Part shown: piece by piece, positions 1 to 64,000 of the stretch
Numbering within the stretch: position 1 is the stretch's first letter
Layout of the letters: each line of letters starts with the position of its first letter
NCBI GenBank assembly: GCA_016192545.1
Contig: JACPTX010000053.1
Coordinates: 1,129 to 65,128 of the forward strand
Length of the DNA: 64,000 bases
Origin: Candidatus Omnitrophota bacterium
Lineage (GTDB): Bacteria > Omnitrophota > Gorgyraeia > Aquiviventales > Aquiviventaceae
Reading direction: 5' to 3'
Position numbers and translations under genes: made by a program
Notes under the pieces: model-generated
Databases searched by the model: none
The model's input: only the letters and a program-made list of their open reading frames with translations
Told to the model about the DNA's origin: nothing

Positions 1-521
1 AACAGCCACAGCCACACAATCTCGTTGAAACGCCCGAACGACTGCGCGGTGGCCAGCCATCCGCCGAGCGGCGCCATGGACCAGGCGAGGCCCAATCCCG
101 CATGGCAGAAGCTCGTGAAGCGCTTGAGGTAGGGATAGCCGACGAACAGCCCGAGCGGCAGCCACGCCCATTGCAGGCAGACCGGGGCGATCGCGCCGGC
201 CGCGGCGAAGTAGATCGTGTTGGCGAGGATGATGACGAGCCAGGCCTCCCACCGCGCCATCGCGCCGCGCGGCAGCTCCCGCATCTGCGTGCGGGGGTTG
301 CGGCGGTCAAGCTCGGCGTCGATGAGCCGGTTAAGCCCCATCGCGGTCACGCGCCCACCGACGGCGGCCAGCAGAATCAGCATGGCAAGCCGCGCGGAAG
401 GCCATCCCTGAGCGCCGACCAGCGCGCCCGCGTAGATGAGCGGCAGCGAGAAAATCGTGTGCTCCAGCTTCACGAAGCCGGCGTAGGTTTTCAGACGGTC
501 AAGCGCAAGGGCGATAGTCAT
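1..521 (-). CDS. UbiA-family prenyltransferase (5' part only; 3' end lies outside the window)
   Basis: Own minus-strand translation from ATG 521..519: MTIALALDRLKTYAGFVKLEHTIFSLPLIYAG...GLNRLIDAELDRRNPRTQMRELPRG... The NRxxDxxxDxxNPRT Asp-rich motif and hydrophobic helices are typical of UbiA/MenA prenyltransferases. Not in the ORF track because no stop lies in the window. Confidence 0.7.
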   Translation of the reverse strand, partial: MTIALALDRLKTYAGFVKLEHTIFSLPLIYAGALVGAQGWPSARLAMLILLAAVGGRVTAMGLNRLIDAELDRRNPRTQMRELPRGAMARWEAWLVIILANTIYFAAAGAIAPVCLQWAWLPLGLFVGYPYLKRFTSFCHAGLGLAWSMAPLGGWLATAQSFGRFNEIVWLWL

Positions 522-694
522 AACTGGAGTGTCCTACACTCGTGTCGGCTTCGCGGGTGACGCGGAGCGGGGGAAGCGGGCCGCCGCCTGCGGCATCCGG
601 CACTCCCTTCGGCGACCCCGCCCTGGGCGGGGTGCCCGCCTCGGTCGCAGGACCCGCGAAACTCCACCATTGTGACACCGGCGAGGCGGCCGGG

Positions 695-1393
695 TCAAGT
701 CACGCGGCAGCGCAGGAGCGTCCAGACCGCGGCGAAGAAATCCCTCCCGCGGATTTTCTTCCCTTCGCGCACGGTCCGGCCGTGGTAGCCGATGGGGACC
801 TCGTAAAACCTGGCCCCGCGCCTGGCGAGCTTGGCCGTCACCTCCGGCTCGAACTCAAACCGCGTCGCCCGCAGCTTCAATCCCATCAGCCGCTTGCGCG
901 GAAATATCTTGTAGCACACCTCGAGGTCCGTCAGCCGCAGCCCGTACAGCAGGTTGGTCAGCCCCGTCAGCAGGCGGTTGGCGACGCAATTGGGCAGGGC
1001 CATCCCCGCCGGCCACCACCGTCCCAGGAACCGGCTGCCGTAGACGATCTCCGCGCGCCCGTCGAGGATCGGCCGCAGCAGCTTCGGGATGTCGGTCGGC
1101 TTGTATTCGAGATCGCCGTCCTGCACCAGCACCAGGTCTCCGGAAGCGTGCTTGAGCCCCTGGCGGATGCAGGCACCCTTGCCGCGGTTCGTCCGGTTGC
1201 GCAGGAGCGTCATGGGCACGCGGCCGACGGCGCCGCGCAGCCGCTGCTCGATCGCGTACGTGCGGTCGGTGCTGTGGTCGTCCACGAGGATGAGCTCGTA
1301 GTCCACGGGAATCTTCACGGCGAGGATGCGGTGGATGAGCCGCTCGATGGTGCGTTCCTCGTTGAATGTTGGAATGAGGATGGAGAGTTTCAC
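695..1393 (-). CDS. Family-2 glycosyltransferase (DPM1/GtrB-like)
   Basis: 232-aa ORF with ILIPTFNEERTI, LILVDDHSTDRT and VQDGDLEY motifs characteristic of GT2 enzymes. Confidence 0.85.
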   Translation of the reverse strand: MKLSILIPTFNEERTIERLIHRILAVKIPVDYELILVDDHSTDRTYAIEQRLRGAVGRVPMTLLRNRTNRGKGACIRQGLKHASGDLVLVQDGDLEYKPTDIPKLLRPILDGRAEIVYGSRFLGRWWPAGMALPNCVANRLLTGLTNLLYGLRLTDLEVCYKIFPRKRLMGLKLRATRFEFEPEVTAKLARRGARFYEVPIGYHGRTVREGKKIRGRDFFAAVWTLLRCRVT

Positions 1394-1710
1394 AAGAACA
1401 GCGGGATGAGCGGGGCGATCTTGGCGGCCAGCGGGATGGCGACGCCGAGCAGCCGAAACACGCCCCGCGTGGTCAGCGTGATGGTATTGAGCGCCCCGCC
1501 GATAGCCCCGCCCAGGGTCCCGAGGATGGGCGGGCCGGACATCGTGCCCTGCAGGACGCCGACCGGAAGCGAGAGCGCCCCGCCGACGATGTCGGCGACG
1601 CCTCCGATCAAGTCGTTATCCGCCCGCGCGGTGCCGGCGAGGGGGCCAACGGCCAAGAAGAGCGCCAGCCCGGCGATAGTCAGCCAGCGCCGGCGCGGAT
1701 GGTCAGCCAC
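1390..1710 (-). CDS. Small Gly-rich secreted/membrane protein, unknown function
   Basis: 106-aa ORF. N-terminal RRRWLTIAGLALFLAVGPLAGTARA looks like a signal peptide, followed by Gly-zipper-like GGxxG runs. Overlaps both neighbours by 4-8 nt, consistent with operon membership. Confidence 0.45.
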   Translation of the reverse strand: MADHPRRRWLTIAGLALFLAVGPLAGTARADNDLIGGVADIVGGALSLPVGVLQGTMSGPPILGTLGGAIGGALNTITLTTRGVFRLLGVAIPLAAKIAPLIPLFL

Positions 1711-2185
1711 CGTAGTGCCACCCGGTGTCGGCCAGCGTCAGGGCGAGGGCCTCTTTGTCCCGCACGCCGGCCTCCACGACTTCGCCGATGACGACCGCGT
1801 GGTCGCCCGCCTGATTGGCGATCTCGCGCACCTCGCACTCGACGTGCGCGATGGCCTCTTCGAGAATCGGGGCGCCGGTCTTGCCGAGACGGTGCGGGAC
1901 GCCGGTCAGCTTCTCTCCGGAGGTTGTGGCGGGCTTGACGAAGTGTTCGGCGACAGGCTTCTGCTGCTTGCCGAGGATGTTGATGGAGAACACGCGGCTG
2001 GCCTGGATCATGGCGAGGGAATGGCTGTCCTTGCGGATGCCGACGGCGACGAGCGGCGGGGTGAACGAGGCCTGGTTGAGCCACGTCGCGGTGAAGGCGT
2101 TGAGCCGGCCGTTCTGGTGCGTGCCGACGATGAACACGCCGTGCGGGATCTTGCGCAGGGCGATTTTTTTGGCTTCAAGGTCCAT
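1703..2185 (-). CDS. Flavin reductase-like (FMN-binding split-barrel) protein
   Basis: 160-aa ORF. HGVFIVGT...NAFTATWLNQASFTPPLVAVGI...HVECEV pattern is typical of flavin reductase domain proteins. Confidence 0.8.
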   Translation of the reverse strand: MDLEAKKIALRKIPHGVFIVGTHQNGRLNAFTATWLNQASFTPPLVAVGIRKDSHSLAMIQASRVFSINILGKQQKPVAEHFVKPATTSGEKLTGVPHRLGKTGAPILEEAIAHVECEVREIANQAGDHAVVIGEVVEAGVRDKEALALTLADTGWHYGG

Positions 2186-2188
2186 GGC

Positions 2189-2893
2189 TCAGCCGATGTG
2201 CGAGGCCAGGAACGCCAGCGTTCGCTGCCAGGCGTCCCGCGCCTCCTGCGGCCGGTACACGTCGGGCCGCGTGTCATTGAAGAACGCGTGGGGGCAGTCA
2301 GGGTAGATTTTCACCTCGCCGGGGCGGCCGAACTGCTTCAGGCCCTCGGCCAGCCGCTCGGCCTCCCGCTTGACGATCCACGCGTCCTGCCCGCCGTGAA
2401 TATAGAGAATGGGCGCCACGAGGTACTTGAGGCTGTCCGTCGGAGGAATCTGCCCGTAGAACGGGATGGCCGCCTTGATGTCCGAGTTGTGGGCGGCCAT
2501 CATCAGCGCGAACGTCCCGCCGATGGAGAAGCCCACGACGCCGAGCCTGATCGGATCCACGAACGGCTGCCGCGTGAGATAGCGCGTGGCGGCGTTGAGG
2601 TCCGTGAGGACCTGCTGGGACTTGAGGCCCTCCATCAGCTTCGCGGCCTCGGTGGGATCGTTGGTGACCTTACGGCCCACCCGCGAGTAGAGATCCGGCG
2701 CGAGCGCCGCGTAGCCTTCGCGGGCGAAGCGCTGGGCGACGTCTTTGATGTGGCCGTTCAGCCCCCACCATTCATGAATGATGAGCACCGCAGGCCCGGG
2801 CTTCGCCGCCTCCGGGCGCGCCAGGAAGGCGCGCAGCGCGGCTTCCCCGGCGGGGATCGTCACGTCGCTGGTGAGCAGCTCGGCCACCGGCAT
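2189..2893 (-). CDS. Dienelactone hydrolase family protein
   Basis: 234-aa ORF with LIIHEWWGLNGHIKDVAQRFAREGYAALAPDLY, GVVGFSIGG and HGGQDAWI...CPHAF, the DLH alpha/beta-hydrolase signature. Confidence 0.85.
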   Translation of the reverse strand: MPVAELLTSDVTIPAGEAALRAFLARPEAAKPGPAVLIIHEWWGLNGHIKDVAQRFAREGYAALAPDLYSRVGRKVTNDPTEAAKLMEGLKSQQVLTDLNAATRYLTRQPFVDPIRLGVVGFSIGGTFALMMAAHNSDIKAAIPFYGQIPPTDSLKYLVAPILYIHGGQDAWIVKREAERLAEGLKQFGRPGEVKIYPDCPHAFFNDTRPDVYRPQEARDAWQRTLAFLASHIG

Positions 2894-3493
2894 CTAGCCC
2901 CCGATGTCCTTGAGGATCTCGTCGAACGGTTTGGCGACGCAGGTGAAGATGGGCGTATCACGCTGGGTGTAGCGGCGCGCCTTGCTCTCGCGCATCTCCA
3001 TCACGAGATCGAGGAAATCCTGCGGCCGGTCCGACTCGAAGGCCAGCACGAACTCCGGATCGTCCAGGCCGAAGGCGTACGTCGTGTGGATCCTCACCGA
3101 CGGGTACTTGTTGCCCAGCACGATGTGCTCGTCCATCATCGCCTGCCGCTGCTCGAAGGGGAGCGCGTACCACTCCGGCGTCTTCACGAACGGGTAGACG
3201 AACAGGTATTTGCTGTGGAACGGCGTGATGAACCGCCGCTTGTCCGGGTGGTCCGGATCGAGCTTGTCCACGTAGATCGAACGCTTCGTCATGGACAGGT
3301 ACGAGTGGGGCATGGAGAGGTAGCCGGCCATCGCGGTCTGCCGGACCGCCGCGGACATCTCCTGCAACTGCTCCAGGGACTGCCCCACCCGCCAGATGAG
3401 GAAATCCACATCGGCCTTGAGGCCGACGAGCGAGTAGGTCAGCACCATCACGGTGGCGGGTGTGGGTTGAACGGCGACGCCCTCACGTGCCAT
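2894..3493 (-). CDS. Chlorite dismutase family protein (short Cld/HemQ-like)
   Basis: C-terminal KYLFVYPFVKTPEWYALPFEQRQAMMDEH...HTTYAFGLDDPEFVLAFESDRPQDFLDLVMEMRESKARRY matches the Cld/HemQ fold. Start moved to internal ATG 3493 (MAREGV...), which forms a TGATG junction with the upstream gene. The 315-aa track ORF has an implausible Pro/Arg/Gly-rich extension. Confidence 0.7.
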   Translation of the reverse strand: MAREGVAVQPTPATVMVLTYSLVGLKADVDFLIWRVGQSLEQLQEMSAAVRQTAMAGYLSMPHSYLSMTKRSIYVDKLDPDHPDKRRFITPFHSKYLFVYPFVKTPEWYALPFEQRQAMMDEHIVLGNKYPSVRIHTTYAFGLDDPEFVLAFESDRPQDFLDLVMEMRESKARRYTQRDTPIFTCVAKPFDEILKDIGG

Positions 3494-5100
3494 CAGATGA
3501 GCCGGCGGTAGTCTTCGACGTCCAGCTTCCAGACCGGGACGCCGCAGAAGCGGTCGCCTTCCGGGCAGTAGGGCGCGACCTTCGCCTGGGAACGCAGCGT
3601 GCATGGGGCGCCGAGATACCGGCCGATGTCCGGAAAGCGCTCCGCCACCTGCAGGACCTCCTCGCGGCAGGTGTTCCAGATTTCCTCCTGCGCGGTGTAG
3701 CACAGCCGCTGGACCCATTTGTGGTGGAAGTGCAGCAGGTCGCCGGATTCCTCGAAGCGGATCGGGAAGGCGTTGGGCAGCAGGTAGAGCGCGAATTCCA
3801 TCGGCGTGTCCAGCTCCAGCAGGCGGCGGATCGCCTCCCACGTCACGCGCATGAGCTCGTCGTAGCAGTCCCGCGCCGCCGGGGTGGCGGCGATCAGCGC
3901 CGGCACGAGGTAGTCCGGGCGGTCCGCCGTGAAATGGCTCGCCAGCACCGGGCGCGAGGCCGGCACCATCCGGTGGCGCTGGTCCTGCGAGTCGGCGGTG
4001 TGCGAGAGCTTCTTCTTGAAGGTGAAGTGGGGATGGACCATCGCGCGCGTGAGCTTGCTGACGGTCGTGAGCGTCAGCGTATCCGACAGGTACGGGTTGC
4101 TGGCGGGATTCAGCACCAGCCCGATGGCCTGGGAGTCGGAGAGCCCATCCTTCGGCAATCCCAGCACCGAGCGGACGGCCTGCGCCATCGTCGCCTGCCC
4201 CTGGACCTTGTAGTCCACGAGCTTCGAGGCGAGGCCCCCAAGCTCCTGGTCGAACTCGTCGAGGAACGCGCGCCCGGCCTGCCCCGCCCCGTTGCGGGCG
4301 GCGGTGCCGTTGCTCAGGGGCCGGTGCAGCATCTCGAAGGCCTGGTACTCCAGCGTGCGCTCAAGCGGGATCGGCTCCCCCGCCAGCTCCATGAACTGCG
4401 GGTCCACCCGGCGGACTTCCTCCACCATTTTCTGGACGACGAGGCGCTGCTCCAGCGGCGCGTCGAGCTCCTCGCACAGCCGCCAGTAGCGGTGCAGGGT
4501 GATGCCGCTGACGGTATGGTAGAGATGCGCGTGCGTCGCGACAGGCAGCGCGTAGCGCGCCACCTCCTGGCACCGTTTGTGAATGGAGCCCGCCCAGCGC
4601 TTCTCCGACGGATCCCTCGACGGGAACAGCCGGCGGTACTCCGCGGTCACCGCGGGCTCGACCAGCTCGATGAGGCGGTGGTACGCGCCCATCTGCAGGC
4701 GGACCGTCTCCAGGTAGACCGCGCGGGCCTCCTCGCCCAGCGGGGGCACGGTGACGTTGCCCGGCTTGACCTCGACAAAACGTTGGCTGACTTGTTCCGA
4801 ATTGTAAAAGGGATGACTATGCAGGAACGACCAGATGAACTGCCGCGAGACCCGCTCGAGCACGAACTGGAACGTGGGGTGCTGGATGGTCGTGTGGTGC
4901 CCGGCGCGGTAGATGCTCTCGGCGATGCGGTCGCGCTGGGCGCGGGCCTTCTCGTCCCGGTCCACGTCGGAGGCCGAGATGACCTGCGACGAATAGCAGG
5001 TCCTCGCCGTCGCAATCGAGAGATTGTACGGCTGCTGGAAGTAGTTCTCGAGCCGGACAATCGGCTCGGGCGTGATGGACAGCGAGGCGACGTCGGACAT
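3493..5100 (-). CDS. thyX: FAD-dependent thymidylate synthase, double-domain ThyX-like
   Basis: 535 aa. N half has ARTCYSS...AGHHTTIQHPTFQFVLERVSRQF...SEQVSQRF (degenerate ThyX motif). C half has SHTADSQDQRHRMVPAS (RHR motif). Length fits a pseudo-dimeric tandem ThyX. Confidence 0.6.
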   Translation of the reverse strand: MSDVASLSITPEPIVRLENYFQQPYNLSIATARTCYSSQVISASDVDRDEKARAQRDRIAESIYRAGHHTTIQHPTFQFVLERVSRQFIWSFLHSHPFYNSEQVSQRFVEVKPGNVTVPPLGEEARAVYLETVRLQMGAYHRLIELVEPAVTAEYRRLFPSRDPSEKRWAGSIHKRCQEVARYALPVATHAHLYHTVSGITLHRYWRLCEELDAPLEQRLVVQKMVEEVRRVDPQFMELAGEPIPLERTLEYQAFEMLHRPLSNGTAARNGAGQAGRAFLDEFDQELGGLASKLVDYKVQGQATMAQAVRSVLGLPKDGLSDSQAIGLVLNPASNPYLSDTLTLTTVSKLTRAMVHPHFTFKKKLSHTADSQDQRHRMVPASRPVLASHFTADRPDYLVPALIAATPAARDCYDELMRVTWEAIRRLLELDTPMEFALYLLPNAFPIRFEESGDLLHFHHKWVQRLCYTAQEEIWNTCREEVLQVAERFPDIGRYLGAPCTLRSQAKVAPYCPEGDRFCGVPVWKLDVEDYRRLI

Positions 5101-5135
5101 CGTGGAGGGTTGGGGGTATCTTATGACGCGGGGCG

Positions 5136-6260
5136 TCAGACTTCAAGCACTTTCGGCGCTTCGGTGAGGAGCCGATAACCGTCCCGGGTGACGACGGCCA
5201 TGTCCTCGATGCGCATGCCGCCGGCGTCGGCGTAGTAGAGGCCCGGCTCGACCGTCACCACCATCCCTGCGCGCAGCGTGTCAGGGCGCGGGTTGATGCG
5301 GGGCGGCTCGTGGATTTCCAGCCCCACGCCGTGGCCGGTGCCGTGGAAGAAACCCTGCATGCGCCCGTCCTGCTCGCCGGTCTGAAAGCCTAACGACTCG
5401 AAGTGTTCGAGGATCGCCTTGTGGATGGCGGAGCCGTCCACCCCGTCGCGGATCAATCGGTAGGCGATCTCCTGCCCTCCCTGCACCGCCTCGAACATCC
5501 GGCGGACCTTGTCGGACGCCTTCCCCTTCACGACGGTGCGGGTGATGTCGGCGAAATAGCGCGTCACGGCGTGCTGGGGAAACACGTCCATCACGATCGG
5601 CTCGTGCGCGCGCAGGGGCCCCGAGCCTTCGTTGTGGGGGTCCACCGCCTGCAGGCCCGGCGCCACGATGGTGTGCTGGCCCACGCAGTCGCGCTCCATC
5701 ATCTGCAGGTGGAGGACCTTGCGGATGAACTCGACGGTGAGCGGCTTGCCGCCGATGCGCAGCGTCCCGTCCGGCAGGATCTCCGAATTGCGGATCAGCT
5801 CGATCGCGCACGCCAGCGCCTCCTCGGTCGCGCGCAGGGTCCGGGTGATGGCCGCGATTTCCTCCTCGGACTTGATCAGGCGCTCCGGGTAGAACGGCTC
5901 GGGCTTGGCCGCGACCTCATAGCCCCGCTGGCGCAGCCCGTCGGCGTAATGGACGCTGAAGTCGAGCGGCACCTCGATGGCCTGCACGCCGTGGCCCTTG
6001 AGCACCTCGTCCACCACGTCCACGAACCCCGCCTCGGCGCCGAGCCGGCGCTTGGCCTGCGCCGCGAACTTCGCGTAAGACAGCACGTCGGTGACCGTGG
6101 CCTGCGCGCGGGCCCGGTCAATCTCCAGGTCGCTCATCACGAGGATCTTGCGGCCGTTAATCTGTATGAAGATGAAGGCGTCCGGCGCCAGGAACCGGGT
6201 CGCGTAATAGAGGTTGGCGTTCTTCTCGCTGTCCGCGATGATGAGGCGGGCGGTGCTCAT
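5136..6260 (-). CDS. M24 family Xaa-Pro aminopeptidase
   Basis: 374 aa with creatinase-like N domain and pita-bread C domain carrying metal ligands (DVFPQ...YFADITRT, HGTGHGVGLEIHE, VEPGLY, RIED). Confidence 0.85.
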   Translation of the reverse strand: MSTARLIIADSEKNANLYYATRFLAPDAFIFIQINGRKILVMSDLEIDRARAQATVTDVLSYAKFAAQAKRRLGAEAGFVDVVDEVLKGHGVQAIEVPLDFSVHYADGLRQRGYEVAAKPEPFYPERLIKSEEEIAAITRTLRATEEALACAIELIRNSEILPDGTLRIGGKPLTVEFIRKVLHLQMMERDCVGQHTIVAPGLQAVDPHNEGSGPLRAHEPIVMDVFPQHAVTRYFADITRTVVKGKASDKVRRMFEAVQGGQEIAYRLIRDGVDGSAIHKAILEHFESLGFQTGEQDGRMQGFFHGTGHGVGLEIHEPPRINPRPDTLRAGMVVTVEPGLYYADAGGMRIEDMAVVTRDGYRLLTEAPKVLEV

Positions 6261-6284
6261 GCTCGGGCACTCTGGTCGCGCATG

Positions 6285-8012
6285 TCAGAAATCGAACTGG
6301 AAGGTGACGTGGAACAGGTGGTTGGAATCGTCGGTGAGGGGATCATCGCCGACGTTGAAGCCCCACTCGACTTTCGCAGACAGGTGGTCGTCAACCTGCA
6401 ACTGGAAGCCGGTGCCGATCCCCGTGAGGTTGCGCGATTCGCGCTCCTCAGCGGTGATCGCCCGCAGGCGCCCGTAGCCGCGGTCCACGAATGCCAGGAG
6501 CCGCAATTGATCCCGCAGGCGGCCCTTGGCCAGCGGCAGCTTCCACGCCTCCGGCAGGAACCGGCACGGGACGTGGTACTCCGCGCGCGCGATAAACCCC
6601 ATATCCGCCAGGTAGTCCCCTTCCGGATAGCCGCGCACTGAGCCTGACCCGCCGAGGTACAGCTCCTCCTGCGGGGTGAGCTTGGACGGCGAGAGCTGCG
6701 TCTCGACGCTGAGGACGGCCAGCGTCTGCCACGGCATCTTCTGGACGCGGCTCACCTGCATCCCGAACTTGAAGAAATCCGGATCCGCCCCGGGGCGGCT
6801 GGCGAGGAGGTTGTTCTCGCTCATCGCCCCAAGCGCCTTGAGCCCGAACGCATACTCGTTCGTCACCGACCACCGCCCCCATTGGTCGTTCACCTGGAAC
6901 CGCGGCTCGATCCGCAGGACGCGCAGCCGGTCGCGGCGGCTGACGTCGGCCTGCACCATGGTGCGGCTCTCCTTGAAGTCGAGCCCGGCCTGCGCCTCAA
7001 GCGACCAGCGCTCCTTTTCGAAGATTGATTGGATGACCGCCACGGTGTAGGTGTTGGACGTCCCATGCACGCCGAAGGGCTTGAACTGCCGCTTGGGCGA
7101 GGCCTGGGAGTGGGTGTACTGGAACATGAGCGTCGTGCCGTAGGGGCTCACCGGCACCGCGTAGTTCGTGTAGACCGCGCCGAATTCCTTCCCGAAGACC
7201 GTGCCGAGGATAAAGCGGTCATCGAAGCCGAGCAGGTTGTTGTGGCGGACCGACGCCCCGTAGCGGAAGCGTCCGATCGGCTTGGTGCCTTGCCGGTCCC
7301 AGGAGCCGCCCGCATGCATGGGAAGCTTCTCCGTGACCTTCAGGATGACATCTGTCTGGCCGGTTTCCTTGCCGGCCCGCAGCGCGGCCTGCACCTGCCG
7401 GTCCGGGTGCTTGTTCATGCGGGCCAGGTGCTTGACCATGGCCTGGTAGCGGAGCACCTCGCCGGGCTTGGTGCGCCAGTACCACTTCACCAGGCTCGTG
7501 TGGAAGTAGCGGTTGCCCTCCACGATGACCTCGCCCAGCTTGCCCTCAACCACCTGGATCATCGCTCGGCCTTCCTCGATGCGCTGGGGCGGGACATAGG
7601 CGATGGTCGTCAGATACCCTTGCTTGCGGTACTCCTTCTCAATCTTGTCGGCCAGCGCGATCAAATCGCTGACGCCGATCTCATGGTCTTGGTACTCCGC
7701 AATCAGCGGCCTGAACGTCTTGTCCGGCAGCGTGGTGTTGCCTTCGATCTGGATTTCTTTGAGGACGAACCGGACCTCTGCAGGTGGGGCGGGTTTTTCG
7801 ACGCGCTCCGGCTCGCGATCGATCACGGGCGGGCGGTGGACCGGGCGCTCTTTCTCCTCGCGCTCCCGATGGATGCGCTCTTCGATCACGTCCGACTCCG
7901 AGGCGGGATCCCGCACGACCTGCGCCGCGGCTGTCCCGCCCCACGACAGGAGCAGCAGCGCGACCGCGCCGCAGCGGGATATAAGACGGCTTAACGTTGC
8001 TGAAGCATTCAT
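6285..8012 (-). CDS. TpsB outer-membrane transporter of two-partner secretion (ShlB/FhaC/HecB family)
   Basis: Signal peptide MNASATLSRLISRCGAVALLLLSWGGTAAAQ from internal ATG 8012. POTRA-like region (VRFVLKEIQIEGNTTL) followed by a beta-barrel ending in the OMP signature ...FHVTFQFDF. Divergent from a TPS-domain giant gene. Confidence 0.85.
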   Translation of the reverse strand: MNASATLSRLISRCGAVALLLLSWGGTAAAQVVRDPASESDVIEERIHREREEKERPVHRPPVIDREPERVEKPAPPAEVRFVLKEIQIEGNTTLPDKTFRPLIAEYQDHEIGVSDLIALADKIEKEYRKQGYLTTIAYVPPQRIEEGRAMIQVVEGKLGEVIVEGNRYFHTSLVKWYWRTKPGEVLRYQAMVKHLARMNKHPDRQVQAALRAGKETGQTDVILKVTEKLPMHAGGSWDRQGTKPIGRFRYGASVRHNNLLGFDDRFILGTVFGKEFGAVYTNYAVPVSPYGTTLMFQYTHSQASPKRQFKPFGVHGTSNTYTVAVIQSIFEKERWSLEAQAGLDFKESRTMVQADVSRRDRLRVLRIEPRFQVNDQWGRWSVTNEYAFGLKALGAMSENNLLASRPGADPDFFKFGMQVSRVQKMPWQTLAVLSVETQLSPSKLTPQEELYLGGSGSVRGYPEGDYLADMGFIARAEYHVPCRFLPEAWKLPLAKGRLRDQLRLLAFVDRGYGRLRAITAEERESRNLTGIGTGFQLQVDDHLSAKVEWGFNVGDDPLTDDSNHLFHVTFQFDF

Positions 8013-8025
8013 GGGGAAACCGTTG

Positions 8026-8054
8026 ACTATAACAAAAACACATGTCCGATGCAA
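8026..8054 (-). promoter_or_regulatory. Candidate promoter of tpsB (extended -10 TGtTATAGT)
   Basis: Minus strand reads ...TTGCAT-N17-TATAGT preceded by TG. The -10 ends 13 nt before ATG 8012, implying a very short leader. Same TGnTATAnT form as the nuoA and msbA-like promoters. Confidence 0.35.
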
Positions 8055-8117
8055 GCATTCATGCGGGTCATGCGAGTGCCCCGTGCATATTGGCCTGTCA
8101 GGTGTCAAAACTGCTAC

Positions 8118-8143
8118 TTTTACCAGACTACAGTCTGGTAAAA
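8118..8143. promoter_or_regulatory. Perfect 12-bp inverted repeat TTTTACCAGACT-AC-AGTCTGGTAAAA in the tpsB/tpsA divergent region
   Basis: Read directly from the sequence. Lies in AT-rich intergenic DNA between divergent TPS genes. Candidate operator or hairpin. Confidence 0.4.
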
Positions 8144-8178
8144 ATACAATGTAATGTCCTCATTTGGCGGGTGACGCG

Positions 8179-8239
8179 GGTTTGCGGGGACACGATATTG
8201 TGTCCTATCGCTATTTCGCATATCGTGTCCCCGGAATTA
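8179..8239 (+). repeat. 61-bp hairpin repeat, copy 1 (second copy at 18699..18759)
   Basis: ggtttgcGGGGACACGATATtgtgtcctatcgctatttcgcATATCGTGTCCCCggaatta. Identical to 18699..18759 except one base (8184 g vs 18704 c). Has a 13-bp stem and 21-nt loop. Both copies are in the same orientation. Confidence 0.9.
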
Positions 8240-8304
8240 AAAATAGCGGCGCTCCCTCGACGGAGCACCGTCGGATCAGGTAAACTTAACCTTAGAACTC
8301 ACAA

Positions 8305-8400
8305 CTGGTTGTGCTGAAAAAGGCAAACTATCCGAAAGGGTAGGACGCAAAGCTACCGGTCCCGGTGCCAGGCACCGGCGATAGCGGGGCTGCCAGCGTA
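8305..8400 (+). promoter_or_regulatory. c-di-GMP-I (GEMM-I) riboswitch aptamer
   Basis: GGCAAACUAUCCGAAAGGGUAGGACGCAAAGCUACCGG...CCGGCGAUAGCGGGGCUGCCAGC aligns block by block with the V. cholerae Vc2 aptamer as recalled. Shared blocks are GGCAAAC, a GAAA-capped P2 hairpin, GACGCAAAGC, a P3 CCGG/CCGG stem and AGCGGGG. GCUG(8313-16)/CAGC(8394-97) can close P1. Confidence 0.85.
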
Positions 8401-8414
8401 AGTAAGTCCTTACG

Positions 8415-8442
8415 ACGTCCTCCGTTTCGGGGGACGTTTTTT
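8415..8442 (+). terminator. Intrinsic terminator (riboswitch expression platform)
   Basis: ACGTCCTCC-GTTTC-GGGGGACGT gives a 9-bp stem with one G-U pair, followed by a T-run, ending 8 nt before the tpsA ATG. The 5' arm CGTCCT can alternatively pair with aptamer AGGACG (8342-8347). Confidence 0.75.
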
Positions 8443-8449
8443 CATTCGC

Positions 8450-11400
8450 ATGAGTCACATGGACGAGTGGGACCCCAATCCGAGTGACGGCACGTTGACG
8501 ACGAGGCGCGGCCTCCGGCGCGCTTCGCGTCGTCGTCTGCAGCGACGGTGGCGCTTCGCCGGCTGCTACGCCCTCGGGCTCACCGTCGCGATCCATGCCC
8601 TCTTGCCGACGACGGTGCTCGCCCTGCCTGAAGGCCCCTCAGTCGTCGAAGGGACCGCGACGATTGAGCAAACCGAGACTACGCTCACCATCACCGCCTC
8701 GGACAACTCCATCGTGGAGTTCTCGCAGTTCAACATCGCGCCGAACGAATCCGTGATCTACGTCCTGCCCGACGTGAACGCCTCGACGCTCAGCCGCGTC
8801 ACCGGCGGCAGCGCCAGCTATATCCAGGGCTATCTGTCCATCAACGGCACGCTGTTCTTGATCAACCCCGCCGGCATCACGTTTGCGCCGACCGCCACCG
8901 TCAACGCCGGCGGGCTCATCGCCTCCACCCTGCAGCTCCAGAACGCCGATTTCCTCGCCGGCCAGTACACATTCGGCGCGCCTAACCGGACGTCGCTGGC
9001 CTCGGTCGTCAACCAGGGCGCGATCGCGGTGGCCGAGGGCAGCTACGCGGTGCTGATGGGTGGGGCGGTCTCCAATACCGGCACGATTACCGCGCCGCTC
9101 GGCGAGGTGGTCATGGCGGCAGGCCAGATGGTCACCATCGGCGTCTCGCCGGACAACAGCCTCGTGGTCGCGATTGACAAGGCGGTGGCGAAGGAGGTCC
9201 TCGACGCGCAAGGCCAACCCATCACCACCCAGCTGGAGAACACCGGCACCATCGCGGCGGAGAGCGGGCGCGTCGTGCTGACCGCCGAGTCCGCGAATAA
9301 TGTCTTTGACTTGGCGGTGAACCAGGAGGGCATCATCCGCGCCGACGCCGTCGTGGTGGATGAGACCGGCGCCATCGAAATCGTCGCCTCAGGGCCCGTG
9401 CGCAGCGTCGGCACCATGAGCGCGCAGGCCGGCCGGATCCGCGTGGAGTCCACCAAGTCGGACGTCTCGGTCGGCGGCGAGTACCTGGCCAAGGATGGCT
9501 CCGTCGACGTGACGGCCGCGCGCGACTTGACCGTGGTCGCCACGACGCAGACGGCCGGCGCCACCACGTTCCAGGCCAAGCGGGACCTCAAGGTGCAGGC
9601 TGATCTGACGACCGACTCCGGCAATCTCACGCTGGCGGCGGATGCTGACCTCGACGGCGTGGGAAGCTTCTGGCAATCCGCCGGCACGACCATCGCCACC
9701 ACCACGTTCGGCGACATCACCATCTCCGCCTCCGGCGAGAGCACCTTGGCCAACGTCAGCTCGGCCGGCTCCCTGACCCTCAAGCAGGCCGGCGCGCCGA
9801 TCACGTACCGGCAGCATCCCGGCTCGACGGTGAACACGGCCGGCTCGATCACCATCCAGCCCGGCACGACGCTGGATGCCGCCACGACGGTCTATCAGGT
9901 CGGCAAGGATTGGATCAACCTCGGCGACTTCATCGCGGGTCAGTCCGCGGTGTGGCTGACCAGCTCGCAGCCCGCCCTGATCCAGGGCTCGACGACCTTC
10001 AACGACTTCGGCTCAACCGTTCCCGGCAAGCCGATCTACTTCGAGGCCCTGACCCTTCAAACCATCCTCGGCACGACCACGTTCCGGGGCGACTTCGGCA
10101 ACCTGCTCCTCCTGCGCTCCACCGTGCCAGGCCAGCAGTTCAGTCTCATGACAAATGACCAGACATTTGTCAGGTACACTGACTTCATGGACGCCTGGAT
10201 ACGCGGTCCTCCGCTTGCTCCAGCCCACTCTAAGAACTCTGGAAATAATCTGGGAATTGACTTTTCCCTGGCCGGCCCAGTGTGGACCGGCTCAGGCGGC
10301 ACCACCAACTGGTCAGACCCCTTCAACTGGGACGGAGGATTTACTCCAGGACAATTTGACCTCGTTCGCTTCGCCACAGGCGGACAATTGTCTGTGGTGG
10401 ACCCCGCCTTTTCCGGCACGATCGCCGGGCTTGCCTTGGAAGCCGGCTACCTCGGCACGGTCACCTTAGCTCGCACCCTCACCGTCACCGGCAGCCTCAC
10501 CATCAGCTCTGGCACGCTCAGCCTCAATGGCCACGGACTGAGCGTCTCCGGGACGTTCTCCAACGACGGAACCCTGCGCCTCCAGGGCGGGGAGAGCGTG
10601 ACCTTGGCCGGCGGCAACGACACCGACTCCGGGACCTGGGAGTATGTCGGCAACGGGGATGGCACGGTTGATCTCTGGACGATCAAGGACTTCGGCGCCA
10701 CCGACTACTACAACCTCCTGCTCAACGACACGCACGCCACGCCGGACCGCTTCGCGCTTGGCTCGGATATCACCATCACCGGCGACCTCACCCTGGCAGG
10801 CGGAACCCTGGAGGCCGGCTCCTACACCCTCACAGTGAGCCGGAATTGGGCCTTGCAGGGGGGTTCCTTCGATGCCGGCACCTCTACCGTAGTCTTCAAC
10901 GACGCCTCCCAGGCGAGCCAGATCCTGGGCAGCACCACCTTCTACAACTTCACCTCCACCACCCCTTCCAAGGTGCTCGCATTTGAAGCCGGCTCCGCCC
11001 AGACCATCCTGGGCACCTGGACCATCCGGGGCGCCTACGGTCAGCACGTGAAGCTGGTCTCCACCACCCCAAGCTCCCTGGTCGGCACAGACCCCTCCAA
11101 GCGCTGGCTGGTCAACCCGCAGGGCCCGATTGACGTCTCCTACGCCTGGGTGGAGGACTCGCACAACGTCAACCCGGTCGAAATCACGATGATCGAATCC
11201 ACCAACCGCGGCAACAGCATCGGCTGGGACCCCACCGGCATCTGGATCGGCCCAGCCGATGGGCTCTGGTCGAACACCGCCAACTGGAGCGGCCTGGGCG
11301 GCGCCACCCCGGGCGCCGGCGATGACGTCGTCTTTGAAAACGGCCCGACCGGCGCTAACACGAACTCCACGGTCGACGCCAGCTTCGGCGGCACGATCGG

Positions 11401-14400
11401 CAGTTTGACGACCCAGAGCGGCTACACCGGCACCATCACCCTGGGGCGCTCTCTCACCATCACCACGTCAAGCGGCCGCAGCGGAGCGCTCACCCTGGGC
11501 ACAGGCGCCACGATCTCCCAAGGAGCCAACACGGTAGTCGCCGAGAGCTACAGCCAGTCCGCCGGAACCTTCACGGGCGGCTCCTCGAACCTCACCCTTA
11601 ACGGCACGGCCACCATCACCGGTGGGACAATGACGCTCACCAGCGCCACGACCCAGGTGACCTCGATGACCATCAATGCCCCGGGGGTCGTCCGCATGGC
11701 CTCCAACAGCGTCCTGAACCTCACCGGCTCCGGCACCCCCCTGTCCGGCACCGGCACCTTGGATGTCACCACGAACACCCCGAACACCGTCCAGTACACC
11801 GGGACAGCCACGACCGATATCACGGCGGCGGGCCCGCTCACCGCCTACCACAACCTCACCCTGGCCCCTTCAGGATCTGGTCCCATGAGTGAAGACGGTA
11901 GTCTGACCTTAGTCGATCCGGAGAACCTTCTCTACGCGGCGGTCATCGATACGACGAACGGCTTCGCCTACTTCGGGACGGGCACCACCCCCGGCCGTGT
12001 CGTGAAGGTCCGGCTCTCGGACTTCACCCGGGTGGGGGCCTTGACGCTGGCCAGCGGGGAGAACGACCTCCGCTCCGCGGTCATTGACCCCGGGGCGGGG
12101 TTTGCGTACTTCGGGACGTACACCTCCCCGGGGATCGTCGTGAAGGTCCGGCTGTCGGACTTCACCCGCAATGCGGCCTTGACGTTCAATAGCGGGGAGA
12201 ACCTCCTCGTCTCCGCGGTCATTGACCCCGGGGCGGGGTTTGCGTACTTCGGGACGTACACCTCCCCGGGGATCGTCGTGAAGGTCCGGCTCTCCGACTT
12301 CACCCGGGTGGGGGCGCTGACGCTGAATGCGGGACCGCCTCCGTCGACGGCTGAGAACATCCTCTCTTCCGCCGTCATTGACACCACGAACGGGTTTGCG
12401 TACTTCGGGACGGGCCAAAGCCCCGGCAAGGTCGTCAAGATTAACCTGGCGACCTTCACCCGGGTGGGGGCGCTGACGCTGAATGCGGGGGAGAACGGCC
12501 TCACCTCCGCGGTCATTGACCCCGGGGCGGGGTTTGCGTACTTCGGGACGTACACCTCCCCGGGGATCGTCGTGAAGGTCCGGCTCTCCGACTTCACCCG
12601 GAATGCCGCGCTGACCCTGAATGCGGGGGAGGACAGCCTCTCCTCCGCGGTCATCGACCCCGGGGCGGGGTTTGCGTACTTCGGGACGGACTTTGTGTGC
12701 TGGGGGTCCTGCGGCTCTACCCCCCCGGGGATCGTCGTGAAGGTCAATCTCGTGGGAAGTGTCACGATGCGCCTGGGCACCGCCGCCAGCCAGACCCTCA
12801 CGGTGAATGGAAATTTGACGATCGGGAATGGCACCAACGCCGTGACGGTCACCGCGGCGACCTACAATCCCAATATCCTGGTGGCTGGCAACTTCACCTT
12901 GAACGCCAACTCGACCTGGACGAAGGGCAGCGGCACGCTCACCTTCAACGGCACCGGGAACCTCACGGACAGCAACGCCACGAAGCAGGACCTCGGCAAC
13001 GTGGTCATCAGCAACAGCTCGACCCGGACCCTGACCACCGCAGTCAAGATGACCGGCCTCACGATCAACTCCGGCAACACCTTCGTCCTGGCCGGCAACA
13101 CCTTCGCGTTCTCCGCGTTCGGCTCCCCCGACTATTGGAATCTCACCATCGCCGGGGATGCCAGCGAAACGTTCACGCCGGGCGGGGCGCTGGATGTCGA
13201 TGGCGTCTTCACGCTCACCTCGGGGACATTCGCGCAGGGCGCCAACACCATGAACGTCGCCGGGAACTTCAGTCTGGCCAGCGGCGCCACCTTCACCAAA
13301 GCCACCGGCGGCCAGGCCCTGACCTTCGATGGGACCGGCAATCTCTCGGACAGCAACGCCACGAAGCAGGACCTCGGCAACGTGGTCATCAGCAACAGCT
13401 CGACCCGGACCCTGACCACCGCTAGCACGATGACGAACCTCACGATCAACTCCGGCAGCACCTTCTCGCTCGCCGGCAACAACTTCACCTTCTCGGCCTC
13501 CGCCGCCGTCAACAACTCCGGCACCTTCCGGCTCGTTGGAAACGAGACCCTCACGAACGTGTCGAACCTCGATATTGATTCGGGGACGGTGGTCTACGAG
13601 GGGGTGGCGGATTCGTTCGCGACCACCTACCTCATCAAGGACTTCGGAGGCACGGACTACTACAACCTCCGGTTCTCTTACGCTGGCGATCCCCTCGACG
13701 CTGACACGTTCCAGCCGATGAGCGGATTGGCGGTGGCAGGCACCTTCACCATTGACGGAGGCATCTACGACGCCAACGGCCAGACGACGACCGTCACCGG
13801 ACTGGCCACCATCGGCGGTGCCGGCCGCATCACCGGCTATCTGGCCTCGACCGCCACCCAGACGTTCAACGGCGGGCTGACGCTTTCCTCGGGCGGCAGC
13901 CTGACCGGTTCCAGCGGCCTCCTTGATGTCAACGGCGCGCTCACGCTCAATGCCGCCACGTCGTTCTCCCAAGGCACGGCCGCCCTGAACGTGTCCGGAA
14001 CCTTGAGCATCGCCAACGGGCCCGTCTTCACCAAGGCCACCAACGGGACGGCGCTCACGTTCGACGGGGACGGCAACCTCACGGACAGCAACGCCGCCGG
14101 CTCCAAGGTGGACCTGGGCAACGTCGTCATCTCCAACAACTCCCTCCGGATGGTCACGAGCCCAGGCGATACCGGGGTGAAGATGACCAGCCTGACGATC
14201 AACAGTGGCAGCACCTTCGCGTTGGAAAACAGCGTCTTCGAGTTTTCCGCCTCGGCGGCGGTGGTCAACAACGGCACCTTCAGGCTGTATGCCACGGCCA
14301 CGCTCACCAACGTCACGAACCTGGACACCGACTCCGGCACGGTGGAGTACAATGCCACTGGCGCGGCTCTGAAAGACTTCGGTGCGGCAGACTACTACAA

Positions 14401-16429
14401 CCTCACGCTCGATTCCCCCGGCACCTTTACCCTGGCAGGACCACTGGATGTCAACGGAGCCTTCACCATGACGCTCGGGACGCTGGACCAAGGCACCAAC
14501 ACGATGAATGTCGCCGGGAACTTCACGATCGGGGTCCTCGCAGGCTTCACTAAGTCCTCCAATAACTCTGCGCTCACCTTCGACGGCACCGGCAACCTCA
14601 CCGACTCCACCGCCACGAAGCAGGACCTCGGCAACGTGGTCATCAGCAACAGCTCGACCCGGACCCTGACCACCGCAGTCAAGATGACCGGCCTCACGAT
14701 CAACTCCGGCAACACCTTCGTCCTGGCCGGCAACACCTTCGCGTTCTCCGCCAGCAACTTGGACACGGACTCCGGCACCGTGGAGTACGTCGGGGATGGG
14801 GCCGGCGGAGTGGCCAACTTCACCCTCAAGGACTTCGGCTCACCCGACTACTTCCATCTCACCATTGCCGGGGATGCCAGCGAAACCTTCACCCCGGGCG
14901 GGGCGCTGGACGTCAACGGGGTCTTCACCCTCACGAGCGGGACCTTCAGCCAGGGCGCCAACACGATGAACGTCGCCGGGAACTTCAGTCTGGCCAGCGG
15001 CGCCACCTTCACCAAAGCCACCGGCGGCCAGGCCCTGACCTTCGATGGGACCGGCAATCTCTCGGACAGCACCGCCACGAAGCAGGACCTCGGCAACGTG
15101 GTCATCAGCAACAGCTCGACCCGGACCCTGACCACCGCAGTCAAGATGACCGGCCTCACGATCAACTCCGGCAGCACCTTCTCGCTCGCCGGCAACACCT
15201 TCGCGTTCTCCGCCTCCGCCGCGGTCAGCAACTCCGGCACCTTCCGGCTCAACGGCACTGAGACCTTGACGAACGTCACGAACCTCGATGTGGACTCCGG
15301 GACGGTCGAGTACGTCGGCGATGGGGCGGGCGGGACGGCCACCTTCACCCTGAAGGACTTCGGGGGGACGGATTACTACAATCTGACGATCAATTCGACC
15401 GCCGGGGATGAAACGTTCCAATTAGGCGGCGCGTTGGATGCCAACGGCACGCTCACCATCACCAGCGGGACGCTCGACGTCACCGGCAACAATTACGCCA
15501 TCAATGTGGCCGGGAACTGGTCGAACTCCGGCACGTTCACCGCGCGGAGCGGCTCGGTGACGCTGGACGGTGCCAGCCAGCAGATCCTGGGCTCCACAAC
15601 GTTCTATGAGCTCATCAAGACCGTAACCGCCGCCGACACACTGACGTTCCAGGCCGGCACGACGCAAACCATCACCGGTGCCAACACTCTGACGCTGAAG
15701 GGCACGGCGGGTGCGCTGTTAAGCTTGCGCTCCAGCAGCCCTGGCACTGCGTGGTCTATTGACCCCCGCGGGAGCCGTTCGGTGGAATACCTGGACGTGC
15801 AGGACTCCACCAACGTCAACGCCACTCAAATTGACTGTCTAACTGGGTGTGTTGATTCGGGCCGCAACAGCGGGTGGCGCTTCTCGCTGCCCGCGGCAGC
15901 GGCGGCAGCGGCTGATGGCGGCCTCGGCAACGATGTGGTGAACGACGCGGTCGAGATCGTGGACGTCTTCGAGCCGGACCTGCCGGAGCTTGGCGACGCG
16001 GAAGAACCGGTCATCGAGCCGCAGGCCCAGGCGCCGCAAGCCCAGGAACCGGCGCAGGAGGAGCAGGCGGCCGCTGAAGCCGAGGCGGAAGAGGACCTGT
16101 GGGAGGCCTTCGGGACGGCCGAGGCCGCGGAGGGCATGACCACCGAAGTGACCGTATTCGAAGGGGAGGTGTATATGGTATGCTATAGTGAGAAGGAGGG
16201 GGAGCGGAAGCAGGAGCCCTGCGGCACCGTGAAGGCGGGGCAGAAGACTGCGGTGAAGTTCAACCGCTCGCCGGAACCGCTGAAGCGCCTGGCCGTGCTC
16301 AAGCAGCTCCGCGGCCAGCGTCAGGGGTTCAGTCTGCGGCGCCAGCAGGGACCGCTATCCACTGCGGGGCGGGTGCTGGGGTTCGTCCTGTGGCAGGTGC
16401 TGGACGTCATCACGAACGACAACGAGTAA
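8450..16429 (+). CDS. Giant TpsA exoprotein / filamentous-haemagglutinin-like adhesin (2659 aa)
   Basis: N-terminal TPS secretion domain (LPEGPSVVEGTATIEQ...FSQFNI...LINPAGITF, an NPxGI-type motif at 8864-8878). Followed by long Thr/Gly/Asn-rich beta-helix-like repeats, about eight ~45-aa AVIDxxxGFAYFGT...VVKVRLSDFTR repeats, and an acidic Ala/Glu/Gln C-terminal linker. The exact start (8450 vs 8459) is uncertain. Confidence 0.9.
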   Translation: MSHMDEWDPNPSDGTLTTRRGLRRASRRRLQRRWRFAGCYALGLTVAIHALLPTTVLALPEGPSVVEGTATIEQTETTLTITASDNSIVEFSQFNIAPNESVIYVLPDVNASTLSRVTGGSASYIQGYLSINGTLFLINPAGITFAPTATVNAGGLIASTLQLQNADFLAGQYTFGAPNRTSLASVVNQGAIAVAEGSYAVLMGGAVSNTGTITAPLGEVVMAAGQMVTIGVSPDNSLVVAIDKAVAKEVLDAQGQPITTQLENTGTIAAESGRVVLTAESANNVFDLAVNQEGIIRADAVVVDETGAIEIVASGPVRSVGTMSAQAGRIRVESTKSDVSVGGEYLAKDGSVDVTAARDLTVVATTQTAGATTFQAKRDLKVQADLTTDSGNLTLAADADLDGVGSFWQSAGTTIATTTFGDITISASGESTLANVSSAGSLTLKQAGAPITYRQHPGSTVNTAGSITIQPGTTLDAATTVYQVGKDWINLGDFIAGQSAVWLTSSQPALIQGSTTFNDFGSTVPGKPIYFEALTLQTILGTTTFRGDFGNLLLLRSTVPGQQFSLMTNDQTFVRYTDFMDAWIRGPPLAPAHSKNSGNNLGIDFSLAGPVWTGSGGTTNWSDPFNWDGGFTPGQFDLVRFATGGQLSVVDPAFSGTIAGLALEAGYLGTVTLARTLTVTGSLTISSGTLSLNGHGLSVSGTFSNDGTLRLQGGESVTLAGGNDTDSGTWEYVGNGDGTVDLWTIKDFGATDYYNLLLNDTHATPDRFALGSDITITGDLTLAGGTLEAGSYTLTVSRNWALQGGSFDAGTSTVVFNDASQASQILGSTTFYNFTSTTPSKVLAFEAGSAQTILGTWTIRGAYGQHVKLVSTTPSSLVGTDPSKRWLVNPQGPIDVSYAWVEDSHNVNPVEITMIESTNRGNSIGWDPTGIWIGPADGLWSNTANWSGLGGATPGAGDDVVFENGPTGANTNSTVDASFGGTIGSLTTQSGYTGTITLGRSLTITTSSGRSGALTLGTGATISQGANTVVAESYSQSAGTFTGGSSNLTLNGTATITGGTMTLTSATTQVTSMTINAPGVVRMASNSVLNLTGSGTPLSGTGTLDVTTNTPNTVQYTGTATTDITAAGPLTAYHNLTLAPSGSGPMSEDGSLTLVDPENLLYAAVIDTTNGFAYFGTGTTPGRVVKVRLSDFTRVGALTLASGENDLRSAVIDPGAGFAYFGTYTSPGIVVKVRLSDFTRNAALTFNSGENLLVSAVIDPGAGFAYFGTYTSPGIVVKVRLSDFTRVGALTLNAGPPPSTAENILSSAVIDTTNGFAYFGTGQSPGKVVKINLATFTRVGALTLNAGENGLTSAVIDPGAGFAYFGTYTSPGIVVKVRLSDFTRNAALTLNAGEDSLSSAVIDPGAGFAYFGTDFVCWGSCGSTPPGIVVKVNLVGSVTMRLGTAASQTLTVNGNLTIGNGTNAVTVTAATYNPNILVAGNFTLNANSTWTKGSGTLTFNGTGNLTDSNATKQDLGNVVISNSSTRTLTTAVKMTGLTINSGNTFVLAGNTFAFSAFGSPDYWNLTIAGDASETFTPGGALDVDGVFTLTSGTFAQGANTMNVAGNFSLASGATFTKATGGQALTFDGTGNLSDSNATKQDLGNVVISNSSTRTLTTASTMTNLTINSGSTFSLAGNNFTFSASAAVNNSGTFRLVGNETLTNVSNLDIDSGTVVYEGVADSFATTYLIKDFGGTDYYNLRFSYAGDPLDADTFQPMSGLAVAGTFTIDGGIYDANGQTTTVTGLATIGGAGRITGYLASTATQTFNGGLTLSSGGSLTGSSGLLDVNGALTLNAATSFSQGTAALNVSGTLSIANGPVFTKATNGTALTFDGDGNLTDSNAAGSKVDLGNVVISNNSLRMVTSPGDTGVKMTSLTINSGSTFALENSVFEFSASAAVVNNGTFRLYATATLTNVTNLDTDSGTVEYNATGAALKDFGAADYYNLTLDSPGTFTLAGPLDVNGAFTMTLGTLDQGTNTMNVAGNFTIGVLAGFTKSSNNSALTFDGTGNLTDSTATKQDLGNVVISNSSTRTLTTAVKMTGLTINSGNTFVLAGNTFAFSASNLDTDSGTVEYVGDGAGGVANFTLKDFGSPDYFHLTIAGDASETFTPGGALDVNGVFTLTSGTFSQGANTMNVAGNFSLASGATFTKATGGQALTFDGTGNLSDSTATKQDLGNVVISNSSTRTLTTAVKMTGLTINSGSTFSLAGNTFAFSASAAVSNSGTFRLNGTETLTNVTNLDVDSGTVEYVGDGAGGTATFTLKDFGGTDYYNLTINSTAGDETFQLGGALDANGTLTITSGTLDVTGNNYAINVAGNWSNSGTFTARSGSVTLDGASQQILGSTTFYELIKTVTAADTLTFQAGTTQTITGANTLTLKGTAGALLSLRSSSPGTAWSIDPRGSRSVEYLDVQDSTNVNATQIDCLTGCVDSGRNSGWRFSLPAAAAAAADGGLGNDVVNDAVEIVDVFEPDLPELGDAEEPVIEPQAQAPQAQEPAQEEQAAAEAEAEEDLWEAFGTAEAAEGMTTEVTVFEGEVYMVCYSEKEGERKQEPCGTVKAGQKTAVKFNRSPEPLKRLAVLKQLRGQRQGFSLRRQQGPLSTAGRVLGFVLWQVLDVITNDNE
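11930..12760 (+). repeat. Tandem ~135-bp coding repeats inside tpsA (AVIDPGAGFAYFGTYTSPGIVVKVRLSDFTR units)
   Basis: About 8 successive units. Several share long identical DNA stretches, e.g. gcggtcattgaccccggggcggggtttgcgtacttcgggacgtacacctccccggggatcgtcgtgaaggtccggct at ~12076, ~12214 and ~12507. Confidence 0.85.
12976..13116 (+). repeat. 141-bp intragenic repeat in tpsA, identical to 14611..14751
   Basis: cgccacgaagcaggacctcggcaacgtggtcatcagc...caacaccttcgcgttctccgc read at both places. Related ~290-bp segments at 13139-13430 and 14864-15135 are nearly identical. Confidence 0.85.
14611..14751 (+). repeat. 141-bp intragenic repeat in tpsA, identical to 12976..13116
   Basis: See the partner copy at 12976..13116. 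Confidence 0.85.
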
Positions 16430-16438
16430 GGAGGCGGG

Positions 16439-16909
16439 ATGCGTGACCTTCGAGCAGGGTGTCTTGTGGTCGCACTCCTCAGCTTGAGTCTGGCCAGCGC
16501 CCACGCCCAGTCTACGCGCCAGGCGACCGTCGCCGAAGTCCGTGGCGACGTCTCGGTCAAACTCGCCGGCGGTGAGTGGCAGCCCGCCGCGGTCGGCGCC
16601 CTCCTCAATGAGAAGGATGAGATCAAGACCGCCGCCGGCGGCTACGCCCAGCTCCTCCTAGATGAGAACGGGCAGACTGCGCAGGTCGAATTGAAAGAAA
16701 ACAGCCACATGCGGCTGAACACGATGAGCCGCGATCCCGAGACCGGCAACAAGACGACCCTGCTGGACCTGGCCATCGGCCGGGTGCTGGTCCACGCGGA
16801 GAAACTGCAAGGGGATTCCAAGTTCGAAGTCCGGACGCCGACGTCCACCACGGGAGTCCGCGGCACCGTCTTCGAGGTCAGCGCGGAAAAAGAGTCCCCG
16901 ACGCCCTAA
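16439..16909 (+). CDS. FecR-domain periplasmic protein
   Basis: 156 aa. Signal peptide MRDLRAGCLVVALLSLSLASAHA, then DEIKTAAGGYAQLLL...VRTPTSTTGVRGTVFEV, typical of the FecR domain. GGAGG lies 5 nt upstream of the ATG and 9 nt after the tpsA stop. Confidence 0.75.
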   Translation: MRDLRAGCLVVALLSLSLASAHAQSTRQATVAEVRGDVSVKLAGGEWQPAAVGALLNEKDEIKTAAGGYAQLLLDENGQTAQVELKENSHMRLNTMSRDPETGNKTTLLDLAIGRVLVHAEKLQGDSKFEVRTPTSTTGVRGTVFEVSAEKESPTP

Positions 16910-16921
16910 GCTCTCAGGTGC

Positions 16922-18697
16922 ATGGGCCAAGCCCCGCGTCAAGCCCTCCCGCTCAGCAAGCGCGCGCTGCTCCTGCAATTCGGCCTCGGCCTCCTCGTCA
17001 TTGCAGCGCATCTCTGCTGGTTGACGTCCTCCGGCCTGCCGCGCGTCGAGCATCTCGTCCTGGACACCTTCTTCCGGCAGCGCGGCGCGCTGCCGACCCA
17101 CCCGGCCATCGTCTACATCGAGATCGCGGAGGACAGCCTGCAGGCGATCGGCCGATGGCCCTGGCCGAGGCACTACCACGCGGTGATGGCGGCCCTCCTC
17201 AAGGAGTGGGGCGCGAGGGCGGTCGTCTTCGACATGCTCTTCAGCGAACCCAGCACTGACTTCGACGATGGCGCGCTGCGCGAAGCGCTCCAGCAGTTCC
17301 CCTCGGTCTATCTGCCGGTCGTCCTGGAACCGCAGGCGGAGGGCGCGGCCTGGATTCGCTCCCTGTCTGTCTTCGAGGAGGCGGCGCGCGGCGTCGGCCA
17401 CATCAACATCACGCCGGATGCCGACGGGGCTCTGCGGAGGATTCAGCCCTATCTCACAGAGGGCGGCCGGACCTACCCACACCTGTCCCTGCGCATCGCC
17501 TATGACTACCTGGGACAGCCCCTCCCCCCGCCGGCGACCGAGGCGGGCACCCCCGCAGGGGGTCGCCGAGGAAGTCCCGGAGGCGCAGCCGGAGGGAAGC
17601 CCAACACCATGCCATTTCCACTGGATGCGGACGGCAACCTGCTCATCAACTGGTCCGGCCGATGGGCCCAGACGTTCGCGCATTATTCGTACGTGGACCT
17701 GCTCAAAAGCTTCGAGGCGATGCGCGGCGGCCGCCCACCCCTCGTCAGGCCGGAGGCGTTCAAGGACAAGATCTGCCTGATCGGGCTGACCGCGACGGGC
17801 CATGCCGATACCAAGGTCACGCCGTTGGAGCCGGCGTACCCCGCGGTCGGCATCCATGCCAACGTCATCAACAGCCTCCTCACGAATCGGTTCATCACGC
17901 CGGCGTCGCGGCGCACCAACGCCCTGTGCCTGATCGGCATCGGGCTGCTCGCCCTGCTGGGGTTTGTGCCGTTCCGGCGCATCACGTCCCTCACCGCAGG
18001 AGCCGCCTTGGGGCTCGCGTGGGTCGTCATCGCCTACACCCTGTTCGTGCGCCAGGGGCTGTGGCTGTACGTCGCGCATCCGCTGCTGCTGCTCCTGTCC
18101 CTGTTCCTGGCGGCGGCGATCTCCGCCGTCGCCATCGGGGCCCGCGAACAGGCGCGGCTGTTTCAGCTCGCCACCCGCGACGGCCTCACGGAGCTGTACC
18201 TCATGCGGCACTTCCGGGGGATCCTCCTGCAGGCCATGCAGGAGGCCCGGCAGCGGAGCGAGCCGCTGTCGGTGATCCTCATGGACGTGGATCACTTCAA
18301 GCGCATCAACGACACCTACGGGCACCAGGCCGGCGACCAGATCCTCAAGCGGACCGCGCAGGTCATCCAGTCCTGCGTCCGCACCAAGCGTCCCAATGGC
18401 CAAACGGATGAAGCGGCCGCCCGCTACGGAGGCGAGGAGTTCATCGTCCTGCTGCGCAACTGCACCCTGGACAATGCGGCGTCCAAAGTCGCGGAGCGCA
18501 TCCGCGCGGCCGTCGAGCAGGCCACATTCCAATGGAACCAGACAACCATCCCGGTCACCATCAGCCTCGGCGTCTCCACGCTGCGGCCCAGCGACCAGGA
18601 GCCGGACCCTCTCATCCGCCGGGCCGACCAGGCGCTCTATCACGCCAAAGCCAACGGCCGCAACCGCGTCTCCACCGAATCCACCCTCGTCGGCTAG
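16922..18697 (+). CDS. CHASE2 sensor domain - transmembrane - GGDEF diguanylate cyclase
   Basis: N-terminal CHASE2 pattern (IVYIEIAEDSLQAIGRWPWPRHYHA...VVFDMLFSEPS), three or more TM helices, and a C-terminal GGDEF domain with an intact RYGGEEF active site and DHFKRINDTYGH. Confidence 0.85.
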   Translation: MGQAPRQALPLSKRALLLQFGLGLLVIAAHLCWLTSSGLPRVEHLVLDTFFRQRGALPTHPAIVYIEIAEDSLQAIGRWPWPRHYHAVMAALLKEWGARAVVFDMLFSEPSTDFDDGALREALQQFPSVYLPVVLEPQAEGAAWIRSLSVFEEAARGVGHINITPDADGALRRIQPYLTEGGRTYPHLSLRIAYDYLGQPLPPPATEAGTPAGGRRGSPGGAAGGKPNTMPFPLDADGNLLINWSGRWAQTFAHYSYVDLLKSFEAMRGGRPPLVRPEAFKDKICLIGLTATGHADTKVTPLEPAYPAVGIHANVINSLLTNRFITPASRRTNALCLIGIGLLALLGFVPFRRITSLTAGAALGLAWVVIAYTLFVRQGLWLYVAHPLLLLLSLFLAAAISAVAIGAREQARLFQLATRDGLTELYLMRHFRGILLQAMQEARQRSEPLSVILMDVDHFKRINDTYGHQAGDQILKRTAQVIQSCVRTKRPNGQTDEAAARYGGEEFIVLLRNCTLDNAASKVAERIRAAVEQATFQWNQTTIPVTISLGVSTLRPSDQEPDPLIRRADQALYHAKANGRNRVSTESTLVG

Positions 18698-18698
18698 C

Positions 18699-18759
18699 GG
18701 TTTCCGGGGACACGATATTGTGTCCTATCGCTATTTCGCATATCGTGTCCCCGGAATTA
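18699..18759 (+). repeat. 61-bp hairpin repeat, copy 2 (first copy at 8179..8239)
   Basis: Begins 2 nt after the diguanylate cyclase stop. Same orientation as copy 1. Confidence 0.9.
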
Positions 18760-18775
18760 CCAGCTAGCCTGTTGA

Positions 18776-18805
18776 TAGACAGTAACCCACTTCCCGCACT
18801 ATAAT
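18776..18805 (+). promoter_or_regulatory. Candidate sigma70-type promoter of nuoJKLMN
   Basis: TAGACA (18776-81), 18-nt spacer, TATAAT (18800-05), 31 nt upstream of the nuoJ ATG. The same TAGACA -35 is seen upstream of nuoA. Confidence 0.4.
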
Positions 18806-18836
18806 AGGGACTTCGTGATTCATTTCACAATCCTGC

Positions 18837-19346
18837 ATGCCCGACGCACTCCTCTTCTACATCTTCAGCGGACTCATGCTGGCGGCGGCGCTCTCGGTCG
18901 TCCTCAACCGCCAGCCGGTCTACGCCGTGCTCTCGCTCCTGCTGGCCATGTTCTGCCTGGCCGCGCTGTTCGTCCTGCTGGGCGCCTACTTCGTGGCCGC
19001 GCTCCAGATCCTCCTGTATGTCGGGGCGGTGCTCGTGCTCTTCCTCTTCGTCGTGATGCTCCTCAATCTGGACCGCGACACACTGGCCCGCCTGCAGCCC
19101 TTCACGAGGCGGGGATTGGGCACCCTGGTCGCCCTCCTCTTCGCCACCCAACTGATCCTCCTGCTGAACCGCGCCGCGTTGCTCGCGCCACTTGCCGAGG
19201 TGCCGGCTCCCGCGGGAACCGTGCGGGACATCGGACGCCTCCTGTTTACGACCTACCTCCTGCCCTTCGAGCTGACCTCGTTCCTCATCCTCGCCGCGAT
19301 CATCGGGGCGGTGACGCTCGCCCGCGGCCTGTGGAAACCCGAATGA
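18837..19346 (+). CDS. nuoJ: NADH-quinone oxidoreductase subunit J
   Basis: 169-aa polytopic membrane protein. Assigned from its position before nuoK and the ...ALQILLYVGAVLVLFLFVVML... motif. Confidence 0.8.
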   Translation: MPDALLFYIFSGLMLAAALSVVLNRQPVYAVLSLLLAMFCLAALFVLLGAYFVAALQILLYVGAVLVLFLFVVMLLNLDRDTLARLQPFTRRGLGTLVALLFATQLILLLNRAALLAPLAEVPAPAGTVRDIGRLLFTTYLLPFELTSFLILAAIIGAVTLARGLWKPE

Positions 19347-19648
19347 CGCTCACCGTCACCCACTACCTCGTGGTCAGCGCGCTACTCTTCGCCATCGGGC
19401 TCATGGGCATCATGACCCGCCGCAACGTCCTCATGATCCTCTTGTGCATCGAGCTGATGTTCAACGCCGCCAACCTGGCCTTCGTCGCGTTTGCGCGGGT
19501 GCACGGGGACCTCGGCGGACAGCTCATCGTGTTCTTCGTCATCACGGTGGCGGCGGCGGAGGTCACCGTCGGGCTGGCCATCGCCATCCTGATGGCCCGG
19601 CGGCTGGCCACGCTCAACGCCGACGAGGCGAACCTCCTGAAATGGTAG
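19343..19648 (+). CDS. nuoK: NADH-quinone oxidoreductase subunit K
   Basis: 101 aa from ATG 19343 (ATGA overlap with nuoJ stop): MTLTVTHYLVVSALLFAIGLMGIMTRRNVLMILLCIELMFNAANL...AAAEVTVGLAI, the canonical NuoK/ND4L pattern. Confidence 0.85.
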   Translation: MTLTVTHYLVVSALLFAIGLMGIMTRRNVLMILLCIELMFNAANLAFVAFARVHGDLGGQLIVFFVITVAAAEVTVGLAIAILMARRLATLNADEANLLKW

Positions 19649-21498
19649 CTCTGCTGGCGTGGACGCTGCTGCTCGCCCCGCTGGCTGCGGCGGCGAGCAT
19701 CCCGCTCCTGGGCCTCCACCGCAAGCGGCTCAGCGCGGCGCTGGCGATCGGCGGATTGTTCCTGTCGTTCCTCTGCGCGGCCGTCTTGTTCCTGCAGGCC
19801 CTCGGCGGACGGCTGACGCTCCCGCTGGAATTGTCCGTCGCCTGGATCAGCCTGCCGGACCTGGCGATCCCCTTCGGCATCCTCCTGGATCCCCTGTCGC
19901 TCCTCATGGCGCTCGTCGTCACCGGCGTGGGCAGCGCGATCTTCCTGTATTCGACCGGCTACATGGCTGAGGACGCCGGCTACAGCCGCTATTTCACATT
20001 GCTGGCGCTCTTCGCCTTCTCGATGCTCACCATCGTCCTCGCGAACAACTGGCTGGAGCTGTTCATGGGCTGGGAGCTGGTGGGATTCTGCTCCTACGCG
20101 CTGATCGGCCACTGGTATGAGAAGCCGTCGGCGGCCGAGGCCGGCAAGAAGGCGTTCATGGTCAACCGGGTGGCGGACTTCGGCTTCATGCTGGGGATCC
20201 TCGCGCTCTGGGCGATGTCCAGCCCGCTCGCCGCGGAGCGCACGCTGAACTACCAGGCGCTGCAGGCGCGCCTGCCCCAGCTCGTCGAGATGGGCTGGCT
20301 CGCTCCCCACGCCCTGGGTCTCGTCGGGCTCCTGCTCTTCTGCGGCGTGCTCGGCAAATCCGCGCAGATGCCCCTGCACGTGTGGCTGCCGGACGCGATG
20401 GAGGGCCCCACGCCGGTCTCCGCGCTCATCCACGCCGCGACGATGGTGGCGGCCGGCGTCTACATGCTCTGCCGGACGTTCTGGCTCTTCGAGCCGCTGC
20501 CCCAGATACTGGCCGTCATCGCGTGGGTCGGCGGAGCGACCGCCTTTTTCTCGGCGTGGCTGGCCGTGGTCGAGGCGGACCTCAAGCGGATTCTCGCGTA
20601 CTCCACGCTCAGCCAATTGGGCTACATGGTCATGGCGGTGGGGCTGGGCGGGGCGGTCGCCGGCATGTATCACCTGACCACGCACGCGTTCTTCAAAGCG
20701 CTGTTGTTCCTGGCCGCCGGCAGCGTCATCCACGGCACGCGCCGCCAGAACATCTGGGAGCTGGGGGGCCTCGCGCGCTCGATGCGTTGGACATCGCTGG
20801 CGTTCCTCGTCGGGGCCCTGGCGCTGTGCGGGTTCCCGTTCCTGAGCGGGTTCTTCAGCAAGGATGAGATCCTGGTGCTGGCCCATGAGCACAACCGGGC
20901 GCTCTACTGGCTCGGCACGGTGACGGCAGGGCTGACCGCGTTCTACATCGCCCGCGCGTGGTTCGTCGCGTTCACCGGCACGCCCTCCGAGCGCCTGCAT
21001 GCGCACGAATCCCCGCTCGTCATGCTGGGGCCGCTGGCCCTGCTGGCCGGGCTCTCGATCGCCGGCGGCTATCTCGGCATCCCGGCCTTCCTGGGGCAGC
21101 ACGAAGGCCGCCTCCACCTGGATGTCGCAGCCGTGTCGCTGTCGGTCGTCGCAGCCGGGCTGCTCCTGGCCTGGCTCATCTACGCCCGGCGGCTCATTTC
21201 CGCGCAAGAGATCGCGGCCCGCTGCCGCTGGTTCCACCAGGTGCTACTGCAACGCTACGGCTTCGACAATCTCTACACCTGGTACGTCGAGCAGGTCCAG
21301 CAGCGGCTCTTCGCCGGCGCGTGCGCCCTGTTCGAGCGGGCCGTCATCATCGGCTTCGCCGTCAACGGCACCGCGCGGCTGACCCAGACGGCCGGGCACG
21401 TCCTGCGCCTGTGCCAGACCGGCAAGGTGCAGAGCTACGCGCTCGTGTTCTTCTCCGGCATCGTGGTGTTCCTGTATCTCTCGACCCGCTTGCGCTGA
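19642..21498 (+). CDS. nuoL: NADH-quinone oxidoreductase subunit L
   Basis: 618 aa from ATG 19642 (MVALLAWTLLLAPL...). Contains WELVGFCSYALIGHW and SAQMPLHVWLPDAMEGPTPVSALIHAATMV antiporter-like motifs. Confidence 0.9.
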   Translation: MVALLAWTLLLAPLAAAASIPLLGLHRKRLSAALAIGGLFLSFLCAAVLFLQALGGRLTLPLELSVAWISLPDLAIPFGILLDPLSLLMALVVTGVGSAIFLYSTGYMAEDAGYSRYFTLLALFAFSMLTIVLANNWLELFMGWELVGFCSYALIGHWYEKPSAAEAGKKAFMVNRVADFGFMLGILALWAMSSPLAAERTLNYQALQARLPQLVEMGWLAPHALGLVGLLLFCGVLGKSAQMPLHVWLPDAMEGPTPVSALIHAATMVAAGVYMLCRTFWLFEPLPQILAVIAWVGGATAFFSAWLAVVEADLKRILAYSTLSQLGYMVMAVGLGGAVAGMYHLTTHAFFKALLFLAAGSVIHGTRRQNIWELGGLARSMRWTSLAFLVGALALCGFPFLSGFFSKDEILVLAHEHNRALYWLGTVTAGLTAFYIARAWFVAFTGTPSERLHAHESPLVMLGPLALLAGLSIAGGYLGIPAFLGQHEGRLHLDVAAVSLSVVAAGLLLAWLIYARRLISAQEIAARCRWFHQVLLQRYGFDNLYTWYVEQVQQRLFAGACALFERAVIIGFAVNGTARLTQTAGHVLRLCQTGKVQSYALVFFSGIVVFLYLSTRLR

Positions 21499-23039
21499 TG
21501 CCCATCGTGCTGGTGATCCTGCTCGCCCCGGCAGCGGCCGCGCTCCTCCTCTGCCTCGTCCCGCAGCACCGTCCCGACTGGGCGCGCCGGATCTCGGTGC
21601 TGGCGACCGGCATCCCGCTGGGGCTGGCGCTCTGGCTCGTGGGCCACTACGACCGCGCCGCCGGCGGGTATCAATACGAGGTCTTCGTGCCGTGGATCCG
21701 GTCGCTGGGGATCGGGTTCCACCTCGGGGTGGACGGGATGAGCGCGGTGCTGGTGCTGCTCCACGCGCTGTGCAGTGTCTGCGGCGTGCTGATCTCCTAC
21801 GCGATCAAGGAGCGGGTCAAGGAGTACTACATCTTCTACCTCCTGCTCATCACCGGCGTCTTCGGCGTCTTCACGTCGCTGGACCTGTTCTTCTTCTATT
21901 TCTTCTACGAGATGGCGGTCATCCCGATGTACCCCCTCATCGGCATCTGGGGCAGCGACGTGAAGGAGAAAGGCGTCGTGCGCTTCTCGAAGGAATACGC
22001 CGCGATGAAGCTCACGATCTATCTGACCGTCGGCGCGGTCATCGCCCTGCTCGGCCTGCTGTGGCTCTACGCCGGCTCCGGCGTCAACAGCTTCGACGTT
22101 GCCGCGCTGGAGCGCCACTTCCGCGCCAACCCCCTGGACGCGCAGCTCCAGCGCGCGATCTTCCCGCTGCTCGTGCTCGGCTTCGGGGTCATCGCCCCGA
22201 TGTGGCCGTTCCACAGCTGGTCGCCCATCGGCCACGCCGCGGCTCCGTCGGCGGTCAGCATGCTGCACGCCGGCGTCCTCATGAAGCTGGGCTCCTACGC
22301 CATCATCCGCCTGGCCGTCGGGCTGCTGCCGGAGGGGGCGCACGCGTGGCTGCCGTGGGTCGCGGGGCTGTGCCTCATGAACATCATCTATGGCGGGCTG
22401 GTGGCGATGGCGCAGAAAGACCTCAAGCTCATCATCGGCTATTCCTCGTCGAGCCACATGGGCTACGTCCTGCTGGGGATCGCCTGCCTCACGCCGCTGG
22501 GCTTGAACGGCGCGGTGTTCCTGATGTTCGCGCACGGCCTCATGACGGCCCTGGCCTTCGCGCTGGTGGGGCACGTGTACGATGAGACCCACACGCGGTA
22601 TCTCCCGGAGCTGGGCGGGCTGGCCAAGCGCCTGCCGTTCATCGCGACGTGCGGCGTGATCGCCGCGATGGCCTCCAGCGGGCTGCCGGGGTTCGGGAAC
22701 TTCGTCGCCGAGCTGCTGATCATCCTGGGCGCGTGGGACCGCTACCCCCTGCAGGCGGTGCTGGCCGTCCTCGGCGTGGTCATCACCTCGGTCTACATGC
22801 TGCGGATGGTCCGCGGCGTGTTCTTCGGGCAGGCCAACGAGGCCCTGCCCCATGCCCGCGATGCGGCCACGCCCTTCGCGCGCCTGCCCTACGCGATCCT
22901 CATCGGAGCACTCCTCCTCGTGGGCTGCTGGCCCAACCCGCTGGTCCGGCTGATTGATGTCTCGTCGAGGCCGTTCGTGGAGCGGATGCGCCAACCGAAC
23001 GGCATGCAGATCGCCGCCCCTCCTTCCACCCGCCCATGA
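21498..23039 (+). CDS. nuoM: NADH-quinone oxidoreductase subunit M
   Basis: 513 aa from ATG 21498 (TGATG junction with nuoL). Contains FFYFFYEMAVIPMY, HSWSPIGHAAAPSAVSMLHAGVLMKLG and IGYSSSSHMGYVLLG. Confidence 0.9.
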   Translation: MPIVLVILLAPAAAALLLCLVPQHRPDWARRISVLATGIPLGLALWLVGHYDRAAGGYQYEVFVPWIRSLGIGFHLGVDGMSAVLVLLHALCSVCGVLISYAIKERVKEYYIFYLLLITGVFGVFTSLDLFFFYFFYEMAVIPMYPLIGIWGSDVKEKGVVRFSKEYAAMKLTIYLTVGAVIALLGLLWLYAGSGVNSFDVAALERHFRANPLDAQLQRAIFPLLVLGFGVIAPMWPFHSWSPIGHAAAPSAVSMLHAGVLMKLGSYAIIRLAVGLLPEGAHAWLPWVAGLCLMNIIYGGLVAMAQKDLKLIIGYSSSSHMGYVLLGIACLTPLGLNGAVFLMFAHGLMTALAFALVGHVYDETHTRYLPELGGLAKRLPFIATCGVIAAMASSGLPGFGNFVAELLIILGAWDRYPLQAVLAVLGVVITSVYMLRMVRGVFFGQANEALPHARDAATPFARLPYAILIGALLLVGCWPNPLVRLIDVSSRPFVERMRQPNGMQIAAPPSTRP

Positions 23040-24457
23040 ATCTTTCGTCGCTGAACGCCGTCGCGGTGGAGCTTGTGGTCGGCGCGTGGGCCGTGCTCCT
23101 GCTCAGCGCGGATCTCCTCCAACGCGAGGCTCGCAAGCATTCGCTGTGGGCGATCTCGGGGCTGGGCGTACTGTGCGCGGGCGCGGTCCTGTGGTGGCAG
23201 CAGGCCTGGGTGGGCCAGCATTTCGGCCCCATGTTCGTCTTCGACGCCTTCGCGGCCTTCTTCAAGGGCCTTTTCCTGCTGACCGCGCTCATCGTCGTGC
23301 TCATGACGCGCGTCTTCACCCGCCTCCTGCCCGGCAATATCGGGGAATTCCATCTGCTCATCTTCTCGGCGCTCCTGGGCATGCTCGTGCTGGCGTCGGT
23401 CACCGACCTCCTGCTGCTGTTCATCGGCCTGGAGCTGCTGACGTTCTCGCTCTACGTCATGGCGGCCTATCTCAAGACCGACAAACGCTCGGTCGAGGCC
23501 GGGCTCAAATACCTCGTCCTCGGCTCCATCTCGTCGGGATTTTTGGTCTACGGGATCAGCCTGCTCTACGGCGCGGCGGGGGGGACGAACTTCGCGCTTG
23601 TGAGCCGGACGTTCGCGTCGGGCGCGGTCCCGCCGCTGGCCGTCGCCGGGATGCTGCTGGTCATGGCGGGATTGGGATTCAAAATCGCCGCGGTGCCGTT
23701 TCATCTCTGGGTGCCGGACGTCTACGAGGGGGCGCCGACGCCGGTGGTGGCGCTCCTGTCCGTCGGCTCCAAGATGGCGGGCATCGTGGTGCTGCTGCGC
23801 GTGCTGTACGGCGTGTTCCTGCCGGCGCAGGCGGTGTGGGGCGGGGTGCTGGCGGTGCTGTCCGCCGCAACGATGTGCTACGGCAACCTCGCGGCGATTC
23901 CGCAGACGAACATCAAGCGGCTGCTGGGGTATTCCTCCATCGGCCACGCCGGCTACCTCTTGATGGGCCTCGCGACCGCCACGGCCTCCGGCGCGCAGGC
24001 CGTCGGGTTTTACCTGCTGGCCTACCTGTTCAGCAACCTGGCGGTGTTCTTCGTGGTCGTGCTGGTGGGATCGCTGGCGGGAGGGGATTCGCTGGAGAGC
24101 TACAACGGCTTATCGCGCAGGTCTCCGCTGCTGGCGGCGACCCTGTTCATCGGGCTGCTCTCATTGGCCGGGGTCCCGCCCCTGGCCGGATTCTCAGGGA
24201 AGCTGCTGGTCCTGCTCGCCGCTGTCGAGGGGGGGCGGCTCTGGCTGGCCGCGATCGGCGCGGTCAACGTCGCGATCTCGCTCTACTACTATCTCCTGAT
24301 CGTCCGGCGGATGTACCTGCTCCCGGCCGCCTCCGCGCCTCCCATCGCCGCCGACCGGCTGACGCGCCTGGTCCTTTTCCTCTTGATGGCCGCCATCGTC
24401 GGCATCGGGGTGTTTCAAGAACCCTTCCTCCAATTGATCCCCTCGTCCAGGCTGTAG
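23036..24457 (+). CDS. nuoN: NADH-quinone oxidoreductase subunit N
   Basis: 473 aa, ATGA junction with nuoM. Contains FKIAAVPFHLWVPDVYEGAPTPVVALLSVGSK and LGYSSIGHAGYLL. Confidence 0.9.
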   Translation: MNLSSLNAVAVELVVGAWAVLLLSADLLQREARKHSLWAISGLGVLCAGAVLWWQQAWVGQHFGPMFVFDAFAAFFKGLFLLTALIVVLMTRVFTRLLPGNIGEFHLLIFSALLGMLVLASVTDLLLLFIGLELLTFSLYVMAAYLKTDKRSVEAGLKYLVLGSISSGFLVYGISLLYGAAGGTNFALVSRTFASGAVPPLAVAGMLLVMAGLGFKIAAVPFHLWVPDVYEGAPTPVVALLSVGSKMAGIVVLLRVLYGVFLPAQAVWGGVLAVLSAATMCYGNLAAIPQTNIKRLLGYSSIGHAGYLLMGLATATASGAQAVGFYLLAYLFSNLAVFFVVVLVGSLAGGDSLESYNGLSRRSPLLAATLFIGLLSLAGVPPLAGFSGKLLVLLAAVEGGRLWLAAIGAVNVAISLYYYLLIVRRMYLLPAASAPPIAADRLTRLVLFLLMAAIVGIGVFQEPFLQLIPSSRL

Positions 24458-24843
24458 CGGCCCGGCCCGATCAGGATCAGGCTCAGGAACACGATCCCGG
24501 CTTCGATCGCGTGGGACGCGACCGCCAGGCCGTCGCCCCGGCACAGGTGCATGGTCGCGGCGACCGTCATCGTGCCGGCCATGAAGAGCGCGGCGAGGCG
24601 GGTGCAGAACCCGGCGATCAGGCACAGCCCGCCGCCGAATTCCGAGAGCGCCGCCAGGAATCCCCAGAAGGCCGGCGCGAACGTGATGCCGACATTGGCG
24701 ACCGCGCCTCCCACCTGAGCCCACCGCTCCGGCCCACCGGACACCTTGGGCCAGCCGTGGAAGAGGAACATCGCGCCCAATCCCACCCGCAAGATCAGCA
24801 AGCCGACGTCCCTGTACCGATCCAAAAATCTCAGCAGCGTCAT
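24415..24843 (-). CDS. DoxX family membrane protein
   Basis: 142 aa with [23 protein letters not shown]...[24 protein letters not shown], typical DoxX. Its 3' end overlaps the convergent nuoN end by 43 nt. Confidence 0.8.
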
Positions 24844-25856
24844 GAGCCCCTTCGGGATTTGCGCTCCTGCCGCATCCGCTGCAAGAGCTTGGGTAGCTGC
24901 GAGAGGGCGGCGAGCTCCCGCTTGACCCGGGCAATGGGGCGGGCGGGAAACCCCCAGACCATCTCACCCGCCTTCACGTCTTTCGTCACCGGCGTCGCCG
25001 CTCCGATGCGGGCGTCATCGCCGATCGTGATGTGATCCACCACGCCGGACTGCCCCCCGAACATCGCGCGGTTGCCGACCGTGACGCTGCCGGCAAACCC
25101 CACCTGCCCGGTGATGATGACGTCCTCGCCGATGACGTCGTTGTGCGCGATCTGCACGAGGTTGTCCACCTTGGTGCCGCGGCGGATGATCGTCGAGCCG
25201 AAGGTCGCGCGGTCCACGCAGACGTTGGCGCCAAGCTCGACGTCGTCCTCGATGATGACGTTGCCCAGCTGGGGGATTTTGGCATGACGGCCCTCGGCCC
25301 AGACGTACCCGAAGCCGTCCGCGCCGATCACCGTGCCGCCGTGGAGGAGGACCCGGCTGCCCACGCGCGCGCCGTGCATGAGGACGACGTTGGGCCCGAT
25401 GAAACAGTCCTCGCCGATGACGACCCCCATCCCCACATGCGCGCCCGATTCGATGACCGTGCCCCGGCCGATCCGGGCGTCGGCGCGGATGACGGCATAC
25501 TCCGCCACCGTCACCTCGTCGGCGAGGTGGGCCTGGGACGACACCACCGCCGTGGGATGAATCCCGGCGGGTGTGGAGGGGGCGGCGCGGAAGAGCCCCG
25601 TGACCTTCATGAAGGCCACGCGGGGATTGGCCACGCGCAGGAGGTTCTTGTCGGCGATCGGCGGGAATTTCGGGGAGACGATGATCGCCGACGCCCGGCT
25701 CACCCGCACCTGCGGGGCGTAGCGGTCGTCCTCGGCGAACGTCAGCTCGCCGGCCTGAGCCGCGTCCAGCGCGTTGATGCCGAGGATCTCTTCATCCTCG
25801 TTGCCGACGAGCTCCCCGCCGATGAGCTCCTGGATGGTCCGCAGGGTGTACGACAT
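24840..25856 (-). CDS. lpxD: UDP-3-O-acylglucosamine N-acyltransferase
   Basis: 338 aa with N-terminal LpxD domain ([12 protein letters not shown]...SAIIVSPKF) and long left-handed beta-helix hexapeptide repeats. Confidence 0.9.
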
Positions 25857-25893
25857 GCCGATCTCCTCTGTTCAAGTCATTGTGAGAGCTACG

Positions 25894-26358
25894 CTACCAC
25901 GGGCGGCGCGTTTCCGCAACCGGTTCGTGCGGGGGCGGAGTGAAGTCAAGCGTATCGCCGACCCGCAGGCGGTGCGTTCGGCTGATGCCGGCCGGCAGCT
26001 CCAGCACATACGCGCCCCGGCCGCGGACCTCCACGCCATCCTCCGCCCCGGCCTCGGGGTGAGGAACCGACTCCACGATCTGCCGGATCCGCCCCTGCGC
26101 ATCCAGGAACAGGACATCCAGATCGAGCCGGGTGTTCTTCATGGTAAACACGTGCTCGATGTCGTCGTCGAAGGCGAAGAACATCCCTCCATCCGGCGGC
26201 AGCCCGTCCCGGAACATGAGCCCGCGCTCGCGCGCCTCCGGCGTGTCGGCGAGCTCGGCGTGAATGGCCCGGCCGTTCGGCAAACGGATCGTCATGAGTT
26301 CTTCCGCCTGCGCCGGCATGCTGAGGAGACAGACCGCGAGGAGCCACGCGCGCGTCAT
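25894..26358 (-). CDS. DUF192 family periplasmic protein
   Basis: 154 aa. Signal peptide, then ELADTPEARERGLMFRD...GMFFAFD...HVFTMKNTRLDLDVLFLD, the DUF192 signature as recalled. Confidence 0.7.
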   Translation of the reverse strand: MTRAWLLAVCLLSMPAQAEELMTIRLPNGRAIHAELADTPEARERGLMFRDGLPPDGGMFFAFDDDIEHVFTMKNTRLDLDVLFLDAQGRIRQIVESVPHPEAGAEDGVEVRGRGAYVLELPAGISRTHRLRVGDTLDFTPPPHEPVAETRRPW

Positions 26359-26813
26359 GGGCCGGGCGTGAGGAGTCGTCGGAGGAACGCGGCCGTCCCG
26401 CGATAGACGCCGGGGCTCTTGCTCTCTCGCGGGCCGGCCACGTTCAGCGTCCGGATCTTGTGCCGGTTCACCCAGGCCCGCACCACGGCGGCCTCAGGTT
26501 CGCGCTCCAAGTCAATCACCAGGCAGGGCTTTCGGTGCCGGTGCGCGAGCTCCGCGGTCAGCGCCGTCCCGCCGTCGAGCGGGCCGCGATTCAGCACGAG
26601 GGTCCCGTCGGAGTCGCGGACGTTCCATTCGGTCCGCTGGGCATAGTCCTCGTCGGGGGTTTCCCGCAGGGGATAGCGGGGCGGCAGCGCGCCGTCTTCC
26701 GCCTTGCGCCCCTTGGGGCACCATCCGCCGCACGGGATGCCCAGCTCCAGCGCGACGTCAAGGGCGGCGCGGTCCACGCCGGTCTGACCGCCTGAAACGA
26801 TCTTCTCAACCAC
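26355..26813 (-). CDS. YpsA-like SLOG protein (annotated in databases as putative molybdenum carrier)
   Basis: 152 aa. IVSGGQTGVDRAALDVALELGIPCGGWCPKGRKAEDG...YPLRETP...YAQRTEWNVRDSDGTLVL matches the PF12694-type pattern as recalled. Overlaps the nuoI stop by 8 nt. Confidence 0.65.
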   Translation of the reverse strand: MVEKIVSGGQTGVDRAALDVALELGIPCGGWCPKGRKAEDGALPPRYPLRETPDEDYAQRTEWNVRDSDGTLVLNRGPLDGGTALTAELAHRHRKPCLVIDLEREPEAAVVRAWVNRHKIRTLNVAGPRESKSPGVYRGTAAFLRRLLTPGP

Positions 26814-27426
26814 TCTGCTTCAGCCGACGGAAGTCTTCCAGCTCAAGCTGGATGAATTTCTTCGGCGGGTCGGTGTGCTTCCGCGAGCCGGGGTGCAGGA
26901 GCTCGATGATGTCGAGCCACATCCCATCGCGGCTGAAGGCGGCGATGTCGTGGCGCTGGGTGTCCATGCGGATCGCGTCTTCCGGGCAGACCTCGACGCA
27001 GTAGCCGCAGTAGACGCATTTGCCCAGGTCGAGGTCGAAGCTCCTGGCGTACTTCTCGACGCTGGGGTCCGGGTGCTCCCCCGGCACGATGTAGATGCAC
27101 TTGGCCGGGCAGACCGTCTCGCACAGCATGCATCCGACGCAGCGCGGCGTGCCGTCCTCGCGCTGCATGAGGCGGTGGCGCGTCCGCAGGCGCGGGGCGG
27201 TGGGGCGCTGCTCGTCGGGATATTGCACGGTGACGGCCGCCGGGATGCGGCGGAACAGCCCCACGCGGTGCGCGAGGTGCAGGAAGAGGTTGCGCCAGAA
27301 GTGGACCGAGGTCACCCAGAGGCCCTGCGCGATGGCCGGCAGATAGATCCGTTCCCACCACGACAGCGTGCGGCGCCTGTGCGCCTCGCGGATGCGGTGC
27401 AGGAGCTGGTCGCTGAGCGTGGCCAT
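26806..27426 (-). CDS. nuoI: NADH-quinone oxidoreductase subunit I (2x[4Fe-4S])
   Basis: 206 aa from internal ATG 27426 (MATLSDQ...). Carries two ferredoxin motifs, CVGCMLCETVCP and CVYCGYCVEVCP. Has an unusual ~45-aa C-terminal extension. Confidence 0.9.
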   Translation of the reverse strand: MATLSDQLLHRIREAHRRRTLSWWERIYLPAIAQGLWVTSVHFWRNLFLHLAHRVGLFRRIPAAVTVQYPDEQRPTAPRLRTRHRLMQREDGTPRCVGCMLCETVCPAKCIYIVPGEHPDPSVEKYARSFDLDLGKCVYCGYCVEVCPEDAIRMDTQRHDIAAFSRDGMWLDIIELLHPGSRKHTDPPKKFIQLELEDFRRLKQSG

Positions 27427-27427
27427 G

Positions 27428-28522
27428 TCAGCGAACCAGGACCCGCAGCACGCCGGTGGCGCCGATGTTCGCCAGCGAGAGGGGAAACAGGATCTTCCAA
27501 CCCAGGCGCATGAGCTGGTCATAGCGGAAACGCGGCAGCGTCCAGCGGATGGCCATGAAGAGCCATAGGAAGACGCACACCTTCAGGGTGAACGCCCCCA
27601 CCCCCAGCAGCGCCATGACGTTCGGGGAGAAGGCGCCGGGAGCCAGCCACGGGATTTGCCAGCCGCCGAAGAACAGCACCGTGGTGAGCGCGGCGACGAG
27701 GACGGTCTCGACGAAGTCCGTCAGGAAGAACAAGCCGAACTTCATCCCGCTGTACTCGACGAAATACCCGATGATCTCCGGCTCGCCCTCCGGCAGGTCG
27801 AACGGGATCCGCTTGGTCTCGGCCAGCGCCGCCGTCATGAAGATGACGCAGCCGAGGGGCTGCACGCACACGCCCCACGCCGGCAGCCATCCGCCCAAGA
27901 GGTCGCCCTGGCGGCGGATGATCTCCTGCAGGTCCAGCGTCCCGTACCAGAGGATCACGCCGATGAGCGACACGCCCAGCGCAATCTCATAGGCGAACAT
28001 CTGCGAGGCCGCCCGCAGGCCTCCGAGCGTCGCCAGGTTATTGCCGGAGGCCAGGCCCGCCAGGATCACGCCGTAGATGCCGATGGAGGCCAGCGCCAGC
28101 ACGTACAACAGCGCGGCGTCGAGGTGCGCCACCTGCAGCTCAATCGTGCGGCCGAACAGGTGGAGCGAATCGCCGAATGGAATCGCCGCAAACGCCACGA
28201 GCGCGAAGAACACGGAAATCCACGGCGCCAGCCAATGCAGCAGCCGGCTGCCCGACGCCGGCACGAAATCCTCCTTCGTCAGGAGCTTGATGACGTCGGC
28301 CAGCGGATGCAGCAGCCCCAACCCCCCGATCTTCCGCAGAAGCCAATTGATCGGGGCGGCCCACCACCACGGGAGGGTGAAGTACGCGCGGTTGGCGCCG
28401 ACGCGGTCCTGCATGACCGCGCTCTGCTTGCGTTCCACCCACGTCTGGATGCCGGCGAGATTCAGCACGGCGAACAGCACGATCCCGGCCAATGCGAATT
28501 TGATCACAAGGTCAATCCACAT
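27428..28522 (-). CDS. nuoH: NADH-quinone oxidoreductase subunit H
   Basis: 364 aa from ATG 28522 (MWIDLVIKFALAG...). Contains WVERKQSAVMQDRVGANR, AETKRIPFDLPEGEPEI and VEYSGMKFGLFFL. Confidence 0.9.
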   Translation of the reverse strand: MWIDLVIKFALAGIVLFAVLNLAGIQTWVERKQSAVMQDRVGANRAYFTLPWWWAAPINWLLRKIGGLGLLHPLADVIKLLTKEDFVPASGSRLLHWLAPWISVFFALVAFAAIPFGDSLHLFGRTIELQVAHLDAALLYVLALASIGIYGVILAGLASGNNLATLGGLRAASQMFAYEIALGVSLIGVILWYGTLDLQEIIRRQGDLLGGWLPAWGVCVQPLGCVIFMTAALAETKRIPFDLPEGEPEIIGYFVEYSGMKFGLFFLTDFVETVLVAALTTVLFFGGWQIPWLAPGAFSPNVMALLGVGAFTLKVCVFLWLFMAIRWTLPRFRYDQLMRLGWKILFPLSLANIGATGVLRVLVR

Positions 28523-28523
28523 C

Positions 28524-30183
28524 TCACCGATTGGGGTCAGACCCCTTCCCTGAGGGGTCTGACCCCTTTTGAGGCAGCATCGCGCCCTGGTCGCCGAGGA
28601 CGTCGTAGCTGAGTCCCTTGAACGCCGCCTCATGCGAGGCGAGGCTGCCGAACACGCCCTGCGCGTCCCGGAATTCCCAGAGGAACCCGGTGCGGTCGGC
28701 CACATCCAGCAGCACGCGCCATTCGGGCTTGGCCTCCCCGAGCGGCTGGACCGCCTGCCGGATGCGCTGGACACGTCCCGCCTCGTTGGTGAAGGTACCG
28801 TCTTTTTCGGCATAGACCGCGCTGGGCAGAATCATGTGGGCAAGCTGGCAGGTCCGGTTGACGTTGGAGCCTTGAAAGACGAGCAGGTCGACGCTGTCCG
28901 CGATCGTCTTCGCCTGGGCCTCGCCCGCGAGCTCAACCAGATCGCCGCCGAAGACCCAGAGCAGCGAGAGCTCCTTCCGCGCGGCCCGCTCCAAGACCGC
29001 CTTGACGTCGAACGACAGGCCCATCGCCTGCGCCCCGCGGGTGTTGGGGGATTTGTCCGCCCGACGCAGGAAGTCATCCTGCGACCCCTGCCGCGCCGGC
29101 TGGACCGCGAGCGACCGGATCCCGAATCCGCCGAAGACGCGCTTGGCGACGTACAGGTCCTCATTGGTCAGGTGCGTCGAGAGGACGACGCCGGCGCGGT
29201 CGAGCTGCTGGGCGTCCTTCAGCCGGCGCAGGGTCTGCGTCAGCAGCCCGAGCGCCTCATCCCACGAGCCGGCGCGGTACCCCGAGCCGTCGCGGAGCTG
29301 CACCTGCGTCAGGCGGTTCTCGTCGATGAACTTGTAGCCGTAGCGGCCCTCGTCGCACATCCACCATTGGTTGACGTCGGGGTTGTAGCGAGGCTTCAAG
29401 CGCATGATGCGCCGGCCCTGCGCGATGTGAGGGCGCTGGCCGCGCTCGCGGTTGTCGTGGATCTCGATGTTGCAGCCCTTGGAGCAGCCTGGGCACACCG
29501 AGCTGGTCGAGCCCAGGTACCACACCCGGCACTTGAACCGGAAATCCTTATCGGTCAGCGCCCCCACCGGGCAGACATCCACCACGTTGCCCGCGTAGGG
29601 ATTGTCGAGCGGCTTGCCGGGGTGGATGCCGAGCTCCGAGTGGTCGCCCCGGTTGAAGATCCCCAGCTCCCCGGTCTTGGTGATCTCGTCGCAGAACCGC
29701 ACGCAGCGGGAGCAGAGGATGCAGCGCTCCATGTCGAGCATCACCGTCGGCCCGATGGACACCGCCTTGGCGGATTTCTTGACCTTCTGCTCGTCGAACT
29801 TCTGGTTGTAGAGCCCGTAGGCCATGTAGTAGTCCTGCAGCCAGCACTCGCCGGCCTGGTCGCACACCGGGCAGTCCAGCGGATGGTTGACGAGGAGGAA
29901 TTCCAGGACGTCCTGCCGGCCCTGCAGGACGTTGTCCGACGCCGTGCGCACGACCATGCCCTCGGCGGCCTGCGTGTAGCAGGCGATCTGCAGTTTAGGG
30001 GCTTTCTCGATTTCGACGAGGCAGATGCGGCAGTTGCCCGCGATCGACAACCCCGGATGATAGCAGTAGAACGGCACCGGGCTGTCCGCCTGCTCGCAGG
30101 CCTGCAGGACCGTGGTGCCCGGCGGCACGGTGACGGATTTCCCGTCGACGGTCAGGGTGACGGTCTTGACCGGCTCAGCCATG
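28524..30183 (-). CDS. nuoG: NADH-quinone oxidoreductase subunit G (short form)
   Basis: 553 aa from ATG 30183 (MAEPVKTVTLTVDGKSV...). Carries 2Fe-2S and 4Fe-4S Cys motifs (CYHPGLSIAGNCRICLVE, HPLDCPVCDQAGEC, CILCSRCVRFC). The last ~13 codons are repeat-encoded. Confidence 0.85.
28533..28566. repeat. Paired GGGGTCWGACCCC palindromic repeat (14-bp stem hairpin) at the nuoG/nuoH junction
   Basis: GGGGTCAGACCCCT-tccctg-AGGGGTCTGACCCC. The nuoG reading frame runs through it, giving the tail ...QKGSDPSGKGSDPNR. Confidence 0.9.
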
Positions 30184-32082
30184 GGATCCCGCGTGCGCCA
30201 GGGCCGGCGTGCTGCTCTCCGCCCGGCAGCTTGAGCAGCGGGGCGGATCCGCCCCCGGCCTCGACAGGTGGGCGGAAAACTCGTCGCGGAACTTCGTGAC
30301 GTAGCTCTGCACGGGCCAGGCCGCCGCGTCCGCGAAGACGCAGATCGTCCGGCCTTCCATGTTGGTCGCCGCGGCCAGCAGGATGTCCAGATCGTGCGGA
30401 CGTCCCTGGCCGCCGGCGATCCGCTGGATGATCTTGTAGATCCACCCCGTCCCCTCGCGGCAGGGCGAGCACTGGCCGCACGATTCATGCGCGAAGAACT
30501 TGGCCGCGTAGAGGAGCGCCCGCACCATGCACACGGTCTCGTCCATCGCGATGATGCCGGCCGAGCCGGCCATGGTCCCGGCGGCCAGCAGCGAGTCGAA
30601 ATCCATGCGGACGTCAATTTCATCCGCGCGCAGGATCTTCGCCGACAGCCCGCCCGGCACGACCGCCTTGAGGTGGCGCCCCTCAGGAATCCCGCCCGCA
30701 TAGTCGAAGATCAGCTCGCGCAGCGTCACCCCCTGCGAGGCCTCGTACAGCCCCGGCTGGTTCACATGCCCGCTGACGCTGAACAGGCGCGTGCCGCCGG
30801 ACTTCCCGTAGCCCAGCTTCGCGAACCAGTCGCCGCCTTTCTGGAGGATCGTCGGGACGCACGCCAGGGTTTCGACGTTGTTGATCACCGTCGGACAACC
30901 GAACAATCCGCTGATGGCGGGAAACGGCGGCTTGAGGCGCGGGAAGCCCTTCTTGCCCTCGAGCGATTCGAGCAGCGCGGTCTCCTCCCCGCAGATGTAG
31001 GCCCCGGCGCCTCGGTGGATGGTCACGTCGAAGTCCGCGTCGCTGTTGAAGATCCGCTTGCCGAGGAAGCCGTACTGATAGGCGTCCGCCACCGCCTGCT
31101 GCAGTATGTTGGTCGGCTGCGCATATTCGCCGCGGATGTAGACGTACGCCTGCCGGCAGCCGGTCGCGTGCGCCGCGATGATCATGCCTTCCAGCAGGCG
31201 GTGCGGGTCGCGCTCGAGGATATAGCGGTCCTTGATCGTGCCCGGCTCGCCCTCATCCGCGTTGACGACGAGGTAGTGAGGTTTCGGGGGGATGATCCCA
31301 CGCCCTGCAACATCCGTCGAAGACGGATCGGCGCCGGAGGCGCCGGCCCGTTGGGCGGTTGCAGGGCGTGGGATGAAGCTCCACTTCTTGCCGGTCAGGA
31401 ATCCCGCCCCGCCCAGGCCGCGGAGGTTGGATTTCGTGACCTCCTCGATGATCTGTGCCGGCGACAGCTCGGTGACCGCCTTGCGCGCCATCTGATAGCC
31501 GTCGTCGCGGACGTAGGTCTGGATGAGGTGCGAGTCTTTGAGGCTGAAGCGCTTCGAGAGGACCGGCTCCACCAACCCCGGCGCGCCGCGGAACGGCGTC
31601 GAGATTGCGGCGACCTGCTCCGGATGCGTGACGAGCTGCTCAATCAGCTCAGGCGTGATCGGGCCGACATAGGCGTCGTTCACCTGACACATCGGCGCCT
31701 GCTCGCAGGCGCACAGACACTCGACGGTCGAGAGCGTAAACTGCCCGTCGGCAGTGGTCTGGCCCGGGCTGATGCCGAGCCGTTCGGACAACTGCTTCAC
31801 GCATTGCTCGCTGCCGCGCAGCCAGCAGGAGACGTTGCTGCACGCTTGCACGTGGAATTTCCCGACGGGCTTGCGGTGAAACAGCGTATAAAACGTGACG
31901 ACTTCATGGACATGGGCGACGGACACGCCTAGCAGATTCGCGGTCCACTGCTCCGCCTCATCCGAAATAAACCCGAACCGCTCCTGGACCAGGCACAGGA
32001 CCGGCAGCATCGCCGCCTGCTTGCGCGGATACTTCGCCAGGATCACCTCTGCGTCCTTCCGGAGCGGTTCGAAGTCCGCCAT
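30175..32082 (-). CDS. nuoEF: Fused NADH-quinone oxidoreductase subunits E and F
   Basis: One 635-aa frame from ATG 32082 (TGATG junction with nuoD). The NuoE part has CSNVSCWLRG...STVECLCACEQAPM. The NuoF part has RGLGGAGFLTGKKWSF, NADEGEPGT and ESCGQCSPCREG. No stop separates the two parts. Confidence 0.85.
   Translation of the reverse strand: MADFEPLRKDAEVILAKYPRKQAAMLPVLCLVQERFGFISDEAEQWTANLLGVSVAHVHEVVTFYTLFHRKPVGKFHVQACSNVSCWLRGSEQCVKQLSERLGISPGQTTADGQFTLSTVECLCACEQAPMCQVNDAYVGPITPELIEQLVTHPEQVAAISTPFRGAPGLVEPVLSKRFSLKDSHLIQTYVRDDGYQMARKAVTELSPAQIIEEVTKSNLRGLGGAGFLTGKKWSFIPRPATAQRAGASGADPSSTDVAGRGIIPPKPHYLVVNADEGEPGTIKDRYILERDPHRLLEGMIIAAHATGCRQAYVYIRGEYAQPTNILQQAVADAYQYGFLGKRIFNSDADFDVTIHRGAGAYICGEETALLESLEGKKGFPRLKPPFPAISGLFGCPTVINNVETLACVPTILQKGGDWFAKLGYGKSGGTRLFSVSGHVNQPGLYEASQGVTLRELIFDYAGGIPEGRHLKAVVPGGLSAKILRADEIDVRMDFDSLLAAGTMAGSAGIIAMDETVCMVRALLYAAKFFAHESCGQCSPCREGTGWIYKIIQRIAGGQGRPHDLDILLAAATNMEGRTICVFADAAAWPVQSYVTKFRDEFSAHLSRPGADPPRCSSCRAESSTPALAHAGSHG
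31295..31374. repeat. In-frame palindromic insertion inside the nuoF part of nuoEF
   Basis: 17-bp perfect inverted arms ATCCCACGCCCTGCAAC ... GTTGCAGGGCGTGGGAT with an inner hairpin ATCCGTCgaaGACGGAT. GGGATGA direct repeats lie exactly 81 bp apart (31289 and 31370). Deleting 81 bp restores the canonical KWSFIPPKPHYLVVNADEGEPG. Confidence 0.8.
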
Positions 32083-33404
32083 CACCGGTCCAGCTCTCCG
32101 CCGATCATGTTGACCGAGCCGAAGGTGGGCACGATGTCCGCCACCATATCCCCGATGAGCATCTTGGACAGCGCCCCCATGATCGTGAAGCACGGCGGGC
32201 GTACCCGCACCCGGTAGGGCCGGTCCGTCCCGTCGCTGACCACGTAGAAGCCCAGCTCGCCGTTGGCCCCCTCGACGGCGGCGTACACCTCGCCCGTCGG
32301 AGGACGGATGCCATGGCCGATCATGACGAGCTTAAAGTGCTGCATCAGGCCTTCGATGTTCCCGTAGGTGTCTTCTTTCGGCGGCAGGACCGCCAATTTT
32401 TCAGGCGCGTTCACGCGCCCGTGGAAGCGGCGCGTCGAGCCGCCCAGCGTCGGGTCCACGGCCACCTCGACCAGGCGCATGCCCGCGGTCCGGCCCTCCT
32501 TGGCCTCGTCCACCATGACCGCAGCCGGCAGCATCCGGCCCTCGTGGTCCACCATGATGGGGCCTTCCGGGATCTGCGCCAGCGCCTGCTCGATGATCCG
32601 CATGCTCTGTTCCATTTCTTCCATCCGGACGAGGTAGCGGTCGTAGTTGTCGCCGCGCCCGCCGAGCGGCACGTCGAACCGCATCCGGTCGTAGACGAAA
32701 TAGGGCTGGGCTTTGCGCACGTCGTAGTTGACGCCGGTGGATCGCAAAAACGGCCCGGTGATCCCGTAGGAAATCGCGTCTTCCTTCGAGATGACGCCGG
32801 TGTCCTGCATCCGGTCCATGAAGATGCGGTTGCGCGTCAGGAGCGTGTCGCACTCCAGCAGGACCCGCCGCGTGTCCTCCAGCGCCTTGCGGGTGCGCCC
32901 GGCGAATCCATCCGGCAGGTCCGCCTTCACCCCGCCGACCCGGCCGTAGGAAATCGTCAGCCGCGCGCCGGTGACCTCCTCGACCAGCTCCCAGAGCCAT
33001 TCCCGCGCCTTGATCAGGTAGAGGAACACGGTGAAGGCCCCCAGCTCCATCGCCGAGGCGCCGATGCAGGTGAGGTGGTCGGTGATGCGGGAGAGCTCGC
33101 TGAGGATGACGCGGATGTACTGGCACCGCTCCGGCGCCTCGATGCCGAGGAGCCGCTCGACCGCCAGGCAGTAGCCGAAGTTGTTGATGAGGGGCGAGAC
33201 GTAGTTGAGGCGGTCGGTGTAAGGGATGGCATTGTTGTAGGGGCCTTCCTCGCACATCTTCTCGAAGCCCCGGTGGAGGTAGCCGATCTCGACGTCCGCC
33301 CCGACGATGCGCTCGCCGTCCAGCTCGGTGACGATCTTGATGATGCCGTGCATCGCGGGGTGCGACGGCCCGAGGTTGATGAACATGTGCCGCGTTTCGC
33401 TCAT
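32082..33404 (-). CDS. nuoD: NADH-quinone oxidoreductase subunit D
   Basis: 440 aa with INLGPSHPAMHG, IGYLHRGFEK and RPPCFTIMGAL. Carries an internal insertion relative to ~400-aa orthologues. Confidence 0.9.
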   Translation of the reverse strand: MSETRHMFINLGPSHPAMHGIIKIVTELDGERIVGADVEIGYLHRGFEKMCEEGPYNNAIPYTDRLNYVSPLINNFGYCLAVERLLGIEAPERCQYIRVILSELSRITDHLTCIGASAMELGAFTVFLYLIKAREWLWELVEEVTGARLTISYGRVGGVKADLPDGFAGRTRKALEDTRRVLLECDTLLTRNRIFMDRMQDTGVISKEDAISYGITGPFLRSTGVNYDVRKAQPYFVYDRMRFDVPLGGRGDNYDRYLVRMEEMEQSMRIIEQALAQIPEGPIMVDHEGRMLPAAVMVDEAKEGRTAGMRLVEVAVDPTLGGSTRRFHGRVNAPEKLAVLPPKEDTYGNIEGLMQHFKLVMIGHGIRPPTGEVYAAVEGANGELGFYVVSDGTDRPYRVRVRPPCFTIMGALSKMLIGDMVADIVPTFGSVNMIGGELDR

Positions 33405-33405
33405 C

Positions 33406-33981
33406 TTAATTGACCGGGCCGATGAGGGGTTGGCGCCTGTTGACCGGGTAGTCCTTGCGCAGGGGATGGCCCTCGAAGGGCTCGTACATGAGGATTCTCT
33501 TCAGGTCGGGATGCCCGGTGAAGCGGACGCCGAACATGTCCCACACTTCCCGCTCGAACCAGTCCGCGGACCGCCACAACCCGGTGACCGAGTCCACAGC
33601 GAGATCCCCTTCGGTCAGCGGGATTTTCACGCGCAGGCGGTGGTTGTGCGCCAGCGAATAGAGATGATAGACGACCTCAAAGCGGTGCTCGGTCCCTCCC
33701 TGGCGTTCCCACGTTTCCGCCGAGGGCTTGGGCCGCATGAAGTACGGCAGGGGCGACGGGGTGGCCAGGGTCGGCGCGCTCTGCAGGCGCTTCCCGAACG
33801 TCAGATAGTCCACGCACGAGAGGTCCATGAGGACATTGAACGCCATCGCGGGGTCATCCCGCAGATACCGGAAGACGTCCAGCGCCCTCTCTCGTGTGAC
33901 GACGACGGTATCGTCCCCTCGGTAGTGGTGCGTTCCGAGAACCTGCTCCGGGAACCGTTGTTGCACAAGGGCGCTTAACAT
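33406..33981 (-). CDS. nuoC: NADH-quinone oxidoreductase subunit C
   Basis: 191 aa with SADWFEREVWDMFGVRFTGHPDLKRIL and PLRKDYP. Confidence 0.9.
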   Translation of the reverse strand: MLSALVQQRFPEQVLGTHHYRGDDTVVVTRERALDVFRYLRDDPAMAFNVLMDLSCVDYLTFGKRLQSAPTLATPSPLPYFMRPKPSAETWERQGGTEHRFEVVYHLYSLAHNHRLRVKIPLTEGDLAVDSVTGLWRSADWFEREVWDMFGVRFTGHPDLKRILMYEPFEGHPLRKDYPVNRRQPLIGPVN

Positions 33982-33993
33982 GCTCCAAAAGAA

Positions 33994-34006
33994 GGGGTCA
34001 GACCCC
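33994..34006. repeat. Single GGGGTCAGACCCC repeat at the nuoB/nuoC junction
   Basis: The context caaaagaaGGGGTCAGACCCCtcaagaa is the same 27-mer found at 34968-34994. The nuoB stop codon abuts it. Confidence 0.85.
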
Positions 34007-34546
34007 TCAAGAAAGATGGGTTTCCGGGCGGTGACCGACCTGCAATTCTTCGGGGCGCGCGGACGGACCGGCCATCACGGCCTGCTCGCCGCGCTGGATC
34101 TTCTCCTGCAGCTTGATGAGGCCGTCCAGCACGTTCTCGGGACGGGGCGGGCAGCCGGGGATGTAGACGTCCACCGGGATGATGGTGTCGATGCCCATGA
34201 CCGTCGCGTAGTTGTCGTAGAAGCCGCCGGTGCAGGTGCAGACGCCGAAGGCCACCACCCACTTCGGCTCCATCATCTGGTCGTAGACGCGCTTCAGCAC
34301 CGGCGCGAGCTTGTGGCTGATGGTCCCGACGACGAACAGCACGTCCGCCTGGCGCGGCGAGAAGCGCGGGAAGCCCGCGCCGAAGCGGTCCACGTCGTAG
34401 TGGGAGCAGGCGGTCGCCATGTACTCCATCCCGCAGCAGGCGGTCACGAACGGGTACTGGAAGATGGAGAACTTCCGCGCCCAGCCCAGCGCGGCATCCA
34501 GGCGGGTCGTCATCCAGTTGAGCTTGCCGGCGTCCACCGCACCCAT
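34007..34546 (-). CDS. nuoB: NADH-quinone oxidoreductase subunit B
   Basis: Contains FVTACCGMEYMA, CTCTGGFY and IPGCPPRPE. Start placed at ATG 34546 (TGATG junction with nuoA). ATG 34564 is the alternative. Confidence 0.85.
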   Translation of the reverse strand: MGAVDAGKLNWMTTRLDAALGWARKFSIFQYPFVTACCGMEYMATACSHYDVDRFGAGFPRFSPRQADVLFVVGTISHKLAPVLKRVYDQMMEPKWVVAFGVCTCTGGFYDNYATVMGIDTIIPVDVYIPGCPPRPENVLDGLIKLQEKIQRGEQAVMAGPSARPEELQVGHRPETHLS

Positions 34547-34911
34547 CAGACCCTCCGCTCCCACTCCAGATCGAGCGCACCTTTCTTCCAGGCATAGATG
34601 AATCCGGCGACGACGATCCCCAGGAAGAGCGCCATCTCAACCAGCCCGAACCAGCCCAGCTCCTTGAGGACCACCGCCCACGGGAAGAGGAAGACGAGCT
34701 CGACGTCGAAGACGACGAACAGCATCGCCATGACGTAGAAGTGGACCGGAATGCGCCCGGCCGGCAGGGCGATCGGCTCCATGCCGCACTCGAAGGGCTG
34801 GGACTTGACCGGATTCGGCCGCCGGGGGCCGAGCAGGCGGTTAGCCAGCAGCATGCCGGTCGCCACCAGCGCGGCCAGCAGCGCGAGCAGGAGCAAGCCG
34901 ACGAACTCCAT
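34546..34911 (-). CDS. nuoA: NADH-quinone oxidoreductase subunit A
   Basis: 121 aa with three TM helices, FECGMEP and [12 protein letters not shown]. Confidence 0.9.
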
Positions 34912-34931
34912 GTGTGATTTTTTTCACAATT

Positions 34932-34960
34932 AGTATAGCAACCGTCTCAGACGCTGTCTA
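34932..34960 (-). promoter_or_regulatory. Candidate promoter of nuoA-I operon
   Basis: Minus strand reads TAGACA (34960-55), 17-nt spacer, TATACT (34937-32) with upstream TGc (extended -10), about 20 nt upstream of the nuoA ATG. Confidence 0.45.
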
Positions 34961-34975
34961 GAACCGGCAAAAGAA

Positions 34976-35024
34976 GGGGTCAGACCCCTCAAGAACGACG
35001 GGTTAACCGACGGGGTCTGACCCC
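34976..35024. repeat. Paired GGGGTCWGACCCC repeats between the divergent nuoA and msbA-like promoters
   Basis: GGGGTCAGACCCC (34976-88) and GGGGTCTGACCCC (35012-24) in inverted orientation, separated by 23 nt. Confidence 0.85.
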
Positions 35025-35053
35025 GTGCTGCGTCAAGACACCACCAGACGTGT

Positions 35054-35081
35054 CTGACACCGTTCTCCCTTGTGCTATACT
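35054..35081 (+). promoter_or_regulatory. Candidate promoter of the ABC exporter gene (possibly leaderless mRNA)
   Basis: CTGACA, 16-nt spacer, TGcTATACT (extended -10 at 35073-81). The -10 ends 6 nt before ATG 35088. Confidence 0.4.
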
Positions 35082-35087
35082 GAATGC

Positions 35088-36833
35088 ATGCGCAGTCTCC
35101 GTCGGTTTCTTCGGTACGTGCGTCCCTACCGCAAACTCATCGGGCTCGCGGTCGGCTTCGGGGTGGTGCGCTACCTCATCCCGCTCGTCCTGCCCTGGAC
35201 CCTCAAGGTGCTGGTGGACGATTTCCTGGCCCCCGGCGCCGCTCGGCCGCACCGGGAACTCCACCTCCTCATGGCCGGGCTGTGCGGGCTGTACGCGGTG
35301 TATGCCGTCGTGAGCTACCTGCGCTCGTACCTGGCGGGCCTGGCCGGCCACCGCATCATCTTCGACCTGCGCGAGCAGCTTTATCTCCACGTGCAGCGCA
35401 TGAGCCTGAGCTTCTTCGACCGGCAGAAGATCGGCGCGGTCGTCGCGCGCATGACGGTGGACATCGCCTCGGCGCAGAACTTCGTCGGCTCCGCGCTCGT
35501 CAACACCGCGATGGACCTGTCGTGCGTGGCGGTCATCATCGGCCTGCTCTTCGCCGCGCACCCCAAGCTGGCGCTCGTGTCGCTGTCGGTCATCCCCTGC
35601 TACGTCGTCATCAGCTACGCCCTCACCAAGCGCATCCGGCTCAAGAGCCGCGAGATGCACCGCCAGCTCCAGGACATCTCCGGCGACCTGCACGAGCAGT
35701 TCGCCGCCATCTCGACAATCCAGGCCTTCACGCAGGAGGAGGCGGAGGCCCGCGGGTTCCGCGAGCTGAACGAGCGCTACCTCGGCACGGTGCTGTCCAG
35801 CGTGAAGCTCCAGTCCATCGCCCTCGGCGCGACCGGGTTCCTGACCGCCCTGGGGCCGATCCTCGTCTTGTGGGTCGGCGTGGTGGAGGTGTGGGCCGGG
35901 CGGCTCTCCGTCGGCACGCTGATGGCCTTCTACGCCTATCTCGGCATGCTCTATCAGCCCATCCAGCGGCTGACCGAGCTCAACCTCATCCTCACGAACT
36001 CGCTGGCTGCGATGGACCGCATCTTCGAGGTGTTCGACACCTACCCGGAGGTGCAGGAGCGGCCGAACGCGAAGGCCCTGGGGCGGGGGCGGGGCGACGT
36101 CGCGTTTGAGGGGGTCACGTTCCGCTACGCGGGGCGCGGGCCGGTGCTGGAGGATTTCTCGCTGGCCATCCCCGCTGGCTCCACCGTCGCGCTGGTCGGC
36201 CCCAGCGGGGCGGGCAAGTCCACCCTCGTCAAGCTGCTCGTGCGGTTCTATGACGTGAGCGGGGGCCGCGTGACGATTGACGGCATCGACACGCGGGAAG
36301 TCACGCTGAAATCGCTGCGGCAGCAGATCGCCATCGTGCCGCAGGAGCCGATCCTGTTCTCCGGCACCGTCGCGGAAAACCTGCGCTACGGGCGGCCGAA
36401 CGCGACCGATGCGGAGATCCGGCAGGCCGCCCGCGCGGCGTTTGCGGACAGCTTCATCGAGCGGCTGCCCGAGGGCTATGAGACGGAGGTGGGCGAGCGC
36501 GGCGTCAAGCTGTCAGGCGGGCAGAAACAGCGCCTGGCGATTGCGCGGGCGTTCCTGCGGGACGCGCCGATCGTGATCCTGGACGAGCCGACCTCGGCGC
36601 TGGACGCCGAGTCCGAGGAGCTGATCAAGCGGGCGCTGCAGGAGCTCCTGAAACATCGCACCGCGCTCATCATCGCGCACCGGCTCTCGACCATCGAGCA
36701 TGCGGACCGCGTCGTCGTGATTGACGACGGGCGCCTCATCGAGCAGGGCCGCCATGAGGAGCTCCTGAAATCCCCGGCCAGCCTCTACCGCCGCTACGCC
36801 TCCCGCCAGTTCGCTTCAAACTTGCTTGCCTAG
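35088..36833 (+). CDS. ABC transporter, fused permease/ATPase (MsbA-like lipid/multidrug exporter)
   Basis: Six-TM ABC_membrane domain plus NBD with Walker A GPSGAGKST, signature LSGGQKQR and Walker B IVILDEPTSALD. Start at 35088 (MRSLRRFLRYVRPY); ATG 35070 is the alternative. Confidence 0.9.
   Translation: MRSLRRFLRYVRPYRKLIGLAVGFGVVRYLIPLVLPWTLKVLVDDFLAPGAARPHRELHLLMAGLCGLYAVYAVVSYLRSYLAGLAGHRIIFDLREQLYLHVQRMSLSFFDRQKIGAVVARMTVDIASAQNFVGSALVNTAMDLSCVAVIIGLLFAAHPKLALVSLSVIPCYVVISYALTKRIRLKSREMHRQLQDISGDLHEQFAAISTIQAFTQEEAEARGFRELNERYLGTVLSSVKLQSIALGATGFLTALGPILVLWVGVVEVWAGRLSVGTLMAFYAYLGMLYQPIQRLTELNLILTNSLAAMDRIFEVFDTYPEVQERPNAKALGRGRGDVAFEGVTFRYAGRGPVLEDFSLAIPAGSTVALVGPSGAGKSTLVKLLVRFYDVSGGRVTIDGIDTREVTLKSLRQQIAIVPQEPILFSGTVAENLRYGRPNATDAEIRQAARAAFADSFIERLPEGYETEVGERGVKLSGGQKQRLAIARAFLRDAPIVILDEPTSALDAESEELIKRALQELLKHRTALIIAHRLSTIEHADRVVVIDDGRLIEQGRHEELLKSPASLYRRYASRQFASNLLA
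36783..36814 (+). repeat. 32-bp direct repeat, copy 1, flanking the TA cassette
   Basis: ctctaccgccgctacgcctcccgccagttcgc matches 37411..37442 (ctctcccgccgctacgcctcccgccagttcgc) with one mismatch. Encodes ...YRRYASRQFA at the end of the ABC gene. Confidence 0.9.
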
Positions 36834-36842
36834 CTCGTCAAA

Positions 36843-37121
36843 CTAGTAGGCCCGCCCGCGATGATCCGCCGTAACCATGCACACCAGCCGCTGGCGTTCA
36901 TCAATCGTGTAGAAAAACCGGTAATCGCCGATGCGGTACCGCCAGGTCTCAGGCGTGAAGTCCCGGAGCTTCTTGATATGAGGGCCGACATAAGGGTTGT
37001 TCCGAAGCTGCGGGTAGACGAAAGCGAGGAGTTTCTGCTGAATCCGGGCCCGCTGGCCTCCAAAATCCTGCTCAAGATCCTTGAGGAATTGGGCGGTTTC
37101 GAAGACGCGGAACTCAGCCAA
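36843..37121 (-). CDS. Type II toxin, RelE/ParE family
   Basis: 92 aa. ...KKLRDFTPETWRYRIGDYRFFYTIDERQRLVCMVTADHRGRAY, the typical RelE/ParE C-terminal pattern. Overlaps the upstream antitoxin by 8 nt. Confidence 0.8.
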   Translation of the reverse strand: MAEFRVFETAQFLKDLEQDFGGQRARIQQKLLAFVYPQLRNNPYVGPHIKKLRDFTPETWRYRIGDYRFFYTIDERQRLVCMVTADHRGRAY

Positions 37122-37359
37122 CGAGCCGGCCCTTCCGGCGCTGGGCGTCCCGGCGCCCGGCCTGCAGCTTGGCCATCAGGCGCTGGTCGGAGCGGATCTG
37201 CGCCATTTCGACGGCATCCACGTAGTCGCCTTCCTCGATGCCCTTGATGACCAGCGTCGTCATAAAGTTCGACAGTGGCCGCCGCTCCAGCTTCGCGCTG
37301 GCGGCGATTTTCCGGTAGTCCTCATCCGACAGCCGAACCGTCACGACTTTTGCCATCAT
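37114..37359 (-). CDS. Type II antitoxin, ribbon-helix-helix (CopG-like)
   Basis: 81 aa with N-terminal KVVTVRLSDEDYRKIAASAKLERRPLSNFM, the RHH pattern. AGGAGG lies upstream. Confidence 0.75.
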   Translation of the reverse strand: MMAKVVTVRLSDEDYRKIAASAKLERRPLSNFMTTLVIKGIEEGDYVDAVEMAQIRSDQRLMAKLQAGRRDAQRRKGRLVG

Positions 37360-37377
37360 CCCTCCTGATTCATATAT

Positions 37378-37406
37378 AGTCTATCATATTCTTTTATATT
37401 CGTCAA
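37378..37406 (-). promoter_or_regulatory. Candidate promoter/operator of the TA cassette
   Basis: Minus strand reads TTGACG, 17-nt spacer, TAGACT in an AT-rich patch with repeated ATATGA motifs, followed by AGGAGG and the antitoxin ATG. Confidence 0.5.
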
Positions 37407-37410
37407 CGAA

Positions 37411-37442
37411 CTCTCCCGCCGCTACGCCTCCCGCCAGTTCGC
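37411..37442 (+). repeat. 32-bp direct repeat, copy 2, flanking the TA cassette
   Basis: See 36783..36814. Read in the ABC-gene frame it continues ...RRYASRQFALSPTESGRRG-stop, a plausible ancestral 3' end. Confidence 0.9.
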
Positions 37443-37444
37443 GC

Positions 37445-38899
37445 TCAGCCCGACGGAGTCCGGGCGACGCGGGTGACGATCTCGTAGAGCATCCGGACCA
37501 TCAGACGGAACTGCTCGACGTCAATGCGCTCGTTGTGGCCGTGGATCAGGTCGAGATCCTCGGGCGCAAGGATGAGCGGCTCAAAGCCGTAGGCGATCGC
37601 CCCTTTGGCGCGGAAGAAACGCGAGTCGGTCCCGCCCGGCAGCAGCGACGGCACCACCACCGCCTGCGGGTAGAACTGCTTGACGACCTCTTCGATCGCG
37701 CGGAAGAGCGCGGTGTCGCTCGTCGCCTCGACGGTGGGCTCCGCGGGTTGATACGTCACCTCCACGCTCACCCGCTCATCCCCCAGCACCTGCTTGAGGC
37801 GCGCCAGGAAATCCGGCACGGACCCTCCGGGGAGCAAGCGGCAATCCAGGGTCGCGGCCGCCTCTGAGGGGATCACGTTGACCTTGGGCGGCGTGCCGAC
37901 CCCCGCCTGAAACGATGTCAGCGTGATGGTGTTCTTGGTGATGGCATTGGTGTAGCGGTTGTCCGCCAGCGCGCCGAGCTTCGCCCGCATCTCGGAGACG
38001 ATGGGGTGGTCGCCGGCTTCCTCCAACTCGGCCCGCCTGGCCATCAGGCGAGCCAGCGCCTGCTGAAGAATTTCCACAGGATTGTCGCCCGTCGGCATGG
38101 AGCCGTGCCCGCCGGTGCCGCGCGCGACGAGCTTCAGCCATACGACCTGTTTCTCGCTCACCGACGGCGCAAAGACGGTGCGGGCATCCGGGCTGAGCAG
38201 GCCGCGCGAGCCGGAGCCGCCCTCATCAATGACGAACTCCGGGTCCATCAGGGCGTAGTGATGCTCGGCCATCCACTTCGCGCCCATGGTGCCGCCGATT
38301 TCCTCGTCGCAGACCGCCAGCCACAGCACGTCGCGGGACAGCTTCACGCCGTCCTGCTTGAGACGGATCAGCGTCATCAGCCCGGCGATGCCCATGTGCT
38401 TCATGTCGAGCGCGCCGCGGCCCCAGATGGCGTCATCCACAATTTCGCCGCCGAACGGGTCCTGCCCTGAGAAATCGCGCGAACGCGATTTCCAGGACTC
38501 AGTCCCGGACCCCCCTTCTTGCTTTCGCAAGAAAGCAGGGGGGTCACGGGGCTGCCACCTCTCCATTTCCACCGGCACGACATCCATGTGATTGAGCAGG
38601 AGGATCGGCTTCGCTCGCGCCTTCCCCTTCGCGGGCAGACGGGCCAGGACGTTGACCTTGCCGGCCGCCTCATCCGCGATGAAGACCTCGTGGTTGATGC
38701 CGGCCTTGCGCAGGATGCCGGTCAGGAAGGCGGCCGCCTTCGTGACGTCGCCGGGCGGGTTGGAGGTGTCGATGCGGAGGTACTGCTGGAGATAGCCGAC
38801 GGCCTGGTCAAGGGCGGTGTCCCATTCCGGGGACTTCGCGGAAGCAACCGTAGGAAGCATGAGACCGAGCGCGACCAGAGCTAACCCAAAAACTCGCAT
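37445..38899 (-). CDS. Secreted M20 family metallopeptidase (ArgE/DapE/CPG2-like)
   Basis: Signal peptide MRVFGLALVALGLMLPTVASA from internal ATG 38899. Contains LLNHMDVVPV, WGRGALDMKH, CDEEIGG and GGTDSRFF. Confidence 0.85.
   Translation of the reverse strand: MRVFGLALVALGLMLPTVASAKSPEWDTALDQAVGYLQQYLRIDTSNPPGDVTKAAAFLTGILRKAGINHEVFIADEAAGKVNVLARLPAKGKARAKPILLLNHMDVVPVEMERWQPRDPPAFLRKQEGGSGTESWKSRSRDFSGQDPFGGEIVDDAIWGRGALDMKHMGIAGLMTLIRLKQDGVKLSRDVLWLAVCDEEIGGTMGAKWMAEHHYALMDPEFVIDEGGSGSRGLLSPDARTVFAPSVSEKQVVWLKLVARGTGGHGSMPTGDNPVEILQQALARLMARRAELEEAGDHPIVSEMRAKLGALADNRYTNAITKNTITLTSFQAGVGTPPKVNVIPSEAAATLDCRLLPGGSVPDFLARLKQVLGDERVSVEVTYQPAEPTVEATSDTALFRAIEEVVKQFYPQAVVVPSLLPGGTDSRFFRAKGAIAYGFEPLILAPEDLDLIHGHNERIDVEQFRLMVRMLYEIVTRVARTPSG
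38462..38545. repeat. 84-bp in-frame triple-hairpin insertion inside the M20 peptidase gene
   Basis: Three hairpins: GAAATCGCGcgaaCGCGATTTC, CCAGGACTcAGTCCCGG and CCCCCCTTCTTGCtttcGCAAGAAagcaGGGGGG. GGGTC direct repeats lie 84 bp apart (38457 and 38541). Removal restores ERWQPRDPFGGEIVDDAIWGRG, the usual W..DPF motif. Confidence 0.65.
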
Positions 38900-38924
38900 G
38901 ACACAACTAGCATTATACAAGCAC

Positions 38925-38969
38925 AAAAAGTGACAGTCACTTTTTCCAAAAAAAGTGACTGTCACTTTT
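38925..38969. repeat. Paired AAAAGTGACWGTCACTTTT palindromic repeats (family 2)
   Basis: AAAAAGTGACAGTCACTTTTT-cc-AAAAAAAGTGACTGTCACTTTT in the divergent intergenic region. The same family occurs at 58460-58518. Confidence 0.9.
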
Positions 38970-38994
38970 CGGGGTGTGGTAAGATGGTCGGACA

Positions 38995-39246
38995 ATGGCG
39001 CTGAAAATCGCGGTGGTCAGCGTGATCTGCTTCCTCGTCAACGTCCCGCTGGGGATGTGGCGGGAGCACACGAAGAAGTTCTCCTGGCAGTGGATCGTCG
39101 CGATCCACGCCTCGATCCCCCTCATCATCGCGCTGCGCATCGGCCTGCAGCTGCCTCTCATCGCCATCCCCATCAACATCGCCGCGGCCATCCTCGGCCA
39201 GGCGGTGGGCGCCCGCTCCGAAAAGAAAAAGCGGCAGACCGCCTAA
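38995..39246 (+). CDS. Small integral membrane protein, unknown function
   Basis: 83 aa with two or three hydrophobic helices and a basic C-terminus. Codon usage is host-like. No recognised family. Confidence 0.45.
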   Translation: MALKIAVVSVICFLVNVPLGMWREHTKKFSWQWIVAIHASIPLIIALRIGLQLPLIAIPINIAAAILGQAVGARSEKKKRQTA

Positions 39247-39256
39247 GGTCTGCCGC
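39231..39256 (-). terminator. Intrinsic terminator downstream of the TPR-protein gene
   Basis: GCGGCAGACC-gcctaa-GGTCTGCCGC. On the minus strand it is followed by TTTTTCTTTT. Confidence 0.7.
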
Positions 39257-39283
39257 TTCCCGATCTCCGGCAGGGCTGTTGTT

Positions 39284-40876
39284 TCACCGCTGAGGGCGAG
39301 GGGCTGTGGTCGCGGCCAGCTCCGGGTAGTCCTGGAGCATGCGGGCGAACTCGGCGGGGTGCCGCCGTGCCATATCGGCCATCGCCTCCGCCAGTTCCCG
39401 CTGCCGCCCGCTCTGGTAGTAGGCCAGGACGAGGAGCTGTTGTGTCTCGGGATCGTCCGGCGCATAGGCCAGCGCGCGCTGATAGTTCTCAACCGCCCAG
39501 TCGAAGCGGCTGCCGAGGTAGATCCCGATGCGCTTGTAGACCTCGGCCCGCTGCGCATCCGTGATCGGCAGGGCGCGCTCGTACGCTTCGAACGGCTTGA
39601 GGCGGTCCCAGCGCCAAGCGCACCGCTGCGTAAACGGCTTCAGCGGCGCGAGCGTTTCGAGGAACGTGCGGGCCAGCAGATAGTACCCGTAGGCGTCCAG
39701 GTGACAGTTGTCGACGACGTGCTGGCGGCCGATCAGGCCGTCGGAACTGGTGCGCAGGAACGCCTCCCGGAACTCGACGAGCGGCAGACCGAACTCCTGC
39801 GCGATCTGCCGGAGGTCGTCGTTGAGCCTGGGGGAGTCCCGGTTGGGCAGGGCGTCCAGCTCGATGGCCTCCGCGAAGGCCCGCTGGGCCGCTTCGGTGC
39901 GGCCCAGCCGCCTCAGGCACGTGCCCAGGTCGAAGGCCGCCGAGGCGTACTGCGGATCGAGCGCGCGCGCCGACTCCAACAGGGGGATGGCGTCGGCCCA
40001 GCGCCCGGCGCCGACGTGCGCCCGCGCCGCCTCATAGGCCGCCTCCCAGGCGCGCAGGGCCTCCGCGTCCATCCCCGCCCGGTGGACGGACCGCGACGGG
40101 GGAAACTCCGCCTCGTTGGACACGAACGTGGAGAGCAGGCACGCCACGCCGGCCTGCCGGGTCAGTTCGTACATCGTCCGAAGGTTGCGCCGGGCGTTGG
40201 CCTCGATCCACTGCTTCTTCTCGCTTCCGGGCAACACGAGATCCTCGTCGGTGGGACGCTTGACGAGGCCCAGCCGACGCCCGGTCAGGCGGGAGTCCAT
40301 CGCCTTCCGCACGACCCGGAGGCGGTCGCGTCCCTGTTCGATCCAGTCCTCCGCCAGCCGCACGAAGTGGCTGCGCCGCATCCACTCCTTCACCCTGTAG
40401 GCCTGCTGGTGCTTCTTCGTGTTGATCGTCAGGCCCTCGTTGTGCGCCGCGTACACGAAGAAGACGTCCGGTTCGTACCGCAGGGCCCGCCGCATGCGCG
40501 CCACGATTTCATCGGTCCCGCGCCCGTCCCGAGAGAAATTCACGATCCGCCAGCGTCCGGCCTGCCCCGGCTGGAGTCCTGCTGCGGCCGGGGCCTGCGC
40601 GTCCGCCGGGCAGAGATCCAGCAGGAGCGTCCGGATCCATATCTGCGGGCTGGCGTACTGCCTGAAGTAGGCCCCGTTCATGGTGGAGCCCCCGAAGAGG
40701 AAGACCCGGATCTCTCCGGGAGGCTTCGGCTCCTGGAGGCGCTCGGCAAGGACGAGTTGGGTGAAGGAGTCGGGCGGGGCGCGGCGCAGGACGGCCCAGG
40801 CGCCGAGCTCCACAATCCCGAGCAGGAGGACCCACGTCCCTCCCACTGCCAGCCACTTGAGGAAAGGCCGCGTCAT
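39284..40876 (-). CDS. Membrane-anchored TPR-repeat protein with SGNH-hydrolase-like N-terminal region
   Basis: 530 aa with N-terminal TM helix, IRVFLFGGSTMNG (weak SGNH block I) and C-terminal TPR-like repeats (RWADAIPLLESARALDPQYASAAFDLGTCLRRLGRTEAAQRAFAEAIELD). Function is uncertain. Confidence 0.55.
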   Translation of the reverse strand: MTRPFLKWLAVGGTWVLLLGIVELGAWAVLRRAPPDSFTQLVLAERLQEPKPPGEIRVFLFGGSTMNGAYFRQYASPQIWIRTLLLDLCPADAQAPAAAGLQPGQAGRWRIVNFSRDGRGTDEIVARMRRALRYEPDVFFVYAAHNEGLTINTKKHQQAYRVKEWMRRSHFVRLAEDWIEQGRDRLRVVRKAMDSRLTGRRLGLVKRPTDEDLVLPGSEKKQWIEANARRNLRTMYELTRQAGVACLLSTFVSNEAEFPPSRSVHRAGMDAEALRAWEAAYEAARAHVGAGRWADAIPLLESARALDPQYASAAFDLGTCLRRLGRTEAAQRAFAEAIELDALPNRDSPRLNDDLRQIAQEFGLPLVEFREAFLRTSSDGLIGRQHVVDNCHLDAYGYYLLARTFLETLAPLKPFTQRCAWRWDRLKPFEAYERALPITDAQRAEVYKRIGIYLGSRFDWAVENYQRALAYAPDDPETQQLLVLAYYQSGRQRELAEAMADMARRHPAEFARMLQDYPELAATTAPRPQR

Positions 40877-40929
40877 CCGGGACGGCTGCAGGGGTGTCGC
40901 ACGACTTCGGCGGAGGGGTTCGAATGCCG

Positions 40930-42078
<1,149 letters not shown>

Positions 42079-42090
42079 GCTTCCTCCAAA

Positions 42091-42103
42091 GGGGTCAGAC
42101 CCC
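42091..42103. repeat. Single GGGGTCAGACCCC repeat between the DsrE-like and moeZ-like genes
   Basis: Read directly in a 29-nt intergenic gap. Confidence 0.85.
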
Positions 42104-42107
42104 TCCC

Positions 42108-42521
42108 TTAAAACGTCAGCACTTTCTCGGCGGCGGCCACGTCTTCCAGCAGGAAGGCGGGCAGGCCGCGCACGTCGTCGATTTCCGGAATCAGCTCCTC
42201 GCGCTTGAGGCCGCTGAGGGCCAGCGACGAGCTGCAGGCATACAGCTTCACGTCGCCGGACTCCTTGATCTGCCGCAGGCACGCCTGCAGGTCGTCGAGC
42301 TCATGCTTCTTGAGCCGCTGGGCCAGCGCGTCCTGCTGGGCGCGGTAGCCGTCCGAGAACTCCAGCCGTTTGATCCCCTCGGTCGTCAGGCGGAACAGCG
42401 ACTCGTCGCGGAACAGGACCCGCGCCTTGAGCTCCGAGTGGACCGCCGCCATCAGCAACGTGACCACCTGGACCAGGTTGTTCGTGCTGCCTTGTGAGAC
42501 GATGATGGCTAAAGATTTCAT
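42108..42521 (-). CDS. DsrE/DsrF-like family protein
   Basis: 137 aa from ATG 42521 (MKSLAIIVSQGS...LYACSSSL...). Small alpha/beta protein resembling DsrE-type sulfur-relay proteins. Assignment is tentative. Confidence 0.5.
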   Translation of the reverse strand: MKSLAIIVSQGSTNNLVQVVTLLMAAVHSELKARVLFRDESLFRLTTEGIKRLEFSDGYRAQQDALAQRLKKHELDDLQACLRQIKESGDVKLYACSSSLALSGLKREELIPEIDDVRGLPAFLLEDVAAAEKVLTF

Positions 42522-42524
42522 CGA

Positions 42525-42537
42525 GGGGTCTGACCCC
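42525..42537. repeat. Single GGGGTCTGACCCC repeat between the sulfite reductase and DsrE-like genes
   Basis: Fills most of the 17-nt intergenic gap. The ORF-track N-terminal extension MMGSDPS is repeat-derived. Confidence 0.85.
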
Positions 42538-42538
42538 A

Positions 42539-44203
42539 TCAATACACCGGGCCTTCGGATTCAGGGACTTTGGGCACCTCGACGCCTTCAGCCGACGGCA
42601 GCGGCTTGCCGTCCGTCAGCAGCTTGACCAGCTCCGCGTCGCCGACCCGCGCGCAGAAGCCGTTGAACGGCTCGCCCGGCTTGCGCTGCTTCAGATAACC
42701 GCGCAGGAGCTGCTCCAGGCGCCTGGCGCATTCCGCAGCCGGCACCTTGCGGATGATCGGATGGTTGAACGACGCGCCCTGCCCGAGTTGCCCGCCGACG
42801 AAGATATCGTAGGCGTCCACGACCTGCCCGTCCACCTTGGTCTTGGAGCCCATCAGGCCGATGTGGCCGATCTGGTGCTGCGCGCAGGCATTCGGGCATC
42901 CGGTGATATGGAGGCGCAGCGGCTCATCCAGCGGCACGCGCGATTCCAGGTACTCGACGATCTGCCGCGAGCGCGCCTTGGTCTCGGTGATGGCCAGCTT
43001 GCAGAACTCGGTGCCGGTGCAGGTCACGACGCTGCGGCGCACCGGATGCGCGTTGACCGACAGCCCGGCCTCGGCCAGGCCCGCGAGGACCCTGTCCACG
43101 TGCGATTCGGCGACGTTGAGGACCACGAGGTTCTGCCGGTTGGTGAGCCGGATCGGGGTGCCGGTCGTCTTCGCGTCGGGGTCGCTGTAGCGCTCCGCCA
43201 GGTCCGCGACCTTGGAGAGCTGCCGGCTCGTGATGCGCCCGACGAGGACCGGCGCCCCGACATAGTAGTAGCCGGACTGCTTCTGCGCGTGGACCCCGAC
43301 GTGGTCCCGGTATTGGTCCGGCGGGTCCTGATACGCGGCCTCGGCGTCCGCCAGCGTCCAACCCAGCCGTTCCTCGACCGCCTGGCGGAACCTCTCCGCT
43401 CCCCAGTCATGGATGAGGTACTTGATGCGCGCGTGGTGGCGCTTCTCGCGGTACTCCGGCGTGTCGCGCCAGACCGCGGTGACCGCGGCGACGACCGGCA
43501 CGACCTGGTCAGGCTTGACGAACGCGCCAAGGCGCTGGCCGAAGAACGCCTGGGTCGACAGCCCCCCGCCGACGCGCAGGTCGAAACCCGGCTCAGTCTT
43601 GCCGTTGACCGGCTGTTCCGCCCCCACCAGCGCCACGCACTGAATCTCCGGATGGACGCAGCGGCTGCGGCAGGCGCTCACGGAGATTTTGTATTTCCGG
43701 GGCAGGTTCGCGAAGTCCCGGTTGCCGAGGAAAAAGTCGCTGAGCTGCCGGGCGACCGGGCCGGTGTCGAACAGCTCCTCGCGATCCACCCCGGCGACCG
43801 GACAGCCCACGACGTTGCGCGCGATGTCGCCGCAGGCCCCGAGCGTCGAGATGCCGGCCGCCTTGAGGCGCTCCAGGATCGCGAGCAGATCGTTCGTGCG
43901 GCACCAATGGAGCTGGAAGTCCTGGCGCGTCGTGATGTCGGCGAAGCCGCGGTTCTGCGTCTCGGCGATGTCCGCGATCGTCCGCGCCTGCTCGACCGTG
44001 ACGTAGCCGTTGGGCTGCTTGGTGCGGAGCATGAAGTAGCCCTTCTCATGCCGGTGGGTATAGAGCCCGTACCACTTGCACAAAAACAGGTCGTCCTCGG
44101 TGAGCGTTTCAACCCCTTCGGAGGCCGCCCGCTTGACGGCGTCGATCACCTTGAATGGATCGCCGATTTGCTGCTTGATGAGCTCTGATTTGTTAGGCGC
44201 CAT
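42539..44203 (-). CDS. Ferredoxin-dependent sulfite/nitrite reductase (siroheme-[4Fe-4S])
   Basis: 554 aa with two NIR_SIR half-domains and the cluster-binding Cys motif TCTGTEFCKLA...ITGCPNACAQH. Confidence 0.85.
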   Translation of the reverse strand: MAPNKSELIKQQIGDPFKVIDAVKRAASEGVETLTEDDLFLCKWYGLYTHRHEKGYFMLRTKQPNGYVTVEQARTIADIAETQNRGFADITTRQDFQLHWCRTNDLLAILERLKAAGISTLGACGDIARNVVGCPVAGVDREELFDTGPVARQLSDFFLGNRDFANLPRKYKISVSACRSRCVHPEIQCVALVGAEQPVNGKTEPGFDLRVGGGLSTQAFFGQRLGAFVKPDQVVPVVAAVTAVWRDTPEYREKRHHARIKYLIHDWGAERFRQAVEERLGWTLADAEAAYQDPPDQYRDHVGVHAQKQSGYYYVGAPVLVGRITSRQLSKVADLAERYSDPDAKTTGTPIRLTNRQNLVVLNVAESHVDRVLAGLAEAGLSVNAHPVRRSVVTCTGTEFCKLAITETKARSRQIVEYLESRVPLDEPLRLHITGCPNACAQHQIGHIGLMGSKTKVDGQVVDAYDIFVGGQLGQGASFNHPIIRKVPAAECARRLEQLLRGYLKQRKPGEPFNGFCARVGDAELVKLLTDGKPLPSAEGVEVPKVPESEGPVY

Positions 44204-44208
44204 CGGGC

Positions 44209-45270
44209 TTACTTTACTAATTCAATTTGCTTGCCAACCACGCTCCACCACTCATCGAGTTCCTTCGTGAAATACTTCACGCGCGTCTTCTTGTACTCCT
44301 TGGTGCTGAACAGATTCTTGTGGGGGAACGGCCCCACCCGTTCCTCAATCTTGCTGACCACATCCATGCAGGCGGAGTGCGTCGGCGCATGGACCATCGT
44401 GAAGAGCGGATACGGCCAATGCGGGTACACGGGACGCCGGTAGCAGTGGCTCACCTGGCGGAACTGCGCCATCTGCTCCCCCACCGCGTCCACCTGATCC
44501 TCCGGCACCTGCCAGACCACCATCGCGTTGGCCAGGAAGCCGGCGTTGCGGTGATACAGAATCGCGGCGAAGCGGCGCATGTAGCCCAGCTGCTCCATCT
44601 CCTTCGCCCACGTGAACAGCTCCTCCTCGGTCAGCCCGGCCTGCTCCGCCCACACCGCGAAGGGCATCTCCAGCATCGGCAGGTCTTCCTGCAGGATGCG
44701 GATGAGGGCGATGTCGCGCTCGGCCAGCTTGGGCTTCGGCGAGGAGCGGCGCTGCTCGTTGTAGATGTCCTCCTCGCTCTCGAGCGCCGGCGCCTTGCCG
44801 GTGAGGTCGAGCCTCACGCCGATCTTGTAGAGCCGCAGGGTCGGCAGGATGATGGTCTGCTCCGCGCCCGCCAGGGTGTGGAGGATGTTGACGGTCTGCT
44901 CCAGCGAATCGGTCGGCGGCACCGCGACCGTGAACCAGATGTTGAACGGATCGTTGCGCTTGTAGTTGTGCGACACGCCGGGGTGCTGGTTGACGACCTC
45001 CGCGGCCTCGTCCACGCGGGCCGGGTCCACCTTCATCGCGGCCAGCGTGCTCTGGTAGCCCAGGGAGCGCGTGTCGAAGATCGCGGAGAGCTGCCGGATG
45101 ACCTGGTCGCGTTTGAGGCGCTCGATGCGCGACAGGGTCTCCTGCTCGGAGAGGCCGAGCTGCTGCCCCAGCGCGGCGAAGGGCCGGTGTGTGATGGGGA
45201 ATTTCGCCTGCAGCTCGGTCAGGATCGCGCGGTCAACGGCGTCAAGGATCGGGACGGTCGCGGTGGCCAT
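44209..45270 (-). CDS. Fused tandem Lrp/AsnC-like protein, siroheme decarboxylase-like (AhbA/AhbB, NirDL type)
   Basis: 353 aa from ATG 45270 (TGATG junction). Two tandem halves, DRAILTELQAKFPITHRPFAALGQQLGLSEQETLSRIERL... and DIALIRILQEDLPMLEMPFAVWAEQAGLTEEELFTWAKEM..., as in NirD/L/G/H and AhbA/B proteins. Confidence 0.65.
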   Translation of the reverse strand: MATATVPILDAVDRAILTELQAKFPITHRPFAALGQQLGLSEQETLSRIERLKRDQVIRQLSAIFDTRSLGYQSTLAAMKVDPARVDEAAEVVNQHPGVSHNYKRNDPFNIWFTVAVPPTDSLEQTVNILHTLAGAEQTIILPTLRLYKIGVRLDLTGKAPALESEEDIYNEQRRSSPKPKLAERDIALIRILQEDLPMLEMPFAVWAEQAGLTEEELFTWAKEMEQLGYMRRFAAILYHRNAGFLANAMVVWQVPEDQVDAVGEQMAQFRQVSHCYRRPVYPHWPYPLFTMVHAPTHSACMDVVSKIEERVGPFPHKNLFSTKEYKKTRVKYFTKELDEWWSVVGKQIELVK

Positions 45271-46286
45271 CAGGTGGCGGCGGGTTCCAGGCCGAATGAC
45301 TCGGCGTACAATCTCGCAATGCGGGCCAGCTCGTCGTCGGTCAGATCGGGCGCCTCCGAGGCGGCGAGGAACTCCTCCAGGAGTGCCTCGTTGTAGATGT
45401 TGGGCAGCACCGAGGCGACCGACGGCTCGGCGAGGATGAACTTCAGCGCGGCCTGCCCCAGCGTGCGGCCGGTCCCGTCGGTCAGGAAGCGCAAGTGGTT
45501 GACCTTCTGCAGCCCCTCGACCTGCCACTTGCGCTTGCGCTCATCGGTCGAGACGCGGTGGTAGCGGTGGTCGGTCTCGGCGAACACCGTGTCCTCCCTG
45601 ACTGTTCCGTCGAGCAGGCCCGAGGCGTGCGGCACGCGGGTCAGACAACTGGCGCCGTGCTTGCGGGCCGTCGGAAACACGCCTTGGCCCAGCATCTGCT
45701 CAAGCAGGTTGTAGATGATCTGCACCACGGCGACGCGGCGGGACTCGATTGCGGCCCGGCCTTCGTCAATCTGCCGCTCGGCGATGGCCGGCCCAAGCGC
45801 CGCGCCGTACGCGCGGATCTTGCCCTCGGCTTTGAGCTGCTCCAGCGTCGAGAACAGATCGTCTTTCCGGATCGCCTCGAGGCGGGGATTGTGGAGCTGG
45901 TAGAGGTCAACGTAATCGGTGCCGAGGCGTTTCAGGCTTTCCTCGAGGGCGAAGCGGATGTACTCCGGGCGCCAGTCCTGCGGCAGCTCCTCCTGGCCCC
46001 GGCGGCTCGTGTGATGGTAGAAGTCGTAGCCGAACTTGGTGCCGATGACGAGCTGCGCGCGCTTGTCGCCGAGGGCGCGGGCTAGGATGGTTTCGCCCAG
46101 GCCGTTGCCGTAGGTGTCCGCGGTGTCGAAGAAGTTCACGCCGCGCTCGAAGGCCTGCTGGAGCATCCGGATGCCGACGGACTCCTCCTTGACGCCCCAC
46201 CACGTCGTCGAGACCGTCCACACCCCGAAGCCGATCTCGGAGACGCTGATGTCCGTTGAGCCGATCTTGCGATAACGCATCGTCAA
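45270..46286 (-). CDS. Aldo/keto reductase
   Basis: 338 aa with GVNFFDTADTYG, LGTDYVDLYQLH and the typical AKR barrel pattern. Confidence 0.85.
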   Translation of the reverse strand: MTMRYRKIGSTDISVSEIGFGVWTVSTTWWGVKEESVGIRMLQQAFERGVNFFDTADTYGNGLGETILARALGDKRAQLVIGTKFGYDFYHHTSRRGQEELPQDWRPEYIRFALEESLKRLGTDYVDLYQLHNPRLEAIRKDDLFSTLEQLKAEGKIRAYGAALGPAIAERQIDEGRAAIESRRVAVVQIIYNLLEQMLGQGVFPTARKHGASCLTRVPHASGLLDGTVREDTVFAETDHRYHRVSTDERKRKWQVEGLQKVNHLRFLTDGTGRTLGQAALKFILAEPSVASVLPNIYNEALLEEFLAASEAPDLTDDELARIARLYAESFGLEPAAT

Positions 46287-46409
46287 ATCCTCCGGGCGGG
46301 TCCTGCCGCTGCGCGACCCCGCCGTCCGTCCTCGTCCGCCAGAAAACGCGGCGGACTTGCGGGCGGGCGGTGGGGGCCCCCGCTCCGCGTCACCCGCCCT
46401 GCCTTATTG

Positions 46410-47204
46410 CTAATCATATACTTCCGCAAGAATGCCGGTGCGGCTGGTCAAGGACGCGGCGATCTGTTCCAGCCGCGCGAGCGGGACTTTCACGATGTCG
46501 GCATCGGCCGGGGCGCGGTCAATGGTGTAGACCTGCACGGACAGCGGCTTGATGTCCGACACGACCTCGATCCATCGGCTCACGTGGTCCTCCCGGGTGT
46601 TGTCATAGCTGCCCTGCACGAACATGGACTGCAGGACGATGCCGGGAAGCCGCTTCAGCGTCGCGAGGAGGCGAAGCCAGTCGGCCTCCCCCAGCGGCTT
46701 GTCGATGAGCCGCCAGGTTTCCTCATCGCCCCCGTCGAGCTTCATGTAGCGCGCGTCCAGCAGCGCCAGGGCGCGGAAGACCTTGGGGCGGTGCGCCTGG
46801 GTGCCGTCGGACAGGATCCCCACCTTGGCGTGCGGGAAGCAGCGGTCGCGCAGCGCCTTCAGCCCGATCACCAGCTCCTCGAGATCCGGATGCAGGGTCG
46901 GCTCGCCGTTGCCGGCCAGCGTGACGCAGTCCACCGCCGTGCCGAGCCGGACGAATTCCTCGAACGACTCCCCGATGGCGGCCAGGAGCTCCGGGGCGCG
47001 CTTGATTGGCTCTGCCCCATGCTCCCCGGCCCGACCCAGTCCGGGGGGGGCGGCCGGCGTCCAGCCGTACTGGCAGTAGACGCAGTTCGAGGAGCAGAGC
47101 TTGTAGCCCAGCGGAAGCGGATTGATCCCCAGGGAGCTTCCCAGCCGGCGGGATTTCACCGGGCCGTACACGACGGAATCTTGTAGGGAGATTTGGCGCA
47201 GCAT
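46410..47204 (-). CDS. Radical SAM protein
   Basis: 264 aa from internal ATG 47204 (MLRQISLQDSVVYGPVKSRRLG...) with CSSNCVYC (CxxxCxxC). The subfamily is not identifiable by eye. Confidence 0.7.
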   Translation of the reverse strand: MLRQISLQDSVVYGPVKSRRLGSSLGINPLPLGYKLCSSNCVYCQYGWTPAAPPGLGRAGEHGAEPIKRAPELLAAIGESFEEFVRLGTAVDCVTLAGNGEPTLHPDLEELVIGLKALRDRCFPHAKVGILSDGTQAHRPKVFRALALLDARYMKLDGGDEETWRLIDKPLGEADWLRLLATLKRLPGIVLQSMFVQGSYDNTREDHVSRWIEVVSDIKPLSVQVYTIDRAPADADIVKVPLARLEQIAASLTSRTGILAEVYD

Positions 47205-47273
47205 CGGAGAGGGCTCTATCTTAGACGAGCGGCTCGATGGTGTCAACGCGCCGGCTGTGATAGAATTGGAGCC

Positions 47274-48272
47274 ATGGACGCGTCCAGTCGGAGACTGCGC
47301 TCCGCGCTGCTCCTGTTGCTCGCGACCTTTCTCATCGGGGTGATCGGGTATCAGCGGATCGAGGGATGGAACACCTTCGATGCGCTCTACATGACGGTGA
47401 TCACCCTGGCGACGGTGGGATACGGCGAGACCCATCCCTTGAGCCCTGCCGGACGAACCTTCACGGTCTTCCTCATCATGCTGGGGGTCGGTGTCCTAAC
47501 CTACGGGGTGACGGCGGCCACCGCCTTTGTCGTGGAAGGGACCATGACGAATCTCATTGGGAGGAGAAAAATGGAAGCGGACATCAGCAAGCTGCGCGGG
47601 CACATCATCCTCTGCGGCGCGGGGGAGACCGGGCGCCACATCGCCGCAGAGCTGCTCAAGGCCCGCGTGCCGTTTGTGGTGATCGACAAGGACGGCGAGC
47701 GGCTCAAGGCGCTGGATGCGGCTGCGCACGTGCTCTTCATCGAAGGCGATGCCACCCAGGATGAGGTCCTGGCGCGCGCCCGGATCCAGGACGCGCGGGG
47801 GCTGATCAGCATCCTGCCGCAAGACCGGGATAACGTGTTCGTGGTGCTGACCGCGCGCGCCTTGAATCCCCGCCTGCGGATCATCTCGAAAGTCGTGGAG
47901 TTGGAGTCGCGGGCCAAGCTGGCCAAGGCCGGAGCCGACGCCACCGTCTCGTCGAATTTCATCGGCGCGATGCGCATGGCCTCGGAGATGATCCGCCCCG
48001 CCGTCGTGTCGTTCCTCGACACCATGCTGCGGGCCGACGGCGGGAACGTGCGGGTGGAAGAGGTCAGGCTCCCGACGGGCTCAGCCCTGGCGGGACGCAC
48101 GCTCCAGGACGCCAGGATCTACGAGCAGACAGGGCTGCTGGTGATCGCGACCAGCGATGGCCGGACCTATGAGGTCAATCCGAATCCCGCCCTCAGGCTC
48201 CAGGAGGGGAGTGGACTCATCGTCTGCTGCGCGCCTGAGCAGTTGGCGCGTCTTCGCGACCTCGTAAAGTAA
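47274..48272 (+). CDS. Two-TM potassium channel with RCK/TrkA-N domains
   Basis: Start at ATG 47274 (MDASSRRLRSALLLLLATF). Contains the TVGYGE selectivity filter, the Rossmann-like ILCGAGETGRHIA and a TrkA-C-like end. Confidence 0.85.
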   Translation: MDASSRRLRSALLLLLATFLIGVIGYQRIEGWNTFDALYMTVITLATVGYGETHPLSPAGRTFTVFLIMLGVGVLTYGVTAATAFVVEGTMTNLIGRRKMEADISKLRGHIILCGAGETGRHIAAELLKARVPFVVIDKDGERLKALDAAAHVLFIEGDATQDEVLARARIQDARGLISILPQDRDNVFVVLTARALNPRLRIISKVVELESRAKLAKAGADATVSSNFIGAMRMASEMIRPAVVSFLDTMLRADGGNVRVEEVRLPTGSALAGRTLQDARIYEQTGLLVIATSDGRTYEVNPNPALRLQEGSGLIVCCAPEQLARLRDLVK

Positions 48273-48301
48273 AGGGGTCAGACCCCTCACTTGAAGGGGT
48301 C
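48272..48301. repeat. GGGGTCAGACCCC repeat plus a left half-copy (AAGGGGTC) interrupted by the transposon
   Basis: aaGGGGTCAGACCCCtcacttgAAGGGGTC followed by the IS end. The other half (AAGGGGTCTGACCCCTT) resumes at 51329. Confidence 0.85.
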
Positions 48302-48398
48302 GGTAGTGCCTTAATTTGATTTAGGAACTCATACAATGTCTAATTATGTTCGTCGCCTTTTATTGTGTCTATTGAGGTGGTAAAATGCCCTCAGGTTC

Positions 48399-49163
48399 AT
48401 GTTTACTCCTAAAACAGATAGAATCAAAGAGGTGGCCAAATCCCAATCAAAGGTGATTGAGGAGCTAAAAATGCTCTTGGAGGGGCAAGTGCGTGTGTAC
48501 ATTGACTATGGAAACGCGCACAAATGGTCAAATCGCTTGGGGTGGCACATTGACCAGAAGAGGATTTATCAATTCCTTTCTTCATTTGACAACATAACCA
48601 ACATAGGATTGTACGATGGTACACTTCAAGGAGATGCTCGGTCGGAACAATCAATTAAGGATGCTGAGCAGCGTGGTTATCGAGTTAGAACGAAACCCGT
48701 TAAGATCATGCATATTTCAATCAATGCAAGCAGCATTAGTACCACGTCGCCTGATCTACTCAAAGAGTTCATCAGAATGGCATTATTACGAGAACTCGAT
48801 ATTAAAACTATTGAGTTCTTGAACGCGAGGCTAAAAGAATTGAATCAGAGGGGCGTATATTACGTTGAGGAACGGAAGTGCAACTTCGACGTGGAAATTG
48901 GATCGGACATGCTTCTTGATCTTGAGCGAGGAGGAACAGATTGCTTTGTGCTATGGAGCGGAGATAGTGATTTCCAGCATCCCATCAAAGAACTTTTACT
49001 AAAGAGTAAAAAGGTAATACTTTTTGCGACAGCTAGACGCGTTGCAACGGAATTGGATGAGTTGCGAAAAATAGGGCTGTTGATCTTTGATATTGCTAAG
49101 ATACGGGAATTTATCTGCTGGCCACGCGAACTCGCGGTGGGAAAAGCAAAGGGGACGCCCTAA
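48399..49163 (+). CDS. NYN-domain (LabA/DUF88-like) predicted ribonuclease
   Basis: 254 aa with VRVYIDYGNAH (N-terminal Asp), KCNFDVEIGSDML and CFVLWSGDSDFQHPIKELLLKSKKVILFA, the NYN/PIN-like acidic motif arrangement. Confidence 0.6.
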   Translation: MFTPKTDRIKEVAKSQSKVIEELKMLLEGQVRVYIDYGNAHKWSNRLGWHIDQKRIYQFLSSFDNITNIGLYDGTLQGDARSEQSIKDAEQRGYRVRTKPVKIMHISINASSISTTSPDLLKEFIRMALLRELDIKTIEFLNARLKELNQRGVYYVEERKCNFDVEIGSDMLLDLERGGTDCFVLWSGDSDFQHPIKELLLKSKKVILFATARRVATELDELRKIGLLIFDIAKIREFICWPRELAVGKAKGTP

Positions 49164-49181
49164 GGCGCCCCCAAGCTATCG

Positions 49182-49214
49182 ACTAGTGCAGCTTTTAGCT
49201 GCAAGACTAGTTTG
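49182..49214 (+). terminator. Hairpin terminator between the convergent NYN and transposase genes
   Basis: ACTAGTGCAGCT-ttt-AGCTGCAagACTAGT followed by TTTG. Confidence 0.5.
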
Positions 49215-49292
49215 CCTTAGTTTGGGTGTGTGTGTCAACAAAATTATGCGCTTAGTACGCCTTGAATAGGACTGCTATCTCCGTGCCTTCCA

Positions 49293-50108
49293 TTACGAGA
49301 CCCCCTGTTGTTTAAGTGCCCCACTCACCAATTCCTCCATCGTCCACAGATGGTCGGTCAGATCTGCGGCCATGGCCGGAGTCATTTTTAGCGTCCTATG
49401 CCATCGGCAGAAGTTATAGTAGCTGAAATATAGGTGCAGAGCCGCTAGATGATTCTCTGATTTCTTTGAGAACGCGCTTGTTTTACGCGCCAGTCGCCGC
49501 ACACTCATCCGCATCGTGAGATTGTTCCGCTCAACGTAGGACGTACTAATCTTCTCCACGTTGGGGTTGCCAGCGACCACCACTGGACGAGCGCCCACTA
49601 CTTCATCGCCGCGATATATTTTCATCAATTGTCCAAAATGGACTTCTGTGCCAAAGGCCAATTCTGCAGCGTCTCGGTAAGCCAGCAAACCATCCGTCGT
49701 AAGTTGAAACTCACCTACAAGTCGTCGCCGTAAATCCATCATGAGCCGGTAGGCTGAGGCCGTATCCCGGTGCCCCAAGATATAGCTAATTACCAGTTTA
49801 GTATCAGCATCTAACGCCACAAAGACCCACACTTCGCCTTTATAGCCGTTCATAACTGCGCCTATATGCTCAGGATCAGCCTCTTTTTTTCCGATGAATG
49901 ACCATAACTCATCGGCTTGGACGTACTTGGCCTGAATGTTTTGAATCTTGGCATCAAGGAGGCGGTGGCAGGAGTCGCCAGCCCGAACGAGCCAGGACAT
50001 AATCGTATTCTGATTCACGCCTGTCATGCGCTCTAAGGCGCGAATACTGTGCCCTTCTACGAGGCCACCGAGTATCGTTAGGACTTTCTCTTTTCTCAGC
50101 ACATACAT
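49293..50108 (-). CDS. IS1-family-like DDE transposase (single ORF)
   Basis: 271 aa with N-terminal HTH (HSIRALERMTGVNQNTIMSWL), ADELWSFIGKK, VFVALDADTK, LTTDGLLAYRDA and TSYVERNNLTMRMSVRRLARKTSAFSKK. These parallel IS1 InsB motifs ([39 protein letters not shown]) as recalled. Confidence 0.75.
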   Translation of the reverse strand: MYVLRKEKVLTILGGLVEGHSIRALERMTGVNQNTIMSWLVRAGDSCHRLLDAKIQNIQAKYVQADELWSFIGKKEADPEHIGAVMNGYKGEVWVFVALDADTKLVISYILGHRDTASAYRLMMDLRRRLVGEFQLTTDGLLAYRDAAELAFGTEVHFGQLMKIYRGDEVVGARPVVVAGNPNVEKISTSYVERNNLTMRMSVRRLARKTSAFSKKSENHLAALHLYFSYYNFCRWHRTLKMTPAMAADLTDHLWTMEELVSGALKQQGVS

Positions 50109-50146
50109 CTGTTATTTCACTTGATAAGATACGAGGCAAAAAAATA

Positions 50147-50344
50147 TCAGGGGATCACGCCTTTTGCCCTGAGAATAACCTGATACGCCTTAGATACTTT
50201 TGCCTTGCCATTTAGCCACCGATTAATTGTGGGCGGCGGTACCCCAATTTCAGAAGCTAGCTCGTACTGGCGCTTGTCGGTGCGTTCCAGGTATGCGCTG
50301 ATCTGACGTACCACTTCGTTGTTGATACCATTCGTCTTGTTCAT
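50147..50344 (-). CDS. Small helix-turn-helix protein (InsA-like or XRE-like regulator)
   Basis: 65 aa with QYELASEIGVPPPTINRWLNG, an HTH. Lies 38 nt upstream of the transposase. Confidence 0.6.
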   Translation of the reverse strand: MNKTNGINNEVVRQISAYLERTDKRQYELASEIGVPPPTINRWLNGKAKVSKAYQVILRAKGVIP

Positions 50345-50390
50345 GGCGTAAAGAGGATAACATATGAATTATCACTTGTCAATAGATATT

Positions 50391-51053
50391 TTACGAGGTT
50401 GGAGTTGGGGGTGAGACAAAAGTGTCCAAAAAGAGCTGTGGCGAGCAGGTAAACATGCCAATCTTCTGAAGATCCAACTTGCTCAGTTCTTTGTCCAAAA
50501 AATCATCGAGAGTTATAAAAACATTGCACTTGGCATCTAAGGCCGTGCCCACATGGATACAATCTGCGGCTTCAATATTTGTGTCGCGAGCCATTTCAAA
50601 TACTCGTTGCCAGCCATCGGGTTTCAGATCAACAAAGGTGATGAAATCCTTGTAGGTCAGTTCATACTCCTGATACAAGAGATTCCAGAGATCGGTTAGT
50701 TCTGTGGGTGTCAGGTCTCGTTTATGTCGATTGCTGTAAATCTGGTTAATCTGTATGCCCTGAGCTAACTTGTTATTGATGTACTTTGTCATCTGTACCT
50801 GGGTAAGTATTTCTAAGTAAGCTAACAATGATGAGACTGTTGGAATCTTTTGCGTCCTCAGGTAACGCAATACCTGACGAGAATCGGTGCGACGCTTGTA
50901 TAGATCATCAAGCAAAATATTAGTATCAACATACACGGTGAGGCTAGGAGTGGGTGCAAGGGTTGGTGCGGTTGTGAGGACTGGATTAGGATTTGTCTTT
51001 GCCGCCATCTTCTTTTGGAGGTTCTTTTGCTGGTGGCGTCTTTGGCGGGACAT
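50391..51053 (-). CDS. PIN-domain protein (VapC-like toxin candidate)
   Basis: Contains TVYVDTNILLDD (first acidic residue) and EAADCIHVGTALDAKCNVFITLDDF (C-terminal acidic residues). The start is ambiguous (ATG 51053 or 51008). Confidence 0.6.
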   Translation of the reverse strand: MSRQRRHQQKNLQKKMAAKTNPNPVLTTAPTLAPTPSLTVYVDTNILLDDLYKRRTDSRQVLRYLRTQKIPTVSSLLAYLEILTQVQMTKYINNKLAQGIQINQIYSNRHKRDLTPTELTDLWNLLYQEYELTYKDFITFVDLKPDGWQRVFEMARDTNIEAADCIHVGTALDAKCNVFITLDDFLDKELSKLDLQKIGMFTCSPQLFLDTFVSPPTPTS

Positions 51054-51261
51054 CTATTTTCACTTGCTCAACTGCATCTAAATCTGGTTTGGAGGATGGG
51101 TGCTTCTTAATGTGCTCAAGAAGCGCTTTTCGCAACTGCTCTTGGCGCTTTTTCTCAAGTTCCTGTAACTGCTCAGGAGTAGGCTCTTTGGGGGAGATGG
51201 GCATAGGAGGAATGTTCTTAGAGAGTCTATCGAGACTGACTGTAATGGTCAAGCGTAGCAT
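50986..51261 (-). CDS. Small Lys/Pro/Glu-rich protein upstream of the PIN gene (antitoxin candidate)
   Basis: Start at ATG 51261 (MLRLTITVSLDRLSK..., beta-strand-first as in RHH/AbrB-type antitoxins), preceded by GGAGGA 5 nt upstream. Overlaps the PIN ORF. Confidence 0.45.
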   Translation of the reverse strand: MLRLTITVSLDRLSKNIPPMPISPKEPTPEQLQELEKKRQEQLRKALLEHIKKHPSSKPDLDAVEQVKIDVPPKTPPAKEPPKEDGGKDKS

Positions 51262-51328
51262 TAGTCCTCCGTAGGGGTAACCACGCGTACCAGAGAAAAA
51301 CATCTAAAACTGAGATTCAGGCACTACC

Positions 51329-51345
51329 AAGGGGTCTGACCCCTT
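51329..51345. repeat. Right half of the interrupted palindromic repeat (AAGGGGTCTGACCCCTT)
   Basis: Joining 48272-48301 to 51337 onward reconstructs AAGGGGTCAGACCCCT-cacttga-AGGGGTCTGACCCCTT, a 16-bp-stem hairpin like the one at 28533-28566. Confidence 0.85.
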
Positions 51346-51403
51346 GCGCTGTCGTCAGGATTCCGGTATCCTGCCCAGAGGTTTGCACGCCAACAGAGGG
51401 GGC

Positions 51404-52210
51404 ATGATGTCACGAGTGGGCGCGGGGCTCCTGATCGGATGGCTGGTGATCGCGGGGACGGCCCGCGCCGAGGAGTTGACGGGACGGCAAATCCTCGATC
51501 AGGTCGCCGAGCGTCACGAGGCGCCCTATGAAGGCGAGGTGCAGACCATGACCCTCGTCGACAAGAAGGGCAACCAGGAAGTCCGCGAGGTGCGCCGATC
51601 GGTCCGCAAGGGTGAAGACGGGCAGTTCAAATACCTCATCATCTTTGACAGCCCTCCCGGCGTGAAGGGGGTGGCCCTGCTCACCTGGCAGCACGCGGAC
51701 GCCGATGACGACCAATGGCTGTACCTGCCGGCGCAGGGCGACCAGCTCAAGCGGATCGCCAAGGGCAGCAAGAAAAATTACTTCATGGGAACGGACTTCA
51801 CGTATGAGGATCTCGTCTCCGAATCACGCGACAAGTTCACGTTCACCCGGCTGGCCGATGAGGTCCTGGACGGGACGGCGTGCTTTGTGGTGGACATCGC
51901 GCCGGCGACCCCGGAGCTGGCCAAGGACAGCGGCTACCAGAAGCGGACGGTGTGGATCCGCCAGGACACCTTCGCCATCCTCCGCACCGATTATGTTGAT
52001 AAACAGGGCAAGCTCTTGAAGCGCCAAACGGCGGATGAGCTGGTCAACGTTTCGGGCCCCCTGTGGCGGGCGGCGATGACGCGGATGGAAAACTTCAGCA
52101 ACGGGCATGCCACCCATGTCCGGGTCGAGAAGCGCTTCCTGGAGGAGTCCGCGGTCCCTGAAGACCACTTCCAGCAACGGTTCCTGCAGTCCGGCCAGCA
52201 CCTGCTTTAA
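51404..52210 (+). CDS. LolA-like outer-membrane lipoprotein-sorting family protein
   Basis: Start at ATG 51404 after AGAGGGGG. Signal peptide MMSRVGAGLLIGWLVIAGTARA. Contains YLIIFDSPPGVKGVALL...DDDQWLYLPA...KRI...FMGTDFTYEDL, the LolA_like pattern usually paired with HAE3/MMPL-type RND exporters. Confidence 0.7.
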   Translation: MMSRVGAGLLIGWLVIAGTARAEELTGRQILDQVAERHEAPYEGEVQTMTLVDKKGNQEVREVRRSVRKGEDGQFKYLIIFDSPPGVKGVALLTWQHADADDDQWLYLPAQGDQLKRIAKGSKKNYFMGTDFTYEDLVSESRDKFTFTRLADEVLDGTACFVVDIAPATPELAKDSGYQKRTVWIRQDTFAILRTDYVDKQGKLLKRQTADELVNVSGPLWRAAMTRMENFSNGHATHVRVEKRFLEESAVPEDHFQQRFLQSGQHLL

Positions 52211-52221
52211 GCCCGCCGGCG

Positions 52222-54981
52222 ATGCTTGAGCGCATCTTCACCTTTGGGGCGCGCCGCCGGATCCCCTGCGTCCTCCTGCTCGTCCTCCTCACCGCGATCG
52301 CCGTCAACGGACTCATGAAGCTGCGCATCGACGCAAATTACGACAGCTTCATGAGCGCCAACGACCCCAACTACCCGGCGTACGAGCGCACGATCGAGGA
52401 GTTCGGCTCCGACAACACGACCATCATCTACCTGCGCGACCCGGAGCTGTTCAGCCAGGCGCGTCTGCGGCGGATTGAGGAGCTGGCCTCCGCCCTGTCC
52501 GACCTCGACGCGGTGGAGCGCGTGGAGAGCCTGTTCAGCGCCCTCAACATCCGGGACCAGGAGGGGATGCTGGAAGTCGGCCCCCTGATGGACACGACTC
52601 CCGAGGATCCTGAAGCGCTCGCCCTCGCCAGGTCGAACGCGCTCTACAGCCCTCTCATGAAGCGCAACGTGATTTCGGAGGACGGTCAGGTGACGTCCAT
52701 CACCGTGACCGCCAAGCGCGACCGCAAGGATCCGGACTTTAACAAGAAGTTTTTCCGGGCCGTCGAGGACCTGCTCGCGCCGCTGCGCGGGGAGTTTGAT
52801 GAGGTGTTCCAGATCGGCCCGCCCCGCCTCAACGTGGAAATCGAGCGGGCGATGTTCGCCGATATCTTCCGCCTGACCCCGATGGCGACCGCCTTGCTCA
52901 TGATCACCATCTTCTGCTTCCTGGGAACCGGGATGGCGGCGGTGCTGCCGCTGTTCACGGCGGGCCTCAGCATCATCTGGACGCTCGGCGTTATGGGGTA
53001 CGTGGGGCTTCCGCTGACGCTCTTGACCGCTCTCCTGCCGACGCTGCTGATCGTGATCGGCTCAGCCGAAGATACCCATATGCTCTCGGAGTATCTCCAT
53101 GCGATCGCGAGCGGAAACCCGAGCCACGCCGGGCGGCAGCAGGCGGTCCGCCTCATGGCCAAGAAGATCGCGCTTCCCATCGTCCTCAACACCTTTACGA
53201 CGGTCCTGGGGTTCTACGCGAACGCTGTCAACGACATCATCCTGATCAAGGGATTCGCCTACTCCAGCTCCTTCGCCATGACGGCCAGCTTCGTGTCCAC
53301 CGTGCTGTTCCTGCCGCTGGCCGTGAGCTTCTTTTCGCCCAAGCGCATCCATCTGGCTCCTGAAAACGAGAAGCCCCATGGGCTGGTGGGGAAGCTGGTC
53401 GATGCCTTGGAGCACGTCTCCACGCGATACCGCAAGACCCTGGTGGGGCTGCTCGCCGGCGTGGTTGTGGTGTTTCTCGGCCTGGCCTTGCGGGTCCAGG
53501 TCACCAATGACCCGCTCTCCTATTTCAAGCCGAACACCGTCCTCATCAAAGATTCCAACACGCTCCAGAAGGATCTGGCCGGCATGTCCGTGTTTTTCCT
53601 GACCCTGGAGGCGAAGGAAGCGGGGGCGTTCAAGCGCCCCGAGCTCCTCAGGTCGCTTGACACCATTGACCGCCGGCTGGATGAGCTGGGGTTTGACAAG
53701 GCGCTGTCCCTGGCGGACTTCCTCGCGCTCGTGAACCGCGAGATGCACCAGGGCGATCCGGCCTTTCACCGGGTGCCGGACCGCCAGGACCTGGTCGAGC
53801 AGTACCTCCTGTTCTTCCAGCGGGAGGACCTCGAGCAATACGTGGACCACGACTATCGCGTCGCGAACATGATCGTCCGCCATCATTTCTCTGATTCGCA
53901 CACCCTCAACCAGCAGCTCGCCGTCCTGCAGCGGGAGCTCCCGGCGATCCTGGGCGAGCGCGTCAGTTTCCGGCTGACCGGCGAGAACCTGATGATCAAC
54001 CAGGCGGCCGAGTCGTTGTTCATCGGCGAGGTTCAATCGGTGGGAATGCTGATCAGCGTGATCTTCGTGATCATGTCGCTGCTGTATACCTCCGCCCTCG
54101 CCGGGGTCGTCTCGCTGGTGCCGAACCTCATTCCCATCGTGATCAATTTCGGCACGATGGCCCTGCTCAAGATCCCGCTGAATCCGGGCACCGCCATGGT
54201 CGCCGCGATTGCGATCGGCATCGCGGTGGACGACACCACGCACCTGATGTCCCGCTACAACGACGAGCGCAAGAAGACCGCCGACATGGACGAAGCCCTC
54301 CGGGTGACGGTGTGGGGCGAGGCCGTGCCGGTCATGGCCACGACGGTCTCGCTGGCGCTGGGGTTCGTGATCCTCATGAGCTCCAAGTTCACCATTGTGG
54401 CCCAGTTTGGGCTGCTGTCGGCGATCATCATGATCGTCGGCCTGCTCACCGATATGCTCATCACGCCCCTGCTCCTCAAGCACGTCCGGCTCGTCGGGAT
54501 CTGGGACATCCTGGCCCTCAAGGTCGGCCGGGAGGTGGTGTCCCGCAGCCCGCTGTTCGAGGGGATGTCTAAGTTCCAGATCAAGAAGGCCATCCTCCTG
54601 TCCCGCCTCGTGACCGTGCCGCAAAGCCAGGACGTCCTCGTCCAGGGCACCAGAGGGCGGAATATGTACGTGGTGCTCTCCGGGGCCGTGGACGTCCTGC
54701 GGACCCAGGAGGCCCGCACAGAACGGATCGCGACGCTGAGGCCGGGGGAGATCTTCGGCGAGGTGGGGTATAGCCAGGAAACGGAGCGGACGGCCACGGT
54801 GCGCGCGGCCGCCGAGGTCACGCTGCTTGAGCTGGAGTTCTCGTCCGTCCAAAAAGCCCTGCGATGGTACCCTCAGATTGCCGCGCACCTCAACCTGAAC
54901 ATCAGCCGGATTCTCGGGACGCGGCTGGCCGGCATGCATGCGAGAACGGCCCACCTGGGCCTGGCGGATGCCAAGGCCTGA
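52222..54981 (+). CDS. RND/MMPL-type (HAE3-like) exporter fused to a C-terminal cyclic-nucleotide-binding domain
   Basis: 919 aa with two 6-TM bundles and large periplasmic loops. The last ~140 aa (SPLFEGMSKFQIKKAILLSRLVTVPQSQDVLVQGTRGRNMYVVLSGAVDV...LRPGEIFGEVGY...RTATVRA) form a cNMP-binding (CAP-family) domain. Confidence 0.8.
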   Translation: MLERIFTFGARRRIPCVLLLVLLTAIAVNGLMKLRIDANYDSFMSANDPNYPAYERTIEEFGSDNTTIIYLRDPELFSQARLRRIEELASALSDLDAVERVESLFSALNIRDQEGMLEVGPLMDTTPEDPEALALARSNALYSPLMKRNVISEDGQVTSITVTAKRDRKDPDFNKKFFRAVEDLLAPLRGEFDEVFQIGPPRLNVEIERAMFADIFRLTPMATALLMITIFCFLGTGMAAVLPLFTAGLSIIWTLGVMGYVGLPLTLLTALLPTLLIVIGSAEDTHMLSEYLHAIASGNPSHAGRQQAVRLMAKKIALPIVLNTFTTVLGFYANAVNDIILIKGFAYSSSFAMTASFVSTVLFLPLAVSFFSPKRIHLAPENEKPHGLVGKLVDALEHVSTRYRKTLVGLLAGVVVVFLGLALRVQVTNDPLSYFKPNTVLIKDSNTLQKDLAGMSVFFLTLEAKEAGAFKRPELLRSLDTIDRRLDELGFDKALSLADFLALVNREMHQGDPAFHRVPDRQDLVEQYLLFFQREDLEQYVDHDYRVANMIVRHHFSDSHTLNQQLAVLQRELPAILGERVSFRLTGENLMINQAAESLFIGEVQSVGMLISVIFVIMSLLYTSALAGVVSLVPNLIPIVINFGTMALLKIPLNPGTAMVAAIAIGIAVDDTTHLMSRYNDERKKTADMDEALRVTVWGEAVPVMATTVSLALGFVILMSSKFTIVAQFGLLSAIIMIVGLLTDMLITPLLLKHVRLVGIWDILALKVGREVVSRSPLFEGMSKFQIKKAILLSRLVTVPQSQDVLVQGTRGRNMYVVLSGAVDVLRTQEARTERIATLRPGEIFGEVGYSQETERTATVRAAAEVTLLELEFSSVQKALRWYPQIAAHLNLNISRILGTRLAGMHARTAHLGLADAKA

Positions 54982-56335
54982 CCCGCGCGGCCTGGCCGCC
55001 CTGGTCGTGCTGATGCCGCTCGCGGCGTCCGCGGCCGAGGGCGAGGACAGGAACTTCGTGCGCGATTTCGTGCGCGCGGCGACCTACACCGTGGAGGGCT
55101 ACACGAGCGTCTTCTCGCAGACCTTCCCCTCGACGCCGGACCGGATCGGGGACGACAAGGCCGTCACGTTCTGGAGCAAGGCCACGGCGAAATCCCAGGC
55201 CGCCCTCCTGGGTGGCCTGAGCCTGAAGCTGGCGCTCTTCGCCGTGTATTCCGCCTATGAGGATGAGCGGCGGGGCGTGTTTGCGTCGCCGGATAACGAG
55301 AAGCCGTACTCGCGGTACCTCGATTTTAAGGAGCTCAACCTCCGGTACGACCGCAAGGCCTTTGCGCTGATTCTGGGACGGGCGCCTGTCACCGTCGGCC
55401 TTGCGACCCTCTACTCACCCGCCAACCGCTACCGGACCCTCGACACGACGAACCCCATGTATCCGGACGACCTGGGCGCGTGGCAGGCCAGCCTGGACTG
55501 GTTCCTCGGGGACAACACGCTCAGGGTTTCGGTCCTGCCCATCGAAGAACGCTCCCTATCTCCACACGGCGGCGTCTCCCGATGGCTGGGCGAGTCTGAG
55601 GAGGGCTTCAGCTCCTCGTCTTCAGGAACCGGCTCAGGAGGCGGGGCGACCGGGCTGACCCTGCCGGCAGGCGTGAATGCCCAGACGGTCTTTCGCAACC
55701 GGCCCGGCTACCTGCTGAAGTTCAGCGGGGTCGCGACCGGCGTGGATTACTTCGCCGCCGCGCACTACGGCCCCTCCATCTTCCCCACCCTGCAGAATCC
55801 ATTAGGGAATGAGTACACCATCGAGATGCCGATGGCGGCGGATTGCTCAGGAGGGGCGACGGTCACCCGGGGGGCGCTGGAAGTCCATGGCGAGAGCATC
55901 TACCAGGCCGCTGAAGGGAATGATGACCAGGATTTCGTCAAGTACGTCATCGGCGCCTCCTACCGTGAAACGGCCGTGGCCGAGCGCCTTGGGTTCGATG
56001 AGATCACCCCGGTGGTCGAGTACGCGGGCGAGTGGGTGACCGATGGCCAGGACAACCCGGGCGTCACCCTGCCTTCCGAAGAGGCGCGGCCGCTCCGGAA
56101 TTCGCTGTTGTTCAAACTCGACCTCATGCCCAGCGACAAGCTCACCATTACGCTCGGCGGCGTCCAGAACTTCAGCACGGACGACCACTCCGAGAGCATC
56201 GGCCTCGAGTACAAGCCGAACTACAACCTGACGTTCAGGGCGTATTGGGCGCGGTTCAAGGGGACGACCGACTCCCCCCTTGGCCGCTGGGACCGGAACG
56301 ACCACCTGGCATTTGGCGTGAAGAGAGTCTTCTGA
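54968..56335 (+). CDS. Predicted outer-membrane beta-barrel protein
   Basis: Signal peptide MPRPDPRGLAALVVLMPLAASAA. Alternating-hydrophobicity strands and the terminal ...HLAFGVKRVF aromatic OMP signature. Overlaps the RND gene end. Confidence 0.55.
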   Translation: MPRPDPRGLAALVVLMPLAASAAEGEDRNFVRDFVRAATYTVEGYTSVFSQTFPSTPDRIGDDKAVTFWSKATAKSQAALLGGLSLKLALFAVYSAYEDERRGVFASPDNEKPYSRYLDFKELNLRYDRKAFALILGRAPVTVGLATLYSPANRYRTLDTTNPMYPDDLGAWQASLDWFLGDNTLRVSVLPIEERSLSPHGGVSRWLGESEEGFSSSSSGTGSGGGATGLTLPAGVNAQTVFRNRPGYLLKFSGVATGVDYFAAAHYGPSIFPTLQNPLGNEYTIEMPMAADCSGGATVTRGALEVHGESIYQAAEGNDDQDFVKYVIGASYRETAVAERLGFDEITPVVEYAGEWVTDGQDNPGVTLPSEEARPLRNSLLFKLDLMPSDKLTITLGGVQNFSTDDHSESIGLEYKPNYNLTFRAYWARFKGTTDSPLGRWDRNDHLAFGVKRVF

Positions 56336-56454
56336 AGCCCTTCTAAAACCCCCGGGAATCAGGCACACTAGAGGGTAACTGGGACGAGGGCGCCGCGATG
56401 AACCCATTCGACTTCGCTCAGGGTTCATGGTGAGCGAGTGAAACGAGTCGAACC

Positions 56455-57576
56455 ATGAAGATCCTCGGGATTTCGTACGTCGTGCCAAGCCGGAAGGTCA
56501 CCAACGACATGGTGATCGAGGCGATCCTGCGCCTCAGCCGGAAACACCTCTCGTGGATCAAGCGGAAAATCCTGGTCACCAAGCTGGAGGAGGCCTTTAA
56601 AAAGTGCGGGACGGTCGTCCGCTATGTCCGCTCCCTCCCGACTGAATCGCGCCATCCCAAGGGGGAGCGCGCGCTGGATCTCACGGTCAGGGCGGGGCGG
56701 GACGCGCTGCAGAAAGCCGGCGTCAACCCCGAAGACATCGACCTGCTGATCTATACCGGGGTGGGGCGGGGGTGGCTGGAGCCGGCCATGGCCAACGTGT
56801 TCCAGAGCGAGCTCGGCCTGACACGGGCGACGTGCTTTGACGTGATGGACGCCTGCGCGAGCTGGATGAGGAGCATGGCCATCGCCAAGACCTTCATTGA
56901 GCAGGGCACGTACAAGACCGTGATGATCCTCAATTCGGAGTTCAATGTCCGGGAATTCGGCGCCTCGTACGTCATCGAGCGCCTGCACGACCTCTATGAC
57001 CTCTTTGCCGGCTACACGATCGGGGAGGCGACCACCGCCACGATCGTGGGCGCCAACGGCAATCCGAACGATTTCTATTTCACGTTCAGGACGTGGGGAT
57101 CGCAGTACCACCTCTGCCAGATCCCCCTGCCCAACGCCTGGGACTATACGCCCGACCCGTCCACCAATCATGCCAAGCCCATGGTGTTCTACGCCAAGTC
57201 GCGGGAGCTCTTGACGTTCACCGTGCAGAAGCTGTGGGAGCATTTCCGAAGCGATCCCTATCTGTCCACGAAACGCTACGACATCATCTTCCCGCACGAC
57301 GTCAGCGACGTGTCCACCATCATGGCCACGCAGCTGGCGGGCCTCGATCCGCAGCTGCTGTACCGCACGCACAGCCGGTACGGAAACACCGTCTCCGCCA
57401 CGATTCCGTTGGGGATGGCGCTCGCCTTGGAAGAAGGCAGGCTCAAGTCCGGCATGGAGGTCTTGCTCGCCTGTGGAAGCGCCGGCGTCTCGACGGCGTT
57501 CTGCGCGTTCAAGTACGCGGCCCACATGCCGCAGGCATCCGGCGAGGAGCTCGCCGGCGTCATCACGCATTCCTAA
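56455..57576 (+). CDS. oleA: OleA-like thiolase (KAS III superfamily, head-to-head Claisen condensation)
   Basis: 373 aa with WLEPAMANV, the active-site context FDVMDACASW and GNTVSATIPLG. Immediately followed by oleB, oleC and oleD homologues. Confidence 0.7.
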   Translation: MKILGISYVVPSRKVTNDMVIEAILRLSRKHLSWIKRKILVTKLEEAFKKCGTVVRYVRSLPTESRHPKGERALDLTVRAGRDALQKAGVNPEDIDLLIYTGVGRGWLEPAMANVFQSELGLTRATCFDVMDACASWMRSMAIAKTFIEQGTYKTVMILNSEFNVREFGASYVIERLHDLYDLFAGYTIGEATTATIVGANGNPNDFYFTFRTWGSQYHLCQIPLPNAWDYTPDPSTNHAKPMVFYAKSRELLTFTVQKLWEHFRSDPYLSTKRYDIIFPHDVSDVSTIMATQLAGLDPQLLYRTHSRYGNTVSATIPLGMALALEEGRLKSGMEVLLACGSAGVSTAFCAFKYAAHMPQASGEELAGVITHS

Positions 57577-57587
57577 CACCTTCCCAC

Positions 57588-58505
57588 GTGGCGTTGGCGC
57601 AGGACCGCTTCAAGGCGCTCTACCCGTTCGACTCCCATTGGTTGGATCTCGGAGGCCTGCGGTACCACTATGTGGATGAAGGCCGCGGGGAGCCGGTCGT
57701 CCTCCTCCACGGCAATCCGACGTGGTCCTTCTACTATCGCCGCCTCATTCTGGATCTTCGGCAGCGCTACCGCGTCATCGCCCCGGACCACATCGGCTGC
57801 GGCTTCTCCGACAAGCCGCAGCGGTATGCCTACACGCTCGAGCGGCACATCGCGAACGTCCAGGCCCTGATCGAGCGTCTGGGGTTGGCGCGCCTCAGCC
57901 TCGTCATGCACGATTGGGGCGGGCCGATTGGCATGGGCTACGCCGCGCGCCATCCGCACGCGGTGGCCCGCTTCGTGGTCTTGAATACCGCGGCCTTTTG
58001 GATGCCCCGCTTCATGCCTCTGCGCCTCCGCCTGTGCCTCGTCCCGGTGGTGAGCGAATGGGCGATCCGGCGCTTCAACCTCTTTGCGCGGTCGGCCCTG
58101 GCGGTGGCCTGCCGGCATCAGGAGCGCATGACGCCCGAGGTGAAGGCGGGCTACCTCGCCCCCTACGACAGCTACGCCAACCGGATTGCGACGGTGCGAT
58201 TCGTGCAGGACATCCCGCGCACCAAATCCCATACCAGCTATCGCGCGCTCGAAGCCGTCGAGCAGGGCCTGGCGCAGTTGGCCCGCCATCCGATGCTGAT
58301 CATCTGGGGGGCCAGGGACCCGGTGTTCACCACGGCGGTCCTCAGGTCATGGCAGGAGCGGTTCCCGCGCGCCATCGTGAAATCCCTCGAGGACGCGGGG
58401 CATTACGTGATGGAAGACGCCTCTGAGCGGATCATCCCCTGGGTGAACGAGTTCCTAACGAAAAGTGACAGTCACTTTTCCAGTAAGGACCCGCATGAAA
58501 AGTGA
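57588..58505 (+). CDS. oleB: OleB-like alpha/beta hydrolase (haloalkane-dehalogenase-like beta-lactone decarboxylase)
   Basis: GTG start at 57588, 12 nt after the oleA stop. Contains YPFDSHWLDLGGLRYHYVDEG, LLHGNPTWSFYYRRLI, APDHIGCGFSDKP and VMHDWGGPIG. The last ~14 codons are repeat-encoded. Confidence 0.8.
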   Translation: MALAQDRFKALYPFDSHWLDLGGLRYHYVDEGRGEPVVLLHGNPTWSFYYRRLILDLRQRYRVIAPDHIGCGFSDKPQRYAYTLERHIANVQALIERLGLARLSLVMHDWGGPIGMGYAARHPHAVARFVVLNTAAFWMPRFMPLRLRLCLVPVVSEWAIRRFNLFARSALAVACRHQERMTPEVKAGYLAPYDSYANRIATVRFVQDIPRTKSHTSYRALEAVEQGLAQLARHPMLIIWGARDPVFTTAVLRSWQERFPRAIVKSLEDAGHYVMEDASERIIPWVNEFLTKSDSHFSSKDPHEK

Positions 58506-58518
58506 CTGTCACTTTTTC
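58460..58518. repeat. Paired AAAAGTGACWGTCACTTTT repeats (family 2) at the oleB/oleC junction
   Basis: GAAAAGTGACAGTCACTTTTC (58460-80) and GAAAAGTGACTGTCACTTTTTC (58497-518). The oleB stop TGA (58503-05) lies inside the second copy. Confidence 0.9.
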
Positions 58519-58522
58519 TGTG

Positions 58523-60145
58523 ATGAGCGCTAACATCGCCTCCCGCCTGACCGCGTTCGCCCGCCAGGACCCCTCCCGGCTTGCCCTCGTCTGCCCGCGC
58601 GGCCGCCGCATGACCTTTCAGCAGTTGGAGGAGGAGACGGACCGGTATGCCCACGGCCTGACCGCGCTGGGGATCACCCGAGGGATGCGGGTGCTCATGC
58701 TCGTGCCGCCGGGGGCGGAGTTCTTCGCGCTGATGTGCGCCCTCCTCAAGATGGGAGCGGTCGCGATCCTCATCGATCCCGGGATGGGGAAAACCAACTT
58801 GCTGCATTGCATCCAAGACGTTGAGCCGCAGGCACTGATCGCGGTTCCAGTGGTCCACCTCTTACGCATGCTCTCCCGCAGCTCGTTCCGCCACGTGAGG
58901 TACTCGGTGACCGTAGGCCGCAGATGGTGGTGGGACGGTCCAACCCATGCACAGATCAGACGGACCAAGAGGGAACCCTTCCCCGCGGCGCTGACGGATC
59001 GTGAGGAGCTGGCGGCGATTGTCTTCACGACCGGGAGCACCGGGATCCCGAAAGGGGTCCAGTACCTCCACGCGACGCTCGACGCGCAGGCCGACTCCAT
59101 CCACCGCGCGTTCCACCTCACGCCCGATCAGGTCGTGCTGGCAGCTTATCCTCCCTTTGCGCTGTTTTGCCTGGCGCTGGGAGCCACCTGCGTGCTGCCC
59201 GCCATGAATCCTGCCAAACCGGCTGAGGTGAATCCCGGCCCTGTCGTCGAGCTGATCCGACGGTATCAGGTCACCATGTCGCTCGGCTCGCCGGCATTCT
59301 GGGACCCCGTCAGCCGGTACTGCCTGGCCCGGCAGATCCGGCTTCCCTCTCTCAAGACGATCCTCATGTTCGGGGCCCCGGTCGCTGAGCCGATCCTGCA
59401 ACGGCTCAGCGAGATCCTGCCGGCCGGGGCGGACGCCTTCACGCCGTACGGCGCCACGGAAGCCCTGCCCCTCACTTCGATCTCGGGTTCGGAGATCCTC
59501 CGGGAGACCGGCGCGCTCACGCGCCGGGGCGCCGGCGCTTGCGTGGGGCAGGCGCTTTCGGGCATCACCCTGAAGATTCTCCGGATCAGCGACGAACCCA
59601 TTCCCACGTGGGACGAGGCGCTGGTGCTTCCCCCGGGGCAGATCGGCGAGATCGTGGTGAAGGGCCCGGTGGTGACCGCCGCCTATGACCATCGGGAGCC
59701 TGAGACGGCCCTGGCGAAGATCCATGAGGGCGCGACGGTGTGGCACCGGATGGGCGACGTGGGGTATCTGGATGAGCGGCAGCGGCTGTGGTTCTGCGGC
59801 CGCAAGGCCCACCGCGTGGCGGCCGGAGACAAGACGCTGTTTACGGTCCGGTGCGAAGCCGTGTTCAACCAGCATCCCGATGTGGCCCGGTCCGCGCTCG
59901 TCGGCGTGGGGCCCAGGGGCGCCCAGCAGCCCCTGATCGTGATCGAGCCCGCGCCGGGGAAGATGCCGAAAAGCCGTCAGGCCGCCGCGCGATTCAGGCA
60001 GGAGCTGCTCGAGCTGGGAAGCCGCAACGACCTGACGCGGGACATCGCCCAGGTGCTCTTCCACCCGCATCTGCCTGTCGATTTCCGGCATAATGCGAAG
60101 ATCCTTCGAGAGCAGCTGGCGGTGTGGGCGGCGAGAGGTTCATGA
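58523..60145 (+). CDS. oleC: OleC-like AMP-dependent synthetase (beta-lactone synthetase)
   Basis: Start at ATG 58523 (MSANIASRL...). Contains LLKMGAVAILIDPGMG and FTTGSTGIPKG, the adenylate-forming core. Confidence 0.8.
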   Translation: MSANIASRLTAFARQDPSRLALVCPRGRRMTFQQLEEETDRYAHGLTALGITRGMRVLMLVPPGAEFFALMCALLKMGAVAILIDPGMGKTNLLHCIQDVEPQALIAVPVVHLLRMLSRSSFRHVRYSVTVGRRWWWDGPTHAQIRRTKREPFPAALTDREELAAIVFTTGSTGIPKGVQYLHATLDAQADSIHRAFHLTPDQVVLAAYPPFALFCLALGATCVLPAMNPAKPAEVNPGPVVELIRRYQVTMSLGSPAFWDPVSRYCLARQIRLPSLKTILMFGAPVAEPILQRLSEILPAGADAFTPYGATEALPLTSISGSEILRETGALTRRGAGACVGQALSGITLKILRISDEPIPTWDEALVLPPGQIGEIVVKGPVVTAAYDHREPETALAKIHEGATVWHRMGDVGYLDERQRLWFCGRKAHRVAAGDKTLFTVRCEAVFNQHPDVARSALVGVGPRGAQQPLIVIEPAPGKMPKSRQAAARFRQELLELGSRNDLTRDIAQVLFHPHLPVDFRHNAKILREQLAVWAARGS

Positions 60146-61155
60146 GGGCGCTCGTCACCGGCGGGGGCGGATTTCTCGGGCGGTACATCGTGGAGCGGCT
60201 GGTCGCCCGCGGCGATGCCGTCCGCGTCCTGGGACGCCGCCGCTACCCGGAGTTGGAGCCGCTTGGCGTGGAGACGGTCCAGGCGGATGTGCGGGATGAA
60301 GCCGCCGTGGTGAGGGCCTGCGCAGGGATCGAGGTGGTCTTCCACACCGCGGCGCACGTCGTCGTCTGGGGACGGTGGAGAGACTGCTACGAGACCAACG
60401 TGCAAGGCACCCGCCACGTGCTCACCGGCTGCCAGGCGCAGGGCGTCCGCCGGCTCGTCTATACCAGCACCCCCAGCGTGATCTTCGACGGCTCGGATCT
60501 GTGCGGCGTGAATGAGACCGTTCCCTACCCTGCGCGCTACACCTCCGCCTATCCGGCGACCAAGGCCCTCGCGGAGCGCGCGGTCATTGAGGCCAACGGC
60601 CGGCACGGCCTCCTCACCGCCGCCCTGCGGCCGCACCTGCTCTGGGGCCCCCGGGATCCCCATCTCCTGCCCACGATCCTCCAGCGCGCCCGAGCCGGGC
60701 AGCTCGTCATCGTGGGGGATGGAGCCAATCAGGTGGATCTCACCTACGTGGAGAACGGGGCGGACGCCCATCTGTTGGCCGCGGACCGCCTCACGCCCGG
60801 CTCGCCGGTCGCGGGACAGGTGTATTTCATCAGCCAGGGCCGACCCGTGGTGCTCTGGGAGTTTCTCAACCAGGTGTTCAGGAAGCTCGGGATCGCTCCC
60901 GTGAGCAGACGGATCTCCCGCCGGACCGCGCGCGTCCTCGGGGCCGTGAATGAGCTGGGCTATCGCCTCCTGCCGGTTGGGGAACCGCGGATCACGCGCT
61001 TGCTGGCCGATGAGCTTGCGACGTCCCACTACTTCGACATCTCCAAGGCCAGACGGGACCTTGGCTACGAGCCGCGCGTGAGCCTGGAGGAGGGGCTGGA
61101 ACGGTTCATCGCTTTTCTTGACAGGTCAGGGGCGCCGGATGGTAAGATGCCCTGA
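60142..61155 (+). CDS. oleD: OleD-like NAD(P)H-dependent reductase (3-beta-HSD/extended SDR family)
   Basis: Start at ATG 60142 (ATGA junction with oleC). Contains MRALVTGGGGFLGRYIVERL and YPATKALAE (YxxxK). Confidence 0.8.
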   Translation: MRALVTGGGGFLGRYIVERLVARGDAVRVLGRRRYPELEPLGVETVQADVRDEAAVVRACAGIEVVFHTAAHVVVWGRWRDCYETNVQGTRHVLTGCQAQGVRRLVYTSTPSVIFDGSDLCGVNETVPYPARYTSAYPATKALAERAVIEANGRHGLLTAALRPHLLWGPRDPHLLPTILQRARAGQLVIVGDGANQVDLTYVENGADAHLLAADRLTPGSPVAGQVYFISQGRPVVLWEFLNQVFRKLGIAPVSRRISRRTARVLGAVNELGYRLLPVGEPRITRLLADELATSHYFDISKARRDLGYEPRVSLEEGLERFIAFLDRSGAPDGKMP

Positions 61156-61185
61156 GGACGTGCATCAACGAGGGGAACGACTCCG

Positions 61186-61998
61186 ATGCGAGTGATCATC
61201 CATGGGGCGCGAAGCGGCCGTCCGGTGTCGGGCGCACCGTACCGCCGGTATGGCGGCAGCACGTCCTGCTTCAGCGTGGAAACCGGGCAGGGGCTCATCA
61301 TCCTCGATGCGGGAACCGGCCTCGCGTCGATCGGGGAGGAGCTGGCCCGGCGCGCGACGGTGCCTCCCATCGCGATCTTCTTCACGCATTTTCACCTGGA
61401 CCACGTCATGGGCCTGCCCGCTTTTCAGCCCTTCTACCAGCGGGGGGTCGAGGTGACCCTGCGGGGATACGCGGAGCAGGCCGCGCCGTGGCCGCACACA
61501 CTCAAGACCGTCTTCGGCAAGCCCCTCTGGCCTGTCGAGCTGCTGGAGGCCGGGGCGGCGATCCGCTTCGAGGATCTGCCGCGGCAGGGCTCGCTCGCGG
61601 TGTCCGGGGCCACGGTGTCCTGGTGCCCGCTCTGGCATCCCCAGACGTCCCTGAGCTACCGCCTCGAGGTGGCGGGCCGCGCGATCGTCCTCGCGACGGA
61701 CGGGGAACACGGCCAGGCGGACTTGGACCGGGCCTTCCTGGAATTCTGCCGCGGCGCCGAGGTGTTGATCCACGATGCCCAGTACACCCCGGACGACTAC
61801 CCGCGTCACCGCGGCTGGGGGCACACGACCTGGGAACAGGCGGCCCGGCGCGCCGCGCAGGCCGGTGTGGGCCGGCTCATCCTCACCTCGCACGATCCCA
61901 GCCGGTCGGATGACGAAATCGACCGGATCGTGGAACAGGCCAAGCGCATCTTTCCCAACACGTCGGCGGCCGCCGAACAGATGGTGCTCGCCGACTGA
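61186..61998 (+). CDS. MBL-fold metallo-hydrolase
   Basis: 270 aa with ILDAGTG, FFTHFHLDHVMGLP (HxHxDH) and LIHDAQY. Confidence 0.8.
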   Translation: MRVIIHGARSGRPVSGAPYRRYGGSTSCFSVETGQGLIILDAGTGLASIGEELARRATVPPIAIFFTHFHLDHVMGLPAFQPFYQRGVEVTLRGYAEQAAPWPHTLKTVFGKPLWPVELLEAGAAIRFEDLPRQGSLAVSGATVSWCPLWHPQTSLSYRLEVAGRAIVLATDGEHGQADLDRAFLEFCRGAEVLIHDAQYTPDDYPRHRGWGHTTWEQAARRAAQAGVGRLILTSHDPSRSDDEIDRIVEQAKRIFPNTSAAAEQMVLAD

Positions 61999-62744
61999 TG
62001 GCGACGGGAGGGGGAACCATGGACCCGTCTGCGGAGCGCCCGGAACCCATCACCTACCACTACACGTTCACCTTCCCCTCTTCCGGGGACGTCAAGTACG
62101 TGAGGATTCGTCTGGACGGCACGACCCTCACCCTCATCCCGGAGCCGAAACCCTCTCCGCCATGGACGGCCCTGGACCATCATCAATGCCCGAACTGTCC
62201 GCTCAAGAAGGAGCAGGACCCCTGCTGTCCCGCCGCGGTGAGTCTGGTGGACATCGTGGAGTTCTTCAGCCGTTCATTCTCCTATGAGACGGTGGAGGTC
62301 TGTATTGAGAGCGGGGAGCGCCGCTACGTCAAGCAGACGTCCTTGCAGCAGGCCCTGAGCTCGCTCATCGGGCTCTTGATGGTGACCAGCGGCTGCCCGG
62401 TCATGGGCAAGCTCAAGCCGATGGTGCGGCACCACCTGCCGTTCTCGACGTTTGAAGAAACCCGGTACCGCGTCCTCTCGATGTATCTGCTGGCCCAGTA
62501 TTTTGTGGCCAGGCGGGGCAGGCAGCCGGACTGGACCTTCGCACAGCTCGCCTCGCTCTATGAGGAGATCGGCACGGTGAACGCCTCTTTTCACCAACGG
62601 TTCCTGGAGCTGGCCAAGGGAGACGCAAGCCTCAATGCCCTGGCGATCCTCCAGATGTTCGGTGAAACCATCAAGCTCTCGCTTGATGAGAAGCTCCTGG
62701 ATGACCTGGAAGTGCTGTTTCAGTCCTACCTGGAGGGACGCTGA
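61998..62744 (+). CDS. Cys-rich hypothetical protein, unknown family
   Basis: 248 aa with a TGATG junction to the MBL gene. Contains HHQCPNCPLKKEQDPCCPAA and SGCPVMGK Cys clusters. I recognise no family. Confidence 0.6.
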   Translation: MATGGGTMDPSAERPEPITYHYTFTFPSSGDVKYVRIRLDGTTLTLIPEPKPSPPWTALDHHQCPNCPLKKEQDPCCPAAVSLVDIVEFFSRSFSYETVEVCIESGERRYVKQTSLQQALSSLIGLLMVTSGCPVMGKLKPMVRHHLPFSTFEETRYRVLSMYLLAQYFVARRGRQPDWTFAQLASLYEEIGTVNASFHQRFLELAKGDASLNALAILQMFGETIKLSLDEKLLDDLEVLFQSYLEGR

Positions 62745-63490
62745 CGGACCACGCTGAACCGAAACGGGGACTTCGAGGTTCCCAGGACCACATGGTTCTC
62801 CGGCCCCATCAGGACCGCCTCAAGCTTGCCCGCCTCGCCCCCGATCCGTTCCTCGTTGACGAGCGTGCCAAGCCGGCTCCCGCGGTCCTGCACGACGAGG
62901 TAGTTGCCGTCCGGCGTGAGATCAATGGCGCAGTGGTTGCGGGACACCTGGTACGGAGGCGCGTCCGGCAGATACAGGTCGTTGAAGCTCAAGGCATCGT
63001 CCACCATCCCCTCCACCTTGCGCCCCATGCGGAACGGAAATTTGCAAAGCGCCCGGCCCCCTTTGCCGACAACTTGTTCAGCGACTTTCGTCTCGCCGAC
63101 CAAGACGAGCGCCTCGCCGGGGGGAAGCGCCGCTTCCCGCTCTCCCTCCGTCACGACCAACGGGGGGATGCGGGGGCCCGGCATCGCCGGCGCTGAGGTC
63201 GCGGAGCTCCGGGATTCCAGCAGCTGGAGGTACTTCAGATTCATGATGCGCAGGCGCTCAAACAGGACGCGCAGGAGGGGCAACGCGCTCTTGGGGTCCT
63301 TCCTGAGGAGGCGGTTAAACGTCTCCTGGGTGATGACCCGAAGCACGCAATCCTCGAGGGCCGCGATGGAGGCGCTGCGGGTCGATTCCAGCACCAGGTT
63401 CATCTCGCCGAAGAACTGGCCGGGCCCCAGCCGCGCCAGCACCAGCCGCTTGCCCCCGGCCTCCTTGTATACTTCCACCCGGCCGACCAT
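62726..63490 (-). CDS. FHA-domain protein with an N-terminally truncated cNMP-binding domain
   Basis: N-terminus VYKEAGGKRLVLARLGPGQFFGEMNLV...SASIAAL is the distal two-thirds of a CAP-type domain. C-terminus has FRMGRK...YQVSRNHCAIDL...YLVVQDRGSRLGTLVNEERIG, an FHA domain. The frame stays open upstream to 63673 and encodes the missing strand (ARGTVIIREGE), but without an ATG/GTG/TTG. Confidence 0.65.
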   Translation of the reverse strand: MVGRVEVYKEAGGKRLVLARLGPGQFFGEMNLVLESTRSASIAALEDCVLRVITQETFNRLLRKDPKSALPLLRVLFERLRIMNLKYLQLLESRSSATSAPAMPGPRIPPLVVTEGEREAALPPGEALVLVGETKVAEQVVGKGGRALCKFPFRMGRKVEGMVDDALSFNDLYLPDAPPYQVSRNHCAIDLTPDGNYLVVQDRGSRLGTLVNEERIGGEAGKLEAVLMGPENHVVLGTSKSPFRFSVVRQRPSR

Positions 63491-63569
63491 AATCCGGTAG
63501 GCGCATGTCTGCGTCTCGCCTTCGCGGATGATGACGGTGCCACGCGCGGCCTTGACGGTTTTCGGCTGA

Positions 63570-64000
63570 GTGGCGCCGTCCGTCGTCCTGCTCGCGGCGC
63601 TCGGGCTCCGCCTCGCCGGCCCCCCGGCGCTGGAGGAAGCCCAGCTGAAGGTCTTCGACGCGTTCCAGCGCCTTCAGCCCCGGGCCTATCGCCCTGTGCC
63701 GGTGCGCATCATTGATCTCGACGACGAGAGCCTCGCGAAGCTCGGCCAATGGCCGTGGCCGCGCACGCAGGTCGCCCGGCTGGTCGAGCGCCTGGCCGAA
63801 TTGGGCGCGGCTGTCATCGCCTTTGACGTCGTCTTCGCGGAGCCCGACCGCACCTCCCCGGCGCGCATCCTGCCCTTGTGGTTGTCGCCCGCTGAAATCG
63901 AGGCCCTGAGCCCTCAGCTTGGCGAGCTGCCTGACCATGATCAGGCCCTGGCGCGCGCCATCGGCTCCGCCAGCGTCGTCACCGGGTTTGCGCTGACCAC
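63570..64000 (+). CDS. CHASE2-domain sensor protein (5' part only; continues beyond the window)
   Basis: Own translation from GTG 63570: ...LKVFDAFQRLQPRAYRPVPVRIIDLDDESLAKLGQWPWPRTQVARLVERLAELGAAVIAFDVVFAEPDR... It parallels the CHASE2 N-terminus of the 16922 gene. Not in the ORF track. The start codon is uncertain. Confidence 0.7.
   Translation, partial: MAPSVVLLAALGLRLAGPPALEEAQLKVFDAFQRLQPRAYRPVPVRIIDLDDESLAKLGQWPWPRTQVARLVERLAELGAAVIAFDVVFAEPDRTSPARILPLWLSPAEIEALSPQLGELPDHDQALARAIGSASVVTGFALT

Follow-up and report, generated by a model that had tools for sequence, protein, structure and literature searches.

The window (the whole 64-kb stretch of DNA from a Candidatus Omnitrophota bacterium that was analysed) contains four genes flanking or following a structured leader:

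6285-8012, minus strand: tpsB (= MBI3088305.1), encoding a ShlB/FhaC-type Omp85 transporter (Pfam PF03865, ShlB; PF08479, POTRA_2), divergent from tpsA
8450-16429, plus strand: tpsA, whose product of 2659 aa carries a TPS secretion domain (residues 64-304; Pfam PF05860, E 6e-30)
16439-16909, plus strand: gene encoding a FecR-domain protein of 156 aa (Pfam PF04773), starting 9 nt past tpsA
16922-18697, plus strand: gene encoding a CHASE2-GGDEF diguanylate cyclase of 591 aa (Pfam PF05226, PF00990)

Elsewhere, the window holds ordinary chromosomal genes (thyX, nuo genes, transporters). Eight proteins of the window are identical to, or fall into 90%-identity clusters with, proteins of a Candidatus Omnitrophota MAG (MBI3088304-MBI3088351). 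The giant tpsA gene that the original prediction had placed downstream of the leader is indeed present, as a 2659-aa ORF carrying the TPS secretion domain. With its N-terminal TPS domain, and with a POTRA-containing Omp85-type TpsB encoded nearby, the predicted TpsA protein is part of a two-partner secretion (TPS) system. The TpsB homologs with 47-56% identity are Omnitrophota proteins.

The tpsA, FecR-domain and cyclase genes are separated by gaps of 9 and 12 nt. No plus-strand terminator was found between them, and a strong promoter-like site (TAGACA-18-TATAAT) is located 3′ of the cyclase gene. Given the short gaps, the lack of an internal terminator and the promoter-like site past the cyclase, the three genes look like one operon behind the leader. 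The proposed control of a TPS exoprotein is thus retained in that the leader lies directly upstream of tpsA, but the apparent target is broader, i.e. a three-gene operon including a diguanylate cyclase. A consensus sigma-70 promoter for tpsA was not found (the best candidates have 8-9 of 12 matches), no transcription start could be assigned, and no Shine-Dalgarno (SD) sequence is visible ahead of the ATG at 8450; these negative results count against the switch model described below.

The cyclase carries a GGEEF motif at residue 503, and its I-site position reads QTDE, not RxxD; it is likely to be an active enzyme without an allosteric I-site. The FecR-domain protein has an exact copy on Logan contigs. 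FecR/CHASE2-GGDEF pairs are widespread among Omnitrophota; in two relatives in which the pair stands without tpsA, no riboswitch was found upstream of it. A FecR-domain protein and a CHASE2 sensor are also paired in the Burkholderia 'BiofilmReg' operon (PMC5192318), where, as in the window, the FecR-domain protein is periplasmic and adjacent to a membrane-bound CHASE2 sensor. The two systems differ in their output, a GGDEF cyclase in the window and a histidine kinase in BiofilmReg, and in the location of the window pair behind a tpsA gene that appears to be riboswitch-controlled.

A 58-nt hairpin element is present in exactly two copies in the window, in direct orientation and with 55 nt identical between the copies. 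One copy (8180-8240) lies in the gap between tpsB and the riboswitch and the other (18700-18760) just past the cyclase stop codon; the pair brackets the entire riboswitch-tpsA-fecR-cyclase unit. The element may be (i) a REP-like element, (ii) an att-like cassette end or (iii) an RNA hairpin. Short-read (Logan) contigs from this population, encoding a 99%-identical TpsB, end at approximately position 8214, within the upstream copy, and the leader is outside their span.

A scan of the whole 64-kb window with cmscan at gathering thresholds gave a c-di-GMP-I-type (GEMM-I) aptamer as the sole Rfam match, at 8313-8398 on the plus strand. The parts of this aptamer are as follows (the three ligand contacts were assigned by model alignment):

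8309-8316, plus strand: P1 5′ strand; its core GCUG (8313-8316) pairs with CAGC (8394-8397), extendable to 8 bp with two G.U pairs
8322, plus strand: ligand-contact G equivalent to Vc2 G20, unpaired and directly before the P2 G-C pair
8323-8348, plus strand: P2, with G8323-C8348, C8324-G8347, an internal loop, a 6-bp stem (8328-8333/8338-8343) and a GAAA tetraloop (8334-8337)
8349, plus strand: ligand-contact A equivalent to Vc2 A47, canonical, the first unpaired base past P2
8351-8391, plus strand: P3, a long, nearly continuous helix
8393, plus strand: ligand-contact C equivalent to Vc2 C92, in the unpaired GC ahead of the P1 3′ strand
8394-8401, plus strand: P1 3′ strand, of which 8397-8401 doubles as the 5′ arm of an intermediate hairpin

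All of the sequence blocks from which the aptamer had originally been recognized were located in the leader: GGCAAAC (8322-8328), the P2 hairpin CUAUCC-GAAA-GGGUAG (8328-8343), GACGCAAAGC (8344-8353), CCGG of P3 (8356-8359) and AGCGGGG (8383-8389). The assignment to GEMM-I was upheld at the level of Rfam clan CL00126, with a match above gathering, but the top-scoring model is not RF01051, the family that had been named. The first place is taken by RF03167, the model of the c-di-GMP-I-GGC variant, at 67.7 bits (gathering score 59; E 7e-14). A further overlapping, lower-scoring match of the same clan, which reaches at least its own gathering score, is presumably RF01051 (gathering score 35).

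This result raises the possibility that the element belongs to the orphan c-di-GMP-I-GGC class and has a ligand other than c-di-GMP. The variant reportedly originates from the PNAS article of Weinberg et al. in 2017, with its ligand not established; the 224-RNA paper contains no description of it. Apart from the top score, RF03167 has in common with the window the blocks AAAAAGGCAAAC and GCUGCC and the lack of tetraloop-receptor bulges in P3; the defining change, however, is missing from the window. The consensus around position 47 is GACGCGAA (GACGC-G-AA) in RF03167 and GACGCAAA (GACGC-A-AA) in RF01051, and the window reads GACGCAAA, so that A8349, at position 47, is its single mismatch to the conserved RF03167 core. 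Judging from the consensus lines, the G at this position appears to be the base that gives the 'GGC' variant its name (middle letter). The G20 and C92 equivalents of the window are canonical as well.

Relatives of the aptamer were collected in a metagenome scan with the pattern AAAGGCAAAC-N4-CGAAAG-N4-GGACGC-R-AAGC, and A occupies position 47 in all 121 pattern matches among the fetched loci. A model built from canonical relatives only, with the window left out (R2), gave the aptamer 78.4 bits (E 3.7e-17) as its only match in the window, a score whose P2 and core share is not independent, as the 48 relatives of the training set were chosen by the window-derived pattern. Since the canonical base is found at the variant-defining position 8349, 'c-di-GMP-I' is the correct label, and an orphan ligand is highly improbable. 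Membership in the GGC variant was rejected on the A at 8349, despite the RF03167 score above gathering. RF03167 probably outscores RF01051 because of the plain P3 of the window, the receptor bulges likewise being missing from the RF03167 consensus.

The riboswitches for c-AMP-GMP (GEMM-Ib) are said, in the 2015 studies of Kellenberger and of Nelson, to carry A at position 20; the window has G there (G8322), and this identity was also rejected. In Vc2, G20, A47 and C92 are ligand contacts, and G20 touches one guanine of the ligand (PMC4744006, PMC5888326). The aptamer of the window is almost certainly of the class-I c-di-GMP type and is predicted to bind c-di-GMP.

The helices were evaluated in an alignment of 50 sequences, i.e. 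the window, the tpsA leader of an Omnitrophota ortholog (L148, described below) and 48 metagenome relatives. The P2 stem is paired in 98.7% of cases, with four of its six pairs covarying, and P3 in 95.5%, with four covarying pairs; the inner P1 pairs covary too. P2 and P3 cells are paired at 85%, as compared with 73% in shuffles and 28-41% with slid partners. Double-sided changes were found in 15 of the 27 pairs, and the window sequence is compatible with every helix. The covariation score is 0.408 vs. 0.185 in shuffles (none of 500 reached 0.408) and at most 0.104 with slid partners, in agreement with the predicted P1/P2/P3 architecture. The equivalents of the interhelical C44-G83 pair, C8346 and G8384, are invariant. 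The CUAAG...UAUG tetraloop receptor present in most of the 48 relatives is missing from the window P3, and the GAAA tetraloop (8334-8337) is retained; docking of the P2 tetraloop into a P3 receptor is a non-obligatory feature of the class.

The aptamer is followed by a hairpin with a T-run, which the original prediction had interpreted as a terminator just before the start codon. This part of the leader comprises the following elements, the antiterminator strands being putative:

8332-8347, plus strand: antiterminator 5′ strand (last two nt of the P2 5′ strand, GAAA loop, P2 3′ strand and core GGACG)
8397-8414, plus strand: intermediate hairpin CGUAAG/CUUACG, which rivals outer P1 and is part of the predicted ligand-free three-way junction
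8414-8442, plus strand: intrinsic terminator with stem 8414-8424/8428-8438 (11 pairs including two G.U), loop UUU and a U6 tract at 8437-8442
8416-8430, plus strand: antiterminator 3′ strand (terminator 5′ arm, loop and first 3 nt of the 3′ arm)

The U-tract ends 7 nt before the tpsA ATG. Three terminator-like sites are present in the region (0.7 expected from shuffles), and the 153-nt leader is more stable than all of 200 shuffles (z -3.7). The terminator probably attenuates transcription of the tpsA operon.

The complementarity between CGUCCU in the terminator arm (8416-8421) and AGGACG in the aptamer core (8342-8347), already pointed out in the original prediction, is part of a longer helix. 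The antiterminator helix 8332-8347 x 8416-8430 comprises 14 bp with one mismatch and one bulge, and competes with both P2 and the terminator; four of the six pairs of its distal part (8332-8337/8425-8430) are supplied by UUUC (8425-8428). In the complete antiterminator fold, P3, the hairpin 8397-8414 (using the P1 3′ strand) and the 14-bp helix form a three-way junction. This fold is the unconstrained minimum free energy (MFE) structure at transcript ends 8427-8431. It lies 6.7-13.9 kcal/mol below the apo-aptamer fold at ends 8428-8434, and the two folds are approximately 1 kcal/mol apart at most at ends 8438-8442. The binding of a nanomolar ligand contributes about 12-13 kcal/mol, and the gap between the antiterminator and aptamer folds is of a size that such a ligand could offset. 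When P1, P2 and P3 were enforced, the terminator was the sole remaining fold of 8402-8442.

These folds suggest the following mechanism. In the absence of ligand, the nascent segment 8416-8430 would invade P2 and the core (8332-8347), and the hairpin 8397-8414 would capture the P1 3′ strand; the resulting three-way junction would act as an antiterminator, allowing RNA polymerase to read into tpsA. In this read-through conformer 8431-8449 would be single-stranded, from which translation could benefit too. Binding of c-di-GMP would lock P1, P2 and P3 and leave 8416-8424 free to pair with 8428-8438, and transcription would stop at the U-tract. The leader (8309-8442) would then be a complete class-I c-di-GMP riboswitch, composed of a canonical-triad aptamer and an intrinsic-terminator platform, a view that we hold with slightly more than even confidence.

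Not all of the folding data point to a switch. The antiterminator duplex energy is -22.9 vs. -17.4 +/- 2.6 in shuffles (p 0.036), the terminator 5′ arm alone gives p 0.34, and the complementarity exceeds chance only modestly. The full-length MFE holds the terminator even without ligand; read-through therefore hinges on a putative kinetic window. Both observations would also suit an aptamer that binds c-di-GMP above a non-switching platform, a largely constitutive attenuator or terminator, with regulation being weak or exerted by a protein factor, for which operator-like palindromes upstream of the riboswitch could be cited. There is a precedent in Bc1 of Bacillus thuringiensis, which binds c-di-GMP and shows no regulation in vitro or in vivo (PMC11218506). 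Bc1 resembles the window in having a class-I aptamer followed by intrinsic terminators, but it has dual terminators where the window has a single one, is unresponsive to c-di-GMP, and is linked to other genes in another phylum. However, the energies of the two leader folds are balanced, a constitutive terminator 7 nt ahead of an 8-kb gene would silence tpsA, and the pairing of aptamer core and terminator arm recurs in other leaders (see below). We consider a non-switching platform improbable.

With respect to the direction of regulation, the original prediction had held that it could not be read from the sequence. This is true only in part, because the structural logic described above yields an OFF prediction, while one ortholog (L150) points the other way. 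The best partner of the terminator 5′ arm within 8200-8413 lies inside the aptamer, as OFF logic would have it. The opposite reading is that c-di-GMP turns the operon ON, through read-through and/or translation, with positive feedback through the cyclase and commitment to surface attachment. For this, the folded aptamer should be coupled to loss of the terminator, and no element of the window does so: the terminator does not overlap P1, and no competitive pairing of this kind was found in the leader; nothing competitive was seen in the leader folds for pairing of a released 8402-8413 with the terminator 3′ arm, nor within 8200-8413 for pairing of upstream segments with the terminator. With the aptamer enforced, 8414-8438 is still a terminator.

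In favor of the ON sign, c-di-GMP usually induces adhesins. CdrA/CdrB of Pseudomonas aeruginosa is a c-di-GMP-regulated TPS adhesin, in which c-di-GMP induces CdrA and a protein transcription factor controls it. The window resembles it in encoding a large TpsA exoprotein whose expression is (by prediction) tied to c-di-GMP; it differs from CdrA in that control would be exerted by RNA and is predicted to be repressive. The literature on riboswitches offers precedents for either sign: the class-I riboswitches of Clostridioides difficile are nearly all OFF switches, including one ahead of a putative adhesin, and some class-I riboswitches are ON switches, e.g. Cdi-1-1 (PMC6200980).

TpsA orthologs were identified in five lineages (L146, L148, L150, L152 and L154), with 55-62% identity over approximately 460 aa, and in all five tpsB and tpsA are co-directional. 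A GEMM-I aptamer lies upstream of tpsA in two of the five loci, each with a different expression platform: in L148 (RF01051, 68.8 bits) and in L150/L151 (54.5 bits with models built in this analysis). None was detected upstream of tpsA in L146, L152 and L154, the tpsB-tpsA gaps of L146 and L154 being negative with filters off too. Compensatory changes distinguish the P2 and P3 stems among the three aptamer-bearing tpsA leaders, that of the window included.

The 18 loci that a scan of GTDB genomes with the TpsA N-terminus retrieved, with 33-49% identity, mostly of Nitrospira and not useful as orthologs, bear no c-di-GMP riboswitch. A count of 15 more distant TPS loci, again mostly of Nitrospira, was likewise negative, and an ORF with a TPS domain is absent from all 121 GEMM-I metagenome loci sampled. 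The closest protein matches to the TpsA N-terminus are on contigs too short to include leaders. The link between the aptamer and tpsA is thus a recurrent one in this Omnitrophota gene family (three of six lineages) but rare outside it.

In the L148 leader, as in the window, the predicted design sets the aptamer core against a terminator arm: the core GGGGCGC opposes the arm GCGCCC, GGGGCGCA faces UGCGCCC, and GAAA faces UUUC. The L148 leader contains two terminators in tandem, as does Bc1. Terminator arms containing GCUUUGCGU, complementary to the aptamer core, are also present in two unrelated GEMM-I leaders (L050 and L130). This recurrence of the design argues against a non-switching platform.

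The L150 leader is organized differently. It has no terminator, and in its MFE structure, with the aptamer unfolded, the P3 3′ strand is paired to the SD sequence AAGAGGAG and to the GTG start. This pairing reaches -24.5 vs. -12.9 +/- 2.4 kcal/mol in shuffles, and none of 3000 shuffles attained it. Such an arrangement predicts a translational ON switch. Either the sign varies among orthologs, being OFF in the window and ON in L150, or one of the two readings is wrong. The resemblance of this one ortholog to a translational ON switch makes the sign in the window uncertain. An ON switch in the window is possible but on the unlikely side; we lean, if narrowly, towards a switch that is OFF at high c-di-GMP.

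Compared with the RF01051 systems, e.g. Vc2 and the terminator-type OFF switches Cd1/Cdi-1 of C. difficile, the riboswitch of the window shares the three-helix aptamer, the GAAA-capped P2, the G20/A47/C92 triad, the interhelical C-G pair and the intrinsic terminator platform, and some of their known targets are surface proteins and adhesins. It differs in (i) its P3, which is long, plain and devoid of the usual GAAA-receptor motif, (ii) the predicted switching strand, which is the P2 3′ half and core, not the P1 3′ strand, (iii) the target, a TPS exoprotein with a FecR/CHASE2-GGDEF pair, and (iv) the host, a member of the Omnitrophota. As such, it adds an ordinary example to a riboswitch class that is among the commonest. 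Its target, its phylum and a receptor-less P3 that scores best on RF03167 in combination with a canonical triad are unusual, not categorically new. The latter case illustrates that a top match to RF03167 is insufficient by itself for calling the 'GGC' variant; the diagnostic base must be read.

A more speculative view, which we regard as rather doubtful, is that the cassette works by itself as a c-di-GMP homeostat gated by RNA. It would consist of an OFF riboswitch over an I-site-less cyclase, its FecR partner and the giant TpsA, which may supply the FecR/CHASE2 sensor with its extracellular input; the unit would be bracketed by the 58-nt repeats in the manner of a movable module, and the same aptamer would have been rewired to the opposite sign in orthologous tpsA leaders (translational ON in L150).

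Among the papers covered by a full-text search, none connected two-partner secretion or filamentous hemagglutinin with c-di-GMP riboswitches. [quoted passage not shown] With a riboswitch placed over a diguanylate cyclase, c-di-GMP would act on its own production at the level of RNA. Because the operon appears to encode a cyclase without an I-site, an OFF switch would provide negative feedback on c-di-GMP synthesis at this level, whereas an ON switch would make the feedback positive and bistable.

The unit of the riboswitch, tpsA, the FecR-domain gene and the CHASE2-GGDEF gene (10.5 kb) is bracketed exactly by two copies of a 58-nt element, GGTTT(G/C)CGGGGACACGATATTGTGTCCTATCGCTATTTCGCATATCGTGTCCCCGGAATTA, in direct orientation:

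8180-8240: 58-nt element, upstream copy
18700-18760: 58-nt element, downstream copy

The copies are identical at 55 nt, and the element can form a hairpin with a 13-bp stem and a 21-nt loop. No further copies were found in the window or among the 155 loci searched, and the element has no match in Rfam. Possible identities for it are a REP-like element, an att-like boundary of a cassette, and a 5′/3′ RNA hairpin. Two short-read Logan contigs carrying a tpsB gene 99% identical to that of the window (L156 and L157) break within the upstream copy, 202 nt upstream of tpsB; their ends correspond to window position ~8214, as would be expected if assembly had broken off at a repeated element.

The pair of genes encoding the FecR-domain and CHASE2-GGDEF proteins is retained in other Omnitrophota (L159, 9225-11713; L160, 9539-11752), where it is accompanied by neither tpsA nor a riboswitch. 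Five TpsB and five CHASE2-GGDEF homologs match in the listed lengths of their longest contigs (281628, 36511, 38177, 33711 and 87250), which suggests that the two systems are often located on a common contig. The CHASE2-GGDEF protein of the window (16922-18697) contains a GGEEF motif and has QTDE at the position of the RxxD I-site, and is thus without obvious product inhibition.

Two other features of the window were recorded: (i) an MMPL/RND-type membrane protein fused C-terminally to a cyclic-nucleotide-binding domain (52222-54981), and (ii) a DDE-type transposase (49293-50108, minus strand), whose exact protein occurs on 11 contigs, which marks it as a mobile element that recurs within this population.

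Inspection of the tpsB-tpsA intergenic region upstream of the aptamer revealed two further structures:

8115-8146: near-perfect palindrome, TACTTTTACCAGACT-AC-AGTCTGGTAAAAATA, with 15-nt arms (93% complementary)
8270-8247, minus strand: terminator-like hairpin, CGGTGCTCCGTCGAGGGAGCGCCG, then CTATTTTT, between the riboswitch and tpsB

The palindrome, which looks like an operator, overlaps the best promoter-like site of the intergenic plus strand, TTACCA-19-TACAAT (8120-8150; 9/12 matches). The minus-strand hairpin may serve as a stop for antisense transcription leaving the tpsA leader; beyond it lies the likely promoter of tpsB, TTGCAT-17-TATAGT with an upstream TG (8054-8026). The sequence ATAGCGGCGCTCCC (8243-8256) shares 86% identity with the conserved 3′ block of the aptamer, ATAGCGGGGCTGCC (8381-8394), a likeness that could reflect a decoy strand or chance.

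Most canonical c-di-GMP-I relatives have a CUAAG...UAUG receptor for the GAAA tetraloop, whereas P3 of the window aptamer (8351-8391) lacks it; the GAAA loop is retained. The absence of this receptor is probably the reason why the c-di-GMP-I-GGC variant model (RF03167) outscores RF01051 on the window. No Shine-Dalgarno (SD) sequence was seen before either candidate tpsA start, ATG 8450 or ATG 8459 (8440-8460); the sole purine-rich run, GGGGGA (8429-8434), is located 15 nt upstream, in the 3′ arm of the terminator.

At locus L017 of a Verrucomicrobiota MAG, a MISL RNA (RF03079, 514.9 bits; 7930-8675, minus strand) was identified ~1.3 kb upstream of a TPS gene.

Two Omnitrophota MAGs carry an aptamer leader upstream of an orthologous tpsA:

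L148 (GCA_016206585.1), 11845-12045: RF01051 aptamer leader (68.8 bits)
L150 (GCA_016201735.1), 6187-6303: GEMM-I aptamer leader

The L148 aptamer is followed by two tandem intrinsic terminators (~11967-11994 and ~12012-12043), an arrangement also found in Bc1 of B. thuringiensis, and a consensus-like promoter, TTGGAA-17-TATAAT, is present ~70 nt upstream. The L150 leader contains no terminator; its aptamer, with a P2 loop of UGUAAAG rather than GAAA, ends 26 nt ahead of the GTG start. The SD sequence (AAGAGGAG) and start region of L150 are complementary to the 3′ strand of P3 (-24.5 kcal/mol, a value reached by 0 of 3000 shuffles), and this leader is therefore predicted to act as a translational ON switch, opposite in sign to the one predicted for the window.

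Follow-up and report, generated by a model that had tools for sequence, protein, structure and literature searches.

A MITE-like palindromic element, probably integrated in frame, in the fused nuoE-nuoF gene of a Candidatus Omnitrophota bacterium

In-frame palindromic repeats in housekeeping genes have so far been held to be mostly specific to Rickettsia, where the palindromic elements (RPEs; Ogata et al. 2000, summarised in PMC10969869) measure about 100–150 nt and lie in frame in genes, nearly half of those of R. conorii being located in genes (PMC10969869). Other non-autonomous elements with terminal inverted repeats (TIRs), such as ERIC, Coxiella QMITE1/2, Anabaena MITEb/e and Neisseria Correia, occasionally form in-frame fusions with open reading frames as well (PMC10969869, PMC5896051), and target-site duplications (TSDs) of 3 bp, TNA included, are typical of the PHIS/IS5 superfamily (PMC4482050). 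REP and BIME-REPIN sequences are GC-rich, hairpin-forming, dispersed repeats often found at gene ends, and bypass elements (T4 gene 60; the Magnusiomyces mitochondrial 'byps') are GC-rich palindromic coding inserts between matching codons. REPs are extragenic single hairpins of 20–40 nt that depend on RAYT (HUH) transposases and have no TSD; bypass elements are under no multiple-of-three constraint and frequently contain stops. The element described here resembles each of these systems in some respects. In the literature we found, neither this family nor any nuoF-borne MITE is described, and ERIC/QMITE/MITEb/e/Correia-type insertions are not documented in core subunits of Complex I.

The analysed window comprises 64,000 nucleotides of a Candidatus Omnitrophota contig, JACPTX010000053.1, and carries a fused nuoE-nuoF gene (Table 1) whose product contains the Pfam domains 2Fe-2S_thioredx, Complex1_51K, SLBB and NADH_4Fe-4S, matches NuoF/Nqo1 of the PDB with E = 4.5e-134, and is 100% identical to one NCBI Candidatus Omnitrophica NuoF. 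The gene sits inside an apparently intact nuoA-N operon in synteny with loci L001 and L004 and is present in a single copy within the window, where tblastn revealed no paralogue. With a probability of roughly 0.85, we regard the feature found in this gene as a non-autonomous, MITE-like palindromic transposable element that integrated in frame in nuoF. It consists of terminal inverted repeats and three inner hairpins, is devoid of coding capacity of its own, and has the ends TCCCACGCCCTGCAAC...GTTGCAGGGCGTGGGA with the termini TCCC...GGGA; because the sequence is near-symmetric, its orientation is ambiguous. The perfect 17-bp inverted repeat and the inner hairpins reported in the first-pass annotation are indeed present. 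In the fold, the outer stem encloses the three hairpins, and a 106-nt stretch attains −64.6 kcal/mol, as compared with −39.2 ± 3.6 kcal/mol for 200 dinucleotide shuffles of the same stretch, none of which matches the native value (z = −7.05; 0/200).

Table 1. Coordinates of the host gene, the element and its parts within the window.
Feature	Position	Strand	Details
Fused nuoE-nuoF host gene	30175..32085	-	636 aa; Pfam, PDB, synteny
Inserted 81 bases as translated	31293..31373	-	about residues 238-265 of NuoEF
Palindromic element proper	31296..31373	.	78 nt; boundaries from family-wide TSD
Outer-stem arm 1	31295..31311	.	ATCCCACGCCCTGCAAC; 17 nt, 100% complementary; includes conserved terminus
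Inner hairpin	31312..31328	.	ATCCGTC GAA GACGGAT on +
Central inner hairpin	31329..31345	.	CGGCGCC GGA GGCGCCG
Third inner hairpin	31346..31356	.	GCCC GTT GGGC
Outer-stem arm 2	31358..31374	.	GTTGCAGGGCGTGGGAT; pairs with arm 1
TSD copy 1	31293..31295	.	TGA on +; TCA on gene strand
TSD copy 2	31374..31376	.	TGA on +; TCA on gene strand

The boundaries of the element follow from comparison with its family. The direct repeat GGGATGA, located at 31289-31295 and 31370-31376 and thus exactly 81 bp apart as noted before, had been read as a 7-bp TSD flanking an 81-bp element. Although 81 bases are inserted in frame, the element proper is shorter by the 3-bp TSD, and a 7-bp duplication is rejected: identical T-N-A trinucleotides surround TCCC...GGGA in 93 of the 114 family copies, identity extends to 4 bp in a single copy (1/114), and the middle base of TNA is the same, not complementary, on both sides. 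The family target logo reads a-T[C/G]A-t. The extra 4 bp of the nuoF repeat are a coincidence of host and element, the Ile-Pro codons of nuoF (aTC CCn) being identical to the terminus TCCC; TCCC/GGGA adjoins the TSD at just 7 of 92 family sites. On the gene strand, TSD copy 2 comprises the last two bases of the Phe codon TTC and the first base of the Ile codon ATC.

A degenerate terminus pattern retrieved 51 genomic and 78 metagenomic stretches with 114 distinct copies of 68–97 nt, while some family copies measure 105–155 nt and a covariance model added further ones, tandem pairs among them. The hosts are MAGs of Omnitrophota, Elusimicrobia and "Planctomycetales", besides metagenomes, and individual genomes carry multiple copies (at least 9 loci in JACOVU01, 5 in MGUS01, 4 in CAZPKZ01 and 4 in JACQRA01); viral contigs yielded 0 matches to the pattern. 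The conserved termini are TCCCACCACCTGC...GCAGGTGGTGGGA, with 13–14 nt kept over more than 110 copies and ATCCCACCACCTGC as the family consensus of arm 1, and the inner hairpins vary in sequence while pairing is retained through compensatory changes (93% of cells paired; covariation score 0.48 versus 0.12 in shuffles). Under covariance model R1, the nuoF element reaches 67.4 bits on either strand, with E about 1e-17. Its nearest relative, with 71% identity in the inner part and the same terminus subtype, resides in an unrelated oxidoreductase gene (L051), and a compensatory pair distinguishes the two copies in the hairpin at 31312-31328. Matches in L016, L024, L033, L035, L042, L052 and L091 were treated as chance, being single long hairpins or lacking TNA; those in L016, L024, L033, L035, L042 and L052 come from Eubacteriales, Gammaproteobacteria, Micromonosporaceae, Kineosporiaceae, Clostridiales and Prolixibacteraceae. 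Within the window, searches with the exact arm (up to 3 mismatches) and with the consensus arms (up to 2 mismatches) revealed no further copy, and a second covariance-model match at 5639-5718 (24.5 bits, filters off) was rejected as chance: it falls within a conserved core region of an M24 peptidase gene and has an interior that does not fold (z = −0.09). The Rfam 15 models detect nothing at 31289-31376 at gathering score; elsewhere in the window, Rfam recognises one c-di-GMP riboswitch (8313-8398) and nothing else. Apparently, this is a large and so far undescribed family in groundwater bacteria that has repeatedly entered genes in frame.

In NuoEF, the insert encodes the Pro/Gly/Ala/Ser-rich, 27-residue peptide IPRPATAQRAGASGADPSSTDVAGRGI, located between KWSF and PKPHYLVVNADEGEPG. 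Deleting the 81 bp in silico joins the flanks to KWSFIPPKPHY, yet this product is 3 residues shorter than the relatives' canonical KWSFIPKDSSKPHY. Hence, the net gain is 24 rather than 27 aa; the motif KWSxMPK...Y(L/I)xCNADExEPG, quoted in the first-pass annotation, agrees with the PDB alignments. That annotation had named a homologous, palindrome-free loop in close relatives as an observation that would speak against an insertion. The opposite was found: among the 120 closest NuoEF homologues, 117 have the short canonical loop and no insert, with the empty site reading TT(C/T) ATC CCG AAG in L004. The loop of one homologue, P0007, is 9 aa longer and shows no repeat features. In a second nuoF lineage (L001), taking out 90 nt, that is, the element and one TSD, exactly restores NFIPKDASKPHY. 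Both insertions occupy the same TCA, and the peptides they encode have just the terminus-encoded residues in common. In a neighbour-joining tree, the two inserted proteins, P0001 of the window and P0021, belong to separate clades, each amid uninserted sequences; P0021 ranks 32nd of 44 in closeness to P0001 and is its nearest neighbour in 0/100 bootstraps. Since the clades and the element terminus subtypes differ, the two nuoF insertions are independent, and a single ancestral insertion is rejected by the tree, the identity ranks and the subtypes. The case for a mobile palindrome in nuoF draws on these homologues, on a dispersed family whose more than 110 copies share conserved termini and a TNA duplication, on the exact empty site in the second lineage, and on in-frame copies in unrelated genes.

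The insertion point appears to tolerate additional length. Phe78 and Glu97 of Thermus Nqo1 (PMC4694087), mapped by our PDB alignment, bracket the site, which would place the loop between the adenine-stacking Phe of KWSF and the NADEGEPG motif at the rim of the NADH/FMN pocket. M. smegmatis NuoF (8e9g_F) has a natural extension of 12–15 residues at this position in the PDB alignment, and AlphaFold2 pLDDT values are below 50 at NuoEF residues 224-266, insert included; according to the model, the insert is probably a flexible, disordered surface loop.

The element integrated at TCA across the Phe-Ile codons (TTC/ATC) of nuoF and duplicated this TCA. A DDE transposase acting in trans, cutting (A)TNA(T) with a 3-bp stagger, probably moved it. 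The copy-specific TSD favours such a staggered-cut DDE mechanism, unlike that of REPs. TIRs, a TSD of fixed length, small size without a transposase gene, dispersed copies and empty sites are all observed, as for MITEs, and the 3-bp TSD is of the TNA/TWA type seen in IS5/PIF-Harbinger (PHIS) elements. By analogy of the TSD, the mobiliser was probably an IS5/PIF-Harbinger-type transposase; in bacteria, the IS1031 group of the IS5 family (ISfinder) serves as the comparison. To our knowledge, the terminus TCCCACCACCTGC is unlike any known IS end. With PHIS-derived MITEs (e.g., Tourist-like) the element shares TIRs, the 3-bp T-N-A TSD, small size, multiple copies and a weakly palindromic target, a-TNA-t here and C-TNA-G in the NuwaII group (PMC4482050). 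However, the multi-hairpin interior is unusual for such MITEs, and neither a cognate transposase nor a full-length element was found in the loci examined: about 0.85 Mb of them contained no autonomous element with matching termini, and none of the arm pairs 0.4–5 kb apart encloses a transposase, those in L018, L030, L047, L107, L127 and others being neighbouring or longer MITE copies. ERIC, QMITE1/2, MITEb/e and Correia elements are likewise non-autonomous and TIR-bearing, but differ in their TSDs (e.g., TA for Correia, 7–9 bp for QMITE2) and fold into a single long hairpin.

The likeness to RPEs holds for the phenomenon and not for family membership: the element is analogous to RPEs and is not filed as one of them. 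As in RPEs, short, non-coding palindromes are inserted in frame, and with a preferred reading frame, into unrelated ORFs, including housekeeping genes, adding a peptide to the host protein that is apparently tolerated in surface loops. In contrast, (i) the hosts, Omnitrophota and Elusimicrobia of groundwater, are free-living or episymbiotic, whereas those of RPEs are obligate intracellular Alphaproteobacteria, (ii) the copies are shorter, at 68–97 nt, and have other termini and a clear 3-bp TNA duplication, which sets them apart from RPEs as published, (iii) an outer stem and 2–3 variable, covarying hairpins form a four-way junction in place of the conserved peptide-coding core of RPEs, and (iv) about 10% of the copies found lie in genes, compared with nearly half in R. 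conorii.

In our view, the nuoF insertion would be selfish or neutral rather than functional, and the same site may have been used twice owing to a conserved TCA in one of few loops of this essential enzyme that tolerate 27–30 extra residues. The main competing explanation, which we consider quite unlikely, is that the element was exapted, i.e., that the insert or a DNA/RNA four-way junction is kept for a function; it might affect NADH access, the reactivity of the NuoF flavin site, or translation or stability of nuo mRNA. Occupation of one nuoF site in two independent lineages, the perfectly kept structure (z = −7), the strong family-wide covariation, and the host loop that is 3 residues shorter beside the insert, possibly a compensatory adjustment, would all fit such a role. 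Yet 117/120 relatives function without the insert, the two insert peptides are alike in terminus-encoded residues only, disorder is predicted for the insert, and repeated hits are to be expected where the TCA target is conserved and selection filters the outcome. Moreover, template-switch repair can produce compensatory change in palindromes without selection. Still, the perfect retention of four helices by compensatory change, even within a gene, exceeds the needs of a decaying selfish MITE. There is an outside chance that the family is a structure-selected element and more than decaying selfish DNA, its four-way junction serving an unusual, structure-recognising mode of mobilisation or an RNA role; the twice-captured NuoF loop would then mean that Complex I of Omnitrophota was remodelled adaptively.

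It is very unlikely that the element stays untranslated, either cut from the mRNA or bypassed by ribosomes with the TCATCCC flanks as take-off and landing sites, even though identical 7-nt flanks around a very stable hairpin structure have the form of a bypass signal. Bypassing would leave length and phase unconstrained, yet the length of every one of the 11 independent in-gene copies is a multiple of three (11/11, against 24/95 among the remaining copies; Fisher p = 1.5e-6), and all of them contain no stops and share one phase, IPPPA...AGGG[I/M]. Their hosts are nuoF (twice), UvrA, PolX, a pyridine-nucleotide disulfide oxidoreductase, cytochrome c, hemerythrin, a FecR-like protein, TMEM164, a radical-SAM protein and a hypothetical protein; other phases are confined to Arg-rich antisense frames of GC-rich DNA without Pfam support and were discarded. 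In addition, flanks identical over 7 nt are peculiar to nuoF, the site matches neither a ribozyme nor an intron of Rfam, and 78 nt is far below the size of a group I/II intron or an intein. The multiple-of-three lengths and the single phase indicate that the in-gene copies are translated. The nuoF copy is read in the stop-free phase ATC-CCA-C.., giving I-P-(P/R)-P-A...A-G-(G/R)-G-I, so that judged from the sequence nuoF mRNA would be translated straight through the insert.

It is extremely unlikely that the insert is an assembly or sequencing artefact, a chimera caused by repeats when the contig was put together from the metagenome. Short dispersed repeats can mis-join assemblies, and the window allele is seen in a single MAG contig (its cluster, P0001, has 1 member and no independent assembly); however, frame and TSD are exact at a precise codon boundary, nuoF is collinear on both sides, and at least 3 data sets (L001/L133, L102 and L023) independently yielded assemblies with the equivalent insertion of the other lineage. 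A native, lineage-specific NuoF loop that is palindromic by chance would accord with natural length variation as in M. smegmatis and P0007, but is effectively refuted already by the 67-bit match to a dispersed family with its termini and TSD and by the nearest relative in an unrelated gene.

The finding of a MITE-like element in nuoF extends a phenomenon attributed mostly to Rickettsia to bacteria of candidate phyla that are free-living or episymbiotic, and the signs of transposition, a TNA duplication and empty sites that are exact, are cleaner here. As a marker, the family can serve strain or lineage typing in MAGs of Omnitrophota and Elusimicrobia, and it calls for caution in annotation, as the inserts lengthen proteins and may cause repeat-related assembly problems. 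It constitutes a natural experiment on protein loops that tolerate 25–30 extra residues, the loop at the NADH site of Complex I having been sampled twice independently, and its strict single phase and covarying four-helix architecture provide clues to selection on both peptide and nucleic-acid structure.

The + strand at 31289-31376 reads GGGA-TGA-TCCCACGCCCTGCAAC...GTTGCAGGGCGTGGGA-TGA, and repeat search recovers both a direct repeat and a perfect inverted repeat enclosing inner palindromes (see the table). In the fold of a 106-nt stretch, an outer stem of 17 bp closes around three hairpins and hardly any junction base is left unpaired; the same four-way junction is obtained for the opposite strand and with DNA parameters. 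The folding energy is -64.6 kcal/mol, compared with -39.2 ± 3.6 kcal/mol in shuffles (z = -7.05; none of 200 shuffles folds as well). Hence, the palindromic element is real and far beyond chance, which confirms the 17-bp perfect inverted repeat with inner hairpins described in the first-pass annotation. The element lies in frame in a fused nuoE-nuoF gene, where it adds the peptide IPRPATAQRAGASGADPSSTDVAGRGI after KWSF and before PKPHYLVVNADEGEPG. This gene is the sole nuoF in the window and belongs to a nuoA-N-like operon that shows synteny with Pfam-annotated relatives. The NuoEF protein is 100% identical to an NCBI protein of a Candidatus Omnitrophica MAG, matches solved NuoF/Nqo1/NDUFV1 chains with E-values down to 4.5e-134, and retains all columns that are invariant among 43 aligned NuoEF sequences.

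Alignment with NuoF orthologues, as suggested in the first-pass annotation, was carried out for the 120 best NuoEF homologues (62-78% identical), 117 of which lack the insert and exhibit the canonical 23-residue segment GKKWSFIPKxSxKPxFLVVNADE. Relative to this segment, the window protein is longer by 24 residues, and the homologues P0021 and P0007 by 30 and 9, respectively. The gene for P0021 (locus L001) contains a 90-nt insert at exactly the same TTC/ATC position as the window element, with the TCATCCC repeat and likewise an outer stem with three hairpins (-73.8 kcal/mol); the inner sequences of the two nuoF elements are unrelated. Removal of the 90 nt yields the canonical NFIPKDASKPHY, that is, an exact empty site. 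The proposed in-frame palindromic mobile insertion in NuoF is supported with minor corrections. Removal of 81 nt from the window leaves FIPPKPHY, three residues short of canonical (31266-31292, gene strand ...ATC CCC CCG AAA CCT CAC, encodes PPKPH versus canonical PKDSSKPH; net -3 codons), and the host loop itself has therefore also changed. This three-codon loss beside the insert could represent a later loop-length adjustment or a lineage-specific state. Near the same target site, P0007 (L002/L003) has a 9-residue extra loop, IPSSGLPSV, with neither terminal inverted repeats (TIRs) nor target-site duplication (TSD), and in the same related Omnitrophota operon a small ORF and a PIN-domain gene, toxin-antitoxin-like, are inserted between nuoEF and nuoG (5100-5755).

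On phylogenetic and sequence grounds, the elements entered nuoF independently in the two lineages. When the insert columns are left out of a neighbour-joining tree of NuoEF proteins, the window protein clusters with P0002, P0003 and P0004, and P0021 with P0038, P0028 and P0031, all of these neighbours being uninserted. By closeness to the window protein, P0021 ranks only 32nd of 44, and it is the nearest neighbour in 0 of 100 bootstraps. The terminus subtype of the window element, CCCACGCCC, is common to loci L027, L051, L071 and L111, that of L001 is CCCCCCACC, and the nearest relative of the window element is the copy in an oxidoreductase gene of L051 (71% in the inner region, with a similar peptide, IPRPAAGRNGPALCADPPSADAAGRGI). 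Independent assembly of the P0021-type allele in L001/L133, L102 and L023 argues against an artefact.

The pattern ATCCCNCNNCCTGC-N(40-70)-GCAGGNNGNGGGAT, taken from positions common to both nuoF elements, matches 51 stretches in species-representative genomes and 78 in metagenome contigs; viral contigs scanned with the same terminus pattern gave no match. The genomic matches are mainly in Candidatus Omnitrophota, Elusimicrobia and MAGs labelled Planctomycetales, for the most part groundwater-derived, and individual genomes have several loci. Once duplicates were removed, 114 distinct copies remained; they are 68-97 nt long and their consensus terminus is ATCCCACCACCTGC. The window copy scores 67.4 bits against a covariance model derived from twelve 80-nt copies, and this model finds further longer and tandem copies in the family loci. 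A weak additional hit of the model in the window (5639-5718, 24.5 bits, with family-like termini GTCCACCGCCTGCAG/CTGCAGGTGGAGGAC) falls within an M24 peptidase gene, in its conserved core, and was rejected as a chance match.

The three bases flanking TCCC...GGGA are identical on both sides in 93 of the 114 copies (TCA 46, TGA 34, TTA 7, TAA 6), and identity reaches the fourth base in only one. Because its middle base recurs unchanged on the other side instead of being complemented, the flanking TNA is a TSD rather than additional palindrome. The GGGATGA direct repeat is thus present with the 81-bp spacing first annotated, but is not a 7-bp duplication: given the 3-bp TSD across the family, and TCCC/GGGA adjoining the TSD at only 7 of 92 sites, it consists of the TSD plus 4 bp of host Ile-Pro codons coinciding with the element terminus. 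The reconstructed target is a-T(C/G)A-t with little other preference, and many target sites are ATGA/TCAT, i.e., start/stop codon overlaps. For example, a second copy in L001 (3276-3362) is located exactly on the nuoD stop codon (TGA-TCCC...GGGA-TGA); short ATTGCGG and AAAATCC tandem repeats follow it in the nuoD-nuoE spacer. Tandem copies have one TNA in common, so that the duplication next to a resident copy seems to be a preferred target for new insertions, and the abutted-end junctions are reminiscent of IS circle or dimer junctions.

Several copies are spanned by long open frames (see the table). The inserted length is divisible by three in all 11 independent in-gene copies (both nuoF lineages counted), versus 24 of 95 others (Fisher p = 1.5e-6). 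All 11 also share one phase, in which the termini read I-P-P-P-A ... A-G-G-G-(I/M) (chance of one phase ~2e-5); the other two phases occur solely in Arg-rich antisense frames without domain support. Judged from sequence, this constraint is what translation would predict, and it would not arise from splicing, intein-like removal or ribosomal bypass. The uvrA gene of L127 (the same as in L116) carries a 108-nt copy in its leader (231-338) and an 80-nt copy in frame (1722-1801), which separates the UvrA DNA-binding domain from the second ABC module. Outside genes, among the family copies of loci L006-L134, the length of element plus TSD is 3n+2 in 64 of 95 copies, 3n in 24 and 3n+1 in only 7.

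Features in the window and family copies at other loci
Feature	Location	Strand	Remarks
Fused nuoE-nuoF	30175-32085	minus	Pfam 2Fe-2S_thioredx, Complex1_51K, SLBB, NADH_4Fe-4S
Inverted repeat, 17 nt	31295-31311 / 31358-31374		100% complementary; repeat search
Direct repeat GGGATGA, 7 nt	in 31289-31376		81-bp spacing; repeat search
M24 peptidase gene	5136-6260	minus	
c-di-GMP-I-GGC riboswitch aptamer (RF03167)	8313-8398	+	67.7 bits vs gathering score 59, E = 7e-14
55-nt hairpin repeats	8182-8236; 18702-18756		
Paired 19-nt boxes	38926-38969; 58461-58516		6 and 18 nt apart
Head-to-tail tandem copies	L120:236-326/328-419 and 1501-1591/1596-1687; L089:3793-3886/3888-3976		only shared TNA between
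In-gene copy, UvrA	L116		Pfam-confirmed both sides
In-gene copy, PolX/PHP	L031		Pfam-confirmed both sides
In-gene copy, pyridine-nucleotide disulfide oxidoreductase	L051		Pfam-confirmed both sides
In-gene copy, multihaem cytochrome c	L057		Pfam-confirmed both sides
In-gene copy, FecR-like protein	L045		Pfam-confirmed both sides
In-gene copy, hemerythrin	L041		Pfam-confirmed both sides
In-gene copy, TMEM164-family membrane protein	L110		Pfam-confirmed both sides
In-gene copy, radical-SAM protein	L022		N-terminal region
In-gene copy, hypothetical protein	L065		

Inner regions form subfamilies at 70-98% identity, with an overall median identity of 0.55 versus a shuffled expectation of 0.52. Their folds are nevertheless more stable than those of shuffles (median z = -3.0, with 76% under -2), and three hairpin loops are present in 65 of 108 elements and two in 29. 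When 150 strand-hits are aligned under guidance of the model, canonical pairs make up 93.2% of pair cells and double-sided changes occur at 26 of 34 pairs; the covariation score is 0.48, versus 0.12 after shuffling and 0.03-0.08 with the register slid. This alignment is fitted to the model and holds both strands of every copy, and relatedness among sequences inflates scores of this kind. The pairing may be conserved by selection (transposase recognition or an RNA/DNA role) or by palindrome-templated repair.

The window also harbors near-identical 55-nt hairpin repeats, TT[G/C]CGGGGACACGATATTGTGTCCTATCGCTATTTCGCATATCGTGTCCCCGGAA, a second small repeat family unrelated to the nuoF element; the first is located ~77 nt upstream of the c-di-GMP-I-GGC riboswitch. 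Two other sites each have a pair of 19-nt palindromic boxes, AAAAGTGAC-N-GTCACTTTT, which stand out as AT-rich against the GC-rich genome and resemble double operators for a dimeric regulator.

Turning to the consequence for NuoF, the second matched stretch aligns residue 123 of the query with residue 85 of Nqo1. Taken together with the KWSF and NADE motifs, which are conserved, this alignment puts the insert between the positions that correspond to Phe78 and Glu97 of Thermus Nqo1. The NADH adenine is stacked by Phe70, Phe78 and Phe205, and the nicotinamide is contacted by Gly67 and Glu97 (PMC4694087, which cites the NADH-bound structure from Thermus), so the loop lies on the rim of the nucleotide pocket. 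An AlphaFold2 model (43-sequence alignment; mean pLDDT 77.7, pTM 0.82) has pLDDT below 50 over residues 224-266, insert included, and the insert is predicted to be disordered. The position tolerates extra length, since the loop of M. smegmatis NuoF (8e9g_F) is naturally 12-15 residues longer there. We infer a functional enzyme with a neutral or slightly deleterious surface loop.

The combination of TIRs, fixed TSD, empty sites, multiple copies and lack of coding capacity classifies the element as a MITE. Its 3-bp TNA duplication is consistent with the IS1031 group within the IS5 family of ISfinder. Such a duplication is characteristic of the PIF/Harbinger-IS5 (PHIS) superfamily (PMC4482050), and by analogy the mobiliser would most likely be a PHIS/IS5-type DDE transposase; no autonomous element with the family termini was found in the family loci examined. 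In-frame, phase-restricted colonisation of housekeeping genes is shared with Rickettsia palindromic elements (PMC10969869), but host range, size, TSD and architecture all differ, and the element is therefore not filed among them. Full-text literature searches turned up neither an account of the family nor a report of a MITE in nuoF. The element represents a new family of a known kind of mobile palindromic DNA, which is not paradigm-changing but noteworthy for specialists in mobile DNA and Complex I because nuoF was hit twice next to the NADH site, the reading phase is strict and the four helices covary.

Follow-up and report, generated by a model that had tools for sequence, protein, structure and literature searches.

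A probable IS1-family transporter insertion sequence with nuclease and toxin-antitoxin-like cargo in a REP hairpin of a Candidatus Omnitrophota genome

Introduction

The IS1 family, as defined in ISfinder, is characterized by tips of the form GGnnnTG and includes, alongside the classical elements, non-classical members that are long or encode the transposase in a single open reading frame (ORF). Target sites are duplicated over 8-9 bp in this family. Classical IS1 elements span about 0.7-1.2 kb and express insA and insB' via a -1 frameshift, the product carrying a zinc finger at its N-terminus. Toxin-antitoxin modules are known to ride inside transposons, for example, those of the Tn3 family. 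Derivatives of insertion sequences (IS) in which the inverted repeats enclose passenger genes are known as transporter IS, or tIS (PMC7986276, PMC9330008).

Some IS insert into REP palindromes of their hosts, namely IS1397 and ISKpn1 of the IS3 family, IS621, ISPpu9, ISPpu10 and ISPa11 of the IS110 family, and ISRm22 of the IS4 family; the five REP-targeting families treated in the same work do not include IS1 (PMC1525189). All or most copies of such REP-targeting IS lie in REPs.

Here, we examine a 64-kb window, that is, the whole stretch of DNA that was analyzed (64,000 nucleotides), from a MAG labelled Candidatus Omnitrophica/Omnitrophota in GenBank, where the block of interest is known only as the individual genes MBI3088339-43. 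We consider it highly probable that this block represents an IS1-family tIS, present in one copy and gained by horizontal transfer, with a helix-turn-helix (HTH) gene and a transposase gene as its core, nuclease and toxin-antitoxin-like cargo, and a REP hairpin as its target.

Results and Discussion

Boundaries and composition of the element

The block spans 48302-51328 (3,027 bp), with a GC content of about 0.43-0.51 against about 0.60-0.69 in the flanks (host, about 65%), and is the sole low-GC island in the scanned 64-kb window. It contains five ORFs, all of them intact. The features, in order along the window, are as follows.

48272..48287, no strand: REP-like unit 1 (AAGGGGTCAGACCCCT), which follows the stop codon of a K+ channel gene immediately and formed the left arm of the hairpin before insertion
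48294..48301, no strand: left copy of the target-site duplication, AAGGGGTC, the left half of REP unit 2; exact 8-bp repeat
48302..48322, plus strand: terminal inverted repeat at the NYN end of the element, the farther one from the start of the transposase gene, GGTAGTGCCTTAATTTGATTT
48399..49163, plus strand: cargo gene 1, NYN/LabA-like predicted RNase, MBI3088339.1 (ORF of 254 aa; 236 aa in GenBank)
49151..49172, minus strand: terminator-like GC hairpin with a T-rich stretch behind it, 3' of the transposase gene (consensus scan only)
49293..50108, minus strand: IS1-family DDE transposase, 271 aa, single ORF, MBI3088340.1 (Pfam, NCBIfam, BLASTP, alignment)
50147..50344, minus strand: 65-aa XRE-type HTH protein, MBI3088341.1 (Pfam HTH_3)
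50354..50382, minus strand: TTGACA-17-TATCCT, promoter-like and TG-extended, immediately ahead of the HTH and transposase genes (consensus scan only)
50391..51053, minus strand: cargo gene 2, PIN-domain protein, putative VapC-like toxin (ORF of 220 aa; Pfam PIN)
50986..51303, minus strand: cargo gene 3, small ORF, putative antitoxin, MBI3088343.1 (ORF of 105 aa; 72 aa from 51204 in GenBank)
51308..51328, minus strand: terminal inverted repeat at the end upstream of the transposase gene, reading GGTAGTGCCTGAATCTCAGTT in the inward direction
51329..51336, no strand: right copy of the target-site duplication, AAGGGGTC; exact 8-bp repeat
51330..51345, no strand: REP-like unit 2 (AGGGGTCTGACCCCTT), right hairpin arm, about 60 nt upstream of a LolA-like gene

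The AT-rich composition, the imperfect terminal inverted repeats and the 8-bp duplication, which had been described in the original prediction, were all found where it had placed them. The terminal repeats (48302-48322 and 51308-51328) are 21 nt long with 81% complementarity, and both begin with the same 10 nt (GGTAGTGCCT); GGTAGTGCCTKAAT occurs at only two sites within the window, and these are the two element ends.

A divergent IS1-family transposase

The transposase matches Pfam DDE_Tnp_IS1 (PF03400) with 45.9 bits against a cut-off of 24.1, the match spanning just the C-terminal part of the model. In the NCBIfam search, the IS1 model NF033558 (transpos_IS1) came out on top (E 8e-21), at 74.9 bits, below the curated cut-off of 100 for this equivalog. 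Comparison with InsAB' of Escherichia coli IS1A by BLASTP yielded 25% identity (E 6e-12) across the HTH and the catalytic core, and the N-terminal helix-turn-helix, the D/D/E motifs and the ERxNLxxR signature all align. Three residues, D66, D139 and E193, which are predicted to be catalytic, are invariant in a nine-sequence alignment that includes IS1. The transposase has more than 7,700 homologues; where a source name is given, it is IS1 family transposase in most cases, and RefSeq gives plasmid relatives the annotation "IS1 family transposase".

An alternative origin for this transposase is the sister family, IS1595, or a further DDE family, in which case the resemblance of the ends to IS1 would be superficial. 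The NCBIfam search also retrieved the IS1595 model NF033547 (E 1.2e-8) along with weaker IS6 and IS481 matches, the IS1 score is itself under its curated cut-off, and IS1595-family elements reportedly often include passenger genes and likewise generate duplications of 8 bp. However, the IS1595 match reached only 35.1 bits (cut-off 75) compared with 74.9 for IS1, Pfam DDE_Tnp_IS1 scored above its threshold while no DDE_Tnp_IS1595 match was found at E <= 0.01, the direct alignment with InsAB' takes in the HTH and all three catalytic motifs including ERxNLxxR, and both the source databases and RefSeq label the relatives as IS1 family. Assignment to IS1595 or another family thus appears quite improbable.

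Judged by these comparisons, the transposase is a divergent member of the IS1 family rather than a classical IS1 transposase, given that the NCBIfam score falls below the cut-off and the Pfam match is C-terminal only. The element is 3.0 kb long compared to 0.77 kb for IS1; its transposase is encoded in a single ORF, the ATG of which is preceded 6 nt upstream by a TAA in frame, and lacks the insA/insB' frameshift; no Cys motif, and so no zinc finger, is seen in the alignment with IS1; about 35 aa are inserted between the second D and the E, and the C-terminus is extended by about 40 aa. The transposase gene is preceded by a separate gene for an XRE-type HTH protein that is not related to InsA, and three cargo genes are present.

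Both tips of the element are GGTAGTG, which fits GGnnnTG, and the tips of IS1A are GGTGATG and GGTAATG. The IS1 ends quoted in the original prediction, GGTGATGC...TGATTTAG, were checked on one E. coli IS1A copy; this copy is flanked by an 8-bp duplication, GATTTTTG, of the same length as AAGGGGTC. The proposed IS1-like nature of the element is borne out by the agreement of Pfam, NCBIfam and BLASTP against InsAB', by the tips and by the length of the duplication.

The HTH partner and the cargo

The 65-aa HTH gene lies 38 nt upstream of the transposase gene and is kept in all eight close relatives examined (L021, L026, L027 and L071-L075), with 65-67% protein identity in L021, L026 and L027; we therefore count it as part of the core, not as cargo. 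The protein shows no similarity to InsA. We infer that it might serve as a regulator or an end-binding factor, a role equivalent to that of InsA in IS1. The original prediction counted four passenger ORFs besides the transposase; the carriage of cargo stands, with the number reduced to three now that the HTH gene is recognized as a conserved transposase partner.

The first cargo gene product matches the NYN models of Pfam (E 8.3e-13) and PADLOC (E 1.5e-6). The second contains a PIN domain (Pfam, 30.3 bits against a cut-off of 23.6), and its likely start at 51008 yields a 205-aa protein, the length called on L005. The third, a small ORF, is located upstream of the PIN gene and overlaps it. Such a PIN-domain gene following a small overlapping ORF within a transposable element resembles VapBC; unlike in VapBC, the small ORF has no antitoxin or DNA-binding domain recognized among Pfam, NCBIfam and PADLOC models, none of which it matched. 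The pair is probably a VapBC-like toxin-antitoxin module that stabilizes the element.

Relatives with the same type of ends and different cargo

We delineated ten relatives, two of them on plasmids of cultured bacteria, each with GGTA-type tips and an 8-bp duplication.

L021: 8-bp duplication CCGGCGGG
L034: 8-bp duplication CGTGCTCA
L035: 8-bp duplication GGAAAAAA
L036: 8-bp duplication GATTTTTT
L037: 8-bp duplication CGCAGGCG
L069: 8-bp duplication GATGATTG
L070: 8-bp duplication AAGCCGAG
L072: 8-bp duplication TGACCCCC
L074: 8-bp duplication TAGCCCAC
L027: 8-bp duplication CAAATCAG

Together with the element described here, these make eleven elements of 2.0-4.2 kb with differing cargo. The payloads across the clade include nucleases, toxin-antitoxin pairs, a methyltransferase/HNH pair and prephenate dehydratase. 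L035 carries RelE-like/HigA-like genes, as read from ORF translations only, and in L073, the ends of which are not delineated, the transposase gene is closely followed by BrnT/BrnA genes.

In our element, the NYN gene, the PIN gene and the small ORF all lie inside 48302-51328, and relatives that share the core carry unlike cargo. Like a tIS, the element has a lone IS-type transposase, short inverted repeats at its termini, a duplicated target and, within its ends, passenger genes; nothing essential differs, the cargo here being nucleases and a toxin-antitoxin-like pair instead of resistance or regulatory genes. Eleven cargo-variable elements with like ends and 8-bp duplications therefore represent a known kind, the tIS. 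The suggestion that an IS1-family element acts as a vehicle for accessory genes is thus upheld, and the terminal repeats and duplications are reproduced at other copies. The transposase would act on the GGTAGTGCCT... terminal repeats and insert the element by an 8-bp staggered cut, as shown by the exact AAGGGGTC duplication and the 8-bp duplications at the ten relatives.

Insertion into a REP hairpin

The insertion point is the center of the second unit in an inverted REP-like pair downstream of the K+ channel gene. The two arms (48272-48287 and 51330-51345) are 16 nt long and 100% complementary, and removal of the element brings together two inverted GGGGTCWGACCCC units that rebuild a hairpin with a stem of 16-17 bp. 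The reconstructed empty site folds with -37.9 kcal/mol as RNA (z -6.5) and -22.6 kcal/mol as DNA (z -6.6), and none of 200 shuffles folds equally well. Within the 64-kb window, GGGGTCWGACCCC occurs in nine copies compared with 0.2 expected (no shuffle among 100 reaches nine); six of the nine lie outside genes under a crude gene model, by which the units account for about 2% of intergenic sequence. Inverted pairs built in the same way are intact at 28533/28554 and 34976/35012, so that, with the reconstructed site, the window has three hairpin-forming pairs. In the 64 kb examined, GGGGTCWGACCCC is akin to REP, BIME and REPIN sequences in being a short, GC-rich, over-represented palindrome, several inverted pairs of which form long hairpins.

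Since AAGGGGTC belongs to the REP consensus and is found also at 48272, the flanking 8-bp repeat could be mere REP sequence, the islet having integrated by REP-REP recombination or through a site-specific recombinase. We consider this extremely unlikely. Such an origin leaves an orphan half-REP before the insertion, whereas a duplication gives a pair like the intact ones elsewhere in the window; the ten relatives show 8-bp duplications of unrelated sequence directly outside like inverted repeats; and the block encodes no recombinase. Precise insertion of the element into a REP hairpin, as originally proposed, is supported by the duplication, the 16-nt arms and the folding of the reconstructed site.

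Copy number and mobility

The exact transposase sequence is present on 11 contigs, all of which represent the same locus, with no differences among the nine contigs compared; the contigs stem from at least ten sequencing runs, and the element does not vary among those compared. Neither a second copy nor an empty site was found, and no orthologous locus lacking the element was retrieved from relatives; mobility in this host is thus only putative.

The block might accordingly be an immobile relic, acquired once, now fixed and inactive, and persisting by virtue of its passenger genes, not by transposition. The single copy, its invariance across runs, the lack of an observed empty site and the terminal repeats, which are imperfect beyond the first 10 nt (81% matched), would all fit such a history. 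Against it, none of the ORFs is disrupted, the transposase retains the catalytic residues, the two copies of the duplication match exactly, as do the outermost 10 nt of the two ends, and the strong GC contrast (45-50% versus 65%) argues for recent arrival; furthermore, the repeats of E. coli IS1A are imperfect as well, as its two tips show. Overall, we find an inactive relic unlikely, albeit worth keeping in mind, and retain the reading of the block as a horizontally acquired tIS.

Target preference

One relative bears directly on the proposal that REP hairpins are insertion targets. L072, the transposase of which is 74% identical to that described here, has its own cargo, flanks and duplication and hence is an independent insertion. 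It occupies the same REP motif: here, too, the second of two inverted units was hit, at a point that differs by 1 nt from the mirrored position; its empty site, AGGGGTCAGACCCCT-10 nt-GGGGTC[TGACCCCC], forms a hairpin with z -5.5. Thus, in hosts that show the REP motif, two of the two insertions are in REPs, 1 nt apart, albeit in only two cases.

None of the other nine insertions of the family lies in a REP or a strong hairpin (seven of the sites were folded and gave z -2.4 to +0.95), and no consensus emerges from their duplications. REP targeting does not hold as a rule for the whole family. The REP motif is absent from the fetched flanks in the hosts of these other relatives, so their insertion sites are no test of preference in REP-bearing hosts. 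By eye, L036 appears to lie in the T-run of a terminator-like site.

An IS1-family tIS could also have come to rest in a REP hairpin by chance and survivorship, the clade having no preference for REPs or hairpins and insertions surviving at harmless places, such as repeats or terminators downstream of genes. This explanation is a serious contender, if somewhat short of probable. It accommodates the nine of the eleven delineated insertions outside REPs and strong hairpins, the lack of consensus among duplications and the apparent location of L036, which fits selection for neutral intergenic positions; classical IS1 was associated with REPs in only 6 of 101 cases in Shigella (PMC1525189), and the first of our two cases was singled out post hoc. 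It is challenged by the independence of L072 and the match of its motif, unit and position: with REPs occupying about 2% of the crude intergenic space, L072 alone gives p of about 0.02, or about 0.006 with the positional match, as a rough estimate. The failure of the other hosts to present the motif further weakens the negative cases as evidence for chance.

On balance, we lean slightly towards a target preference that is structural or REP-associated, confined to the close clade in REP-bearing hosts, rather than strict sequence specificity. The more specific proposition, that the IS1-family tIS clade with a single-ORF transposase and an XRE-type HTH partner prefers the centers of REP palindromes, within 1 nt, in GGGGTCWGACCCC-bearing hosts, is put forward tentatively, as a possibility that could well prove wrong. 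Location within a host REP palindrome at a reproducible position, with two independent insertions at most 1 nt apart, is what the element shares with REP-targeting IS; the difference is that all or most copies of those IS are in REPs, whereas here, there are two cases and the wider family resides in unrelated sequences. Accordingly, the idea of REP hairpins as insertion targets gains from L072 and loses from the nine other insertions, and stands as tentative.

Implications

Exact boundaries, core genes and cargo are now defined for an element that is annotated piecemeal in GenBank, and a large, widespread clade known by the name "IS1 family transposase" turns out to comprise carriers of cargo, 2-4 kb in size. 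Apart from the REP preference, the insertion is ordinary. If the preference holds, REP targeting would extend to a sixth IS family, IS1, in a simple two-protein system where the small HTH protein might choose the target, and would account for the ability of such elements to settle harmlessly in compact genomes.

Element boundaries and the reconstructed insertion site

The element occupies 48302-51328 (3,027 bp) and, at a GC content of 0.43-0.51 against 0.60-0.69 around it, is the sole such island in the 64-kb window. Its terminal inverted repeats are 21 nt long and 81% complementary, with identical outermost 10 nt (GGTAGTGCCT), and there is no third occurrence of the tip motif within the window. 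Two exact copies of the target duplication AAGGGGTC abut the element ends (48294-48301 and 51329-51336), and the outer arms, 16 nt each (48272-48287 and 51330-51345), are perfectly complementary. Removal of the element and one duplication copy yields AAGGGGTCAGACCCCT-cacttg-AAGGGGTCTGACCCCTT; GTAAAGTAAAGGGGTCAGACCCCTCACTTGAAGGGGTCTGACCCCTTGCGCTG is part of this reconstructed empty site, whose hairpin has a stem of 16-17 bp (z about -6.5; 0 of 200 shuffles fold equally well). The motif of the host palindromic repeat (REP), GGGGTCWGACCCC, is present in 9 copies in the window compared with 0.2 expected. Because of these GC, repeat, duplication, hairpin and REP-count results, the 3-kb AT-rich block with inverted ends, 8-bp duplication and restored hairpin that was originally described is present in every part and non-random.

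The genes and signals of the element are as follows.

48399-49163, + strand, NYN-domain ORF, 254 aa (Pfam E 8e-13)
49293-50108, - strand, DDE_Tnp_IS1 transposase, 271 aa
50147-50344, - strand, HTH_3 ORF, 65 aa
50391-51053, - strand, PIN-domain ORF, 220 aa
50986-51303, - strand, small ORF overlapping the PIN gene, 105 aa, no family match
Upstream of the HTH gene, promoter-like TTGACA-17-TATCCT (consensus scan only)
Downstream of the transposase gene, terminator-like hairpin (consensus scan only)

The neighboring genes encode a TrkA-type K+ channel, a LolA-like lipoprotein-sorting protein and an MMPL transporter. GenBank entries MBI3088338-43, from a metagenome-assembled genome labelled Candidatus Omnitrophica/Omnitrophota, comprise the element and neighbor proteins, annotated as single genes without an element. 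The NYN ORF weakly matches the PADLOC NYN defence-system model. Calls of 133 and 205 aa for the PIN gene, considered as population variants, reflect gene-caller differences on identical DNA.

Assignment of the transposase to the IS1 family

Several lines of evidence converge on the IS1-like reading of the original prediction. The transposase matches Pfam DDE_Tnp_IS1 at 45.9 bits (threshold 24.1), over the C-terminal part of the model only, and the top NCBIfam model is IS1 (74.9 bits, E 8e-21, under the curated cut-off of 100), followed by IS1595 at 35 bits. BLASTP against InsAB', the classical IS1 protein, assembled here as a fusion using the annotation of an E. coli IS1A copy, gave 25% identity (E 6e-12); the aligned region takes in the helix-turn-helix as well as the DE-W, TDG and ERxNLxxR motifs. 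Nine aligned sequences, IS1 among them, all share D66, D139 and E193. The tips of the element, GGTAGTG, fit the pattern of IS1A (GGTGATG/GGTAATG), as does the length of the 8-bp duplication. Of the more than 7,700 transposase homologues, those with a source name are mostly designated IS1 family transposase, and RefSeq gives the same annotation to relatives on plasmids of cultured Hoeflea, Mesorhizobium and Acidiphilium.

Unlike classical IS1, the element encodes its transposase in one ORF, with no zinc finger and no frameshift, and compared with InsAB', the protein carries additional residues separating the second D from the E and is extended at its C terminus. An InsAB'-like fusion, made by frameshifting from the HTH gene into the transposase gene, was rejected because an in-frame TAA stands 6 nt ahead of the transposase ATG; furthermore, the HTH protein is unlike InsA. 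A run of seven T on the coding strand (50134-50146, - strand), directly after the HTH stop codon in the gap between the two genes, is unusable for an InsAB'-type frameshift because of intervening stop codons.

Core module and cargo

All eight close relatives inspected (55% or more transposase identity) have a gene for a 57-66-aa XRE-type HTH protein, located upstream of the transposase gene at a distance of a few tens of nt. In L021, L026 and L027 (L numbers denote fetched loci carrying related transposases), the HTH proteins are 65-67% identical to that of the window, a conservation about that of the transposases, and nucleotide homology between the window element and the one at L072 is confined to the HTH-transposase module (71%). 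Given this conservation and the module shared with L072, the HTH gene belongs to the core, so that of the four passenger ORFs originally proposed besides the transposase, three stand as cargo. No similarity between the HTH protein and IS1 InsA was detected; the HTH protein might nonetheless be an InsA-like regulator or an end-binding factor.

Related elements and their cargo

Ten relatives were delineated by inspection and with a script demanding an exact flanking direct repeat and matching inverted tips.

Delineated relatives (locus, coordinates, length, target duplication)
L021, 4763-6951, 2,189 bp, CCGGCGGG
L034, 3510-7092, 3,583 bp, CGTGCTCA
L035, 2639-5989, 3,351 bp, GGAAAAAA
L036, 111-3014, 2,904 bp, GATTTTTT
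L037, 3506-7745, 4,240 bp, CGCAGGCG
L069 (Hoeflea plasmid), 2052-6275, 4,224 bp, GATGATTG
L070 (Acidiphilium plasmid), 2734-5367, 2,634 bp, AAGCCGAG
L072, 143-2147, 2,005 bp, TGACCCCC
L074, 50-3313, 3,264 bp, TAGCCCAC
L027, about 3513-6849, about 3,300 bp, CAAATCAG

All ten have 8-bp duplications and are two to five times the length of their own transposase genes; the tips are mostly GGTAGTG or GGTACTG, with divergent forms in L074 and L027 (e.g., GGTAAGG, GGTCGTG). The cargo differs: a 169-aa ORF without family match in L021, RelE-like/HigA-like ORFs in L035 and a ParB-like ORF in L037 (the latter two from translations only). At two loci with one end delineated, an MT-A70 methyltransferase and an HNH_2 nuclease lie inside the right end (L026, 1269-3287) and a RelA_SpoT small alarmone synthetase gene lies upstream of the HTH gene (L071, 37-813). 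Prephenate dehydratase genes at L027 (4163-5125) and L074 (654-1592) are enclosed by the terminal repeats and 8-bp duplications of the respective elements, whose transposases are 76% identical but whose dehydratases only 32%. At L027 and L075, a pyrR-like gene immediately follows, and its two copies are 75% identical. A domesticated transposase in pheA-pyrR synteny (L027, L074, L075) was considered and discarded on finding the terminal repeats and duplications, with the dehydratase gene as cargo inside.

Thus, with the same type of ends, 8-bp duplications and differing cargo in ten relatives, the proposal of an IS1-type vehicle for accessory genes is borne out. The original reading is essentially right: the window element is an IS1-family transporter IS, the literature term for such cargo-carrying insertion sequences (PMC7986276, PMC9330008), and this is a known kind of element.

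Several additional features of these loci were observed. Defence- or addiction-type genes are frequent in or beside related elements (L026, L071, L073, L070): BrnT/BrnA genes lie downstream of the transposase at L073 (5005-5510; ends not delineated), and a RES/Xre pair abuts the right end of the L070 element (5350-6188). The closest relative, L021 (82% identical transposase), directly adjoins an IS256-family (Transposase_mut) gene (6952-8160), and at L025, from another sample, the right end of an L021-type element is broken by an IS4/IS5-type (DDE_Tnp_1) element (about 2510-3835), which looks like a local insertion-sequence pile-up. In a distant clade (transposases 42-47% identical), the first gene at the left end encodes a conserved small basic protein with the C-terminal motif ...KGG..GG..R....T..QR..IA..AA.ARW, a gene that the window element lacks and that might be a second core component in the distant clade.

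Small basic protein genes of the distant clade
L035, 2686-2925
L036, 179-445
L037, 3571-3825
L069, 2318-2554
L034, 3587-3901 (weaker)

GTCAA occurs exactly 20 nt outside the right tips on three unrelated contigs (L032, about 1087; L033, about 1869; L062, about 5938), which might be coincidental or reflect a target feature at a fixed spacing.

State of the element in its host

The exact transposase was found on 11 contigs of one sequencing-run series, all representing one locus, with zero differences among nine compared and no further copies of the element. No contig was found with the K+ channel and LolA-like genes side by side: exact-protein look-ups with the transposase, K+ channel and LolA-like protein gave the filled locus or REP-broken contigs only, and contigs ending at the REP give no information on the empty site. 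A scan of genome contigs via the LolA-like protein yielded no orthologous locus, only a 24%-identity match, the junction patterns had no match in a viral collection, and the literature searched does not mention ISMhu11. In this host, the element is present as one intact copy of foreign composition. Elsewhere in the window, a c-di-GMP-I-GGC riboswitch aptamer (RF03167; 8313-8398, + strand) scored 67.7 bits (gathering score 59, E 7e-14), the sole Rfam match; there are no tRNA genes.

REP hairpins as possible insertion targets

Two intact inverted REP pairs of the same design as the insertion site are present in the window.

28533/28554, intact inverted REP pair
34976/35012, intact inverted REP pair

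The REP-like units listed (28533-28566, 33994-34006, 34976-35024, 42091-42103 and 42525-42537) include these two pairs, whose stems measure about 13-15 bp, and a solitary unit; the units at 42091-42103 and 42525-42537, one A-type and one T-type, bracket about 420 bp of normal GC. REP units total about 153 nt; with a crude gene model putting the intergenic DNA of the window at roughly 7.1 kb, their share is about 2%.

The view of REP hairpins as targets survives in part. It is supported by L072, from a separate metagenome assembly, where an element with a 74% identical transposase, other cargo and other flanking genes lies, as in the window, in the second member of an inverted pair built from the same REP motif, AGGGGTCAGACCCCT-tctctcgatt-GGGGTC[ TGACCCCC ] (hairpin z -5.5). 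The L072 flanks have 65.6% GC, as in the host of the window; these are the only two hosts with the REP motif among all fetched loci, and the two duplications differ by a one-nt offset in mirrored palindrome coordinates. When the first REP insertion is treated as post hoc, a rough estimate puts the chance probability of the L072 replicate at about 0.02 by itself, and at about 0.006 once its matching position is counted. Two results speak against a general rule. Reconstructed empty sites from seven relatives were no more stably folded than shuffled sequences (z -2.4 to +0.95, compared with -5.4 to -6.6 for the window), and a hairpin preference of the whole family is rejected for these seven sites; moreover, the duplications of all eleven elements have no common consensus. 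The evidence for an insertion preference for REPs, with two cases, is real but thin.

The transposase has DDE-type homology and keeps its catalytic residues, the ends are of IS1 type with the cargo inside them, and the 8-bp duplication implies an 8-bp staggered target cut. The HTH protein may regulate or assist transposition, the PIN gene and the small upstream ORF could form an addiction module, and the NYN protein is a putative RNase. In hosts with REPs, this clade might favor either structure associated with the repeats or a host factor bound to them. The families known to target REPs are IS3, IS110, IS4, IS256 and IS5; for IS1, such targeting has not been reported, with 6 of 101 associated in Shigella (PMC1525189). 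Position-specific REP insertion, seen twice, is a modestly novel lead.
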